From Paramoeba atlantica (Eukaryota > Protista > Discosea): a stretch of DNA of 64,000 nucleotides. Shown here piece after piece: positions 1 to 64,000 of the stretch. The first letter of the stretch is position 1. Each line of letters starts with the position of its first letter. The stretch lies in assembly GCA_977017575.1 (NCBI GenBank), contig CDRNVI010000039.1, forward strand, positions 372,001 to 436,000. Direction: 5' to 3'. The notes under the pieces were generated by a model. The model had not been told where the DNA came from. It ran no database searches and saw only the letters and a program-made list of their open reading frames with translations. The position numbers were made by a program, and so were the translations under genes.

Positions 1-243
1 CTTAGTGCGACTAGGAACCGAAGCTGAAGTCTGATACTGACTTTCTTGTGGGCTACAGCCTTTGAGCAGCATTGGGTCTTTGATCGAGTGCACTCCGGAA
101 ATGTGTGGAGACAGATTCGTAATATCCGCAAGACCTTGCCGCATTAACGGACGGTTCGTACTATGAGGAGTGCTTGGTAGTTCTTTTAAGGTTCCTACTT
201 TCATCGAAAATGAAGCTTCCTTTACTAACTCTGGCGACTGCAT
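1..243 (-). CDS. 5' part of a hypothetical protein running off the window; contains a destruction-box-like motif RQGLADITN
   Basis: Manual translation: ATG at 243-241, then 81 open codons to the window edge (MQSPELVKEASFSMKVG...LMRQGLADITNLSPH...SRTK). Same strand as the cluster. Not in the ORF track because it has no stop in the window. Confidence 0.5.
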   Translation of the reverse strand, partial: MQSPELVKEASFSMKVGTLKELPSTPHSTNRPLMRQGLADITNLSPHISGVHSIKDPMLLKGCSPQESQYQTSASVPSRTK

Positions 244-585
244 ACTAAATAAACATTCTTAGTGTTGATCGTATTACTAAAATTTTTTCTTATGCGTATT
301 TGCGACATACTTGTATGACGTGAAAGGGGACTTTTGCTATGATGTGAAAAAAACCTATTCCAAAGACAGAAGCATGAATTCCCTTTTCAAAGCCACCTTT
401 GGGAACTAAACTCTACTATACTACACTTAGAATCCACGAGCCTGACACCGTCCTTTCACGACACTCTACTACACTGTAGAAAAAACGTGCGAATGTTCAG
501 TGCTACAACTTGGTATAATAGCTATTGAAACTGCACGATACCCTAAAAGAGTTCTGATCAAGGGAAACCATTAAAACCTCGCTCC

Positions 586-1770
586 TTAGTTTTTTGCAAC
601 TCCTTTCTTTCCTCCCGCATGTCCTTTCTTAACAAGCTTTCCTGAGGGAAGTGACGCCTTCGTAGTTCGCTTGTTTTTTTTCTCATCCTCCCCTCCGAAG
701 GGGGTTGATGAAATCTTGTGGGCAGTCTTAAAAAAAGTATCCAACCGACCTTGAGTCTTCGTCTTCCGCGCATCCATTAATTTTTGGATGCCGCGCGATA
801 CGCGTTCTTCAGAAAATAATTTTTCCTTGACAAGGAATTCTTTTAGTCCTTCGACGTCGGGCTCAGTAAAATCTATGAGCAAATCCTCTGCCTTATTCAC
901 AACTGGGTTTTGAAAAAGCCTTCGAGCGGCGACATAATTAAAGTTTTCCGGCGTCCATGGATGTTTCTCCGGATCTAAGTTCTCCAATAGCTTTTCCAGA
1001 CTCCCATATTGAAGTATTCCCTCCAGCGCTCGCACGGGACCTATCCCCGCAACCTTCCCAGTGTAATCACACCCAAGCAGCACACAAAAGTCAATAAACT
1101 GTTCCCGGGTCAACTTCAGATCACGCAGCACCTCCTCCAGATGGTACTCCATAATCCCACCGGACTGGGAATAGTTCAGGTGACGCAGCATAACCGTGGC
1201 GCCAAACGTCAGGGCATCCATGTCCTCCGTCCCCACGGCCCACGCCTTGCCCCCGCGGACAAGCTCTACGCACTGGGCCTCCGCCTCCTCCGGCGCCTCC
1301 ACCACAGGCATCCCCATCAGCCGTAGCAGTTTCTTACACTCCTCGTTCTGCTCCCGGGTGACGCGCACCATGCGTTTGCTCATGCGCTCCATCATGGCGT
1401 CATCTTTTAACTCAGTCGCGACTTGCAACCCGGTGGCCGCATCCGCCGCGAGTTTGTTCCTCCGGGAGATCTCATGCGACTTCATGTCGGGAGGCTTGCC
1501 ATCAAACACGTAAATCGGTTTAATCCCCTCGCTGACCATTCGAAGTGTGCGGCTCCAGAGCCCCACAAGGTGGGAGGTCACCTCCCCGGCCTCATTGGTG
1601 AGTTCCGTACCCTGACCCTCGGAGAAGCCTTTTAGTGCGATAAGGAACTGGTAGATCGCGCAGGAGGCATCCAGCGCAATGCGACGACCAAAGTAACTTT
1701 TGATGTCCTGCTTTTTCAACCCGTGAATGGCCTTCTCCGCGATTACTTTGCTGAGTCCATCAATACCCAT
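586..1770 (-). CDS. FEN1: Flap endonuclease 1
   Basis: MGIDGL start, DAS...YQF, ETSHL-like VTSHL, YVFDGKPP, EAEAQC, EDMDALTFG, LLGCDY, GIGP H3TH, C-terminal PIP box QGRLDTFF. Start set at the ATG at 1770 rather than the track's 1893. Confidence 0.97.
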   Translation of the reverse strand: MGIDGLSKVIAEKAIHGLKKQDIKSYFGRRIALDASCAIYQFLIALKGFSEGQGTELTNEAGEVTSHLVGLWSRTLRMVSEGIKPIYVFDGKPPDMKSHEISRRNKLAADAATGLQVATELKDDAMMERMSKRMVRVTREQNEECKKLLRLMGMPVVEAPEEAEAQCVELVRGGKAWAVGTEDMDALTFGATVMLRHLNYSQSGGIMEYHLEEVLRDLKLTREQFIDFCVLLGCDYTGKVAGIGPVRALEGILQYGSLEKLLENLDPEKHPWTPENFNYVAARRLFQNPVVNKAEDLLIDFTEPDVEGLKEFLVKEKLFSEERVSRGIQKLMDARKTKTQGRLDTFFKTAHKISSTPFGGEDEKKNKRTTKASLPSGKLVKKGHAGGKKGVAKN

Positions 1771-1925
1771 TGCGAGGACAATGTTGAGGTCTAAATAATT
1801 AAAACGTGTAAGAAGGCTATACCTGTGTCTTGTGTGTGTACATGTAAATAAAATTTCCAGGGTGTGTTTAATAGAAAGAAAGGACAGTATCATTCATTTT
1901 TCCTAACAAAATATTTTCTTATTTT

Positions 1926-2639
1926 CTATTCCCTAGTGCTTTCGGGTATAAACTGTGTTCTGCGGTCTCTTTCATAGTTACCTGAAGGTGTGACTACAAC
2001 ATCAAGAAAGGCGTCGTGAGATTCCATGGGAAAATCATCTTCTGCTACTAATTGACAAGTAAACGCAAGACCCATCGCAACTTCGATGGAAGTGGTACCT
2101 GGGGTGCGAAGCAATCGATCAAACCATCCTTTTCCTCTCCCCAACCGGGCACATTGCTTCGTAAACGCAACGCCAGGAACAAGTAACAAGTCAAGCTCCC
2201 TTGGTGAATCGCCACTTTCTGTCGGATACCGCAACTGTGGGAACCCCATTCTGCCAACTTCAAACAGAGCATCTAAATCTTCCATGGAGGACACACGGGT
2301 AAAAACCATAAGATCTGTCCTTTTTTGTTCACAGTGAGACGGACCTCCTTCCACGTTCACCTGTTGGGTACGGGGTTCGGTAATTATATACACCTTTTTG
2401 CAACATTCGTCTTTGAGTGCTTCTCGTATGATATGTCTGGTATCAACTTCCCGAGTTGAAAATTGTGATGGAACGCTCAGATACGTCCCCAGTGTACTAC
2501 ACTTTTTCCACCAAAGAGAGGATAAAAGTTGCGTGGCAATGTGTTCACTTTGAGTATTCAAATCTTTGATCGACGCTTGTGCCAGCAGATAATTCACCTG
2601 ACGACGAAACAGCTTCTTTCGCAAGACTATTTCAGACAT
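1926..2639 (-). CDS. 5-formyltetrahydrofolate cyclo-ligase (MTHFS family)
   Basis: K..LR N-terminus, EVDT, DLLLVPGVAF, RLGRGKGWFDR, D..LD.VVT motifs. Start at MSEIVLRKK (ATG 2639). Confidence 0.9.
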   Translation of the reverse strand: MSEIVLRKKLFRRQVNYLLAQASIKDLNTQSEHIATQLLSSLWWKKCSTLGTYLSVPSQFSTREVDTRHIIREALKDECCKKVYIITEPRTQQVNVEGGPSHCEQKRTDLMVFTRVSSMEDLDALFEVGRMGFPQLRYPTESGDSPRELDLLLVPGVAFTKQCARLGRGKGWFDRLLRTPGTTSIEVAMGLAFTCQLVAEDDFPMESHDAFLDVVVTPSGNYERDRRTQFIPESTRE

Positions 2640-3213
2640 AAACTCAAGCCTTCTCAAAATTTCTTTTTTTTGAAATAAACTTTCACTGGAAACTTACGGA
2701 GAATTTTGTAGCTAACAGTGCACAGAATAAAGAAAAGTTGCATCATGATTTAGAAATTTAGTTTAAACACATCACATACAGTACTACATACAGTAATGTA
2801 CCGCGTACCGTAAGTAAATACAATAATAGCATTGTGCAATACTAGCATACAGAATTCCCATATTCTCTATTTATAGTTTTACACTAGTTTTTATGCGTTT
2901 TCTACATTCAGAAACCTTTGTAGGCTGGAACATGCTTTGATGTGCAAAAAACGTAAAATATCCTGACCAAATTGGAGTCAAACGTACCATTAAAAAATAA
3001 TGAAACAGATACTAGTTTTTTTTACTAGTAGTTCTCATAGTAAGTTTACATATCTAGTGTGTACGTAAGAACTAAAAAACTTGACAAGCACTTAGAAACG
3101 TGATCATTTACTAAAACAGGACTCGCCCAAAGCAACGGAAAAGATGCACTTTGTTTAACTAGTTAAACACAGTAAAATCTTTACCTACCTTGAAATTTAT
3201 ATCAGTTACAAAG

Positions 3214-4878
3214 CTAAGCGCTGACTATGTGAAACGTGCTTAAGAGATCTTGGAATTTGCCCTCAAACTTGCTCCATACTAATGAAGGAGTTTCCCACCG
3301 GAGCATGTAAGTTTTTCCGTCCTCCACAAAGACAACTATCCGTGCTTGATGCTCCTCCTTGGAACCGCTTCCTATCTCCTGCGCCTCTTGCTGTGAGAAC
3401 GTTACACAGTCATGTCCACAGAGCATATCCATTTTTAGATCTGAAATTCTAACCTCTGATCGAGCTGCTTCTTGCTGGAGTCGATCCAGCCACTGCTCTA
3501 ATGTAGGCTCACAATCTTTGTCGCTAGAAGGATCACCACACCGTACGGTAAAAATAGGAGTAGCCTCGGTTGCAGCGCTTCCGGGTTCCATTCCCTCCGG
3601 CGCCATTGTGATCGCATTGTCCCCAATTCGAGACTCAACAAGACGGCTCTTAAGTTTCACAGAAAATCTGTATCGGTTTCGACGATTGTGATAAGTGATC
3701 TCGTCGTGTGTAGCACTGGAAGTGATGCTTCGTACTATTTTCTCCAGTTCTGACTCCTTTAATATGGACTTTTTAGATTTTAGCGGAGAAACCCTTAAAC
3801 AAAAAGCACCAGTGGCAATGAGACACACATGGTGACCTCCGACATTTTTGTACGTTGCAGTTAGTATATCATCTTTTTGAGTCATTGAGAAGGACGTTCC
3901 ACGATTCTCTTTCGCAATGTGAAGAAGCTTTTCCTGTGACCACATGCCTCCGTCCGCTGGTTTTAGAAGCTCGACTCTTTCAGTCTTATTTGGTGACGGT
4001 GTTTCCGCCTCTAGTAGCTCAGTTGGTGATTTTGCAATGGACAATAGTATCCATGATACAGGGAGAGATATTGTAAATGCCCCACTTGAGCTTGAGACAA
4101 TAGTAGAACTCGACGGCCCTGTATACGGTAGTTTATTTATTTGAAATTGTCGAGCAATGTCACGTACGTCCTTCTCATACTTTTCGTACACATCAGGACT
4201 TCCCATGAACTGAAGCACGTACGCCAAGTCATTCTCCAATGTCAAAAAATTTACAACTTTCATTTGCATAAAAGGTGCCATCATATTGTACTGAAGAGTC
4301 ATTTTAAATGGCCCGTTGTTTTCTGGCCCATCAAACACGACTTGAGGTGGGACCATTCCTTGTGTCATTGCATACATTTGTTGCATTGCGTTTGCCTTAC
4401 TCGTTTCTTTAAATTCATGTAAGTCTTGACCTACAAGACTCGTGTCTTCCACGCTCAAAACAACTATTGGCGCTGCTCCTGGGGTGTCGTTTGAAATATG
4501 ATCTGTGTGTTTCAATGTAATCATTGCCACATTAGGGACAGGGGAAACATCCTCAGCTACTTTCCATGACGGAGGCAGCCGCAAAACAGCTCCCAAATGA
4601 TCATACACAAACACGCCTTCACGACTTTGATGAGCAAGTGTGCTTTCTATTCGATCGCTCCCGGACACTGGTGAAACTTTGAATTCAGATTTTTCAGCTT
4701 TCTTTCCCACATTTTCATTATTTGTTTTTTTTGGAATGTCCAAAGTAGAAACTTTTTGAAAATGTATCACGTCAACGTCCGCGTTCCGAGTTCGACGAAT
4801 TCTTCTCCAGACCCAGTACGCCAATCCGCTTCCTGCAATAACACCGGCAAAAACTGCAAGTTTACTGTGCTTGACCAT
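3214..4878 (-). CDS. Hypothetical membrane-anchored protein (554 aa) with about three PsbP/Mog1/DcrB-like repeats
   Basis: Long ORF. N-terminal hydrophobic helix LAVFAGVIAGSGLAYWVW; recurring units starting LRLPPSW / ISLPVSW and ending YVLQF...F.I / YMLRW...F.I. Pyrimidine tract plus AG upstream. The fold assignment is inference. Confidence 0.75.
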   Translation of the reverse strand: MVKHSKLAVFAGVIAGSGLAYWVWRRIRRTRNADVDVIHFQKVSTLDIPKKTNNENVGKKAEKSEFKVSPVSGSDRIESTLAHQSREGVFVYDHLGAVLRLPPSWKVAEDVSPVPNVAMITLKHTDHISNDTPGAAPIVVLSVEDTSLVGQDLHEFKETSKANAMQQMYAMTQGMVPPQVVFDGPENNGPFKMTLQYNMMAPFMQMKVVNFLTLENDLAYVLQFMGSPDVYEKYEKDVRDIARQFQINKLPYTGPSSSTIVSSSSGAFTISLPVSWILLSIAKSPTELLEAETPSPNKTERVELLKPADGGMWSQEKLLHIAKENRGTSFSMTQKDDILTATYKNVGGHHVCLIATGAFCLRVSPLKSKKSILKESELEKIVRSITSSATHDEITYHNRRNRYRFSVKLKSRLVESRIGDNAITMAPEGMEPGSAATEATPIFTVRCGDPSSDKDCEPTLEQWLDRLQQEAARSEVRISDLKMDMLCGHDCVTFSQQEAQEIGSGSKEEHQARIVVFVEDGKTYMLRWETPSLVWSKFEGKFQDLLSTFHIVSA

Positions 4879-5593
4879 GCTATTCTATAAAAAAGGAAAG
4901 AAATTATTGTATAGAGTCTGTAAAGGTGAAGGATTTACGAAACAAACTATTTATTAAATTCTAGTTAAATTATTATTAACAATTCTAAGTTATGCATGTC
5001 GAGTTCTATTCATAAATAAACAAGCTTCCTGCTAACAATATGCTTAAAAACAAGCTTAAAAAAGTAAACTATTAACGAATGTTATAAAATCATGTAGATG
5101 CTTAGTGATTACCCGGTATTTTGAAGTCCAATGAATATGTATGTTCATGAGATGCGTTAGTTGCAAAGAAACAATTCCTGATACGAAGCACCAATCCGTA
5201 TTTACACTGAAAAATTGAGGTATCAGTCACGGGGTTACCTGTTATGAGTGTCATGTAAACTATCAAAAGAGATTCAAGGTTTCTCATCATTAGAAGCTGA
5301 CCTAATAGATTACAAGCAACAAAAGCTGTATCAAAGGTTTAGTAGTAAATTAGTTGATTATAGACCGAGTGAGATATAGGTAAGAAATTTAAAGTTCCTC
5401 TAAGAAATTACACGCATTGCGTAACCCAGTTTCTCTATTATAGCAGCTCATAGTTGTTGCGATAGAGAAACTACGTTCGCGAAGAAAAATACAGTGATTC
5501 GCAATTCTTCTAGTTATTTATACAACTAGTAATAAAGAGTTACTGATAAAAATTACTGTTAAAGAAGGACCACTATGGTACGCCAGAACTTTT

Positions 5594-7782
5594 TAGACTC
5601 TTCGTTAAACGCGGTGGTTGTTTTCAACTTAGCAGTCACTCATGCTGCGCGCTTCGCGTTGAAAACTACCACCGCGTTTAACGAAGAGCCTAAAAAAGAA
5701 AATTGACCTGGAAAGCTCGACAAAACGGAAAGATCATAGCCAAAAATAGCCCATTTTCAGGCAAAAGTGGGGCTAATTTTAGGTATTTCTGCTCTCAGAA
5801 CACTAAATCCGACATTTGCGCGTGGGAAATTACTCGTAGGCATGAATAAAAGCCTACCGAACGTATTGGGTAGAGAATACGACTCCAACCACACCATTCT
5901 TTCGACACAAAAAGGCCCCTTGGGGTCCGAAAAATACTTTTTCGCCTTTTTTAGTCAAAAATGGGTCATTTTGAGGGGCGTACCACGGCTCGAAGAAGGG
6001 ATATCTTGCGAAAACAACTGCAGAGAAAGCTAGTACAGGTCTCAAACTCTCAAAATACAATAGGGGAAACGATTTTGGATTGTTTTTTTTGCAATTCTTT
6101 TCGCCAAGTTGAACTTCTTTTTTAAAAAAAAATTCCGAAAAAATCCGAACTTGGCGGACCCGTCCTGCGGATACGCGGGGGGGTCACCCCCGGGTAGGGG
6201 GGTGGAAAATGCGCGCCAAGACCCCGGCTACCCCTTCTGCGGTTTCTTTTCGAAAACTAATTTTTTGACTACCCCTTCTGCGGTTTTTTTTTCGAAAAAT
6301 AATTTTTTCAAAAAAATTTGCTTGACCATGACACCCCCCTGGACCCCCCATTTTTTTCAATTTTTTTTTTCAATTTTGGACCACCGGAGCCCCCTTTTAT
6401 AAATTTTTCTTCTATTATAAACCCCGCGTCACCAATAAGTGACCACCCTTATTTTTAGCACAGGTGGTCGTGGGGGGGTTATCATACCACGTTGTCGTTC
6501 AAAATTTTGAGATCTGTACGTTCCCGCTGTTTTTAGCTCATTTTAAAACTTTAAAATTCAGTAAAAAAAAAAATTAATTTTTTCAACTTTTTTTTCAAAA
6601 ATGCCAAAATCACCATATCGACTCCCAAGAGGGGGGCTGACTTCTAGTGGAAAGGTTCTTTTAAAGATGAGGCACGGACAAGGAGTACCAATAAAAGAGC
6701 TAGCCCGTGATTTCAACGTTTCTAGAAGGATAGTTAAAAAATATTTGAACGAAAGAAAAACTACCCCAGTATACACTTTGAGTCCTGAGCGAAAAAAAAT
6801 AATGAAAACTCGTAAAACGAAAATTGAGAAGATAATAACCCCTCTTGACCCCGCTGGAGTACCGAGACTCAATTCATCAAGGCGCATAGCAGCCCAATTG
6901 AAGCCGCTCGACCGCTATGCCAAGGGCTTACCGAACGACAAAAAGTAAAAAGAGTTCAATTTGCGTTGAATAACAATATGGATACTTCCCGTGTCATCAT
7001 TACAGACGAAAAAATATTTGATACGAATGATGGCAGAAGAAAAATGTGGGTAAGGCGCGGTCAAAAAGCAGCCCCGCGTCAAAAAGTACGTTGGGCACCA
7101 AGATGCCAAGTTTGGGGTGCTGTAGGGGTGGGGTGGAGGTACTTGGTAATTCTACAAAATGACACATCTATTACAAGTGAGACGTACATAGAAACATTAA
7201 AAGAGGTAGATTTCCCCCCTAATCGTATTTTTCAGCAAGATGGGGCAACGGCACACACTGCTCGTGCCTCAAAGGAGTACGTTGAAAGCGCAATGAGTGA
7301 ACTTCTGAAAAATTGGCCCCCCAACTCACCAGATCTTTCCCCAATAGAAAACGTCTGGTCTATGGTCCAAGGGGCGGTGGACGAACAGACCCCATCGGAT
7401 AAGCCTTCACTCATCCGATGTGTACGCAAAGCGTGGTCTCGCTTGTCTCAAAATGTGATCGACAAAACGGTCTGAAGCTTTGACTCACGCCTTAAGGAGT
7501 GTATAAGATTGAAAGGCGAAAAAGTGAAAAAATGGTAATTCCTCAATTAAATATACGTATTCGCTTCTTTTAGTTTCATTCCTTCTCGCGCAAAGTCTTT
7601 GTGTTGAGATCTGCAAAATGCAACAAAAATCAGCTCAAACGGACACTTGTACGAAAAAAAAGTGGGGGGTCACTTTTCATGACGCGGGGTTTATTACTGT
7701 GTTCCTCTTTATATTTTCACTGTTTTTGTTCACTTTTTTTTCAATAATCGAGGGTAGAGCGGTAGTTATACAACCACCGCAA
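5594..7782. mobile_element. Repeat family B, copy 1: non-coding element with a long hairpin at one end and a short hairpin at the other (Helitron2/Helentron-like); interrupted by Tc1 element A1
   Basis: 35-bp-arm hairpin 5594-5692; body homologous to 21586-22016 plus 25249-25560 (inverted) and to 52686-53370; ends in GCGGTAGTTATACAACCACCGC-AA at 7759-7782. Confidence 0.7.
6420..7691 (+). mobile_element. Tc1/IS630-like DNA transposon A1 (DD35E) with a defective transposase
   Basis: About 30-bp imperfect TIRs (AACCCCGCGTCA...AAGTGACC), TA TSD at 6418-19 and 7692-93. Split ORFs 6601-6948 (HTH) and 6966-7475 (TDEK, QQDGA..HT, WPPNSPDLSPIE; 35 residues from D to E). Internal deletion/frameshift and a premature TGA. 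Confidence 0.9.
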
Positions 7783-8389
7783 TGACTACTATGAGTATAG
7801 TTGATGATATAGTACAGTGCCGTAGAACAGTAGTGCATTGAATATACTACATTCAATAAACAAAGGAGCATCCGAAGGGACTGTTTCTATTTCCCTTTTC
7901 TACGTTATTGTATTTATTTTCTCCTGGAGGTGATGAACATCGTCCATTTTCCCGTTTCCAGATAAATCCTGCTCAAAGACATAATTCTATTATGCTATAA
8001 TTACTTCAACAAAAACAGATATATCAGACATGAAAAATGTAATCATGGTCGAGGTAGAAAGGTCATCGTCGGATTGCGTATCATCATTGAAAGCGTGTAT
8101 ACACTACACAATACACAGCGTGTATACAAAAGTTACTGTAAACTTTAGAGGAAGTTACCCTTCCATAGGCGAAAATGTACCGAAACCTCACAGAAACCTC
8201 GACGCGCAGCCCCACATTTAGGGGGCTTCTTCAGTTCTTTTCATCTCATTTCTTCAGTTCTCTTCATTAAGTGCGAAGGTAGCTTCGAAAACTGAAAGAA
8301 AAAAGTGCACTATATGCAGACGTATTCATTTTTCAAGCTATAAAAGCATTTTGAGCTGTAAAAGCACTTTGAGCTTTTATATGAGGCCA

Positions 8390-9276
8390 ACACCAGTCTA
8401 TCCATCTAGTTTCGATGCACCGCTTCGGACACAAAGGTAGAAAGCGTGTCCGCAAGCCACGGCCCATGAGCACTGGACAGTGCACGACTGGGCTCCAGTT
8501 GTGTGGTCGGACGAGACGAAGATCTCGCGCTTTGAAACGGGGGGAAGTCTTTGGACATGGGGGACCCCGGGGGAGGAACTGGGTGAAAAAGGAGTAATTC
8601 CCACGGTGAAGTACGGAGGGGGGCACATCATGATTTGGGCGTGCATGTCTCGAAGCGGTGTGGGGCATGTGCGTCTAGTTCAAGGGAACCTGAATGCCAC
8701 GCAGTACGTCGAGATTCTTGAAGAGAATCTTTCCCCCCTCCATCGAAACTATGGGTCTAGACCCCCCAAAGGTCATCTTCCAACAAGATAATGACCCCAA
8801 GCACACAGGCCATTGTGCGCAACGGCACCTTCGGGGCACCTGGATTGAAGTCCTGCGGTGGCCCCCGCAGTCCCCTGACTTAAATCCAATCGAAAACGTT
8901 TGGGGGGAACTCAAGCGGTGCCTTGTAGCGCACGATGATCCACCAAGCGGGGTCCGAGAGTTGTGGGAGAGGGTAAAAATGGAATGGGCGAACATACCAC
9001 CCTCCGTATGTCGTGCCCAGGTGGACAGTATGCCTGCCGTATGATGGGCAGTGCTGAAGGCTCGTGGGGGGAATACTAAATACTAATTTTACGGGCATAA
9101 TCTCTCTTGGGCGATTACGTTTCATCTATTTTTTGGGACAAGATTTTCTCTATAATAGGTAGCAAAAAAACCTTTCGAATGCTAAACTTTTTTATATTCA
9201 TTCTTATTTCTTTGGTAGAGCGAACTGAGGTGAACTATCTACGGGTACTATTAGGTGACACTCATGCCTACACTAC
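8390..9276 (+). mobile_element. Tc1-like element C1 (DD34E), 5'-truncated and frameshifted
   Basis: Fragments WSDETK, TVKYGGGHIMIWAC, QQDNDPKHT, WPPQSPDLNPIE, ARGGNTKY*. Right end GCCTACACTAC|TA matches the terminal 11 nt of the C2 TIR. Confidence 0.85.
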
Positions 9277-9677
9277 TAGCACACATTACCAGCGCAACGG
9301 TGATATTTAATCAATGGCTCCATACAAAAGAAAAAGAAATCGAAACATTCGAACGGTTTTTTTGCTGACTGTATAAAATGAGCCCTTAACTGGGGCCTAT
9401 GGATACCTATGCAAAAAGTTTTGCATGTCATTTTCGTTCTTCTTTATTTTTTTAGTATGTTTTCTCGGCCTACCATGACTTCTTTTTTACATGTTTCTTT
9501 TACATGTACTCCTACATGTACTAATATGATTTTCATTTCAGATCTGCAATAACTTGACGATGTCTGCCTTTATGACTGTGCGGTTTTTATAATCTTTTCG
9601 ATCGTCTCACGTATTCGCGCTGCCCGAAAAAACGCCCAGTATATTGAAATGATGCGCACATTTAAAAAACCAAAAGA

Positions 9678-10487
9678 TTAAAAAACTTGGCTCCCTCGTA
9701 GTATTTTTTCCAGTGCATCACTGCTAATGGATCCTTCAAGAATTTTTAAGGGATTTTGTCCCAAGCGGAGATTTATGTCCTTTAGCTGATCGCTCTGTAG
9801 AGGAGATAGGTCCACTGTTCCCGCAAACAAGTTCGCATGAAGCCACAATAGCTCAATCCGGGGAGGCAGTGCATCAACAGTAATGGTACCTGAAAATCGG
9901 TTATGATTAAGCAAAATGCGACGAATTGTATGAGGTAAATGACAAAGATCAAGATGGCCGGAAAAGCGATTGTGATTTCCGTTAAGAATTTCCAGGCCTT
10001 CGGGAAGTGTGGAAAGCTGCAAAGAACCAAAAAATATATTATGGTATGTGTTTATATGTCGAAGAGAAGATGGTAGCGAACGCGTAGGAATTTCACCCGT
10101 AAGAGCAACGTGATCAGTGACAACAAGCTTATCTAGATGCCTAGGAAGGTCTGGAAAACTAATGTTCCCTTTCAGAGAAAACCGCAGTAACTCAGCTCTC
10201 CAATCAATGCTAACTACATTCATCTCTTTGTCGCAGAATACACCCTGCCAAGTGCACACTGAAACTGGTTTTCTTGGAGTTTTCAACAGACCACCAATAA
10301 AACTGTTTTTAAATAAAATCCAAGAAGCATGACGAACAACCAGTTGCTCCGTAAGTTGCCACATCAGTGTATCTTGAGAAAGGCACTCCCGGTTTACCTT
10401 TCCTCGACGAACTTCCAGTGGTTCGTCGCTACAACTGCAATCTTTGACAGCAAAAAAAGTTGTCACTAAAACTACAATCGTGTTCAT
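9678..10487 (-). CDS. Leucine-rich-repeat protein with a predicted signal peptide
   Basis: Hydrophobic N-terminus, C.W.GV.C cap (VCTWQGVFCD), repeats LPxxLxxLxxxxNxFxGxxxL. Confidence 0.88.
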   Translation of the reverse strand: MNTIVVLVTTFFAVKDCSCSDEPLEVRRGKVNRECLSQDTLMWQLTEQLVVRHASWILFKNSFIGGLLKTPRKPVSVCTWQGVFCDKEMNVVSIDWRAELLRFSLKGNISFPDLPRHLDKLVVTDHVALTGEIPTRSLPSSLRHINTYHNIFFGSLQLSTLPEGLEILNGNHNRFSGHLDLCHLPHTIRRILLNHNRFSGTITVDALPPRIELLWLHANLFAGTVDLSPLQSDQLKDINLRLGQNPLKILEGSISSDALEKILRGSQVF

Positions 10488-10874
10488 TCGATGATATAAA
10501 TAATTTACTAACTCTATAGAGGATATATTTATTGAGTATCCGCTTCTAAATAAATACCAATAGATAAAAATCCATCTTAGACAAACCTAGATAAATGCTT
10601 GTAAGATCCAGATAGACTAAATATGTTTGCTAATTCGCGGGTGAATGAATTAATTTGCGGATGAATAGATCTTGTTCATTCGCAGACGCACACATTCAGA
10701 AAGAAACTTGGTGTAAGTGTAACAAAATGAAATGCACTTAATTTTGAGGTCAACTAATTTAGAAATCTATGTTATGTGATGGTGACATTTTCAATAAAAT
10801 ATGCACAAAACTAAAAGTTTACAAGCTACTAAAAATCATTATTTTCTATTGTCCAGCACATTTTGGGAAGTGCC

Positions 10875-13800
10875 TTACCGCTTGCGGCGTTTCTTGCTGG
10901 ACCAACTGGTGCGCTTTTTGTTCACTCTTCTAGGAGTCATACGAGTTGTACAACTGCTTTCAGACTGACATTCTGATGTTAGTGATTCGGACTCATCAGA
11001 TGTTGAAGACAAATGTCCAGTTGTCTTCGCACTACGAGCGGCAATCCGTGCACTACGCCGCATAGGATTTGGTGACGATTTAGGAGATGAAACGTTAGGC
11101 AATGCAGGATTCGACTCGTGCGCATGAGAGGACTCAGTTTCATGATCACTAGATGACGAAAAATAGCTTCTTCGCCCTTTACGAGACTTTATACTTTTTT
11201 TTACATTTTTCTCTGCACTTCGAAAGTTGGTTTCCCTCCTCGGAAAGGGGAGCGCCAAGCTAGGATCAACGGAAATACTTCTAGGCTTAATGGTGGCTGC
11301 GCGATGCTGAGTTGGGCGACGGGTCAACCTTCGCTTTGGTAAAGATTCTTGCGAAGTATCTATTTCACTACTTGCGCTGTGGGTATCGTGTTCGCGCCAT
11401 ATTTCGCTGCGTCCTCCAAGCATAACGCTGCATTCTGCTTCCTTTAATTGTGCTGTCCTAGAGAATTCTTTGTTTTTTGGCTCTTGTTCGTTATCATCAG
11501 CAGCTTCCGATGCAGTTCCCAACTCTATACTAGAGGAGACATCCACTTCCGCATTAGGTACTTCAGAATAAGATGCAACGGATGCTGACAATTTGGTTTC
11601 CCATTCTTCCAACATAGCGGTACGTCCTCTTTTCTCCCACGTATTAGATTTCGCTGCATCAGTGCTCTCTTCCGCCGCCTGGCCGCTACTCGTAGACGCT
11701 GCAAATCCTTTCCGAGACTTGGCTAATATAGAAAAGAAGTGCTGGCGCACCTGTTCGTCGAAAAGCCACTTTTTATAACAAGTAAAGCACGCATCACTTA
11801 CAATCTTCTGTATTGCTTTGTCACTTTGATAATTGAACTCTGTTAAGCAAAAGCTCAGATATTTTGCATTTATACGGGCCGATTGGGCTATGCCATTAGA
11901 TCCTATGGTAGGAAATCTTTGACACAGTTTCTCTATAGAACTTTCAGTTTGTCTGTCTTTTTCAATTTTTTCAATGACACAACGCATCACAACCTGAAAC
12001 TTATGCTCCGCAGTACGAAACTTTGTGCAGAGATGCATACAAATGCTGGGAAGAAGATTATAAATAAGACGCTTGTTTTTATTATGCAGCTCGCGTAAGA
12101 ACACTTCGCCCATTTTCCTAATCTCGATATCGTCATCAGCAATCAGGACAAGAAGATGAGGTGTCATTTCAGGAACGCGAAGCATATCGTTTAAAGCAAG
12201 GTGAGTACAAACCATGACAGTGGTTGACCGCACCCGACGGTTCGTCCCTTCTCGAAGCAAAGACGTAAGGTGGCCTTTCGAAGGATGCAGATACGGTTGG
12301 ACAAGGTTCGGATGACAACACAGCAGATCCCCTAAACTAATAAGACAGTTCGTCCGAATCCACCATTCAGATGAGCCCTTCAAAACAGTAAACAGTACGT
12401 CAATATATTTTCGACACGTTTTCTCATCAATAATCATTAGTTTTGATAAAGTCAACATTGCAGTCGCCCGTAGTGTAGAATTTTCAATGATTTCTGTATC
12501 CAAAAATCCGGATACAGAATCTCCTGGATCGAGAGTATTTTCAGGTAACAACTTGGTAAAAGACGTCGAATCTCCTACCCAATGCAAAACTACTGCAAGA
12601 TAAGGTGCATATAACCCTGTTGCATCCATAAGACTCGTGCGTGCCGCATCTGCCTGTTCCCGTATTTCTTCGCGTTTGTACTCCTTGCTATCAAAGCCCA
12701 ATTCTTTTTGCATTGCATCAGAACCTTCGTTAGCATTGCGGTGTTTGCTGTCGTTCTGCGACTTCTCTAATTTGTGCATCGCCGTACGCTCCCAGTTGTC
12801 TACATATACAAATTCCTTTAGTGCGGCGTGACCAAGAGCAAAACAGAACTGAGTTAAGGAATTAATTGCTCGACCAGGTATATGTGCCTTTGGATCATTT
12901 TTAATTTGATCCTGCCACTGTTTTAAATCAGATTGTGCACGATTACGCAGGACCATCACAGCATAAGAGAAGGCTTCCCTGGGAGAATTACACAGCGTGC
13001 CGATGGCACTCATTACACAATCAGCCATCATAAGCCAATTGTGAATCTTGCTCGTTCGATGACAGAGCAATCCGCGGAGCTGTACTATTAATGGATCTTC
13101 TGCTGAGAGCAAACTAAAAGATGAAAGTAGTCGCAGCCTTTCAAGTGCTTGACAAGCATAAGCACACAGCAAATGATCGTGAAAAAAGTTTGGAAACAAA
13201 TCCTGTAGCATGTCGGGAATACGCTCGCGAACACCTTTCGGATAGGCGTAACTTATCATGGCGAATAAACGCATTGATTTTTGATTCTCTATTATTTCAG
13301 ATACTTGGTTGTTGGAAGTTGCCTCACCGATATTATCAAAGCGTTTGCTTAGTGCAAGGCTCCACAAAGTACCTAGTAAGTCATCTGTGATAACGTTCTG
13401 CGTGGTGGATTGCTCGGGTAGCTGCTGACATATAGTTTCCATTGCTGCAAGAAAACCCTCACCTGCGCGAGAAACCACACTCATGAGTTTTCGTACACAC
13501 GCAAGATTCCTCTTTAATAACGGGATATTTGTTTGCTTGCGATAATTTAAAAACATTGTGTTGGCAAAAGAAATTCTAACCGCTTCTTGAATCTGGGGTT
13601 CGTTGGAATACACCAGCGGAAAGACGTGATGGGCGTGCTCTACTGCGTAATCAATGCGATACTCGTTTGCTAAGGAAATGAAATCTATACTTTCTAGCAC
13701 ATCAAGTACAACTTTGCTATTTAAGAGTGAGAATGCAGTGTCCACCGCTCGATGGAGACTGCCGATAAAAAGTATTCCTCGCTTATAGTGCTCGATCTTA

Positions 13801-16169
13801 TTTGTACTATCAGACTTCAATTGCTCAAGTTTTCGAATCTCCATATTTTGTGTTGAAGAGGCAACTATGTCGAGACTATCTGATAATTCATTTGGCTGAC
13901 CTGTGAACACTTCAGGACTGCAAATATTTTCAGATGGCTTTGTATTAGACTCAGTTCCAACGAGCTCGTAGATGTTAGCCTGAATTCTCTGTATTTCTTC
14001 CTCAATTATCCGAAGCTTTTCCTCAAACTTTCCGAGACTTAAGCAACGTCCACCAACACTGTTTCGACGAACAGCGATATGCAAGAGTGAAAAAGCCGCC
14101 TTTCGCACATGATTATTTCTATCTGCCAGGCGTTGAACTGCACATTCTACCACTTGAAGCTGATAGGTGAGTGGCACTGAACGCCTTTCCCATAAATACG
14201 ACCATACTTTAAGGCAGTGCGTCCGGACTACTGGATTGATATCCATAAATCGGGCTAACAAATCCGCTAAAAACGACTTCATGATCACATTAAGAGAGCA
14301 TGTATCACTCTCTGTTCCATCTTGAAGCAAAATACTACCACCAAAAGCAACACTCGCACTTCGATTATAAGTGGACACGCTAGAGCTACGTAACAAGAGT
14401 GAAGGTCCTTCAGTTCCATGTTTTTGTGCCACAAGTTCGGTAATAGCAGTCATCACAGTTTTTCGAATATCGTAATTCTCGCATGCATTAAGCAGGGGAT
14501 GAATCAATGAAATATGTTCTGTTACCGTCGTGATGTGGTTCTCGCTTAAGTAGTCAAAAAAAAGAACAATGTTTTTCGCCGTGGCTGAATCCATATTCAG
14601 GACAGAATTGCTGACATAATGTATAATTGTAGGTTCTTTGTTCATGGGTATTTTGGTCGACATGTCTTCAGGGGTTGCATTCGAATTCATGTGTATATTT
14701 TCACAAGAATTTAGATCAGGGGCAGAGGAAGAAACAGAATCGCACACATTGGTAGCAGGAGGCTTCTGCAAATTGACACCACTTTCAACTCCACAATATC
14801 CTGTGAGCTGCTCGATGAAGGCATACACAATGCGTTTCGCCCATGGTCTCATGTACGTCTTTTCGGGATTGGTACATTCACTTAGGAGTACCTCCAGTTT
14901 TATGATCTCATCGTCGCTTGACACAAAATCACGGTCCATGACATGCAAAAAAGTTGCCATGTATTGTGCAACGAAGTCATATTTCAATATGAGTTCACAC
15001 AATGGAGTTATCACGATGTCTCGTACATCTCGATGGACGCTGCACATTCTCAAATACCGGAATAGAGTATTCTTTTCTGTAAAAGAGTCTTCGCTCGTTT
15101 TAGAACATTCTTCATCCCATTTTGGATCATTACCTTTTAATTCGGAAACGCTGGAATTTTGGCTACCACATTCCTGAAGAGGAACATCAACATCCTGGTC
15201 TATTAATTTCGGCCACTCTCTGTCCTTGAGTTTAGTGTAATGATAAGCAAGTGCAGCAAGCAACAGATGCAAGACTTGACCAACGGCTGTCAATTCGCCG
15301 GCCCCACCTGCCCCGCTAAAATCAAATAAATTTCCCTTTCGAAGCAAAACTGCAATACACACAGTAAGTAGGCAATTGAGCATAGATTCTTCAATGTGAC
15401 CGGACCCTTCAGTGGATGAAGACGCTTGAATAGGTGTTTCTTGCTCTGATATGGAACCTCCAGACCACACAGCGGTGAGATCTGATGAAAGCAATTCTTG
15501 CAGCGCTGTGAGAGCCATTTCCTTAGTACTGAGATCAATAACGGCACTGACTTCTTGGGCTGCTCGTTGATGGGCCGCTCTTCCACGCTTGCGAGACGAC
15601 GCAAAAGAACGTTGTGAAGACACTTGCGAAGCAAGAGCATCATCGCCTGTTCCATCTGCAGGCACTGTAGTATCTTCTACCAGAAGTAAAACTTGTGACA
15701 GTAAAAAGCAATACATTTTCAGTGCGCTACGAGCCAAAATGTAAAATCGACTGTTTAAGCCTCTAAGCCCACCGCTTGAGGCTCTGGCCCGACTAATCAC
15801 CTGGGCCACTTGCTTACACAATCTGGTGAGGAGTTGCGGTAATTCATGTGACAGAGTCACTTTACACTCTCTAGATAAGCACTTTTTGTGGCGAAGAAAA
15901 CTGTATAGGGTATCAAATTTTCCGCTCTGTACCACGGACAGAACACCTCCACCGTCTCGGCGATTTAATTCGTGCAATATTGCCTGCAAAGTACTTATTT
16001 GTTCAGATGCGCTCATGGTGTCGACTTCCATAATACCGTCAACGTAATACACGTTGGGTAGCCTTCGGTCCGGATCTTCTACTTCCAAGTCTTCTAGCCG
16101 CCGAGGAATAAAAAATTCAGAACCAACTCCATCTTCAGACGTTTTTATCTCAGGGGGGTGATGAATCAT
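10875..16169 (-). CDS. NCAPD2: Condensin complex subunit 1 (CAP-D2/Cnd1/Ycs4), 1764 aa
   Basis: HEAT-repeat protein with Cnd1 motifs IRTNCLISLGDLLCCHPNL, VCTHLALNDMLRV, IYNLLP, DRNNHVRKAA; low-complexity basic C-terminal tail. Confidence 0.88.
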   Translation of the reverse strand: MIHHPPEIKTSEDGVGSEFFIPRRLEDLEVEDPDRRLPNVYYVDGIMEVDTMSASEQISTLQAILHELNRRDGGGVLSVVQSGKFDTLYSFLRHKKCLSRECKVTLSHELPQLLTRLCKQVAQVISRARASSGGLRGLNSRFYILARSALKMYCFLLSQVLLLVEDTTVPADGTGDDALASQVSSQRSFASSRKRGRAAHQRAAQEVSAVIDLSTKEMALTALQELLSSDLTAVWSGGSISEQETPIQASSSTEGSGHIEESMLNCLLTVCIAVLLRKGNLFDFSGAGGAGELTAVGQVLHLLLAALAYHYTKLKDREWPKLIDQDVDVPLQECGSQNSSVSELKGNDPKWDEECSKTSEDSFTEKNTLFRYLRMCSVHRDVRDIVITPLCELILKYDFVAQYMATFLHVMDRDFVSSDDEIIKLEVLLSECTNPEKTYMRPWAKRIVYAFIEQLTGYCGVESGVNLQKPPATNVCDSVSSSAPDLNSCENIHMNSNATPEDMSTKIPMNKEPTIIHYVSNSVLNMDSATAKNIVLFFDYLSENHITTVTEHISLIHPLLNACENYDIRKTVMTAITELVAQKHGTEGPSLLLRSSSVSTYNRSASVAFGGSILLQDGTESDTCSLNVIMKSFLADLLARFMDINPVVRTHCLKVWSYLWERRSVPLTYQLQVVECAVQRLADRNNHVRKAAFSLLHIAVRRNSVGGRCLSLGKFEEKLRIIEEEIQRIQANIYELVGTESNTKPSENICSPEVFTGQPNELSDSLDIVASSTQNMEIRKLEQLKSDSTNKIEHYKRGILFIGSLHRAVDTAFSLLNSKVVLDVLESIDFISLANEYRIDYAVEHAHHVFPLVYSNEPQIQEAVRISFANTMFLNYRKQTNIPLLKRNLACVRKLMSVVSRAGEGFLAAMETICQQLPEQSTTQNVITDDLLGTLWSLALSKRFDNIGEATSNNQVSEIIENQKSMRLFAMISYAYPKGVRERIPDMLQDLFPNFFHDHLLCAYACQALERLRLLSSFSLLSAEDPLIVQLRGLLCHRTSKIHNWLMMADCVMSAIGTLCNSPREAFSYAVMVLRNRAQSDLKQWQDQIKNDPKAHIPGRAINSLTQFCFALGHAALKEFVYVDNWERTAMHKLEKSQNDSKHRNANEGSDAMQKELGFDSKEYKREEIREQADAARTSLMDATGLYAPYLAVVLHWVGDSTSFTKLLPENTLDPGDSVSGFLDTEIIENSTLRATAMLTLSKLMIIDEKTCRKYIDVLFTVLKGSSEWWIRTNCLISLGDLLCCHPNLVQPYLHPSKGHLTSLLREGTNRRVRSTTVMVCTHLALNDMLRVPEMTPHLLVLIADDDIEIRKMGEVFLRELHNKNKRLIYNLLPSICMHLCTKFRTAEHKFQVVMRCVIEKIEKDRQTESSIEKLCQRFPTIGSNGIAQSARINAKYLSFCLTEFNYQSDKAIQKIVSDACFTCYKKWLFDEQVRQHFFSILAKSRKGFAASTSSGQAAEESTDAAKSNTWEKRGRTAMLEEWETKLSASVASYSEVPNAEVDVSSSIELGTASEAADDNEQEPKNKEFSRTAQLKEAECSVMLGGRSEIWREHDTHSASSEIDTSQESLPKRRLTRRPTQHRAATIKPRSISVDPSLALPFPRRETNFRSAEKNVKKSIKSRKGRRSYFSSSSDHETESSHAHESNPALPNVSSPKSSPNPMRRSARIAARSAKTTGHLSSTSDESESLTSECQSESSCTTRMTPRRVNKKRTSWSSKKRRKR

Positions 16170-16195
16170 CTAGTATATAGAAAAAGTGAAAAAGT
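16170..16195 (-). promoter_or_regulatory. Putative trans-splice acceptor (polypyrimidine tract plus AG) of the condensin gene
   Basis: Minus strand reads TTTTTCACTTTTTCTATATACTAG|ATG. Similar tract+AG arrangements precede the ORFs at 4878, 36189 and 61100. Confidence 0.6.
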
Positions 16196-16582
16196 ATCGC
16201 CTTTAGCACGTACATGTATGCATAGATGAATAAATTTAAAATATACATAAATTTGACATAGAAAAAAAGTAGAAAAACCACAGCAGACACATTAGGAGTT
16301 TGATGTCAGCTTGTATTATTTTTATGTACGCTTGTATTATTACAAAGGGATTAATATAAAAAGAACAAAACTTTAACAAAATATATTAAAAGGATATGAA
16401 ACCCCCTAGTCCCACCGGAAGCCTACTCCCTAACGCCGAGACGGTACCAATCTTGTACCGCCGCCTGATTAATATTCTATTATAAAAAAATTAATATTAT
16501 TAACTTTTTTAATCCTATTAATAAGTCTTATGTTTGACAAATTAGGATATCATACATGTTGTACATGTACAACGCGAAATAT

Positions 16583-17800
16583 CTATGTTTTTTGTTTGAC
16601 CACATTTTTTAAGTTCTCAACGTGATAAAAAGAATGATCTTTATTAGCAATATATTTAGGATCAACAAAGAAAACATGACCCAATTGCTTCCTCAACCAA
16701 GTGACAAGCTGCTTCGGAAGAAGAAGTGCAACAAGTGTTTCAGTTGTAGGGAATGCGCGATCGCAAGAACTAGATTCCGAAGTCAACTCTCTACCAGCTG
16801 ACTCCGTAAAACTACGCCTGTGGAAAATGCCAAGACGGGTAATAGTATCCGTGACTGTGTCCGGGGAGAAACCTGTGAGATTACAAATCAAGCTCAAGCT
16901 AACGGTCATTTTGTTTCTCTGTTTTTCAATTTCGCGCAAAACTACTAAATCCCAGTACTTGAAAAAAAGAGCCTTCCCGTATGGACTTAGCGGCCCTTCG
17001 GGACCTGCAAATACGTTTGTCCCTGAAAGACATAGCCGTCGACACGGCTCGTAGCTTAGGTCAACCAGAAAGCTTGCATGACCGAGCCTTTGATAAGGCG
17101 GGAAAGTTACAATACATGCCAGGTTATTTACCAAACTGTATTTGTCTCGACTAAAAAAAGAGGTTATCACACCCTTTTCGCATTCAATGGAGTCGTTGTA
17201 CACACAACTGGTCTCTGAATAAGCCACTAGGCAATGAAACTCATATCGATCGACATCGTAGCGTAGCCATTTATCTTCAAGAAAAAATTTTGCTAGTAGA
17301 CACAAGTATCGGCAGAATCGGCGTTGCTTCTCCCCTGAAACGAAGTACACCTTTAGTTTCTTAATAGGGTCATGATAAATCACCTCTCCTATCTCTAAAA
17401 CGCAACGGGAGCTGTGCCTTGTGTGCTCAAAATGTGACGCAAAAGGACGCAAACAAAGACAGCAAATCCAGATGTCTCTCCATAGTGGATTGCATTCAGA
17501 AGGTGGGATCAGTCCTGTCACATGAATGGGGGAATAATACCACGGGTGCATGGTACGATTGCTATAGTGTATGTTCAGAACATTGCGTGGCCTTCTTCGA
17601 TCATGTTGAAAGCGCTCTTCTAAATACGTATCCCCGTCCTTTATGTCGACCCATTCCCACGCTACAGGAAATTTATCCGAATGTGCTTTTTGGCACGTCA
17701 TCCATTCGTCCATTGCCGGGTCCTCATTTTCGATATCTCGCACGCAGTACCGTGGTTCGGATTCTCCAGACACCTGACATGCATTAATCACGACCTTCAT
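16583..17800 (-). CDS. MYST-family histone acetyltransferase
   Basis: PWYYSP, C2HC zinc finger (CCLCLRPF...HSSRC), LCLLAKFFLEDK, NNLACIVTFPPYQRLG, LSYE, GPEGPLS with the catalytic Glu. Confidence 0.9.
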   Translation of the reverse strand: MKVVINACQVSGESEPRYCVRDIENEDPAMDEWMTCQKAHSDKFPVAWEWVDIKDGDTYLEERFQHDRRRPRNVLNIHYSNRTMHPWYYSPIHVTGLIPPSECNPLWRDIWICCLCLRPFASHFEHTRHSSRCVLEIGEVIYHDPIKKLKVYFVSGEKQRRFCRYLCLLAKFFLEDKWLRYDVDRYEFHCLVAYSETSCVYNDSIECEKGVITSFFSRDKYSLVNNLACIVTFPPYQRLGHASFLVDLSYEPCRRLCLSGTNVFAGPEGPLSPYGKALFFKYWDLVVLREIEKQRNKMTVSLSLICNLTGFSPDTVTDTITRLGIFHRRSFTESAGRELTSESSSCDRAFPTTETLVALLLPKQLVTWLRKQLGHVFFVDPKYIANKDHSFYHVENLKNVVKQKT

Positions 17801-18532
17801 ACCTTATGATGGTAACACGACCATCATAACCTTATGCTCATCGAAACACATAAATTTCTATAGGCCTAATAACGATTATGTAATATTAAATTACTTATTT
17901 GTCACCACTTTTTCGAAAAAAGTACAATTAAGAGGAGTGACTCCTGCCCGGGCGCTCCCAGTAAACTTCTACGGAGATCCGACTTGGTAAAATGATTTTT
18001 TCTCAAAGAGGTCCGGAATCCTCAATGTCCCTTGGATGGAACATGCTGGGCTAACACGACAAAGAGTTAGAAAGGGAGACTGGCGTTGGGCTGTCGTCGG
18101 TGATGGGGCGTGGCGACCCTAGCCTTCCGAAGTAAGGACTTCCAGCTAGCTGCAGGGATTCGTCCATTCCTATTCCTGTTTAACCCCTATTCGCGGAGTC
18201 GTTAACCGCGTTCCGGGGTTGTAAGACGGCGTGGCATGTCCATCTCCGGGAATACGTTGTTAGCACCACCTTTTCTCGCGTGCCAACCTTGTAACCTCGG
18301 TGGAGGTGGGACTGCACTCGTGCAAGCTGTGGTCGAATCCCACCCCATCTCCGGAGGAGTGGAGGCGTAAAAAACTTCGTTTCTCCAGCCAGGACCGTCC
18401 CGGACCAACCATCTGGGATAGTGGAGTTTTAGCGGGTGAGCTAGCAGAGTCCCTGACGCAGTCCGATACTACAACGCTCTGCTCATTCGACCAAGAAAAG
18501 CCCACTGTTTGGACGGTGCTAACGTTAGGTGT

Positions 18533-18680
18533 ATTGCGGTGGTTGTTTAACTACCGCTGTACCCTCGATTATTAAAAAAAGTGAACAAATTTTCCACCCC
18601 CACGTGGGGGTGACCCCCCCCCCTGGTATCCGCAAGATGGGTCCGCCAAGTTCGGATTTTTCACGAAAAAAAAGTTGGAA
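18533..18680. repeat. Internally deleted fragment of family B (short-hairpin end, inverted)
   Basis: ATTGCGGTGGTTGTTTAACTACCGC...CCCTCGATTATT followed by GGGTCCGCCAAGTTCGGATTTT, matching 21586-21640 and 21840-21910. Confidence 0.7.
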
Positions 18681-18701
18681 AAAATTCTAGGCGGGATCCT
18701 A

Positions 18702-18910
18702 GGCGCTCCCACCCAGAGTCACCCCTCTAAGCACAATGTATTGTTAACGTGTATTACATGCCGAAACCCGCGTTTAAGTCCTGCAGAATAACAATTCCAG
18801 TAACATGATTTCTGTATCTTCCGATTGAAGCAAAAAATATTAAGAAGCTAAGGAAGAAAATTTTGACGAAAGATATCCTTGGCGCTCCCACCCAGAGTCA
18901 CCCCTCTAAG
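18702..18910. repeat. Pair of perfect 30-bp direct repeats
   Basis: GGCGCTCCCACCCAGAGTCACCCCTCTAAG at 18702-18731 and 18881-18910. Confidence 0.85.
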
Positions 18911-19179
18911 TGGGGGGGTCAATGTATTTGGTTAGATAAAACAAAAGTCCCAAACTTTTTTCATTATCTTAGGAATCTCCAAAGCGTTCGGATAAAGTTG
19001 GCTTTACCGAAACGGTATCTTTATCGTATGAGTAGGTTTTCTACCTTTCCCGTACTAGTATAGTAGTAGTTTCTTTTGTCAAACCGCTATAAGGTATGGG
19101 GTTTGATAGAGCACCGACTCGTGGGGCAGGAGGGCGTATTGTAACCCAAGCATCAAGGCGACGTGGGCGAGACGACTGG

Positions 19180-19310
19180 GATGGTGGTGGGGAATGACTT
19201 TTCGCAGTGAGGGAAGAAGGGAGTGGCGGTGGTGGGGAATGGTTGTTCGCAGAGAGGGGAGAAGAAGGGAGTGATGTTGGAGGACAATGACGGTTCGCAG
19301 GGAGAAAGGT
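19180..19310. repeat. Degenerate purine-rich tandem repeat (unit about 48 bp)
   Basis: GGTGGTGGGGAATG...TTCGCAG..AGGG..GAAGAAGGGAGTG occurs about 2.7 times. Confidence 0.6.
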
Positions 19311-19488
19311 ATAGCGTATTGTGATATGAAAAACTTGAAGTAGACAGTATATAAATACAAACTGACGTCGGGTCCTGATATACATGTACTGTACAGTAAC
19401 TAACAAAAGTGTTCAAATGTTTTCACAAATTTTAATGTTTTTATATTTTATAAAAGAGATGCAGAGGATAATGCAGTAGTATATTATA

Positions 19489-20752
19489 GCAGTGTAGGCT
19501 GGAGTAGTGCTTACATTCCCACATACTTAGACTGCATCAACGATCTTACTATAAAAAACTATGAAAGATATAATCCGAGCCCAACACTCGAACACTTTTT
19601 TCACTTTTTTGAGAATATTTTTTTTGACCAAAACTTTGTCTTACTTCACCCTTACCAAACCAAAATGACCAAAACTTAATACTTCGTAAGTCCCCCCTTC
19701 GCCCTAATTACTGCCCTTAAACGACGGGGCATGCTGCGGACAAGAGGAAGACATGCACTCGGAGGAAGGTCTGCCCACGCTTTTTGGGCGCGTTCCCAAA
19801 GTTCCAACATTCCTACGGGAGGATCTGGGTGATCCGCAGTTGACTTTTTGAGCTCGCCCCATAGGTGCTCTATGGGATTTAAATCGGGAGACTGCGGGGG
19901 CCATCTAGGACACACAATTCTTCCAAACGAAGGAATTCCCGAGCCTTCTTACTCGTGTGCTTTGGATCATTATCTTGTTGGAAGATGATACGGCTCTTCA
20001 TGACATCCACCTCGTAGAGGGAAGGAGGCAAATACTGTTGAAGTATTTGAACATACTGTTCAGCATTCATGTTGCCATGAACCAGAGCAATGGAGCCCAC
20101 ACCGTGAGCCATCATACACCCCCATACCATGATGGATCCTCCACAGTACTTCACGGTGCTGTGAGTATTTCGCTCTGAAAGTGCTTCCCCAAAGCTCACC
20201 CACGCCCACCGGCTGCCGTTCGACTCAAAACGGCAGATCTTACTTTCATCGGTAAAGAGCACACGGCTCCAGTCGGCGTGCGTCCAATGCTCGTACTTCT
20301 TTGCAAAAGCAAGACGTAGAGCTTTGTGACGCTTCGTGAGATGGGGCTTCCGTAATTTCTTCTTCCCCTTCAAACCACGCTTCCGAAGGGAAACCCGAAT
20401 GGTTTGAGGTGAAACATCTGCAAATTTCTTCTTCCCCTTCAAACCACGCTTCCGAAGGGAAACCCGAATGGTTTGAGGTGAAACATCTGCAATCCCCTCA
20501 TCTCTTAACCGTTTACTAGTAGCGACTGCATCCTTAGTTGTACCGCTGGTGATAAGGCGGCGGACGCGATTGGAGGATGTCTCGGTAAGCTTGCGAGGGC
20601 GACCTGTTTTTTGTTTGCTAAGTAAGTTGGGAAGGTACTTTTTTTTAATGCTGCTTACATTTCCTACGCTTAATTGTAGTGAAAGTCCTACGCTTAATTG
20701 TAGATGAAGTCTAAGTACGTGGGAATGTAAGCACTACTCCAGCCTACACTAC
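19489..20752 (-). mobile_element. Tc1-like element C2 (DD34E), near full length and frameshifted
   Basis: About 51-bp TIRs G(C/T)AGTGTAGGCTGGAGTAGTGCTTACATTCCCAC..., TA TSD. ORF pieces FTDESK, QQDNDPKHT, WPPQSPDLNPIE, AKGGLTKY*. Contains a 69-bp tandem duplication at 20354-20491. Confidence 0.92.
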
Positions 20753-20817
20753 TATAATACTCCCCCTCTCATTAATCGCTATAATTATAATCAATAAACC
20801 TTTTTAGTTTATAATTA

Positions 20818-21585
20818 TAACCCAGGCTAAAGTGGACGAGGGAGATACTAAAAGTACCTTTGGAAAAGCACCACAAAACTGGAACGGTATCTCCCGGTTT
20901 GTAAAGCATTCTGATGTGACGAAAGGATCTTTACCGGGAGATACCGTTCCAGTTTTGTGGTGCTTTTCCAAAGTACTTTTAGTATCTCCCTCGTCCACTT
21001 TAGCCTGAGTTACATAGCCATCGAAATATGCTCCCTAGGACCCCCTTACAGCTTCCCACGCGAGGAAGTCGTCGTCGCCGCGACAAAAAAACAGAAGGCT
21101 CCGCCTTCTGCCTTTTTGCCTTGCGCCTCCTCCTTCCTCTAAGGTCTTGTGTGTCACACGCTTCCAGGTACATTTTGGCCTTTGTAGGTGTATTACCGGC
21201 ACAGGGTGGAGGAGCATCGAATGAAACCAAAGAGTACACGGGCATATCAGGTCCCAAACTATCAAAAAATGGTCTAGGAGTTGATTTGGGAGAAATATAT
21301 TTTTTCACTTTCACCCATAAATTTGCTGTTTTTTTTTTAAATTTCAAAAATTGCTATCATCACCCTGGTGGGGAGGGGGGGGGCAGGGGGTACCCATCGG
21401 AATTGTTGAAAAACTAGTGATCTTGTCACTGAATTCGATTCATACGTCTTTGTAAACAGTTTTTTCGAAAACTCACCTGAAACGAAATCGGGCCACAAAT
21501 CGGGCACGAAATCGGACCAGGATCGGGCATGAAATCGGGCACGACGAATTAACCTACGGTAGCGAGGGAGTAGTATCTCCCTCAA
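20818..21585. mobile_element. Repeat family D: about 190-bp foldback hairpin, body, then a short hairpin ending in AA (same architecture as family B)
   Basis: Arms of about 80 bp at 20818-20900 and 20930-21012; short hairpin GAGGGAG-TAGTAT-CTCCCTC at 21564-21583 reuses the arm motif TAGTATCTCCCTC; partial second copy at 53590-53760. Confidence 0.65.
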
Positions 21586-22410
21586 TTGCGGTGGTTGTAT
21601 AATTACCGCTCTACCCTCGATTATTGAAAAAAAGTGAACAAAAACAGTGAAAATATAAAGAGGAACACAGTAATATAATAGAAGAAAAAAATATAAAAGG
21701 GGGCTCCGGTGGTCCAAAACTGAAAAGAAAGAGTCTAGGGGGGGGGTCCATGGCGGGGGTCATGGTCGAGCAAATTTTTTTGAAAAAATTTTTTTTCGAA
21801 AAAAAAACGCAGAAGGTGTAGCCGGGGTCTTGGCGCGTATTTTCCACCCCCCTACCCGGGGGTGACCCCCGCTCGTATGCGCAGGACGGGTCCGGCAAGT
21901 TCGGATTTTTTCGGATTTTTTTTTGAAAAAAATTTCAACTTGGCGAAAAAAATGGCAAAAAAAATATTTTTCCAAAATCGTTTCCCCTATTGTATTTTTA
22001 AAGTATGGGACCTATAAACACCTCGACACGAATAAAGCACCCCCCTTTATTTTTTGCGTGCGGGGACCCATGGGGGTTGCAGCACCACTTTATCGTCTAG
22101 AATTTTGAGTTCTGCACGTTCCCGGGGTTTTTAGCTTCATTTAAAACTTTTAAAAAAATCAGTTTCAGAAATATTCTTTTTCTAAAATTTCATGGTAAAA
22201 TCCAAGTACCGTCCCCCAAAAGGGGGGATGACCTCTATAGGTAAGACATTATTGCGCCTGAGGTTCGAGCACGGTGTCCCAAAGAAGCAACTTGCACGAG
22301 AATTTAATATTTCTGTAAAATATGTGAGGCAATATCTGAAAGTAAAAGAAACCAATAAAACCAAAATATTTACACCGAAAAAAAATATCTTACGTCGCAG
22401 AAAAAAATAG

Positions 22411-23991
22411 CGCTCCACGGGCACTTCCGTGAGTTTTTGAGACACTTCGATGATTTCTCATCGAAGTGCCTACGTGTCACAGGGTGACTCATCGAAACGT
22501 CAATCTTCTCATCGAAGGTGATTTTAATTGCTTTGGAAAGAAAAAAATCGAGAACATGAAAATAAGAAAGCGGCGACACTGAGAACCTATGTCTGCCACT
22601 TCCGCAGGATTGTGTATTATTCCTATACTGCGAGACCTAGTTTGCGAGCAAGGCCCAACTGTGAGCGTGGGTTTATCGGTATCTGTAGTTTGCGAGCAAG
22701 GCCCAACTGTGAGCGTAGCCCACGTTTTTCCCTTCGAACGGAGTTCTACACGTTGTAGCTCTCGTGATAAAAATTACTAGGCTGTTCTATTTTACTTTGG
22801 TTTCGTCCCTTCTTTTTAATGAATAACAGTCAAGCGGGGAGTGCACGTGAACCTCTTTTGAATAGTTTTGTGCGTTTCGTAGACAGCGAAATGCGTCGCA
22901 CTCAAGAACAAGAGGAAGAAGAAGAGTTACCTCGCACTCCAGAGGAATTACGAACTCCTGGTGTCTGGGCTGACAGACTTATTTTTAGCCCCTTGGTTGG
23001 GGCCGAAGCTGCTGCACGTACTTTGCTTCCGTCAGTTCGTGTATGTCCAGGTTGTGCTGAGTTTTCTTGTGTGCGCGCGTGGCGAAATTTTAATATGATC
23101 CCTCAAGGCAAGCGTGCAGAATCCTGGATGAAAAATCACGGTCTGTTGAAAGCACCTTCTTGTACTGTGCATGGTCCAAGTATGATGCGGGATATACCCG
23201 GAAGGCCTAACATCCAAATGTGCTGTTTTCATGAATTCCAGCGCAATCCGTGTCGGATGAAGCGAGGAAAACTTGAACCTTATGCGTCTGGTCGAATGGA
23301 CATTGACGCGGGAAAATTGCTTCGAATTTGAGCAGATATTGCCGATAATTTGACAGCGGGCCAAATTGCGAGAAACCGTTCCATTAGGCACAAGGTGGTG
23401 ACGAAAATTCTACACGACTTAGGCAATGCAGCACTACACCAAGAAGAAAATGCGGTATTATAAATCTAAATCTATAATTCTATTTTCTGTACATACTTCT
23501 TTTCATGGCCACTGTAAAGTGGCCATAGGTCAGGGGCATTGTATACAATGCAGGGGCCTAGCGACCCCCGCCTTCCGAGCTTTTCCGTCCACAGCAACGG
23601 TTTTTTGTACATATTTTTTTGTCTCGTATCTGAGTTTTCTGTGGTTTTCTTGGTGCCGTGCGAATCCTAGGATTTCTTTGTCCAGGTAATTTCTTAATTA
23701 ACTCACGCGCGCTTCCATTGTTTCATATGGTATCAAGCTCTTTAAATCAATGGAAAATCGTATTTCTAAGAAGAGTCACGGGCATTATTTTGCTTTCACG
23801 TTTCTACAATTTATTTTCGCAACGTTTTCTTTAACTTTCATGACTGCACCAGCGTTTGCTCCCGAGTCGAAAATGCAGCTACCACCTCAAAAGTAATTAA
23901 AATCACCTTCGATGAGTTTCTTTCGTTTCGATGATTTTCGTTTTGACACGTGGGCGTTTCGATGAGTACTCACGGAAGTGTCCTCGTACCC
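22411..23991 (+). mobile_element. Merlin/ISXO2-like element, internally deleted
   Basis: 8-bp TSD AAAAATAG (22403-10 and 23992-99). About 110-bp imperfect TIRs with CACTTCCGTGAGT and repeated TCATCGAA; 31-bp direct repeat near 22637 and 22685. ORF 22819-23331 resembles the zinc-ribbon N-terminus of the Merlin at 50000 (W...HGLL...C..H...CC...C). Confidence 0.7.
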
Positions 23992-24768
23992 AAAAATAGT
24001 AACCATTATTTCACCAAAAGACCTTGCTGGAGTGCCGAAACACAGCAGCGCTAGATGCATTGCGGGGAGATTGAGTAAAAAGGGGGTACATATCACAAAA
24101 CGCACTGTTCAACGTGACTTAAAAGCAATGAAATATACTTATTCCCCACGCCCGGTTACTATGGCGTTGACCGAACATCAGAAGGCTAAAAGGGTTGAGT
24201 TTGCCTTAGCATGGAATGGGGATTCACGCATAATTGTATTTTCTGATGAAAAAATCTTTGATACTAATGATATGCGTAAAAAAATGTGGGTTGCCCCGGG
24301 CGAAAAGGCTGCTCCAAGGCAGAAAATGCGTTGGGCCCCAAAATGCCATGTGTGGGGTGCCATTGGAGTTGGGTGGCGTTATCTAGCTATTCTTCCCAAT
24401 GACAGCTCAATTACGAGCGAAACGTATATTTAAACCCTGCGTAAGACTCCTTTCCCCCGTTATTTTATTTTTCAACAAGATGGAGCAGGCGCACACACTG
24501 CAAAAATGACAAAGTCTTATCTTTTTGAATCAGAAATTCAGTATATCAAAAATTGGCCTGCCAACTCACCTGACCTCAATCCTATAGAAAATGTATGGGA
24601 AATGATACAGCAACGAGTATGTGGAATGAACCCCTCCAGTACTACTTCGCTTATTAGGTGCGTAAAAAAGCATTTAAAGAAATCCCCCGAAGGCAAATAA
24701 ATAAAACTGTTTTAAGCTTCGATCGTCGACTAGAAGCCTGCGTAAAGTGCAGGGGAGAAAAAGTGGTA

Positions 24769-25092
24769 CAGTGTTATATTTAATTGCGGTATTATTTAAT
24801 TACGCTTTTAAGGTTATTTTTGGCTAAAATTAATCTTAATTAAACCGTAATGTAATCCACTCGTAAATTAATAATTTTTGAACACACTTTTTGAGTAACT
24901 TTTAAGCACCCAAGCCATTGGATTCGTCTGTGATCATTTTATAAAGGTTTGTGTTTCGTATGAAAGTGAGGTCGATGGTGATAGACATCAAAAAAAAGTA
25001 TTTTTTTTCGGGGCTAAAAATAATCTTAATTAAAAATAACCGTAATTAAAAATAACCGTAATACAATGCACTCGTATTTGGATACTTCACTG
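24769..25092. mobile_element. Tc1-type MITE inside A2
   Basis: TA|CAGTG...CACTG|TA with inverted TTACGGTTATTTTTAATTACG-like subterminal repeats; the same end (ATACTTCACTG|TA) also occurs near 55970. Confidence 0.65.
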
Positions 25093-25976
25093 TAATCGTC
25101 TACTTATATTTTACCTTATTCACCCCAGGACAATTTTACAAGGTGCGCAAAGTCTATTTACTGAGATCTGCAAAATGCCACAAGAATTAGTTCAAACGGA
25201 CTTACCATACAAATTTTAGAGGGGGGTGCTTTATTGTGTCGAGGGGTTTATTAGCTTTCTCCGCAGTTGTTTTCGCAAGCTATCTCTTCTTCGAGCCGTG
25301 GTATGCCCGCGAAAATGGCCCATTTTTGACTAAAAAAGGTGAAAAAGTATTTTTCGGACCCCAAGGGGCCTTTTTTGGTCGAAAGAATGGTGTGATTAGA
25401 GTCGTATCCACTACCCAATACGTTTGGTAGGCTTTCATTCCTGCCTACAGGTGATTTCCCGCACACAAATATCGGATTTAGTGCTCTGAGAACAAAAATA
25501 CCCAAAAGTCACCCCATTTTTACCGGAAAATCGGCTATTTTTGGCTATAATGATTCCGTTTTCTTTTTCATTTGGGAACGAGGAACCAGGAACTATTCAA
25601 TCGCCAAGTGGGCCCCGGCGCTCTTCCAAAATAAAATGTCCAGCACGAACACGCGCCATACCTCGAAGAAACATATGAAAATATTAAAATATTTAAGACA
25701 GTGCAAGAAAATTAAAAAAAATCTTCTCCAGTTTGCCAAAAAAAGAACCTATAAAGGGGGGAGGGGCGGAGGCTATTATAAACAGGGGGGTACAGTATTA
25801 ATGAGATTCGATAAGTGATTTTTTCTTATTATGGACTTCAAATTCTTGATTTTCGAAACACTTCGTTCAACTTGGAAGCAATTTTTAGTGCAAAGTATGT
25901 GGTACAGGTGTCTTTCTAGATAAAAAATGGTTTATAATTATAAAAGTGAGACTCAGAATTATAATCTCATTAAATT

Positions 25977-26639
25977 TGAGGGGCTGCGGGTAGTGTTTCG
26001 TTGCGGTTTCGGTACGGTTTCGGTACGGTTTCGGTGCGGTTAAGAGTACCTGACAAGGTGAAGATTCAAGGGGTGAAGGATGAGAAGCGTAGAAGTGGTG
26101 GGGAGGACAACAGCGGATGTAGAACATGGATCCAAAGTTTCATGCATATTTAGACTGTTTTTTTCTGCAAAAATGTTTCTACTGAGCACAAAAGATGATA
26201 CTGTTACAAAGAATACTGTTACAAAGAATACTGTTACAAAGAATACTGTTACAAAGAATACTGTTGCAAAGAATACTGTTGCAAAGAATACTGTTACAAA
26301 GAATAACGAGATAATCTACTTTGCATTTTTGAGTGGAGGTTTTGGAGTATATCCTGATCTATGTGCTCTGTAAGCCATTCCCGACGAGAATACATTGGAT
26401 CAACAACCCCACAGTTCACTCTATTATATAGGTACTTAATATAAAGTAGTTAAGTCTATGATTTTCTGCGCCAATATAGAAACTAGTTAATAAATATGAA
26501 CGTACAATGCCCATCGCCAAACTTTCATCCCTATAAATCAAAAATTCCCTTGTACTTCTAGTCCTAAATGGGGCCTCTTCTTGATTTGCAAACCGCGGTT
26601 TCGGTGCGGTTTCGGTACACACCCACCCGCAGCCCCTCA
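25977..26639. mobile_element. Non-autonomous TIR element (hAT-like subterminal CGGTTT repeats)
   Basis: Perfect 15-bp TIR TGAGGGGCTGCGGGT / ACCCGCAGCCCCTCA with (CGGTTTCGGT(A/G))n near both ends; no TSD recognisable. Confidence 0.6.
26198..26302. repeat. Minisatellite, 7 x 15 bp
   Basis: ATACTGTT(A/G)CAAAGA repeated seven times. Confidence 0.95.
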
Positions 26640-26669
26640 TTTCTATAAACGATCCCTTTAATGATTTTT

Positions 26670-26940
26670 GGAGGTTTATAATTATTAATGAGAGGGGGAG
26701 TATATTACTGCATTATCCTCTGCATCTCTTTTGTAAAATATAAAAACATTAAAATTTGTGAAAACATTTGAACACTTTTGTTACTTGTAGCTACTGTATG
26801 TATGAGGTTCGTAGGGAAAAAGTTGAGCCCCCCCAAAAAAAGCGGCGCCTCCTGCCCAGTCTCATAAATATAAAGGACAATTAAGTGGGAGGGTGGGACT
26901 ACGACAAATAAGTGGGGGGGGGGCACAGTATATTTCCAGC
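26670..26940. repeat. Dispersed repeat family K; approximate empty site of C2
   Basis: 26670-26795 is the reverse complement of the flanks of C2 (19395-19488 and 20753-20800); 26795-26940 matches 54355-54510. Confidence 0.75.
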
Positions 26941-27470
26941 ACAGAATTTAATATAGCATAGTACACAGAAGGGAGGACAATATAGAGGGAAGACAGCTAA
27001 CCTGCTTTCATTAAACAACGTGAAGTCGGTCGCTTGCTTCGATTTCTCTTTTGAACCCGCTTTCTGCGCCTACGCGCCGTGCGAATTCTGTGCTTTGGTC
27101 TGCGCTTGCGAGGACTATGCTGGAAAAATCCAACTTCGAAGCCTCCTTTCCATAAGTGCCTCTTTTGAGCAGCAAAAATATTCACAGCAGAAACAGTTCC
27201 GGATCGAATTCCAGTATTATTAATTGGAACGCTGAATATCTGCTGTGGGAAAGAAAAAATTCTTTGCAGTGCGATTTGTTTATGGGACAAACCTTTGCGG
27301 AGACAATATGATACATTGCAGTTGTTTTGTTCCTTCATCCTTGAGCCGAAAATACCTACTTTCCAAAAAGCTGCGATGGATTCTCTTTTGGAAACAACGA
27401 AAGACATATCAAGGGGTTAACGAGAACAAAAAATTTAGATAGATGTATGTAGACTATTTTTTATCAATTA

Positions 27471-27791
27471 CCGTATACCCTCCCCAGTAAGAGAATGGGT
27501 TTTGGGTCGAAATGGCCAAATCTCTCCTATTGGGGGGGGTATGCTTTTTTGGCCAGTTTCCTCTTTTCTCCCAACTTTTTTGACTATTTTTTCTATTTTT
27601 TGCTTCTGAAAACGTGTTAAAACGCTTCTCTGGGTTAGCCCCGAGGCCCCCAACATGCAGACACCAACCCCCTACCCCATATACGCCTCCTGTTGGGCTC
27701 CCAAGCCAGATCTCTCTTACTGGGGGTTAGCCCAAAAAGGGCCAAATCTCTCTTACTGGGGGGGGCACCTTATTGGGGGGGGGGTATACGG
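27471..27791. mobile_element. pogo/Tc1-type MITE (321 bp)
   Basis: TA|CCGTATACCC...GGGTATACGG|TA; internal repeats AAATCTCTCTTACTGGGGG; diverged partial copy at about 49530-49610. Confidence 0.75.
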
Positions 27792-28016
27792 TAATATCGC
27801 GATCGGGGAGGGGATCTCAACAGACGCGGCATTGCCTCTACATGTATATTTACTCAGTACACGAACCATGTGGTTCCTGTGGGGGGTATGTACTATACCC
27901 CCCTACTTGATTTTCACCCCTCTGTTGGAGAAAAGTGGCAAATAAATAGGGGGAGGGCGTTGCGTGGGTGACAAATAACTAGGGGGTAGGTGTTGGAACT
28001 TTAGAATAACGATCCA

Positions 28017-30035
28017 CTATTCTTTGTTAAACAATTTCTTATGCATCATAGAAAATATTTCTTCATAATCCAGACTAGTTCTCGAAACGCTATGAAAAAC
28101 ATTGTGCGAATCAAAAAGACAAGTTTCATATAGCGTATGCTCCATCAGATACACTGCAGTGAAGGCATCTACCCATCGAATACTGTGATGCATTAATCTA
28201 GCGTGACCTTGTGTGAGTCGCACAAGCGACGTAAAACAGCGCAAAGTAATTGGATTGGAAGTCGCCCCTTCGTGATATTCTTTCAGGCGGGTATAGTAGC
28301 GTAGCAGGAATTCCTGAATATCCTCGGGCATATGGCTCGGTAGCGCGCGGCATCGTGCCGATTGTATCGTGTTTTGAATTTGTAATAAAGGGAATGCGAC
28401 ATTCGAATTCTCTTGACGCTGTAGATCCTGAAGAGTAGTCGCTGCTATATACTCATCCCAACTCCGATGTTGCAAATCGCGTAGGGTAAAAACAAGATCA
28501 AATCGACTAAGTAGTGGCAAGGAGAAGCTTCTCCATGTTACGTTGGCTACGTTATTGACCGTGCTCGCAGCGAATACGTTGCACCGTGTGGAGAGCTGTG
28601 TCACAATGCCTGCCTTGGCGATGCTAACGCGCTGCTGTTCCATAGCTTCTAACAAGGACATTCGGTCTGCTTCTGAAAGAGCATGAAAATCATCAATACA
28701 ACATAGCCCTCCATCGCTCAGAACAAGAGCTCCTGCCTCAAGATGCCACTCCCCACCCACACGCACAGCTGCGGCTGTAAGACCTGCCATAGAGGAGCCA
28801 ATTCCAGTAGTAAGAACACCACGAGTACAAAGTTCTTTGGAGTGCGACAATAGCTCAGTCTTGCCTGTACTTGATTCCCCAACAAATAGTAAATGACTTT
28901 CCGTTCTTTGAGTCACTTTTTCTCGCATAGGACAATTTCCAGAAAGTGAGACTATGATAGCAAGCTTGGCGATGTGTAGACCAGCAAGGCCTGGAAACGC
29001 CTTTGCAACAAATTCATCTCTTTGTACAAGACAAGAAAAGGTATGGGAAGAAATCCGTGACGGTAAATGTTCAAATGATGCATTCATGGCTTCTTCGCTG
29101 CTCGAGGCTTCCCTGAAATCATATAGATTCTTATTTGAGGGATTTCCTGATGCCTCAGCCAAGTTTTCTCTAAGGAAATCCATGCCAATTACCTTCAATA
29201 CTATGTCTTGCGTCCCGGAACAGTCTGGATAAACTGCACTCCAGACGATTGTTGGAATACACACAAGTGAAACTTTGTCACCTGGCTGTAACATTCCAAC
29301 GTAATCGTCCTCCATGGCAATATTGACAGACAAGGGAACAGTTCTATCACACTCAGATGTGTCTCGAAGGCGAGCATACTGCACATCTCTTAAATTATCT
29401 GTCACTAATTCTTGAAACAAAGTAGAAATGCACTTCTTCGAACTGCACTTTGCCGGAGACCGAATACGATAGTGTAGCGCAAGTTCTGCGTGAACAGTAC
29501 ATTCACTTGCACAGCGACGACAGATGTAGCGTTTCCTAGATTCGATAACTTTTTTATCTGATGTGCGCAACACAATCCCGTGTATTTTAAGTACTCGGCC
29601 AATATCAGCGCTGCGTAGAGATTTGACGGTCCGTACCGGGGATATAAAGTGAATGAGACGAGGTAATATGTCATGTGGTAGAATCCCAGCTTGCATGGAG
29701 CCCGGAAAGGACTGCACAATAGAACCTAGAAGAGGACTTGGAGCTCTTACCCCAAGAAGCTTATTCAGAATAAGACATGTAACGTGCGATATTTCAGATA
29801 AGGCCACAGACGGGGACCTGAGGACCCAGGAAGCCAGTTCGGGATCGTAGTCACAGAGATCAACAAAGTCAACATAGAAACTCCACGGAGGCTTTGCAGT
29901 AGAAGAAAATCGATAAAGCAGCTGTGCGGAACATCTCGTTTCAAGATATCTTGTTAGGAAACGCGAGTGAGAACTCTCAGCTTGCCCTGCCGACAATTCG
30001 AACAATTTACGTATAAAAAGAGCTCAGGAGCTCAT
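28017..30035 (-). CDS. MCM9: MCM9-like helicase; the only upstream in-frame ATG (30035) is followed by an in-frame TGA at codon 4
   Basis: VLTTGIGSS.AGLT.AAV...GEW.LEAGALVLSDGGLCCID, EAMEQQ.VSIAKAG, LLSRFDL, C..C/C...C zinc finger. The start region was translated manually. Confidence 0.82.
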
Positions 30036-31747
30036 TATCCTACATGTACAGGATGATTGTAAAGCTTTGTAAGCTAAACAGCTTTGTATAATGCAAAGCT
30101 TGAAGGAAATACTTTACGATTGTCTACTATAATCACTTACACTACGTACGTAGTGTACTACTACGTAGTCGCTACTATACTAGCAGAGATATCACATCAA
30201 TCTTTACAAGAAGTAGTAATCATGCTTATTATGTAAAGCACTATAATAAGAAATCGGTCAAGCAGCTCGCGTAAAATGCAAGCCATACTCGAAACGGCAA
30301 AAATAAGTAACTAAGATTTTAAGTGAAACTCACACAATATTTTGTAAGCAAGAATGGAGAGCAAGACGGAGAATAATGTAGAGAGGTCGCACTACAGTGC
30401 AAAATGCAGATATACGATACATCCGCCGTTTTGCAGAAGTAATTGAAATACTTGTACAAAATAAATGCGTGTTCTCGAAGCGACGAGTATGTAAAGTTTT
30501 TGCACTCCGTACGTCTTCTTTCGACTCAGTACTTCAAGATGTCATCATATCCCAAAGACGTACCCTCCACTGGCATACTTCTGCTGAGCATGTGGGCTCC
30601 TCCTACACACGTTCTAATACTGCGGGTTAGATTGATGAGATGTATTGATCAACGTAAGGACGAGCGTGACAAACTTTCTAAAGTCTTGACTAAAGAGGTT
30701 CGTCGTGCCAACCCACGTGCAAGCATCTGAATTAACCAAAGTATGGGGAACACGTGCACAAAGATATGATAGGGTGCACCTTGACAGGGTTCGTTTTTTT
30801 TGGGGTGACTAGATTGCAGTGCTTTATCTGATTCTGTGATTCAGGACTGGTGTACTCGGTTTTCTTTCTTCTCACGGAGTTAGGGCTTTGTAAGATGGTG
30901 GATTTTACGAAACTTTTTTCTGATTATCTCATTTTCACGACCGTGTTGAACACATTTTCAACCACTGTTGTATAGGCCAGTGGCTAGCACATTCTTTGAT
31001 AATTCATAATCTTGAAGTGCATTTACAGAAGGTGAAGGTGGGGAGTCTCCTTTTACACCAGAACGAGTTAGGATTACGGAATATTTAAAGATCATATTAT
31101 GCTCTTTATGACATAAAGCTTCTTAATAAAAGAGCACAAAGCTTCTATAGAGCATAAAGCGCAATTTTAAGCTAAGTAGGTAATGTAAGATAAAAAGCAG
31201 TTAATCTCTGTGTTTACCTAAGTAAGAACTTGTACTAATATTTGATACTCGATCATGAATTATTATATTAGGCTACCCTTCATACCCCTTCTCTGAGTTT
31301 ACCTCCCACCCCTTTTTTGTTGTAAGTGGGTGCAAAGGCTCACATGTAGGTGAGCGCCAAAGGTGGCCATTGTGGCAAAAAAAATCGGTGTGGAAGGCAC
31401 GAAATGGCACAGGATAGAACAGGATAACTGCATAGTGTCCAGTGACGATCACGAGGTATTGGAAATGTCTCTCCTGGTCATCTTTATGCCATGTATACTT
31501 CCACAATTGTTGGAGAGCAATTTGGTCAAAGTGAAGCATTATTGAGCCTTTTTTGAAAAAAAAATAAATGAAGATATTTTTTTAGGTTTATGGGCCGCTA
31601 GTACTTATTTCTTTTGATTTCGCCTTTTTAAAGGATTTAAAAAAAGCGTTTAAAAGGATTTTAAAAAGCGCTTTATAAAGGATTTCCACCGCTATTTCCG
31701 ATCTTCAGATCATTGACGACTTCTTCGCTAAACTTTGGTCGATCTTT

Positions 31748-31950
31748 TCATTCTTCATCAAAGCACCCAAGGGTCCCATTCCCACGGGATCGTACTGCCT
31801 TCTTGAGCATCTCATTCATGCGTTCAACAATGTTGGTGTGCACCAAAGATCGCCGATGATTAACTGTCTCATGCCGCAAGTCGTTTCCCAGCGAGCGACT
31901 CGATCGCCAGCAATCAGTGCGCGTTACGGTTCGGCTTCCAGCAGACAACT
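31748..31950 (-). pseudogene. Merlin/ISXO2 transposase C-terminal fragment
   Basis: TDCWRS..SL...RHETVNH....VHTNIVERMNEMLK matches the ISXO2 motif (TD.W..Y..L...H..VNH...HTN.IE..W..LK). Confidence 0.75.
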
Positions 31951-32331
31951 TAATTAATTGTGTTTTTGTGCGGAGTTCATAGTGATAAACCGTGAAAAAA
32001 GTTTGTATTTTTAATAGTCTGACACGCTCTAAAAGAAAACATACTTGGTTCAAACCAATATTTGAAAAACGTAAAAAAGTGTTCTTTTGGCGCAATAATG
32101 CTTCACTTTCACCAGCAATTTTATTGAAACATTCGAATAACAGTGTTGCTCGATTTTAATGCCTTGTAGGGAAGTCCTTTAGTTCGCGGAAAGCTACGCC
32201 ATATTACTATTAGCAATCTGATTCGTTAGTTTTCAGACGTTTTCTGATGTGGACTCTGATTTAGAACCACTATGATGCATTTCAGAATGGAAATGAAAGT
32301 ACTACTACTGACGATTCAGGACTTGGCTCGG

Positions 32332-33699
32332 CTACATTCGCTTATCGCTTAGAGCCGGTGTGGCTTGGCGTATCCTGTGTTCCACTCCGCGATCAAGAAT
32401 TCCCATCCCTATCAAACGTCGAATACCAGGGATAGCTTCCAATGCAGCTTGTTGTGGACAGAATTTAAGATCATAAACTTCTGATCGTATCTTTCGCGAC
32501 AACGGAAGAACTGCTGATGCAATGCACGACTGAAGACACGCGGATCTCCCTAGAGCCCCAATCATACGAATGCAGTCTACACAGGTAAACTTCGACAAGC
32601 AGTCGTTGAGCGCAGGAAGAATATATTTTCGCATGTACTGCTCATCAAGGGCCCCACAGCCCTCGAGACAAACGACCGCACTGGATAGAGCATGTCCCCC
32701 AATGTTTCTTAAGTGGTGACTAATATTCCTAGAAAATGCTACGGCAAAAGTATGCATTATACGGGCAGAGAGAACCGCTTGTGCAATAACAATGTGTTCA
32801 CTGAAATCCAATTCGGAAGCCACGTCTAACGGATTTATTTCTGTTACTTGTGATGGACTTTTCTCTTCACTTGATTGCTTCCGAACGCAAGTAACCTCGT
32901 ACTTCAGAACATACCACTTTTGCAATATGGAACAAAGCCCTTCGTGATCCAGATTAGCCAGTTGCAGAGTTTGCGCAACTCGTAAGCAAAGTCGACCAAG
33001 ATTGGCGGATAAGTCCTCGGAATCGGGTTGTTTTTCAATTGCTTTTTTGGATCCATTGATCACTCCCCCGTCGCCACCTTGTGACAAGAAGTCTAATCGT
33101 TGTGAAATTCGATCTCTAAATATATCGCACAATAGTTCAAGAAATTCTGAAGACAAACCTACATTCTGTGCAATTTCTAAAAGTCTCAGTTGAGTGTTTG
33201 ACGTCAGAGAACGGATATTTACTTCGGCGCTTAAGCATTCAAGACATTTCTTTTGGAGGCTGTAATCATATAGATAACGATAAATTGAGAGCGCTTGCAA
33301 ATACTGAACCGCCCTCTCAGCATTCCACTCTCCACTTTGGAACGATTTCAAACTTTCCACAACATAAAATGACAGTGCAGCGTCATAATTATGATTTCGA
33401 CCCATGTACTCTAACAATTCCAAGAGAAGATCCATATTTTTGCTAAGGCACTGGGATGCTTCATCCTGCGACTTGCAGATCCGTTGCCTTGTAACTTGCA
33501 TGAGCTCCAGCTGCCCAGAGAAAGAAAGAGAGCGATACGATTTATGAAGTCCAACCAGCTCATGATCTGCAAAGGACTTCACACTTTCTGACGGCATAGA
33601 TTTGAACATTGAAGACCTCTCGATCAGACGATGCTCTGTAAAGTGAAACGCAGATCGACCAGTTCTTTGTTTCCGAAGAAAACCTGTGACACCATTCAT
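32332..33699 (-). CDS. Hypothetical 455-aa helical-repeat protein, possibly mitochondrial
   Basis: Long ORF on the cluster strand; basic, acid-free N-terminus (GFLRKQRTGRSAF); Leu-rich helical composition. Confidence 0.75.
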   Translation of the reverse strand: MNGVTGFLRKQRTGRSAFHFTEHRLIERSSMFKSMPSESVKSFADHELVGLHKSYRSLSFSGQLELMQVTRQRICKSQDEASQCLSKNMDLLLELLEYMGRNHNYDAALSFYVVESLKSFQSGEWNAERAVQYLQALSIYRYLYDYSLQKKCLECLSAEVNIRSLTSNTQLRLLEIAQNVGLSSEFLELLCDIFRDRISQRLDFLSQGGDGGVINGSKKAIEKQPDSEDLSANLGRLCLRVAQTLQLANLDHEGLCSILQKWYVLKYEVTCVRKQSSEEKSPSQVTEINPLDVASELDFSEHIVIAQAVLSARIMHTFAVAFSRNISHHLRNIGGHALSSAVVCLEGCGALDEQYMRKYILPALNDCLSKFTCVDCIRMIGALGRSACLQSCIASAVLPLSRKIRSEVYDLKFCPQQAALEAIPGIRRLIGMGILDRGVEHRIRQATPALSDKRM

Positions 33700-34272
33700 T
33701 ATTGTTCGCTCAGCCTAGTAGATCACGCAGAAGCTTATAAAATAGGTAGCAATATGGATAAAAGAGGAAACGTATGCGATTTTTAAAACAAATTGCGTTC
33801 TACATATTGTTCTGTAAACATTGTCTCGTTAGCCACTACACTGCAGGTTCTCACCAAAAAGTCCCCTAAATGAATATTTCAATTCTTCAAAAACGAGAAA
33901 TGTCCCTTTTCGTTTGCTTTAGATAAGCTATTTAACAAAAAAACAACTATGAAATCAACATGCGTGTCTTCTATTCTTTTTTTGGAAATGGTTCTACCAT
34001 CGAATCAGTTTAATTCACATGATACTAAATTCAACGATAAATATTAAAAATATGAATAAAAACATTTTTTTAACACACACGAAGCGAAAAATATCTTGAT
34101 GTGGTAACTGACCTTTAAATCAGTACTAGTTCAAGACGTACATAGAACATGTACATACATGTTACATGTTACACTCTCTGTCACATGTGGATGTCGTTTG
34201 ATTGTTAAAGGGTAGCACATTCATACTCCGACTACATGTGATATAAACTGATTGTATTTCAATAGGCATTCG

Positions 34273-36189
34273 TTAATCCTCTCCAGATTTGTGCATCGGT
34301 TTTTCGTTTTTATTTGTTTTCGTATTTCCGCCCATATTCGCTTCAGAAAAAAAATAATTGCCACTTTCTTTTTGTTCACGATCCTTGACCGATCCGTTTT
34401 TATTTACTCGAGGCCTAAAATTCATAGGATCACTTCGGATTGTGACACCTAGTTGCCGAAGAAACGTATTCATTCCTTCCATCATAGACATTGGAGAGCC
34501 GGCATGGCACTTACGACCTGGTTCCCCTGTGTACACAATGACTTTGTCAGCAAGATATGAAGCCATAATAAAATCATGTTCTACGACAAAAGCGCTCTTT
34601 TTTGAATGCAGTATAAAGCGCTTTATAACTTTTGACGCATTTAACCGTTGTTCACTGTCGAGGTACGCCGAAGGCTCGTCGAGTAAATATACGTCAGCAG
34701 GTGTTCCGAGGGCAAGAACAATGGCTACGCGCTGTAGTTCACCCCCTGAGAGATTTAATACCGCGAGATCCATAAGTTCATCAATACGCAATGGTCGAGT
34801 TACATCCGTTTGAAACTGTGCGTGATTAAGAGCCGCATATATCTTTTTTTCGAGGAGCTCTCGAACAGTTCCTTGAAACTTAGGTGCAATTTTCTGGGGC
34901 TTGTAGGACACAACCATGCGAGGAAGTTCAACATCTGCATCGTCAGCCTTTTCAATCCCTGCTAGCAGACGAATAAAAGTAGTTTTTCCAGTTCCATTTT
35001 CCCCCAGCAAAACGATGCATTCTGAATCAGTAAACGTGCCTGAAGAAACGGAAAGCTTAAATCCATCTTTACCCATAGTCTTTTCCATGCCAGGATATTT
35101 GTAACGTGCATGTCGTTTGCTGTATATCTCCTCACTATTGCTCTCTAGCATTCGAAAGGTCAGTCCTTCCTCCCGAAACCGAAGGTTCTCGGTTGGTACA
35201 AAACCGTCCAAGAAGACATTGATGCCGTCCTTCACGCCAAAAGGCATAGTCACTACACCATATGCACCCGGTGTGCCATAAAGAACGCAAATAAAGTCCG
35301 ACATATAGTCTAGAACAGCAAGATCATGTTCCACAACTATGGCATACGAGTCCTCAGTCGCCATGTCTCGAATGATGCGGGCAACGAAAAGACGCTGTTT
35401 GATGTCAAGGTACGAGGAGGGTTCGTCGAACATATAGACATCGGCCTTTGCCAAACATGTCAGTGCTATGGCGAACCGCTGGAGCTCCCCACCTGAAAGG
35501 ACTGAAATATTCCGGTCAAGAACAGACTCAAGATGAAGCTCTTTTACGTATTTTTCCATTTCACCTCGTTCATCTTGAGATGTGAGCACATCTCGCACTG
35601 TACCGTTGATAAGACGCGGTAGCTCATCTACGTACTGTATTTTTGAGGATGAAATACACCTCTCTTCTACAAGACTTTGAAAGTAGGCTTGATGCTCGGA
35701 ACCACGAAAATATTTTAAAATGTCAACCCACGTGGGTGGAGAATCGAATTTTCCAAGATTGGGCTTAATTTTTCCTTGTAAAATTTTAAGAGCTGTTGAT
35801 TTCCCTGTACCATTGGCACCAACAAGGCCTAGCACTTGGCCTCGCCGAGGCAAGGGCAGACGATGCAGCTTAAAAGTATTAGGTCCGTACCGGTGTGTAG
35901 TAAATCGTGAAACGTTTTTAGGAAGATTAATAATACTAATCGCTTGGAAAGGACATTTCTTTGGACAGATGCCGCACCCAATGCAAAGCTCTTCTGAAAT
36001 TTTTGCAACTTTATCCAATGCCGTGACTTCTATACATAACTGACCACCGCGGACGACAGGACACGATTTTTTACACTCCAGTTTACATTTTTTCGGTTTG
36101 CATCGATCGGGATTCACAATTGCAATTCGTGTGAGATCTTCCTCACTTTCTTTTTGCGAGTGCCGGCTGTAAACTTCAGTGCGAGTCAT
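34273..36189 (-). CDS. ABCE1: ABCE1/RLI1 ribosome recycling ATPase
   Basis: Fe-S domain CKPKKC..EC...CP and [12 protein letters not shown]; Walker [10 protein letters not shown] and GENGTGKTT; two LSGGELQR signatures. Confidence 0.98.
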
Positions 36190-36392
36190 TTAAGTTCTGA
36201 CAATCTTATTGTATGCAAAGAAAGTTATGTATAACGACTCGCTTCTGAAGATGAACTCAACAGCATGAAAAATGTAGTGGAATACACGCGATTAAATACT
36301 TTCTTTGGAGTGTTGTTTATTTAGGTTGTAGATTATCAGTACACAATAAATTTCTTCTTACGGACGTGTCTCTTCAAAAGAAAACGTAGGAC

Positions 36393-37151
36393 TCACGAAG
36401 GTGGGTAATTTGGTGTGTATTCCACTGAAGAATCCGCCGATTCAGTATCTGACTGTGCAGCTTTGTTATCAGAGTTGCTTGGAAAAACACTAGGGAGAAC
36501 TCCGCGGTCCTTCAGCAGCTGTTCGACGTACTGAGGTGGAGGAGGTGGTTCATAGCAAGGATAGGATCGCACTCGGTACAATGATGTGTCGATAGGAATT
36601 TCGGTCCCTATGCTCTCAGGGGCGGGAACTGCGGCAGTATGTGGAATGGCCCTCGATGCGTCAAAGTCAGAATACCAACCCGGAACATCAGCTGCATCAA
36701 TTTCGATAGGCCGAAGAGAGCTCTCCCCGTGAAAGGTTAAATACCCGAATGCAGTGCCTAATTTACAATTCTTGGGCTCCGGTGAGACATGACATAAAGT
36801 AACAAACTTTTCGTATGTGCCCTCCATCCATTCTTTGCGATAGAATTTTTGCCCCCTGCCCATGCAGGGCATTCTGCAGGCAATCTGTAGAAGTGTTTCC
36901 CCGGTACTTCGGTCGTACTCGTGGCGAGCAACAATGTATTTTAAGATATCCATGGGGTCCTTTTGTACAGCACGTTCAATGCCTATGGGAAGTTCGGATC
37001 CGTCCAGAAGGGTCCGGTCACGTTGGTTTAATACAATCCGCGGAAACTTTTCTTTTACATACGACCAAGGCATTCGACGGCGATGTGCGCCTGTATGCAG
37101 TCGACCTTTTGTTCTACTATGAAAAATACTACTACCGCCCTGCCAGGACAT
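36393..37151 (-). CDS. Mitochondrial ribosomal protein mS34-like
   Basis: GETLLQIACRMPCMGRG...W...GTAFGYLTFHG...IEI....GW matches the MRP-S34 pattern (recalled from memory, not searched). Confidence 0.7.
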   Translation of the reverse strand: MSWQGGSSIFHSRTKGRLHTGAHRRRMPWSYVKEKFPRIVLNQRDRTLLDGSELPIGIERAVQKDPMDILKYIVARHEYDRSTGETLLQIACRMPCMGRGQKFYRKEWMEGTYEKFVTLCHVSPEPKNCKLGTAFGYLTFHGESSLRPIEIDAADVPGWYSDFDASRAIPHTAAVPAPESIGTEIPIDTSLYRVRSYPCYEPPPPPQYVEQLLKDRGVLPSVFPSNSDNKAAQSDTESADSSVEYTPNYPPS

Positions 37152-37457
37152 GTATACGTCAGTTTCTAAATCTATGTACTCGTTTACTTCTTTCGCACTT
37201 GCTGTAGAGAAAAATAGCCGAAAAAATCAATATCAATTAAAAGGAATTAGAAAAATTATTCCCCAATAACGATGTCCAATTACATTTGTAGGATGCGTGT
37301 ACAAGTATTTTACTACAGGTTATTATAACCTGTAAAATTTTATAACATTTTTTTAATAGTATAACACGTTGCATCTTGCGCAACGTACATTGTGCAATTA
37401 GGCTTTCATCAGGAATATGCGGACCCCTGTACCAAACAGTTACAGATACTACAACTA

Positions 37458-38189
37458 CTACAGCTCAACTTGCAGGCCAACATGCACAAAGTTCGGCACT
37501 TTATCACTGAGGAGCACACAGTAGTTTTCGTCCAGGTCAAGCAAAACCATGCCCTTTGGAAGTTGGCTAAAATCGACAATGCCTTCAAACCGATTGCGAC
37601 CAAGGCGTAGCGTTCGCATTCCACAAGGGATATGCTCAAAATTTAAATTTCCACTAAACATATTCTGAGAAAGATTGAGCTCAAGAAGGCCGGTTGGAAG
37701 GCTTGTTAGGTCTACGTGGCCCCGGAATCGATTTTTTTGAAATGAAAATGACTGTGCGGCACCCGGAAGAGACGTCATGTCCAGTGTGTGACGATACAAA
37801 TTTTCATTGACATCTAAATTGGTAACCAGAGATGGAACAGTGCAAAGTTGAAAGTCACCTTTTAAAAAATTTGAGTGATATTTATCTTTTCCAAGATCAA
37901 GACGCAACAAAGAGAAGGAGAGGCCATCCCATCGAATATTCCCGCGAAGTTGCCGACCACTCCAGTTAATCGCAATCAACTGTGCTAAATCATCACATAA
38001 CACGCCCGGCCACGTGCACGCGTGGTGTGGGTCCGACCATGACGAAGGGGGATTTTCAATGTTAGAAATAATTATAGGAAGAACAAACTCGGCGGGCATA
38101 TGAGACCCACGCACTTTCCCCGGCCTACGAGGGACCTGTGATTCAGCCCCCAGCAGTGGAAGAAGTAACCAAATTGAAGCCATAAACAT
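37458..38189 (-). CDS. Leucine-rich-repeat protein with a predicted signal peptide
   Basis: MASIWLLLPLLGAE signal, ACTWPGVLCD cap, LPxxLxxLxLxxNxFxG repeats. The track's extra N-terminus comes from a dispersed repeat (38262-38320, similar to 27793-27850). Confidence 0.85.
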   Translation of the reverse strand: MFMASIWLLLPLLGAESQVPRRPGKVRGSHMPAEFVLPIIISNIENPPSSWSDPHHACTWPGVLCDDLAQLIAINWSGRQLRGNIRWDGLSFSLLRLDLGKDKYHSNFLKGDFQLCTVPSLVTNLDVNENLYRHTLDMTSLPGAAQSFSFQKNRFRGHVDLTSLPTGLLELNLSQNMFSGNLNFEHIPCGMRTLRLGRNRFEGIVDFSQLPKGMVLLDLDENYCVLLSDKVPNFVHVGLQVEL

Positions 38190-38613
38190 TTTATATGTAA
38201 GAAAAATGCGGATTTTAGCATACTGAAAACTTAAGATATAAATTGCATTTGTTTTTGCGAATAATATCGCGACCCCGGGGAGGTCTACAGACGCGGTATT
38301 GCCTCTATACACTGTATTCTATCTTTATGTGCCTCTACTGTATGTTTACCCAGTATGAGCATGAACCTTGCCCAACGTTACCTCACTTTATACCCCTTAC
38401 CTAACTTTATAACTTTTCAGGGAGGTTAAGGCCTCCCTCTGCCTTGCCTCACACGGGATGAAATACTGTTGGGGGGCAAGGTCTCCTTTTTTCGTAGACA
38501 CTCTATTTCTCCTAGATTTTTCATGGTGATTTGTAGACGACTGCATTTAGTCAAAGCTAAGCACAGTAAGTTACAGTCTGTAAATGCTATTGAAATCGTG
38601 CATCATACACGTT

Positions 38614-39414
38614 TTACTGTATAATATCTCTTGACGAGAAAAGCGTTTGTTTCCGTTTGAGACGCAGTACGGCAACCCAAAAGGCAAGACTCTTGTCTTT
38701 GTTCGTTCCTGAATCAATATCTTCGGCGTCACAAGTAGGTATTTCGAGTTGGGCTGTAATTTCAGCCACAAAGCTGCCACCGATGGATGGATCACGTGGT
38801 AACTTTCCGCCTGTGTGTCGTGATACGGAAACAACACTTCCTAGTGAACCGCATGACGGAGAACCCCTCTTACCAATATACCCATCAATGCGCTGATTTG
38901 TGGATGAAACAGATGTAAAACGCTCATACACGTATTGCTTCATTTCATGATCCACAGTAACACGGTACCCATTTCTATAAAACACCAATTGTGGCGCGCG
39001 ATTCATAGACGAATACGTTTCTGACTTCTCCGTCCCTGATGGTAAGTGACCCATTTCCAGATGAAGAGGACGACGTGGTGAACCTAGTTTGAGCCCAAAT
39101 GATTCTGGACAAATAGGCAAAGCTGGTAAAACTCGAGATAAGAATTTTAGTCTCGGCGGCCGTAGTCGACCATCGTATGCCACGCGATGACCCACAAGAC
39201 AAGCGCTTACGCCGATCGTTATTCTCCTAACGTCTTCAAAGAAATTCATGGTGTTAACTTTGCACGAGTTACATACGTTAAACGGTTGAATCTCGGTTGA
39301 AATATTTGTGTCAACAACTGCGCCAGTAAGCGAGCGACGTACACGACTATCTAGCAGTCCCGCAAATATCGGAAGACATGAATCACATATTTGGGCTAGA
39401 CACCCGCATCCCAT
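38614..39414 (-). CDS. DUF523 / 2-thiouracil desulfurase (TudS, YbbK)-family protein with an N-terminal MGCGC extension
   Basis: IGVSACLVG..V.YDG, PICPE..GL...PR, K.GSPSCGS motifs; three conserved Cys present. Confidence 0.85.
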   Translation of the reverse strand: MGCGCLAQICDSCLPIFAGLLDSRVRRSLTGAVVDTNISTEIQPFNVCNSCKVNTMNFFEDVRRITIGVSACLVGHRVAYDGRLRPPRLKFLSRVLPALPICPESFGLKLGSPRRPLHLEMGHLPSGTEKSETYSSMNRAPQLVFYRNGYRVTVDHEMKQYVYERFTSVSSTNQRIDGYIGKRGSPSCGSLGSVVSVSRHTGGKLPRDPSIGGSFVAEITAQLEIPTCDAEDIDSGTNKDKSLAFWVAVLRLKRKQTLFSSRDIIQ

Positions 39415-40060
39415 TTGTTTTTGCTATCTTACTTTTTTTTAGGACAACATAGTATCGACATCGTCAACCGTAAGCAACGGCAAAATCAGAGCTCCTCTGA
39501 GTGCGGTTTACGATGACATAAAATCATTGCGACATCAATGTCTAAACGTGCCTATGTAAATTCGTCAGGGAGAAATTAAATCTTTTTCATTTCGGACACT
39601 GCAGTCGAATATATTTAACTTGTATCTAATGGCACAATCGTACCATTTGATACACTGCTTATGGTTGTACGCAAAAGTGTAAATGGAAAGGACGAGAGAA
39701 TTCAAAACTAGAGATTGATATTATAAGTCTAAAAGCGAACAATTTATTAGAAGGTGAATCAGTCAGAGTCGTTCATTTAATTCTTACCTCTCTCCTTATA
39801 TTAAGAACCCTTCCACGGCATAAAAAACTAAGTAAAAAAAATAAATGCATAGAAAATACTAAAGCTATGAAAGAAACCGAGAATATTAGAACACTTATTT
39901 TGAGAAATACTAAGAATGAAACTTATTTTCAGATATTTTATCATATTATAGCCATAGTCATCTATCATACTAACATCATTATTAAAGGATCAATCAGTAA
40001 ATAGCCCAACACTATATTTATGACACGCATACATGAAGAAACAAAATCCAAAGGACGCAA

Positions 40061-41842
40061 CTATGGAGTCAAATCCTCGGGATGCGCAATGACACTGTTT
40101 TTGATTCCATAGAAAACGTATAACACGAACCCAATCACACACCACACAGAGAACCGCACCCATGTTGACCACGGAAGATTGATGAGCAGAAAAACATTGA
40201 ACAACATGGCCAACAGCGGAATATACGGCGACCACGGCACGCAGAAACTCATTTTCTCCGAAACCCGCTGCGGCAACAGCGCCAACAGGGCCGTACAGTA
40301 CACCATCACCGCCAGTCCCACCCCGAGGACACTGTAGAACGCCCGCCCGGCGCTATCCCCGTAGCACACATACACCACACACACCACCACCGCGGCCCCC
40401 GTGTAGAGCGTAATCAGCACACACGAGGCGGCGTAGGAGGAGGTGGGCCAGCCCCAGAGCCGGACCCCCCCACGGGCCCGGTCCACCGCGGGCAGCGCGC
40501 TCCCCGCGAACGGCACCCACGCGTTCGGGTCCTCGATCCGCGAGAGCTGGGCGCGGGTGTGGGGGTCGACCGCGCTGCGGGCCTTGGAGGGGTCCGAGGG
40601 CTTCGTCGGTCCCGCGGCACACTCCTCATCGTACTCTCGGTAGCGCAGGACGAGGACGGAGGCACACACCGCGGCGTAGCACATGAGTGTGCCGAGCGAC
40701 ATGAGATTGGCCAGGGAGACGTAGGGGAAGATCATGGCGAGTAGGGCGGCGAGGAGGCCGGTGGCCCAGGCGGAGACGTGGGGGGTGCGGAACCGGGGGT
40801 GGACCTTGCTGAACATCTTGGGGAGGAGCCCGTCACTGGCAATGGCGTACGCGATGCGCGGCATCGGGACTACGCCCATGAGGAGACTGCTGAAACACCC
40901 ACAAACGGCCCCCACCGCGATGACGTTCTTCGCCCAGTGGACGTTGTGGGCGGAGAAGGCGGTGGCAAGGGGAGCGTTGACGTCAATCTGGTTGTAGGGC
41001 TGGAGCATGGAGATAATGAGACCGGAGGCCATGTAGCCTACGCAGCAGATGCAGAGTGAGCTGACAATGGCGAGGGGGAGATCTCGTTTGGGATTCTTTG
41101 CCTCTTCCGCGGTGGTGGCAATGGCGTCGAATCCTACGTAACAGAAGAAGGAGATGGCCGCACCTTCAAAAACGCCTCGTACTCCGTACGGGCTGAAGTT
41201 GGCCGTGAAGTTCGTCGTGTCGGCGTAGAAGGAACCCAAGATGACGGTGAACAGAATCACACAACAATTTAACCCCGTCAAGGTGTTATTCATCGTGGCA
41301 GATTCCTTGACTCCGCACATCACAACCAGTGTCAACAGCAAGATAAAACCGGCGGAGACAAAGTCGGGGTAGGGTGAAAGTTCGGAGGAGAGATTCCAGC
41401 CGAGGTTGTTTAACATTGCTTCGTGAATCCGATTGTTTGCCAGAGCATTCAAGTAGTTCACAAGACCTTTCGCCACGGCAGAGGTGCCAATGATGTATTC
41501 CAGAAGGAGCTGCCATCCCGCAAACCACGCCATTCCTTCTCCCATGGTCACGAAGCTGTACTCGTACACAGACCCGGCCCGTGGCACGCGCGCGGCAAAT
41601 TCAGAGTAGCATAGTGCACTTAAAATGCTCGCCAGTCCCGCAAGAAAAAAAGAAATGACAATGGAGGGTCCCGTCGACTCGTGTGCAATAACTCCTAAGA
41701 GCGTGTACACGCCTGTACCCAGAGTCGCGCCAATACCAACAAAGATAAGGTCGACTAACGTGAGAACTCGTTTAAGTTCCGTCCCGAGAGAGTGTTCGTG
41801 ACCCAAAGGTTTGCGACGAAGAAGTTTTTGGGAAAGGGACAT
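40061..41842 (-). CDS. Cationic amino-acid transporter (APC superfamily, SLC7A1-4/CAT-like)
   Basis: L.R.L...DL...GIG.TLGTG.Y, LCYSEFAARVP.AGS.Y.Y, GFD.IAT.AEEAKNP.R, PR..YA.A.DGLLP, C-terminal F.VP.SPY.P and W.RF.VW. Start at MSLSQKLLRRK (ATG 41842). Confidence 0.93.
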   Translation of the reverse strand: MSLSQKLLRRKPLGHEHSLGTELKRVLTLVDLIFVGIGATLGTGVYTLLGVIAHESTGPSIVISFFLAGLASILSALCYSEFAARVPRAGSVYEYSFVTMGEGMAWFAGWQLLLEYIIGTSAVAKGLVNYLNALANNRIHEAMLNNLGWNLSSELSPYPDFVSAGFILLLTLVVMCGVKESATMNNTLTGLNCCVILFTVILGSFYADTTNFTANFSPYGVRGVFEGAAISFFCYVGFDAIATTAEEAKNPKRDLPLAIVSSLCICCVGYMASGLIISMLQPYNQIDVNAPLATAFSAHNVHWAKNVIAVGAVCGCFSSLLMGVVPMPRIAYAIASDGLLPKMFSKVHPRFRTPHVSAWATGLLAALLAMIFPYVSLANLMSLGTLMCYAAVCASVLVLRYREYDEECAAGPTKPSDPSKARSAVDPHTRAQLSRIEDPNAWVPFAGSALPAVDRARGGVRLWGWPTSSYAASCVLITLYTGAAVVVCVVYVCYGDSAGRAFYSVLGVGLAVMVYCTALLALLPQRVSEKMSFCVPWSPYIPLLAMLFNVFLLINLPWSTWVRFSVWCVIGFVLYVFYGIKNSVIAHPEDLTP

Positions 41843-42163
41843 GGGACCAAAAATTATATGAACTTGTGGCAAAGGCTTGACCAATTATGTTTTTGTATAC
41901 TGCAAATCTTTTCAAATAAAGAAGCATTATTTGGGAGAAGAAATGCAACAGATCTCAGGCTTTCACTCGAAAGGTGATTTTTCTCGGTATTAAATCAATA
42001 ACTAAGTCAAGAAATCTCAAAAAAAGTAAGAACCTTGTAACAAAAAATGTGACAAAAGCATGAATGTTAATTATTATGCGATAGTATGTCAATTTGTACT
42101 GTGCTTTGAACACGCACTTAATATCTTTATTAACCGATATACTTGAGAGTTTATTCACCTTCA

Positions 42164-43672
42164 CTATTTTAGAACCTTTTCCCCCTTAATAGAACGTCTT
42201 TTTCGATGTTCATTGTTGTCATTGGTCTTCTGTAAACCATTTGAATCATTTGATGTATGTTCGAGTTTCAGCAATTTACAAACAAAAAAACCGTCCATGT
42301 TATGTAAATGAGGAAAATATCTTCGACATTTAGTGACAGAGGAATGTAAGCGATATTGTCGCATTTTGTCAAACCCCGGACGCCCAAATTTCAACTCGGA
42401 TTCCATAATTTGAACGTTCCTTTTTTTCAGCGCGTAATTCGCAACTTGTTCATTTTCTTCAAACAGAACACTGCACGTCGAATAAACGATCGTACCACCA
42501 ACCTTGCAGCAATCGATTGCAGCAAGTAGCAATTCTTTTTGTATTACAGTTGCATAATCTAAGTCTTCTTGCGTTTTAGAAGCTCTTATAGACCGATCTC
42601 GCGATATTACACCTGTTCCTGTACATGGCGCATCAAGTAATACCTTGTCGAAAAAATTTAGATACATTTTCGGGTATTTTCTTCCATCCATGGAAGTGAT
42701 TGCAACTCTAGAGCATCCCATGCGGTGCAGATTAGCTTGTAGAGATTTACATCGAGCCCGGGATGCATCATTTGCAAACAGCATTCCACTATCACCCATT
42801 AATTGTACAATAAAGGACGACTTTCCACCGGGAGCTGCTGCAAGGTCAAGAACCTTCTCGTTCGGCTGAGGATCCAGTGTGATAACTGGAAGGAAAGAAA
42901 CTGCACTCTGCAACATGTAATGACCAGCAAGATACTCCGCTGTTGCCCCGACTGCAACTTTGCTCTCGAATACTTGTAGCCCCACATTAGTCCATTTTTC
43001 CAGGGCTTGAAGGTGCACACCCCGTTGAGCGAGGGCGTGTGACACTTCTCGACGTCGCGACTTTAAAGTATTGACTCGTAGTGTGACTGGCCTCTCCTTT
43101 TCATTGGCCTCGATGAACTCAACGACTTCTGATGGTGGCAAAATTTCCAGCAGCTTACGTGTCAAAAACTCGTTGTAATCGTACAGTCGACAAACATCTT
43201 TTACTAGCACATCAATGTATTCTTTTCGCTGATGTTCTAATGATCTTTCGCTCTTGAAGTTTGCCAGTACATGTAGCACAGCAGATATACGCCTTTTAGT
43301 ATTTTCAATAGTTCCTGTGGTATCAGCTTTTTTGTCAGCGCTTAAAACGTGAGTCGGCAAAGTAGAAAGGGGCTTTGCTTCACTTTTTTCATTAACCACG
43401 CTAAAAATATCCACCTTTTCATCCCGCATGATGTCCTCATCTATGTTGCTAGAAAAGTCATCCCTCTGTTGTTTCTGTAGCATGTCATGTACGCGTTGAG
43501 CCTTATGTTCAAATGTTTCACATTCTTCGGACGCAGAATCAGTAGAATCCTCTTCGTTCATATCTTCCCTCTGAGGGATTTCACTCGTTGCTATTTCCTC
43601 TATTGAGGAGGTGCCCGAGATAAGCTCGGATACACGGATTCGAGGAACTCTTTTTCGTTTTGAGTGAGTCAT
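42164..43672 (-). CDS. NOP2: Nucleolar rRNA m5C methyltransferase Nop2/p120
   Basis: RVNTLK.RR, GAT.EYLAGHY.LQ, LDLAAAPGGK, DKVLLDAPCTGTG, YSTCS, PH.HNMDGFF; start at ATG 43672. Confidence 0.95.
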   Translation of the reverse strand: MTHSKRKRVPRIRVSELISGTSSIEEIATSEIPQREDMNEEDSTDSASEECETFEHKAQRVHDMLQKQQRDDFSSNIDEDIMRDEKVDIFSVVNEKSEAKPLSTLPTHVLSADKKADTTGTIENTKRRISAVLHVLANFKSERSLEHQRKEYIDVLVKDVCRLYDYNEFLTRKLLEILPPSEVVEFIEANEKERPVTLRVNTLKSRRREVSHALAQRGVHLQALEKWTNVGLQVFESKVAVGATAEYLAGHYMLQSAVSFLPVITLDPQPNEKVLDLAAAPGGKSSFIVQLMGDSGMLFANDASRARCKSLQANLHRMGCSRVAITSMDGRKYPKMYLNFFDKVLLDAPCTGTGVISRDRSIRASKTQEDLDYATVIQKELLLAAIDCCKVGGTIVYSTCSVLFEENEQVANYALKKRNVQIMESELKFGRPGFDKMRQYRLHSSVTKCRRYFPHLHNMDGFFVCKLLKLEHTSNDSNGLQKTNDNNEHRKRRSIKGEKVLK

Positions 43673-44120
43673 TAAAAAATACTGTACCAATTAATGATGA
43701 TTAAAGCTAATTAGTCATTTTGGGTTATATCAAAAATCATTTTTTTTAGAAATCAGTTTACGCCCAAAAATATCTTCGTAGAGCGCCCTACCGGCCGAGT
43801 AAAAAATTTGACATTTTTTTAATTTGGTCCTTCGAGCTCGAAAAAAAAGTCGGACCAATATTTATGTGGACCAACTTTATTGGGGCCAATTTTTTCGTGC
43901 AATGAAACTAGAAAATATATTTTCCTATTAAAATTACTTGACGCTATTTTCATACTTATCATATTAATACACGCACAATGGTAGTCATTTGGTACTTTAA
44001 AATATTAAGAATGTTTGTTTCATTGATATTTTTGAATGTTGATTTACTTCTTCCTTCTTTCTTTCTTCCGTCCTTCTTTCTTCCTTCACTTACTCCTACA
44101 CGCACTAATAATCTAATTGG

Positions 44121-45002
44121 CTAATCTACCGAATCTATGCGGCGCCGTGAGAACCACTGATAATTGTTATGTGCAACTCTTTTTTTATGAAGTCGTCTTC
44201 GATGCATACGTTTTCTTTCTTCCGCTGAGTGATAAGAAACTCGCGTCTCCTTTGGAGGACGACCCATTTTTGTTACAAGAACATAATCCAGGGCTTCACC
44301 GCGATGATCTGTATCCACATTTTCATGTATTGTATCAGTCGGTGTGGCCAATGTGTTAATGGGTTCGTTCATATCACCATTTTCTGAGTCACCGACGATA
44401 ACAGTTGAGACTTTTTGAGCTTCCGAGAGTTCTTCTGCAGACAGCGTCTGAATCAAAGAGTCGTAAATAACCTCATAATTCGTATTGCCATAAACCGCGC
44501 GTAAAATACCTGTTACGCCAAACGATTTTAGTATAGTTGAAGGAGTTAATGAGGAAAGAGCGACAGAAAGCTGATGATATTTCAAGGTTCTTAGAACTGG
44601 GATTGATGTAGTTAATATGCGTGCCGTGCATTCTTCAATAGATGTCGTGGCATCAGCGTACACACCCTGTACCCATTTTCTCCATGTGCGGTCAAAATTT
44701 TTCTTCATATTCGCTATTATGTAATGGTCGCAAGGTTGAAAGACGTGCGTCATTTTAGCGGGAACGTACAGCGTACTACAGTTAAATGCTTGAAGTGAGA
44801 GAGTGCTTGTGTGCTGTGGTGCCTTGTCCAAGAGAAGCAGAGCAGGAGAATTCGGCTCTGATAACCCAGATCTTACGTCAGTGAGAACCTTCTCAAATTC
44901 ATTTACAACCTCTGCCTCTCCCTTCTTTATGGTGTCCGGGGTAGGGTGGATCCAGCAGGGTGAGAAAAGAGGGGCCCCCCCCTCTATCCTCGATTTGGGC
45001 AC
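44121..45002 (-). pseudogene. pogo/Tigger-like (DDE_1) transposase, C-terminal part
   Basis: LLLLDKAPQH...YVPAKMTHVFQPCDHYII..MK is the pogo DDE_1 pattern; the N-terminal HTH and first Asp region are absent. Confidence 0.7.
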
Positions 45003-45054
45003 AAATCACGGTGCCTAAAAACGTAGGTCCCGGTTGTAGGTCCCGGGGACTCGA

Positions 45055-45121
45055 ACCCAGGTAGTCCAGTTGTTAAGACCTGCCGTTCATAATCAGGTGG
45101 TCACAGGTTCGACTCCCGGCA
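45055..45121 (+). other. tRNA-Met(CAT)-like Pol III element with unpaired stems (pseudo-tRNA or SINE head)
   Basis: A-box TAGTCCAGTTGTT with GTC/GAC D-stem, TT-CAT-AA loop (45086-92), TGGTC variable loop and B-box GGTTCGACTCC at canonical spacing; the acceptor, anticodon and T stems do not pair. Confidence 0.45.
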
Positions 45122-45283
45122 GTTATATTTTCAGCCATACGCGACGCCGTTAGTGGGAAGCCATTTGCGAAGCCGGTTTACCAACAACCACCGCTTTTTT
45201 ACGAAGCAGCTACCACACCGACATTACCTGTAACTTTATTTTTTGTGAAGGGTAGGGGTGCCTGAAATGACAATTGTGATCAT

Positions 45284-48200
45284 TCAACTTTTGTTCAGGC
45301 TATTCAATGGGCCGAATACATGTGCTGTGCGAGGAATACGCAACTTGTGCTTAAAAAAATAGAAAGGAAAGTGAAAATTAATGGCAGCGATTGCAGCCAT
45401 TTTTTCAGCCACAACGCTGTCGAACGAATGAAAGCTTATTGACAAACATAACTTCTCATTATTGGTTTCGTTTCGAGCAAAGAGGAGGACTCGGTGACGA
45501 CTTGATTCTTTACTACTATCAGTCTTTTTTACCGTGTCTAAATCTAGTCCTAATTCATAGCGTACGATATATCGTAAAAGCTCGACATCATTGTCTTTCA
45601 CAGAACTTGGCGAATAACAATGGTTTTTTTCAAGATCTTGGAAACATTTCATTGCCGCCCTGTTTCGTTTTAGAAGGGCGCCGTATGAGTGCATCAGACT
45701 CATTGGCAAAGAACGACTCGAATGTGAAAACATTTTTGCACCATTCTCTCTACGTAGGGTTACACGGACAAAGCTTCCTTTCATACGACTGATTGATTCC
45801 TTTAGCGTATAACCGTATCCACTAGCGGTTGCCTCACGCATAAGCTGCAAAGTATTTACCCTGTCCGAGGATGGAATTTCCATAGACGGATAATTTGGCC
45901 AGTGAACGGAACAAGTAGAAGAAAACATGTAGAAAAACCTAGCCATGTGATTCTTTGCCATTCTAAGTGTTAAAGTACGCAGGGTTTGTCCAAGTGAATT
46001 TCCCCGCTCGTGACCCAAACCAAAGCATCCATCAGAGCCACATATATAAATATGCAATACAGAATCAGAGTGCCTACTAGATTTCACTTTTAAACCGATA
46101 TCACATCCGAAATGGTAAAGCATCATGTGTCTAAGAGCCCCTATGTTACAAAATTCTGATGAGATCTGCAGTCTCGTCCTTATTTCGTGCCTCATGTGTT
46201 CTGAGAGCTCACTATTGGGATCTGCTACCTTTTCGAAAAGTTGTATCAAGCAACTAATCGGACTTGGGCCCTTCGCATGAAGCAAACAATTGTTTGTCGT
46301 TGAATTAGTCAGCAAATCGCACTTTTTATCAGTGTGCGGTATCGCGGTAATTTGTGCTGTATATTCTCCACCTTCAGTATCTTGCGTAAGTTTAAATGAA
46401 ACAGATTGCTGCACAAATCGGGCAAAAATTTCTAATACAATCGAAAGTGTACAGGAAACTTTCGGCTTGGGCCAAATGTGTAAAATAGAGGAAGGATCAT
46501 ATGCGTTCTGAAATCTAATGAAATTTAACGGTATGCCACGTATATCAAAAAATGTTTCGCAACGTCGCTCAAACCATTGCATGAAACAAGACCGACAAAA
46601 ATCCATCAATGCATACGTGGTCGCTATTCGCCGTTTTTTCGCGTAGACTGGAGGAAGCTCGTGGCTATGATTATTTTGGCCAAACAACGTAATTTGAACG
46701 CACCACAGGCGAATACTTGTATCATATTTTCGTTTGACCCATAATTCCATTCCAAGTTCGTTTTTCACCACGTGTTTCATAAAATAAAGTTCACCCGCAT
46801 GAAAACGTGTTACGTTGCCCTTCAATAACGTTGCTTCTGCGGCGATGATGCGTTGCTGCATTGAAGAAAAATCTGGATGTTTCAAGAGTTGACGATATTG
46901 GCGCAATAGTGAGGCTAGCGCACCATGGTAGGAGCTCTGCGAAAGTTGGTCGTTCCCTTTACATAATTTGACATTCTTTTCTGATTCACAATAAAATTCA
47001 GTAATTGGTTCCCCTAAGCATGTGGCAAAAGAATCTCTTAATGTTTGCAACATACAGGATGAACTCGGCTTAGGCAGAAAGCTATGAGAATCGTAATTTG
47101 AAATAATAGAAGAGAACCAACCATCCTTGGTTAATTCAGGAAGAAGTTCTCGAATCAGAGCTGCATATACTTTGTTTACGCACTGTTCATGACTGAGTCC
47201 GTGCTCGCGGGCAAGACAATGCAGCGGATTTAACATAGTAGCTGTAAGTGCAGAAGTGGATTTTAGCGTAATGTAGCGATCCGTTGCCTTTGCAGCATTA
47301 TCAGGCACATGTTTTTCTGCATTCAGGACGGCGAAACCTTCATATCCAGGCCTATCCAGTGCGAAATTTACCACGATTTCGAAACGTATACCATAAATTC
47401 GCCAAATTAGACCTTCTACCAATACTTTAAAAGTTTTATCGCAACGCACTGGTGGCAAAATCCATGGTGTTAACAAAAAGTTGGTGCCCGAATTTGATGG
47501 GGATTTAACTGTGTTCATATAGGCCTTCGAGAGCAAAGTGAGTGTCAGTCGATGGGCGGAATGCTCGCTTTCAACTTCGTAATAAGTTTTGGCATCAATG
47601 TCCTTCAAAGTGACTTTACAACGTTGAGGGATATTTATGTTGGGAGTATTTTGAGCGTCCGTACTGCCGCTTGGAAGAGCGGAATCATATGACACAGAAA
47701 CTTCATGCTTTAGCTGGGATTTCAACTGACTAAGGATTGAAAATGATTGAGCTTCATAATCGCCTTTTAAGCACGAATCGTCGTTTCTCGATGCGCTAAT
47801 AGCGTTTAGTTCACTGTTATCTTCCTGTGTAGATAAAAATGTTTCCGATTTAAACTGAAGCTGTATTACCTCTGCGGCGCCGCGCATAAAAGTTTTACTT
47901 GAGTCTGTTCCTATCCACAGAGAAAGAGTGTTTCGGCCTTTCATAAAACTCCAAAAAGTGAGAGTGCAGAAAGCAATGCTAATTTGTGCTTCCTTGAAAA
48001 TGACACCACATTTTTCCAGCATTATTTTTGTGGTTTCAAAGTCAGAGCATATAAGTTTGTTGCATTTCTCTATCAATCCAGTTAGCCTTTCAACGGCAAA
48101 GACGTTTCCCATTTCTGAGTAAAGTAACTTCAAGAGCTGCAGACATGCAATAAATTTGTTTGAAGCACTTGTTTGCAGATGCGATTTCAAGTCACCGGAT

Positions 48201-49108
48201 TCTAAAATCTTACTTTTGTGCTCACTTTTCGAACACTTTACCAGGTATGAAGCAGTCCATTGATCACTGTTACTGAGCTTTTGAGTTTTGAGCACAACTG
48301 AGCATCCAACTTTTCTAGGCAGCACTCTAGCGAAATTCTTCGTTGAGACTCGCTTAGTAAAATTAAGAAGGCTGCACAAGATTCGGTCCCATTCTTGGCG
48401 AATGTCTGAATCAATCATTTCCAATGCTTTTACGTAGACATGGTATTTGCATAAAGTCAATTCAGACATTGTGTACTTCAATTCGCGCTTCTGCTGGGCG
48501 TGTAGAGTTAAAATTACCGTGAACGTATCACTTTCCTTGTTCTTTTGAATCTGCTCAGTAACAAAAGCCAACCGACTAACCAGAGATCGTAAGGACATTT
48601 GGAAGGTTCTCTTACGTAGAAGCAAATAGAGTATAACAGGTTTCCATATATTAACTAAAGCAAGCGATGAAACACTTTTTATCAAAGAAGCGTAATGTTC
48701 AGGAAATCGAAAACGTAACGCACCAAGATATGCAAGCTCGACAGATTCCCTGTGTGACAACCCTTTAGAAGGAATCACGGCACTAAGGAGGTTTGTGTCC
48801 TTTTTTGCGCCATCATATACTTTGTATGCGACTTTATTTCTCAACGAAGTAATTTCAAGGCTCAAATATATTTTCGTGTCATGCTGCGCAAAACAACTCT
48901 TCAGACATCGATAGGCCACTGAAAAAGTGTGTGGAGATGGAGCGTTCACAGAAGCGGTGGCCAAATTAATGGATGCTTCTTTTTTGCTGTCACAGGACTC
49001 TGTTGCTGATGGCAGCTTAGTATGTAGGGACGATACCCGATAAAGGAAGAGAGATCTCGCTGTCCGATACGATTTTGTGAAGCGAGCGCATCCAAGGGAG
49101 TGCAACAT
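45284..49108 (-). CDS. Hypothetical 1274-aa protein, probably mitochondrial, with repeated dsRBD-like helices
   Basis: Long ORF; presequence-like MLHSLGCARFTKSYRTARSL; recurring S/K..A...A...L...FP helices. The domain call is inference. Confidence 0.8.
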   Translation of the reverse strand: MLHSLGCARFTKSYRTARSLFLYRVSSLHTKLPSATESCDSKKEASINLATASVNAPSPHTFSVAYRCLKSCFAQHDTKIYLSLEITSLRNKVAYKVYDGAKKDTNLLSAVIPSKGLSHRESVELAYLGALRFRFPEHYASLIKSVSSLALVNIWKPVILYLLLRKRTFQMSLRSLVSRLAFVTEQIQKNKESDTFTVILTLHAQQKRELKYTMSELTLCKYHVYVKALEMIDSDIRQEWDRILCSLLNFTKRVSTKNFARVLPRKVGCSVVLKTQKLSNSDQWTASYLVKCSKSEHKSKILESGDLKSHLQTSASNKFIACLQLLKLLYSEMGNVFAVERLTGLIEKCNKLICSDFETTKIMLEKCGVIFKEAQISIAFCTLTFWSFMKGRNTLSLWIGTDSSKTFMRGAAEVIQLQFKSETFLSTQEDNSELNAISASRNDDSCLKGDYEAQSFSILSQLKSQLKHEVSVSYDSALPSGSTDAQNTPNINIPQRCKVTLKDIDAKTYYEVESEHSAHRLTLTLLSKAYMNTVKSPSNSGTNFLLTPWILPPVRCDKTFKVLVEGLIWRIYGIRFEIVVNFALDRPGYEGFAVLNAEKHVPDNAAKATDRYITLKSTSALTATMLNPLHCLAREHGLSHEQCVNKVYAALIRELLPELTKDGWFSSIISNYDSHSFLPKPSSSCMLQTLRDSFATCLGEPITEFYCESEKNVKLCKGNDQLSQSSYHGALASLLRQYRQLLKHPDFSSMQQRIIAAEATLLKGNVTRFHAGELYFMKHVVKNELGMELWVKRKYDTSIRLWCVQITLFGQNNHSHELPPVYAKKRRIATTYALMDFCRSCFMQWFERRCETFFDIRGIPLNFIRFQNAYDPSSILHIWPKPKVSCTLSIVLEIFARFVQQSVSFKLTQDTEGGEYTAQITAIPHTDKKCDLLTNSTTNNCLLHAKGPSPISCLIQLFEKVADPNSELSEHMRHEIRTRLQISSEFCNIGALRHMMLYHFGCDIGLKVKSSRHSDSVLHIYICGSDGCFGLGHERGNSLGQTLRTLTLRMAKNHMARFFYMFSSTCSVHWPNYPSMEIPSSDRVNTLQLMREATASGYGYTLKESISRMKGSFVRVTLRRENGAKMFSHSSRSLPMSLMHSYGALLKRNRAAMKCFQDLEKNHCYSPSSVKDNDVELLRYIVRYELGLDLDTVKKTDSSKESSRHRVLLFARNETNNEKLCLSISFHSFDSVVAEKMAAIAAINFHFPFYFFKHKLRIPRTAHVFGPLNSLNKS

Positions 49109-49999
49109 GAAGGATATGAGAATACAGTGTAGGCTTTAAAATTTAAAGTTTAAATTAAGACACGCTCTTGTATATGGTTGCATGCGAATCCTTACCGCAT
49201 TCGTAGAGTGTGTGCCTTTTTGCCAAAAAAAACACGAAGACATCCCTCCAATCCAAACCAAAAAGGTCGATGTAAATCGGCTAGACATCCATCCTTGTCA
49301 AGCATCTTAGTTATTTTTTATCAACAATGTTGGCGGTCTATAAAATAATGTTGGGACTAATCTAAGCCTTCATACAGCGGGGTAGTGTGGGTATGAGCGC
49401 CCACAATTTACTTCCATTACATTTGTTCAAAACTTTACATGTTAAAAATTTCAACTTGAAATCAATCTACTGCTTGCGTGCTGTGAAAAGCGTATTGTTC
49501 TCACATTTGATAGCAAATATTAGCGAATTATCGTACACCTCCCAATAATAGAATCGGTTTTGAGCCCAAACGACCGAATCTCTCTTACTGGGCGGATGCT
49601 TTTTTGTTGAGCGAATACCGCTTTTACTCATGAGTGCGTCGATTTTCAGTCCAGCCAATCCCGTAACTACGCTATTCACGCCCGCCCACCCACTCTCATC
49701 ACGCCCGCCAGTAATCTGCCCGCAAGGGCTATAGCAAAGCCAACTCAGGACCTGTACACCCTTGTTGTAAGACTACTGTTGTTTGTGTTGCATATCGAGG
49801 AGGAAAGGAAAAAAGTAGAGGACAAACACACAAGGAAATATGGTGGAATTGAACCAATTTTTTTTTTGCCACTTTTTTTCGAAACAAAAACATCTTCCTT
49901 TGGATTCTTGTAAAAATCATCAGTGAAGGTAGGATAATGTTTTTCTATGAGTTCCGATATTGATTACATTCTTTTTCATACCACTACGCTCTCTTTTTC

Positions 50000-50973
50000 A
50001 TGACTGAGCCCAGCGAAGACCTAATCTGCGGTGGCTGTGACGATATGGAGTGCGCTGCAGGACTACCATTAAGCGAAGTCGGGAAGTGGGATGCACTGCA
50101 GTGCATTCAGTGGCTGAAATTGCACAAGCTTGTTGCCCAACGTGTGAGCTGCGAACGAGGACATTCACGCACATGTGTCATGCGAAACGGGCATTGGGTA
50201 TGCCCCGTACACACATGCCGGGCGCGCTACTCCCTCGAGGCACCCCTCCTTTCTTCCAAATCTCAAATCTCTCCTGTACAGATAGTTCTTGCACTGATCT
50301 GTTACGCTCGTTCAATGAAGGGCAAAGGTATGGTTTGGCAAAATTTCTGAGCGCACAGCGTGTAAACTGCGCCAAAGCCTCGATGAAATTGTTTCTTGTG
50401 CTCACCAGCACCGACGACAAGTCGCGCAAGGACAACTTGACTATATGCAGGTCGATGAAACGTTTCTTTCGAAAGTAAAAATTGGTGGGCCTAACCGAAA
50501 TCGGTGAGTGCGTCAGTCGGGAACCACTGTAGCTCAAACACTGTGTGAGGACGACACGGGTTGGAAAACTGCAGAATATCTATGTAACACCAGTTCCTGA
50601 CAAGAAAAGTACTACCCTGCTCCCTTTAATTGAAGAAATGACGCGAGGGTCCCGCACGAGGATCTGGACAGATGGGGCACCACATAACACAGGTCTGGCT
50701 GGGAAGTACCGATGGGAGAGTGTTAAACACAAAGACGAGTGGGTGACCGACGAAGGGGTGCATACAAATACAGTTGAGGGAGCCAATTCAATGCTTAAGA
50801 GACGTTTGGTGAGCGAGGGGGGCAGCTTGGGGAGGTCAGATGACACTCGAGAGATGCGCTTAGGAGCCATAGGCCAAAAGTGCAATGGTTCCCTCCGAGT
50901 GCATGAAAAGACTCCTTTGATACAAATTCTACAGGATATTCAAGTGTATTGTAAGGATGTACTACTGTGCTAG
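50000..50973 (+). pseudogene. Merlin/ISXO2 (IS1595-like) transposase, frameshifted with stops
   Basis: N-terminal C..W...H.L...C..GH...W.C...C; degenerate first-Asp region EIGE near 50498; PVPDKKSTTLLPLI, IWTDG, VKHKDEWVTDEGVHTNTVEGANSMLKR. Confidence 0.85.
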
Positions 50974-51282
50974 TGATGACATACATGTTATATTGGTGAA
51001 AGGTCTCGCGTAATATCTGTTTTCGCAGGGTACAATGTGATATTAAAAATTCGGCAATATTGGTTCAATCTGACCGGAAATATCGCTGAAACTCCAGAAA
51101 ATTACAATTTTCAAAAACTTATTTTTCTGCCTAAAAAATGCAAGAAAATTGAAACACTGGAAACATATTCCTTGATGACACGTAACTCTGTGAGAGCTCT
51201 CGAATGCGGTGCTACTTTCCGAAATTGGCCAAGCTTTACGAATTTTGAACCCCCCCACCGCCATATTTTCGTGTAAAAAAAA

Positions 51283-52593
51283 TCACAAGTTGTATTTTCG
51301 CTTCAAGGCCTGAGCTTCTTTTTCTTGGCCAAGTTCCTCGAGTAGTCTGATGTGATGTCTTCTAACTACATGATTCACAAAATTGTTTCTTTCCTCTGTA
51401 CATAAATTCGGCACGTTTGCTACCCACTTTTCTAGGTGCGAAGCCGAAGTAGTGAATAATCCGGTGAGATATACATAGTTAAATTGATAATGATATGCAA
51501 GCCTGCGCAAGCACAATGATGTTAACAAGAGATGAGCATGCGGATCCGAATCAGTATGACGCAACCCTGATCCTGAGCACGTTGTATTCGAATTGCAAGG
51601 GGGCATCATACCTTTTGATAATTTAAGCGCGTGCTGGAGAATTTCAAGGGGACACTTTGGTACGGAGAGGCAAATGGTAATATATTCTCCAGAAGTGCAC
51701 TTTAAAGTGTTTTTTTCTGCAGAAGTATACAATCTATGGATCCAAGAATGTAGCAATCTCAAAATCATATTCTGCTCTGCCGATAGAGATTGCGGTTGCC
51801 AAATCATTCGTATTGAGTTATTAACATTTAGTTCTTCCAGTAAAACGCCACACACGTGCAACGGATTTATGTGTAGAAGGGCATCGGCTCCGTCTGTTCC
51901 CGATTTCGAGGCGTCATCGTTGTGTCCTTGTAACTTCAGCACTGTACTCTTGATATTCTGATGAGGATGATTGAGAGCTAAGTAGAACTCAAAGGGTTTC
52001 TCGACTTCGTTTTTATAATCAACAGGCTTTGAAGATATTTTTTTAATGCAGTCTTGCATGTAAGAAGAGAAAACGACGCCTGGTACCAAAAGAGCTATCG
52101 CAAGTAAAGGTTTTAGGAAGGGTGTCGCTTGAAAAAAATCAGCACTGTTTACCACGTCAAAAAGCTCCAAGCGTTCGAAAATTTCACAACACAATGATAT
52201 CCACCTCTCTGGTTGAACGTTGTGTAGCTGCCGATGCATCGCGGTAAGTAGGCGTCCCAGGCAAAGCGCCGTCACAGTAACGCCTTGACGGTTCAAGACT
52301 CCTTCCATAATTCTCAGCGAGGCCTCCAAGGAGATATCACACTGCACCCATTTACGGTGCATAAAAGCATCTTTTGCATTGGAAATCTCAGGAAGAATTT
52401 TATAACAAGCCGGGACGGCATTGTACCATGCGAATTTCGAGGGGTCCAACAAATGTTGAAGAGGAGTAAGAGGTGTGTAACTTGGGGGATCGCATGCCGG
52501 GTAATACACAGTTTCTCTCACGCTATCCTGTAGAATCGAACACCACTCTACGCTTTGACGTCGAAAGTGACTCACTGATATTCTTCGATACAT
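51283..52593 (-). CDS. Hypothetical 436-aa protein, probably mitochondrial
   Basis: Long ORF; presequence-like MYRRISVSHFRRQS; no recognisable family motif. Confidence 0.78.
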   Translation of the reverse strand: MYRRISVSHFRRQSVEWCSILQDSVRETVYYPACDPPSYTPLTPLQHLLDPSKFAWYNAVPACYKILPEISNAKDAFMHRKWVQCDISLEASLRIMEGVLNRQGVTVTALCLGRLLTAMHRQLHNVQPERWISLCCEIFERLELFDVVNSADFFQATPFLKPLLAIALLVPGVVFSSYMQDCIKKISSKPVDYKNEVEKPFEFYLALNHPHQNIKSTVLKLQGHNDDASKSGTDGADALLHINPLHVCGVLLEELNVNNSIRMIWQPQSLSAEQNMILRLLHSWIHRLYTSAEKNTLKCTSGEYITICLSVPKCPLEILQHALKLSKGMMPPCNSNTTCSGSGLRHTDSDPHAHLLLTSLCLRRLAYHYQFNYVYLTGLFTTSASHLEKWVANVPNLCTEERNNFVNHVVRRHHIRLLEELGQEKEAQALKRKYNL

Positions 52594-52685
52594 AGAGATC
52601 GTCCTGATAGAGCCCGAAAAATGAAAGTGCTATTCAGTACCCGAGGATATGTCCATGTATATGTAAGTATAGTCAGTGTAATAAT

Positions 52686-53475
52686 TAGTCTCTTCGTTAA
52701 ACGCGGTGGTTGTTTTCAACTTAGAAGTCACTCATGCTGTGCACTTCGCGTTGAAGACTACCACCGCGTTTAACGAAGAGACTAAAAAAGAAAAATGGCC
52801 AAAAGATCATGAATAATCTATTTCTTGGGTGAAAAAGCTGGATTTTTCGGCAAAAATTGCGAAATTTCAACCCGAATTTGGGCCGTTTTGGATGCCTCAC
52901 TAGTAGGGGCAGGAGGCGAATCTCTCGATAAAAACGTCGCAGAATGGTAGCTGAGGTCCAAAACTTTTAAAATACGTTTTAGGAGTCGATTTTGGAAAAA
53001 TGATATTTTTACTTTCTTTTTGGTCAAAAAAAAATTAATTCCGGTCACCCCAAAAATTTCGGAAATTTTGACCTTGTCGGACCCCTCCTGCGCGTACCAG
53101 GGGGGGTACCCCCAGGGGGGGGGGTGGAAAATTATCGCCGCGGCCTACTCTACCACTTCCCTGCGCTCGATTTTGAAAATCAAAAAATTCGAAAAAAAAT
53201 TTCGCGACGTATGCCCCCCCATCTGGACCCCCATTTTTTTGAATTTTTACTTTCAGTTTTGGACCACCGGGGCCCCCTTTTATAATTTTTGCTTCTGTTA
53301 TATTACTGTGTTCCTCTTTATATTTTCACTGTTTTTGTTCACTTTTTTTCAATAATCGAGGGTAGCGCGGTAGTTCGCGACGTATGCCCCCCCCCCTGGA
53401 CCCCCCATTTTTTTGATTTTGTTTTTCAGATTTGGACCACCGGAGCCCCCTTTTATAAATTTTTCTTCTATTATA
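52686..53475. mobile_element. Family B copy 3 (diverged body, partially duplicated right end)
   Basis: Long hairpin 52686-52784 nearly identical to 5594-5692. Right end breaks at GCGGTAGTT (53369) and is followed by a duplication of the internal CGCGACGTATGCCCC...TTCTTCTATTA segment. Confidence 0.7.
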
Positions 53476-53555
53476 AACCCCTCCGCACCAATAAGGCACC
53501 CCCCCCTTAACTTTTCAGTAAAAAGTTCATTTGAGCTGATTCTTATCGCATACCG
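53476..53555 (-). mobile_element. Solo right end of an A-family Tc1 element, reverse orientation
   Basis: TA|AACCCCTCCGCACCAATAAGGCACCCCCC then TAACTTTTCAG...TTTGAGCTGATTCTT, the reverse complement of A-family right-subterminal sequence (compare 59960-60029). Confidence 0.75.
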
Positions 53556-55283
53556 TTTTTCCTGTGAGAAACTGCCGCACCTACACTATTGGTATCTCCA
53601 TCGTCCGCTTTACCCTGGGTTGCATAGTAAAAACATGTTCCTTAGGACTCCTTACAGCTTCCCACGCGAGGAAGTCGTCGTCGCCGCGTCAAAAAGACAG
53701 AAGGCTCCGACTTCTGCTTTTTTCCTTGCGCCTCCTGCTTCCTATCCCGCACTTCCAGTTGAAGTTGAGTTATGTTTTTAGATGTATTTTGATACATTTT
53801 AGCATTTAGCACGACGCGCGGCACATCTTTAGATACCCAAAAAAACAGACACAGGTTCTAACAGTGAAAGTGATTTTCTTTTCTATTTCTTCACTAGTCT
53901 ACTTAACATACCTATAATTTGAAACATACCGGGGGGGGATGTTAAATGAGTATGTTAAACCGGGAGCGTATGTGGGCCGATGAGCAGGTACATCATTCGA
54001 AGGCTCCCTTTACCCAAGAACCGGGGCCGTTGCAAGTCGTATGAATTCTTTTCCAGTCTCAGCAACGGTACCCTTTCCACTGAAGGCAAACGAGGCAACG
54101 CTAGGATAGGGGGGGTAATGCTAGGTATAAAGAAGAAGTGCATAAGTTATATGGAACGTTTTTGGCCATTCTCATTTTTGGTGCTCAAATGGAGTTGCAC
54201 GTTGACATGGTCATTCAGAGACGCATTCTCATTTTTAAAATTGCATTCTCATTTTTCCTAGTTGCACGTTGACAGCCCAATTCTCATTTTTAGTGATTCT
54301 CAGAATTGTGACTTTTACTGTATAAATACAAACTGACGTCGGGCCCTGATATACTGTATGTATCAGGTTCGTAGGGAAAAAATTGAGCCCCCCCCCAAAA
54401 AAAAACCGGCGCCGCTTCGCGGCGCCCCCTTGCCAGTCTCCCCAAAAAGGACAGTTAAGTGGGGGGGGGGACTACGACAATTAAGTGGGGGGGCTCAGTA
54501 TGTATTATATTTTCGGTGCACAAAATTATAAATCACAAGTAATTATAAGAGGGGGGGGGGAGCACGCGTCTGTGGTGATCGGCAGAATATGGCAGAAATG
54601 GGCAATAATCCGCTGTTAACGAGGATTGCGGTGGAGAAAAAAGTCCCATGTGGGAAAAAATTCCCGCCGCTTCGCGGCGCCAATCCTCAGTTGCTTGTGC
54701 ATGACATCTAACATACACTTTTTGTATACTTTGTGCTAAAAAAACTATTGTTTGCTAATTTTGTAAAAACTTGGCCGATGGGACGCCAGGATAGCCCGAA
54801 CCCCCGTGATCCTATTGAACTGATGAGTCCCACTCTCAAAGATTTCTCTTAAGGATGATGGGGCTGGCGCGATTGAGGCGAAATGGCCCGACGAACCTGG
54901 TATGGCTTATGACTTCCCGTTCCCTGACATCAATTACTACTCGTTGGAAATCATTAGTGCTCGAGCCGTTATGCCCGGGGCCAGAAGACTGATGATGGAC
55001 AGCCGGATTACAGTGTTGGCTATTGAGTATAGTGTCGGCCATTGAGACAACAGTCGAACGATTACGATATGAACGCAAACAAGAGTGTACTAACACGATG
55101 AACAGGTTTCGCAAACGTTGCCGCATTGTTATTGTGCGAAACACATCCTCTTGTTGGGAATACGGGTAATTTTTGACCCATTGTCACAGGTTTTGAATTC
55201 GCAAATCATATTTTTGACCCGGCCATTTAAGTGGGGTACCCCCCACCCCCTCGGAAGCTGCCTATCCTAAAACATACAACCAT

Positions 55284-55700
55284 GTGATTTTCATCCCTGT
55301 ATGTGATGAAACTTTTACGTATGAGGAACTCTATGTAGCACACAATCAGATTTCAAGAGGGAAAGCATCGGGGTCAGACGAGATACCTATAGAATCTTAC
55401 TCCACCCTGGTTGAGCATAGTGAACTGAACAAAGTAATGCTACAACTAATTTTTCTGACAGCGAATCAAATGAAGCATTCTAAGAAGACCTACATCGTGC
55501 TATGGAACTTGGCCCTAAAAACGAAAATCCGTACATTCTGGGAGACTTCAACGCACAGATAATTTTTTTTCTGCATTATTCACCTACAGTGGGCGAAAAA
55601 CAAGTGGGAGAAAGAACGACAGACAATGGAGAAAGGCTCCTTAGCTTCTGCCGTGCTTACAATATTATCCTCGTAAATACAAAATCGGAGACAGCTGAAT
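55284..55700 (+). pseudogene. Relic of an APE-type non-LTR retrotransposon (RTE/ingi-like)
   Basis: FTYEEL..A..Q...GKASGSDEIP.E (pre-RT motif) and ILGDFNAQ...DNGERLLSFC...I.LVNT (AP endonuclease motif), in different frames. Confidence 0.7.
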
Positions 55701-56835
55701 ATGAATACGCGGTAAAAGTTCCGGAATACAACTTTGCATTGGCTGACAATAGCCTCCAGAACACATGGATATCTCTTGAAAAAGAATTACAGAGTAGCCG
55801 CTAGTAACCGTTGCTATTTAACCACCAGAGCACAAAAAGCTTTTTACACAAAAAAAGCGTGCCGCTTCGCGGCGTGGGGCCGGTTCCGAAATTAACTACG
55901 CCTCCAATGGACGAAATCACTGCGATCGGCAGAATAGTGCCGCATTGGCGGTGGCCCCCCTTTTTTGAATACTTCACTGTAATTGAGTTCATAGCCTTTT
56001 GTTTATGAGAGGATCTTTTTAAGGTCTTAAAACTTTTTTTATGATCTCCATAAGGGATTTGTGGTTGTAATCAAGTTTTTTATCTCACGAGAGCACTAGG
56101 GGATCACTAGTAAGAGAAAATAGCAAAGGCCTTGCTAGAGGAACGAGATCTACACACAATGAAAGCACAATGAAAACAAGCCATAATGCGAGAGAAAATA
56201 TTTTGACAAAGCATAAAAAAACATAAAGAATGGAGAAAAGAATGGATATGTTCCATAAAAATGACCCCACAAAACCACGTGTTTTAGACCCAGGGGGTTC
56301 CTACAAAAAAAGGACAGCAAAGCTCTTCACCAGGGAAATGAGATCTATCCACTGCTGCAAAAATGAGAAAAAAACCGATAAAAAAACTCAAAATTCCGCG
56401 AGGGGAAAGATATCTTGAAACCACTGTATACAGGGGATGCAGCTAAATCTGGGGGGGTCTAAAATTCGTAGAACTTAGCCAATTTTAGAAAATAATAGCG
56501 CATTCGGGAGCTCCCTCGAACCCCTGTGGTGGAAAATACGTCGTTTCCAGCCGTTTTGAGTTTTATTTTTTTTTAAGGCGAAAATACGAAAAAAGAGCTT
56601 GAAAAAGGCCTTTGTTGCATTATTTTTGTAATTTTGGCATGTTATTTTACGTTTTTTCATTATCCGTGAATGAAAGATGAGTGCATTCACCAGGAAGTTT
56701 CTTAAAAGCAGGGGTCCCTAAAACTTTAAAAACTTAATTATAGTACTTTTATAGTACTATAAACTTTTAAATACTATATACAAAACCTTATGTACAAAAC
56801 CTGTATATAAAACCTTATTTTTTTTGTTCTCAGAA

Positions 56836-58716
56836 ATGCCAAATAAGCGACGGAACGACGAAAGCCAGGCGGAATTTGTTGCTTCACACTTTGTTAAAAT
56901 TGGTGATACGAACAATTTCGAATGCCAAGTCTGCGAAGTAGGCGCGAAAAGAACCTTTTTTTGCGAAAAGGGGATTCATGTCTCCTACTCTTCGGCACTC
57001 ACGCACTTGAAAAAAAGTCATAACCTAAATTTTGAGGAGTGGTTACAAAGCACTCAGCGCCAAAAACGTGTGGAACAAGGATCTTTGGATGCCTTCACCC
57101 TGAGACCACAATTACAGGAATTTGAGCGACTCCTCCTTTGGAAAAGCGATCATGGGGTTAGCAATGCTGCTTTGCAAGACCCAAACCTTAAGTGGCTTCT
57201 TACAAAGGGACTGCGCTGCGTCCCTGGGGAAAGTACGATTAACAACTTACTCATTGATCTGAAGGATAAGTTGCGGTTGGAAATCTGTGCTCACGTGTGT
57301 GGCAGTTTTGTTAGCATGGCTATGGACTCGGGTACGATTCATGGAAGAACTACGTCTGCCATATGCATTTTGCACGATGGGCAGGCTTTTACATGGAACG
57401 TAGTAGAAATGGTTGATGGCTGTACTGCAAGTGCATATAACGCGCTCCTTGGTACCGTAGTGTCCGAGCTGAAGCAAATGCATGTTACTGTGGTGCACAT
57501 CGTATCCGACGCTGGTTCTGCGATCAAAAAAGCCGTGCGGGAGTTTACGAAAGCAGGCAACATGATTGGGAGCATATGCGCGGCTCACGCATTGCAATTG
57601 GTAATGGAGCAAGTCTTGACTCTAGAAAAAAAAGATGATATCCTCGAATTAGCTTCTCGTTGTCTTACGTTTCGAGCTCCAGTACCCACTAGGTGGTGGT
57701 CCTCGCTAAATGAAGTGCAGCAAGCAATAAAATGTTCCAACTGGAATGATTACACCCAAAAAAGTATCTTGCAGGAGTGGGTCAAACGGTTTGAAATGTA
57801 CCAGGTCGTGGGTCGGCTGTTAGAAAGAAACGACTGTACTATTAGCGCTGCGCTCCGACTATGGTTAGCTCTCACAGCCAAAGCAGAAGAAGGTCACAAA
57901 GTTCACTTGAATGATCGTCTTATTCGCGTGATGTCGTCCGCGCATTTCCTTTGCGGAGTTCTGTCGCCTGCAGTGAAGTGGGGGACAATATCTACTTCGA
58001 TTAAAAAACGTCTTCGTGAGACTTGTGTGCCACTCGTTCTCTCGCTCAGTTCCGATATGCCAAGTGTGACGCACAGTAGTATTTGGTCCGAATTTAATAG
58101 TTGGTTCTTGGATAGTTGTTTATTGGATGAACGTGCTATGGTTCGCAGTGCTCAAGGAAAAAGTGCTTTCGCCGGATTTTGGGGGGACTCTGTTGTTGTG
58201 GACAAAGTGCCTCACCTGGCACATGCTGCTCAAAAGGTTGCTGTAGCATCCGCCTCTGAAGCTGCGTGTGAACGAGTTTTCAGTTCGACGTCTTTTATCC
58301 ATAGTGATCTGCGGGCTCGCCTGAAGCAAGACTTGGTTGAAGCAGAATCAGCCATACGATGTCGGGTTAAACCTACGATCGGTATATCGAAAGTCGAAAC
58401 CGGTGAAACTGGGGATAATACTGGCTGCCCGTTCTTTTCTCTTTTATTAAACGATTGTATGTCCTCAAGCGAAGTTGAACAGATCGAATCACTCTACGAC
58501 GCAGGAGACATGTGCGCCCACATGGCCTTGACAAATCGCCCATTTTGTGTACGTCATAACGGCACGACATATTACAATGCCAGAGTTGTTCGCTACGGCA
58601 ACAATCAATTAAAGGAAATAAAATGCACAGAAAGTCGATCTTCCAATTCGCGGCAGGTTTCTCTGGTAGTCGCATCCATTTATGGCAATTTCACCGTTGT
58701 TTCGTATCAGGAATGA
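56836..58716 (+). CDS. Intact hAT transposase
   Basis: BED finger (CQVC...HLKKSH), MAMDSG, VSDAG, CAAH, TRW, SEAACERVFS dimerisation motif; uninterrupted ORF. Confidence 0.92.
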   Translation: MPNKRRNDESQAEFVASHFVKIGDTNNFECQVCEVGAKRTFFCEKGIHVSYSSALTHLKKSHNLNFEEWLQSTQRQKRVEQGSLDAFTLRPQLQEFERLLLWKSDHGVSNAALQDPNLKWLLTKGLRCVPGESTINNLLIDLKDKLRLEICAHVCGSFVSMAMDSGTIHGRTTSAICILHDGQAFTWNVVEMVDGCTASAYNALLGTVVSELKQMHVTVVHIVSDAGSAIKKAVREFTKAGNMIGSICAAHALQLVMEQVLTLEKKDDILELASRCLTFRAPVPTRWWSSLNEVQQAIKCSNWNDYTQKSILQEWVKRFEMYQVVGRLLERNDCTISAALRLWLALTAKAEEGHKVHLNDRLIRVMSSAHFLCGVLSPAVKWGTISTSIKKRLRETCVPLVLSLSSDMPSVTHSSIWSEFNSWFLDSCLLDERAMVRSAQGKSAFAGFWGDSVVVDKVPHLAHAAQKVAVASASEAACERVFSSTSFIHSDLRARLKQDLVEAESAIRCRVKPTIGISKVETGETGDNTGCPFFSLLLNDCMSSSEVEQIESLYDAGDMCAHMALTNRPFCVRHNGTTYYNARVVRYGNNQLKEIKCTESRSSNSRQVSLVVASIYGNFTVVSYQE

Positions 58717-59108
58717 TCTTATGTTGAATTCGAAAGATGTTATTAGATTGGAAGATACGATTCATCATGGGCTTTTTTAAACGATACATACGTGGGTTTT
58801 TTCCGCCGGTTCTTCCCATTCGCCTTGTTTTTTCCCATTGTTAAATATGCATTGTATGTATATTTACATGTTTTGATTTCTTTCCACTTTTTATTGCGCG
58901 CTATTTTTTTTATAACGTATTGTCAAACGCATGCTAGACAGAAGCGCAAGTGCTTAATGTGTACTTGTCATAATCACCGCATTTATACACGGGGGGAGAA
59001 GAGTAGGAAAATAAATAAAGTTTTTCAAACACTTTAAAGTATTTATAGTACTATAAATGTCATTTATAGTACTATAATTTTTTTTTGAAATACTATAAAC
59101 TATATATA

Positions 59109-60029
59109 AACCGCCCACAGCGAATAAGTCACCCCCCTCTTTTTTTTGTACAACGAGGCTTAGGGGGGTTGCGGCACAACTTTTTCGTTCAAAATTTTGA
59201 GATCTGCACGTTCCCGCTGTTTTTAGACCTCTTCACAGATAAGAAATTTAAACTCATTTTTTTAATGACGTTTTTACATAGTCATGCCAATATTACCCGA
59301 AAAATCTCATGTTCCTCGACCAGGGGGGGAGAAGGGGGTCAACATGAAAATGGTGTCACAGATCTTCGCTAGGGGATCGAGATCTCTCGATTGCAACAAA
59401 AATGATCAAAAACAGATAACAAACATTCAATTTGTCACGTGGTGGAATATTTGTATTTGATTGGTGCTTTCTTGAAACGGTGATAAATCAACGTTTTTAA
59501 GCTGTCTCCTTTACTTTTTGCTTGAAGGGGCCTAAGGGGGTTAAAATATCATTTTCTCGTTCAATATTCTGAGATCTACACGTTCCCACCATTTTTAGAT
59601 CATTTTAGAAAATGAAAAAGAAAATTGCTTTTAGGATCTATTTTTTTGCATCGTCATACCACACTAATTTAAGAAAACAAACACTCCGCGGCCAGGGGGC
59701 ACAAGTGGGTCAATATTAAAAAATAGCGGCAAAGATCTTTGCTAGGAGAACGAGATCTCTCGTTCGCAACAAAAATCAGCAAAAATGGACAAAAATAATT
59801 GAATTTCTCATGGGAAGAGAAGATTTATTTTGTTAAAGTGTGAGAAATTGGTCTCTTGAAAAATGTGAAGAAAGTGATAATCCATCTATCGGATGCACGC
59901 ATTTGAGAGCCTTGGTTCCATGCTATAATGCGCAAAGTATGTTGGGAACATCAAAATGCAACAAGAATGAGCTCAAACGGACACTTGGCTGAAAAGTTAG
60001 AGGGGGGTGACTTTTCGCTGTGGGGGGTT
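59109..60029. mobile_element. Non-autonomous A-family Tc1 element A3 nested in the hAT right end
   Basis: TIRs AACC(G/C)CCCACAGCGAA(T/A)AAGTCACCCCCCT, TA TSD; left and right subterminal motifs as in A1 and A2; no transposase. Confidence 0.85.
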
Positions 60030-60389
60030 TACAAAGTTTTAGGGACCCCTGCTTTAAAGGCTCATTACCATTCATTAAGCAGATCAAAACCAGTGGTAGA
60101 GCGCTTCGTCTGGAAAGGTACGCCAACATAGGGTCTTATTCTGAGGTAGGCTTTGCAAAAAAGCTTGCAGTTGACTTTTTCGGCCTTTTATCCCCGTTAT
60201 GCAAGGTGTGGAAAACGACGCACTTTCCACCAGAGGGATTCGCGAGAGCTCTCGAATGCGCTATTATTTTCTAAAATTGAACAACATTTACAAATTTTAG
60301 ACCCCCCCCCAGATTTAGCTGCACCGCCCTTGCATTATTCTTAAATAGTGTCTTTCAATTCGACATAATGAAGCAAGAAATTCTGCTCA

Positions 60390-61100
60390 TTATCTACTCC
60401 GCTGTAGCGTCCATTTAAATATTCGCTGTCCACCTTCAAGTTGCACCATACGGCGACGGCCTTTGGACAATAAATTTTGCTCGACTTCCATACTTTGGAG
60501 CGCGTGGCCAATTCGCCCCTTCAATTCTAGACATTGGTTTAAACGCTCATAAGCATTTCTCTCGCCATTTGTAATTCTAGGTAGAATGTGCTCGACGGCT
60601 TTACAACTCTTTTTTGATGTTAGCGGGACCTCAGCGCTCTCGCTTTCCTCATCACCGTAATGGAATATGGTACGAGCTCCCGGTCGTTTGTCGAAAGAAC
60701 TTTCTGGTAGCTGTGACTCTAATTCGCGAATTTCTCCTGTAAGCACACTTCTACGATTTTCGAGATATCGAATGTCTTTGTTGTTTAGTGTCCGTTGCTG
60801 AATTCCATCTCGACGGATTTTTGCGTCTGTAATGTGCTTCCCACTAATCGGATCCGCTCGACCTCGAATCATTCCAAAGTCAAATTCTTCAGGATTTCTT
60901 TGCGCCGCTTTCTGACGTAATTCGCCTAGCTTTGATTCGCGTGAATGATAAACCTTTGCGCGCTGAGCGTAATCTCGATGTTTTTCAAGAGTGCCTAGGT
61001 GGCGGCGAGCACTGGGCTGTTGCCGTTCCTTGTGAGCCTTTAAGTTCAAGTGTTTTTTAAGGCCTCCAGCACCTGGATCTTTTCCGCGGCCCTTCGTCAT
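60390..61100 (-). CDS. UTP11: U3 snoRNA-associated protein Utp11
   Basis: HKERQQP..R..LG.LEKH.DY..RA..YH, RNPEEF.FGM, C-terminal FKW...R.R. Confidence 0.92.
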   Translation of the reverse strand: MTKGRGKDPGAGGLKKHLNLKAHKERQQPSARRHLGTLEKHRDYAQRAKVYHSRESKLGELRQKAAQRNPEEFDFGMIRGRADPISGKHITDAKIRRDGIQQRTLNNKDIRYLENRRSVLTGEIRELESQLPESSFDKRPGARTIFHYGDEESESAEVPLTSKKSCKAVEHILPRITNGERNAYERLNQCLELKGRIGHALQSMEVEQNLLSKGRRRMVQLEGGQRIFKWTLQRSR

Positions 61101-61869
61101 AAGTACAAAATCTTAAATAGAAATTTAAAAATATTCTATAATTTACGCGCTTATGTACCAAAAACAACTTTGCTGTATTAAAGGCCACCAGTACAAAGAC
61201 ACGCAACTCTGCGTTTGTCTAATGGGTTCTCTAGTTGTGATTTTCTGAATTTGAGGGTGTTTCTTTTCCCTGATCAATGCCCCTTAGAAAAGGGAACAGT
61301 AATACCCCATTTTCTCGGCGTAGTAAAAGATTCGTGAAGAATTTGTTTCATGCCAGGTGCATCCCTCTTATTATTAAAGGTTATTGGGATAAGTTATAGG
61401 GGTAGTTTCCATAATACGGTAATCTATCCGGCATACGGTATTTCACGGGCGTCGAATAGGCCTTACGAAGGAAGCCGGGTTCCATTATTAAAGTTATCAA
61501 AGTTAAAGAGTGTAAAATAAACTTTATGAAACCCTGAAACCACTCTCATCTAGGGCACTTTTGTGATTCCCACCTCTTATATGTGGCGTTTCATGTGGGC
61601 GGATGATATGCCCCCAGGCCAGGCCATTCCATCCAGAGATCATATTCGAATACTAAAATGCCATTCTTGATATAAAAGTAAATCTTAATATTAAACTAAC
61701 CTTAATATGGAGCTGACCCCCGGCTTGATTTTAAATTGATTCTTCTTCAAGAGCGCGAGAAAATAGATTTAAGGGGGGTGAAAAAGTGGAAATCATGCTC
61801 TCACTTACATTTATACGTGCTGTACATTTATACGTGTTTGAGACTTTTTGCTCCGTTCTTTAATGCGCG

Positions 61870-61970
61870 AAGTCTTTGTGCAAAAATATGGAAAATCAGC
61901 AACAAAGAATTTCTCAAACGGACGCTTCAGCGAAAAAAATATGGAGGGTCACTTTTCGTGAAAAAGGGTT
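61870..61970. mobile_element. Solo right end of an A-family element
   Basis: GCAACAAAGAATTTCTCAAACGGAC...GAGGGTCACTTTTCGTGAAAAAGGGTT|TA, similar to 7610-7693. Confidence 0.6.
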
Positions 61971-62054
61971 TATTACTTAAGAATGTAGAATCTACAGTAG
62001 TTTCAAAGCAAATTGCTTAAGGAAGTACTGAGCCTTTGTTATGATGTATGCCAA

Positions 62055-64000
62055 CTACCTAGCAAAAGCTATTTCTAAATCTAGGTGCATCAGCTCGTGT
62101 GATCCTCGTTCAATTGCTCTCCAGCATGCGTCATGAATCGCGTGGGAAATATCAGAAGGAGTCTTCAGATTGGTTTTCGCCATTGCGGCGATCAAAAAGT
62201 CGCGCAGATCGGTTTGAAGCATTTCGCACGGAATATATCTCAATAATCCTTCTGCAATACTCAACTTCTCTCTAGGGTTCGGAAAAGATATTTCGATGTG
62301 AACATCAAATCTTCCGGCACGAAGGGCAGCTGGATCCAAGCCTTCTTTACGATCGGTAGCGGCTATTACAACGAGAGAGCTGCAAGCTGCTTCGTTCATG
62401 GAAAGCAAGAACGTAGTAAGCATTCGATCAGTTGTTTCTGAACCCCCCGTGCCTCGCCTGGATGCTATGCGCTCAAAGTGATCTATGAGAAGAACACAGG
62501 GACTAAGGGCCGTTGCAGCGCGAAATAAATTTTGCAAATTTTTCTCAGACTCTCCAACGTATTTAGAAATAAGACTCGTAGCATCAACCACAATGGTATT
62601 TACTGCAAAAAAATGACTTTGGGCGAAAGACGCTTCATCCTTTCCGTGCTCCAAGTGATGAGTTAGCGTGGCCGCAACTGAGGACAGAAGAGCTGTTTTA
62701 CCAACACCCGATGGACCGTAGAGTAAAACACCTTTCGGTACTTCTACCTTTGTGTCGCTGCGGATTGATGTGCGACTCAGGGGAAACAAGATGATCTCCT
62801 GAATTCTGCTCCACGCCCCGCTATAATCTACGTATACTTGAGATTTTATAGACATGTGATTGTCTTTATTTAATACACACGCGTGAGCAATTTGTCGCAA
62901 ATTGGCAGGTACGTAATTCCTTGCGTAGCGAATTGCGTCCGTTGCAGTATCGTAACTGAGAAGACGTGCCAACTCACTTCGATTCCATGCATTCGTATAC
63001 GAGGTAACAAGAGAACTTTTAGTGTTCTCACAGCTTTTTATCAATGTAGTTTCGTCCACTATCCATGATGCTTCATGAAGAAATCCAAGATGCTGCAAAA
63101 AGCGATAATTGGATGCAAGCGACCCTGATTCCAATTGTATACAGAAAGACAACATGTACGGACTGCACAGTGAACGAGGAACATGGTGATGATCTCGTGC
63201 TATCCATAAAACAGATATCGGAGCACTTCGATGCACCACACTTTGTTCCTCTGCACCCAAAAAACTACTGAGCATAGCCATAAACAACCTCGCAGAAGGT
63301 GGGTACGTAATGTCATCTTTTGATGAGCCAACGTTCAGTGTCGTTAAGTATTCAGTGTCATCAAAAACAAGGAGACTGGGACGCATCCGTTGAGCAGTTG
63401 AAAAAAGCTTAACAATGCGACAGTGAGTTTTCTCAAGTTCATCACTAAGAAGAAGTGGCATTGAACAGTGTAACGTGTATACTGCATTATTGGCGGACAG
63501 AAAAGTATTTTTCGAGAGTTCCAGTTGTCCATTGTTCCACTTTAATTGCTGAACGTCGCTCTCATTCATTGCTGATAGAACCGCGGCTATATGTCTTGCA
63601 CAAAGAGTTTTGCCCACATTAGGAGGACCGAGTAGAACGATTCCACGTACGCAAGATTGCAAGGAATAAATTGATAAAAGCTTCTTAAGTAGCCGCCAAC
63701 CATTTCTGTCCTCTATAAAATCATAAGCTTCGTAAGAATTTTCGGTGTTATCCTCAAATGAGTGTAAGACCATTGAGCTCTTCTTTGACATGACAGAGAG
63801 AAATGGTGACAGCATCATTTCGGTATAATTATTTTCATATTTTGCCTTCTTTTCCTCAGATTTTACCTTCAGAACAACACCTATGCGAGAATTCAGCACA
63901 TTTAGCATAATTCCGTTTTGAATAGAATAATTACGATCCACTTTGGAATCTTTTGTCTGGGAAATATCAGAACCAATTCCAAAAATTTGAGTAGCTCGAA
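62055..64000 (-). CDS. PEX1-like tandem AAA+ ATPase (5' end outside the window)
   Basis: Walker A GPPNVGKT and GPSGVGKT; PSLLVFDD; SKYVGESEKN; PCVLLIDHFERIASRRG...TDR; DPAALRAGRFD. The frame stays open from 63941 to the window end. Confidence 0.7.
   Translation of the reverse strand, partial: RATQIFGIGSDISQTKDSKVDRNYSIQNGIMLNVLNSRIGVVLKVKSEEKKAKYENNYTEMMLSPFLSVMSKKSSMVLHSFEDNTENSYEAYDFIEDRNGWRLLKKLLSIYSLQSCVRGIVLLGPPNVGKTLCARHIAAVLSAMNESDVQQLKWNNGQLELSKNTFLSANNAVYTLHCSMPLLLSDELEKTHCRIVKLFSTAQRMRPSLLVFDDTEYLTTLNVGSSKDDITYPPSARLFMAMLSSFLGAEEQSVVHRSAPISVLWIARDHHHVPRSLCSPYMLSFCIQLESGSLASNYRFLQHLGFLHEASWIVDETTLIKSCENTKSSLVTSYTNAWNRSELARLLSYDTATDAIRYARNYVPANLRQIAHACVLNKDNHMSIKSQVYVDYSGAWSRIQEIILFPLSRTSIRSDTKVEVPKGVLLYGPSGVGKTALLSSVAATLTHHLEHGKDEASFAQSHFFAVNTIVVDATSLISKYVGESEKNLQNLFRAATALSPCVLLIDHFERIASRRGTGGSETTDRMLTTFLLSMNEAACSSLVVIAATDRKEGLDPAALRAGRFDVHIEISFPNPREKLSIAEGLLRYIPCEMLQTDLRDFLIAAMAKTNLKTPSDISHAIHDACWRAIERGSHELMHLDLEIAFAR

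Follow-up and report, generated by a model that had tools for sequence, protein, structure and literature searches.

Two repeat families, designated B and D, are very probably non-autonomous rolling-circle transposons of the Helitron2 type, to judge from their sequences, moved in trans by the Rep-helicase of a long master element located elsewhere in the genome. Both were recognized in a 64-kb stretch of DNA (the window). The original prediction described them as unrelated repeats sharing one asymmetric hairpin architecture, and compared them with Helitron2 or another HUH-mobilised system. The common architecture was confirmed by folding, by an inverted motif and by the genomic copies, and the Helitron2 reading is supported by Rep-helicase masters carrying the ends of B (Hel-B) or D-type ends (Hel-E). 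The families are indeed unrelated in sequence, but not in origin, being passengers for two branches of one transposon superfamily. The layout of such elements has already been published for Helitron2; what is new is the size of the palindromes (110–213 nt) and the host. The link between D and a second lineage and the end rule that holds across both families are additions of the present analysis.

Both families have a long terminal palindrome at one end and, at the opposite end, a mini-hairpin with the same 11-nt motif. Read in the orientation of the masters, each element starts with TT followed by an 11–13-nt motif (GCGGTGGTTGT in B and GAGGGAGATAC in D), which forms one arm of a 7–9-bp mini-hairpin. 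The 3' end is a long palindrome of approximately 110 nt in B and 195 nt in D, and its distal arm contains the reverse complement of the start motif, 18–27 nt from the 3' end. These sequences form an asymmetric terminal inverted repeat, made up of GCGGTGGTTGT and ACAACCACCGC in B and of GAGGGAGATAC and GTATCTCCCTC in D and Hel-E. By our estimate, the chance of an exact 11-nt inverted match between the first 13 nt and the last ~40 nt is about 1e-5 per family. Terminal hairpins are predicted by folding at both ends, and the 3' hairpin is far longer than those described for Helitron2. At the 3' side, B finishes in GAAA(A) and D in CTGGG(TT). The long-hairpin end of B had been read as finishing in CTAA, a form of CTRR; its consensus continues beyond CTAA as far as CTAAAAAAGAAA(A), with a ragged end point.

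The first B copy in the window lies on the minus strand. Its 3' terminal palindrome occupies positions 5590..5700, with the terminator end on the minus-strand 5' to 3' reading. The two arms (5590–5628 and 5658–5696) are 39 nt each and 95% complementary, and the hairpin folds at -45.8 kcal/mol (z = -11.1), with 0 of 200 shuffled sequences folding as well. A genome search placed this palindrome at 40 or more loci, at least, with 97–100% identity. The non-coding body (5701..6419) was identified by its identity to the B unit and to Hel-B. Positions 5590–6266 are 91% identical to the ~940-bp B unit of a tandem array on C21, 6333–6419 correspond to a later stretch of the same unit (91% identity), and 5657–6266 are 89% identical to positions 283–896 of the Hel-B master. 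The 5' end (7692..7782) shares 98% identity with positions 1–92 of Hel-B. It contains the short hairpin GCGGTAGTTATACAACCACCGC at 7759–7780 (-7.9 kcal/mol, z = -4.9), followed by AAT at 7781–7783, so that the terminal TT reads AA at 7781–7782. The predicted distance of about 0.9 kb between the hairpins holds for the canonical B unit of ~940 bp; in this copy the ends are 2.19 kb apart because a 1272-bp Tc1/mariner-like element is nested within it. The nested element (6420..7691, plus strand) has inverted ends AACCCCGCG...CGCGGGGTT, is bordered by TA at 6418–6419 and 7692–7693, and contains an ORF at 6966–7475 that matches DDE_3 (E = 2.3e-16).

Three further pieces of B are present in the window. 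A 5' fragment on the plus strand (18533..18687), in which ATTGCGGTGG begins at 18533, matches positions 1–59 and 339–433 of Hel-B; the mini-hairpin end is kept and the body is internally deleted. The second B copy, also on the plus strand, is split by a 3.2-kb Tc1-like insertion (22017–25248) with an HTH_Tnp_Tc3_2 ORF at 23978–24433. Its 5' part (21586..22016) matches positions 1–181 and 231–516 of Hel-B at 90–91%, and its continuation (25249..25565) matches positions 507–819 of the B unit at 88%, with no 3' palindrome there or downstream of it. The third copy (52685..53377, minus strand) belongs to a diverged subfamily, retains a palindrome at 52685–52794 and is 5'-truncated.

The D copy lies on the minus strand. 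Its 3' terminal palindrome (20818/20819..21012) has arms of ~80 nt, a minus-strand end of ...CCTGGGTT and a fold of -97.5 kcal/mol (z = -25). The body and 5' end (21013..21585) include the short hairpin GAGGGAG-TAGTAT-CTCCCTC at 21564–21583 and then AA at 21584–21585, the terminal TT in reverse. The 5' ends of D and of the second B copy stand head-to-head at the junction CTCAA|TTGCGG. A D fragment at 53585..53743 (minus strand) is 86% identical to D positions 447–610, and many genomic copies of D were found with 83–89% identity.

The predicted lack of target-site duplication was borne out at one exact empty site, that of a D copy inside B (L046/L047). When the 736 bp TTGAGGG...CCTGGG is removed, the sequence reads CTTTATATTTTCA, as in 10 uninterrupted B copies. 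The insertion thus adds TT and the element and nothing else, and there is no target duplication beyond ambiguous T's. This site is compatible with A^T or with T^T, the insertion point typical of Helitron2, and one weak paralogous B site, with a single T, favours A^T. A 2-bp duplication of TT would be formally possible for D because TT flanks the D core on both sides; it is a poor fit to B because only 29 of 52 B 3' flanks read TT. Of 33 B copies, 32 have TT in front of the motif and 29 have an A ahead of that TT; the A is also present in 9 of 10 D copies. A T follows the B tail in 50 of 52 cases. The insertion sites read A-TT...T(T). A T beside the short-hairpin end, an A in reverse orientation, is therefore usual in both families, and not constant as had been stated.

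The Helitron Rep domain (Helitron_like_N) was matched 29 times in the genome, 25 times above the Pfam cut-off, with open frames of up to 2975 aa. None of the 29 matches falls within the 64-kb window, as the earlier reading of its ORFs had indicated. A search of the assembly for a Rep-helicase ORF bounded by the B hairpins, as had been proposed, identified Hel-B at five loci. Hel-B is a 12.9-kb element (C43:151112-163969) that starts with ATTGCGGTGGTTGTAAAACTACCGC, finishes in the B palindrome and carries an open 2975-aa frame with Helitron_like_N (E = 5e-21), DUF6570 and PIF1 (E = 8e-26) domains. It occurs at no fewer than five loci with differing flanks, and has exactly the two ends of B. The 5' flanks all differ (C43, C41, C52, C38 and C47), as do the 3' flanks (C43, C52, C41 and C47 (unique)). 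Its copies retain open frames of 2975, 2257 and 1642 aa. Both ends of B match those of Hel-B, with 94% identity over the first ~870 nt.

Hel-E represents a second Rep-helicase lineage, with a 2130-aa protein that is 24% identical to that of Hel-B and has the same Helitron_like_N, DUF6570 and PIF1 domains. The HUH motif is kept as HFH in Hel-B and HMH in Hel-E, and the two-tyrosine YxxKY motif is kept in both (YLIKY/YLFKY). Both masters have the Rep (HUH and two tyrosines) fused to a Pif1-like SF1 helicase and belong to the Helitron superfamily, and the asymmetric terminal repeat and terminal hairpins of Helitron2 are present in B, D, Hel-B and Hel-E. No endonuclease family was detected when the complete Hel-B and Hel-E proteins were scanned with Pfam, and a PDB sequence search with the Rep region matched only cellular Pif1 helicases and no Rep relative. 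Hel-E begins with the first 13 nt of D, TTGAGGGAGATAC, and its 3' end is a 206-nt palindrome with the D stem motif and the CTGGGTT end of D. Homology between the C99 and C86 copies begins exactly at ATTGAGGGAGATAC, upstream of which the flanks differ. In C99, C40/C102 and C86, the Rep domain is followed by the palindrome 4–6 kb downstream; the C40 and C102 copies have a common downstream flank. D and Hel-E are identical over the first 13 nt; in the alignments of the two ends, they agree at 35 of 57 positions (5') and 51 of 78 positions (3'), GTATCTCCCTCG and CTGGGTT being among the matches. A master with the exact termini of D was not found in the genome, the match between Hel-E and D being confined to the outer portions of the two ends.

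The genome contains 952 5'-end motifs of the B type and 146 of the D type, with none for the reversed-pattern controls. In a first look, 1195 candidates were counted for the B palindrome, each locus matching on both strands, which corresponds to roughly 600 loci; the D palindrome gave 197 candidates. Head-to-tail arrays of B, with the junction GAAAA-TT-GCGG holding a single TT, were found at two loci (C21 and C43). Near-identical duplicated blocks are also present in the assembly (C39/C40, C30/C3, C73/C23 and C67/C100). Such arrays and blocks would suit dead relics spread by segmental duplication and satellite-type unequal crossing-over, and not by current rolling-circle transposition. This explanation is improbable, as dozens of palindrome copies are 97–100% identical within unrelated flanks, the copies of Hel-B differ in their flanks and retain long open frames, and both D and Hel-E-type elements were found inserted into B copies.

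IS200/IS605 elements are bacterial and encode a single-tyrosine enzyme without a helicase. B and D resemble them, and the IS608 TnpA system in particular, in the HUH enzyme, the imperfect hairpins at both ends, the strand-specific asymmetric ends and the absence of target duplication, and the genome has two Y1_Tnp matches (C95 and C126). Mobilization by a Y1 transposase of this type is nevertheless very improbable. Stop codons interrupt one of these two loci, the 2–3 kb surrounding each is free of B and D sequence, and the enzyme that the B termini directly bound at five loci is a two-tyrosine Rep fused to a helicase.

The Tc1/mariner genes within B are later insertions with TA duplications, separate from the Helitron. 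It is scarcely credible that the long palindromes represent foldback or MITE elements in their own right, belonging to a DDE transposon such as Tc1/mariner and joined to the B body by accident. DDE_3 and Tc3-type ORFs do lie inside B copies 1 and 2, and a 2-kb tandem array on C21 does contain the 206-nt palindrome with no 5' partner. However, the Tc1-like elements are bounded by inverted ends of their own and are absent from canonical B copies, all 20 of 20 loci chosen by the palindrome alone have a B-type body attached, the numbers of 5' ends (952) and of palindromes (about 600 or more) agree in order of magnitude, and the ends are asymmetric, with no TA duplication at the single exact empty site. 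Palindromes standing mostly alone between TA duplications, which had been named as the sign of independent MITEs, were not seen at the sampled loci.

Canonical Helitrons have the termini 5'-TC...CTRR-3', with a short hairpin 10–12 nt from the 3' end, and insert between A and T. The elements described here share with them the HUH motif, two tyrosines and Pif1-like helicase, the absence of target duplication, the 3' hairpin terminator and, in most copies, an A before the 5' end and a T after the 3' end. They differ in having 5' TT instead of TC, GAAA(A) or CTGGG(TT) instead of CTRR, and a 5' hairpin with an asymmetric terminal inverted repeat. Assignment to Helitron1 was rejected on the 5' TT, on the continuation of most B copies past CTAA and on the CTGGGTT end of D. 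Similar to B and D, the Helitron2-type FoHeli1 and FoHeli2 of Fusarium oxysporum have a Rep-helicase without an endonuclease domain and a hairpin at each end, the nucleotides of the 5' hairpin recurring inverted within the 3' hairpin (PMC5148889). T-flanked, T-rich ends, no target duplication, and joined ends or arrays are further common features. In contrast, the 3' structure here is a near-perfect palindrome of 110–213 nt and not a short hairpin, the termini are TTG... and not TCAG...ATTTT, the 12–13-kb masters have a 5' leader composed of defective units resembling passengers and also contain a 112-bp satellite and additional ORFs or domains (RRM and a possible Ulp1-like domain), and the host was read as a kinetoplastid-like euglenozoan. 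DINE-1/HINE elements, the non-autonomous Helentrons of Drosophila (PMC4067079), are likewise abundant, short, non-coding passengers with subterminal inverted repeats and hairpins; they belong to the Helentron/Helitron2 branch, in which Helentron masters encode an AP-endonuclease domain. Pfam found no such domain in Hel-B or Hel-E, and the suggested HINE/Helentron label was abandoned in its strict sense.

From these termini and catalytic motifs we infer the following course of transposition. The HUH/two-tyrosine Rep domain would recognize the stem motif common to both ends and nick the 5' junction just before or within TT, after which the Pif1-like helicase would peel off the strand. The 3' palindrome may then fold in the displaced strand and mark the position of the second cut, which in B would fall imprecisely within the A-rich tail, almost always followed by a T. 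A joined circle could re-enter at an A|T(T) site, with no duplication of the target. Failure to stop at the terminator, or precise insertion at the A|TT end of a resident copy, may give rise to head-to-tail arrays and B/D chimeras. More speculatively, and on balance doubtfully, both lineages could represent an undescribed, deep-branching group of Helitron2-like elements in euglenozoans. Its Rep would read a single stem motif, presented as a hairpin at each end in an IS608-like logic, and the giant palindrome would serve as terminator. The 3' cut would be set by distance or by the first T and not by sequence, and would therefore give ragged tails, and the masters would avoid early termination by having only half-palindromes in their 5' leader units.

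The B and D ends (~950 and ~150) account for on the order of 1 Mb in the 45.7-Mb genome, and a large repeat class is explained as passengers of two active-looking Helitron2-type lineages. For annotation, the elements, their arrays and the Tc1 nesting could pass for satellites or MITEs. Two Rep lineages of 24% identity, in one genome and with the same end grammar and fully different motifs, are suited to testing end recognition. Published surveys state that kinetoplastids lack Helitron transposases. A kinetoplastid-like genome with open Rep-helicase frames of 2130–2975 aa would widen the range of the superfamily and, if the host is a true kinetoplastid, that statement would be overturned.

Families B and D, two short non-coding repeats with a long 3' palindrome and a 5' mini-hairpin, both lie in the window, and the hairpin architectures originally predicted for them were borne out by repeat finding and folding. 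B copy 1 (5590-7782) carries a palindrome with arms at 5590-5628 and 5658-5696 (-45.8 kcal/mol, z = -11) and, at its opposite end, the short hairpin GCGGTAGTTATACAACCACCGC (7759-7780), after which AAT comes next. This copy is 2.19 kb long because a 1272-bp Tc1/mariner element (6420-7691) with inverted ends of its own, flanking TA dinucleotides and a DDE_3 domain sits inside it; the predicted end spacing of 0.9 kb therefore holds for the canonical B unit of about 940 bp and not for copy 1. The Tc1/mariner ORF was considered as B's transposase and rejected, since the element it is part of is nested, with ends and a TA duplication of its own. B copy 2 has lost its palindrome and is split into two parts (21586-22016 and 25249-25565) by a Tc1-like insertion of 3.2 kb.

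The D copy occupies 20819-21585, with a palindrome at 20818-21012 (arms of about 80 nt; -97.5 kcal/mol, z = -25) and the short hairpin GAGGGAG-TAGTAT-CTCCCTC at 21564-21583. Further pieces of B or D were found at 18533-18687, 52685-53377 and 53585-53743. An occurrence of ATTGCGGTGG at 54625 is a chance match and not a B end, and an Rfam search of the window gave no match. At 21577-21591, D and B copy 2 meet 5' end to 5' end via a palindromic AATT (CTCAA|TTGCGG). The TT of each is complementary to the A that the other prefers in its flank; thus, one probably inserted exactly at the end junction of the other.

The assembly comprises 45.7 Mb in 248 contigs and is that of a eukaryote, the window being C39:372001-436000. 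A first-look search of it with the B palindrome gave 1195 candidates, every locus matching on both strands, and the best-scored 40 loci were 97-100% identical. The B 5'-end motif occurs 952 times in the genome, against 0 for a reversed control. In 20 loci picked by the palindrome alone the unit was about 940 bp, and head-to-tail arrays, joined as ...CCTAAAAAAGAAAA-TT-GCGGTGG..., were frequent.

A Pfam search for Helitron_like_N returned 29 matches genome-wide, 25 of them above the cut-off, in open frames of up to 2975 aa. All 29 lie outside the window, in agreement with the original prediction that no Rep/helicase ORF is present there. The 2975-aa frame, on contig C43, combines Helitron_like_N, DUF6570 and PIF1, and its protein retains an HUH motif (HFH) and a two-tyrosine motif (YLIKY). 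The Rep and helicase domains run from L029:2883 to L030:1807. The element that encodes it, Hel-B, spans 12.86 kb (C43:151112-163969); in ORF orientation it starts with ATTGCGGTGGTTGTAAAACTACCGC and ends with the B palindrome and an A-rich tail. A Rep-helicase ORF bounded by the same hairpins, which had been proposed as a check, was thus found in at least five copies of this composite element. The 5' flanks differ at C43, C41, C52, C38 and C47 and the 3' flanks at C43, C52, C41 and C47, while at C109 and C20 the palindrome abuts another B copy. B thus amounts to the initial ~870 nt of this master with the master's 3' palindrome attached, and on the evidence of these sequences B is a passenger Helitron of Hel-B. 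Rep group 1 (C67 and C100) was considered as a third lineage and rejected as a decayed Hel-B relative. The identity of the proteins was settled by Pfam; searches of PDB sequences returned no Rep relative.

The start of Hel-B (excerpt L029:1113-2882, C43:151112-152881) consists of two tandem B-like units, each with a partial 3' palindrome; the first lacks the loop and distal arm and the second the distal arm. A separate short D-like unit on C99, D2, likewise retains one palindrome arm only. Such crippled terminators 5' of the ORF could block premature termination. Within Hel-B, 3' of the Rep-helicase ORF, a 113-aa ORF (L030:2303-2641) encodes an RRM_1 domain (E = 5.6e-07). It is kept in seven copies and is probably a captured or accessory gene.

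For D, 197 first-look palindrome candidates were obtained in the genome, and the 5' motif TTGAGGGAGATACTACTCCCTCGCTACC occurs 146 times against 0 for the control. The second Rep-helicase lineage, Hel-E, has D-type termini and is represented on C99 by an open 2130-aa frame with Helitron_like_N, DUF6570 and PIF1. Its protein, with the Rep and helicase domains encoded in L060:492-6881 on the minus strand, retains HMH and YLFKY and is only 24% identical to that of Hel-B over about 1600 residues. Homology between the C99 copy and a decayed copy on C86 begins exactly at ATTGAGGGAGATACGGAGTATCT, and the upstream flanks differ. On the downstream side, past the ORF and a 112-bp satellite, the copies on C99, C86 and C40/C102 (the last two with a common downstream flank) have a terminal palindrome of 206-213 nt (-114.9 kcal/mol, z = -28), which contains CGAGGGAGATAC...GTATCTCCCTCG and ends in CAATCTGGGT(T). 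D and Hel-E have in common the first 13 nt, the blocks CTCGCT-AC and AGGTTAATTC, a stem motif and the CTGGGTT end; on alignment, 35 of 57 positions match at the 5' end and 51 of 78 at the 3' end. No master with exact D ends was found, agreement between D and Hel-E being partial, and D is best read from these sequences as carried by Hel-E or by a close relative now lost. The only candidate from D 5' motifs near Rep matches, at C99:29102, was rejected as a D master. It is the D2 unit, which has half a palindrome with other repeats next to it, and the Rep-helicase element on C99 truly begins 6 kb further inward.

At its C-terminus, the Hel-E protein has a stretch of 280 residues (L060:492-1331, minus strand) with weak Ulp1-type Peptidase_C48 matches (E = 0.014, below the Pfam cut-off). 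Both master lineages carry, in the interval from the Rep-helicase ORF to the 3' end, a 112-bp GC-rich repeat (L030:2040-2215 and C99:10826-12775; also on C56, C83, C38 and C34), and at several loci it has grown into satellite arrays beside the 206-nt palindrome. A tandem array at C21:764729-782370 (excerpt L062, C21:764400-767100) has units of about 2.0 kb, each combining the 206-nt palindrome with a cysteine-rich ORF and with a tRNA-like GGAGGTGGCGGAGT... segment, without the TTGAGGGAGATAC 5' end.

Near-identical copies stand in unrelated flanks and the masters have open frames, which makes spread of B and D by segmental duplication alone unlikely. Movement by an IS200/IS605-type enzyme is also unlikely, since the ends directly enclose Rep-helicase ORFs and only two Y1_Tnp loci occur in the genome, without B or D sequence nearby; a Y1 TnpA ORF bounded by the B or D hairpins, the other enzyme proposed, was thus not found. 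The two loci (C95:26313-26675 and C126:14596-14949), one open and the other with stop codons, have host-like GC and could represent either contamination or a distinct HUH element.

The insertion site was read from a D copy that lies inside a B copy and that C73 and C23 share as duplicated blocks. Removal of exactly TTGAGGG...CCTGGG (736 bp) gives back CTTTATATTTTCA, as in ten uninterrupted B copies; therefore, the D insertion added its core and two T's, nothing more. Interpretation of B and D as DDE foldback or MITE elements fails, as their ends are asymmetric, this empty site contradicts it and the DDE genes belong to nested elements. Array junctions contain exactly two T's. Of 33 B 5' ends, 32 have TT ahead of the motif and 29 have A as the base before the TT; at the other end, T comes directly after the B tail in 50 of 52. 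In 21 of 23 D palindrome ends TT follows CCTGGG, the proximal arm read on its reverse strand being included in this count; of the aligned D 3' ends, all ten have TT. As insertion sites, A^T(T) and AT^T are equally compatible with these flanks. The predicted absence of a target site duplication holds for the D-in-B site, with the qualification that a 2-bp TT duplication is formally possible for D; it does not fit B. The tail of B beyond CTAA varies from 0 to 9 purines; therefore, the 3' end is ragged and the predicted CTRR terminus fails. A putative B empty site (window 18339 versus L015) is weakly supported, with left-flank homology of about 12 nt. In two chimeras, L052 (C83:17180-18300) and L053 (C40:934550-935650), a B palindrome end (CCTAAAA) runs directly into a D body that is truncated at its 5' end and begins at an internal TT, with the D palindrome next.

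Host genes in the window, including FEN1, a MYST acetyltransferase, MCM, ABCE1 and a NOP2-type methyltransferase, have long ORFs without interruption, almost all of them on the same strand. In the genome, the spliced-leader-like ...GATACAGTTTCTGTACTTTGTTG|GTA occurs in L065 (C14:90259-93280) and at C23:255060-255081, the only two matches at up to one mismatch; ...ACAGTTTCTGTACTTTGTTG|GTA appears similar to the spliced leaders of kinetoplastids and diplonemids in their 3' half. Nothing was found on this string in the literature. From the ORF arrangement and this sequence, the genome was called kinetoplastid-like, or euglenozoan. Window 5590-21584 has a near-identical inverted copy at C40:458112-474118 of the whole assembly (G000), with B and D pieces 99-100% identical, which is a haplotig or very recent segmental duplication; comparable pairs are C30/C3, C73/C23, C67/C100 and C8/C52. 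At 56824-58716 a 630-aa plus-strand ORF with weak hAT matches (DUF659, Dimer_Tnp_hAT) lies antisense to the host gene cluster.

A survey of 57 genomes detected no DNA transposons in trypanosomatids and regarded the Helitrons reported before it as false positives (PMC12278014). ORFs resembling Helitron proteins have been described in Diplonema (PMC10161547). Helitron2 elements have an asymmetric terminal inverted repeat with hairpins at both termini, and in FoHeli1/2 the 5' hairpin bases come back inverted within a 3' hairpin (PMC5148889). B, D and Hel-E all start with TT and an 11-nt motif, M, that forms the 5' arm of the mini-hairpin. The 3' palindrome carries the reverse complement of M on its distal arm, at a distance of 18-27 nt from the end; its proximal arm repeats M, unchanged in D and Hel-E and slightly altered in B. 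The M sequences are wholly different between the two lineages and the layout is identical, as in the original prediction of one design in unlike sequences. This layout matches what has been published for Helitron2. Of the Helitron2/Helentron label first proposed, the Helitron2 part is supported, and no endonuclease of the Helentron type was found by Pfam in the Hel-B and Hel-E proteins. The kind of element to which B and D belong, the Helitron2 variant, is already known, and the one here differs from published Helitron2 in its terminal palindromes of 110-213 nt, its composite masters and its different host.
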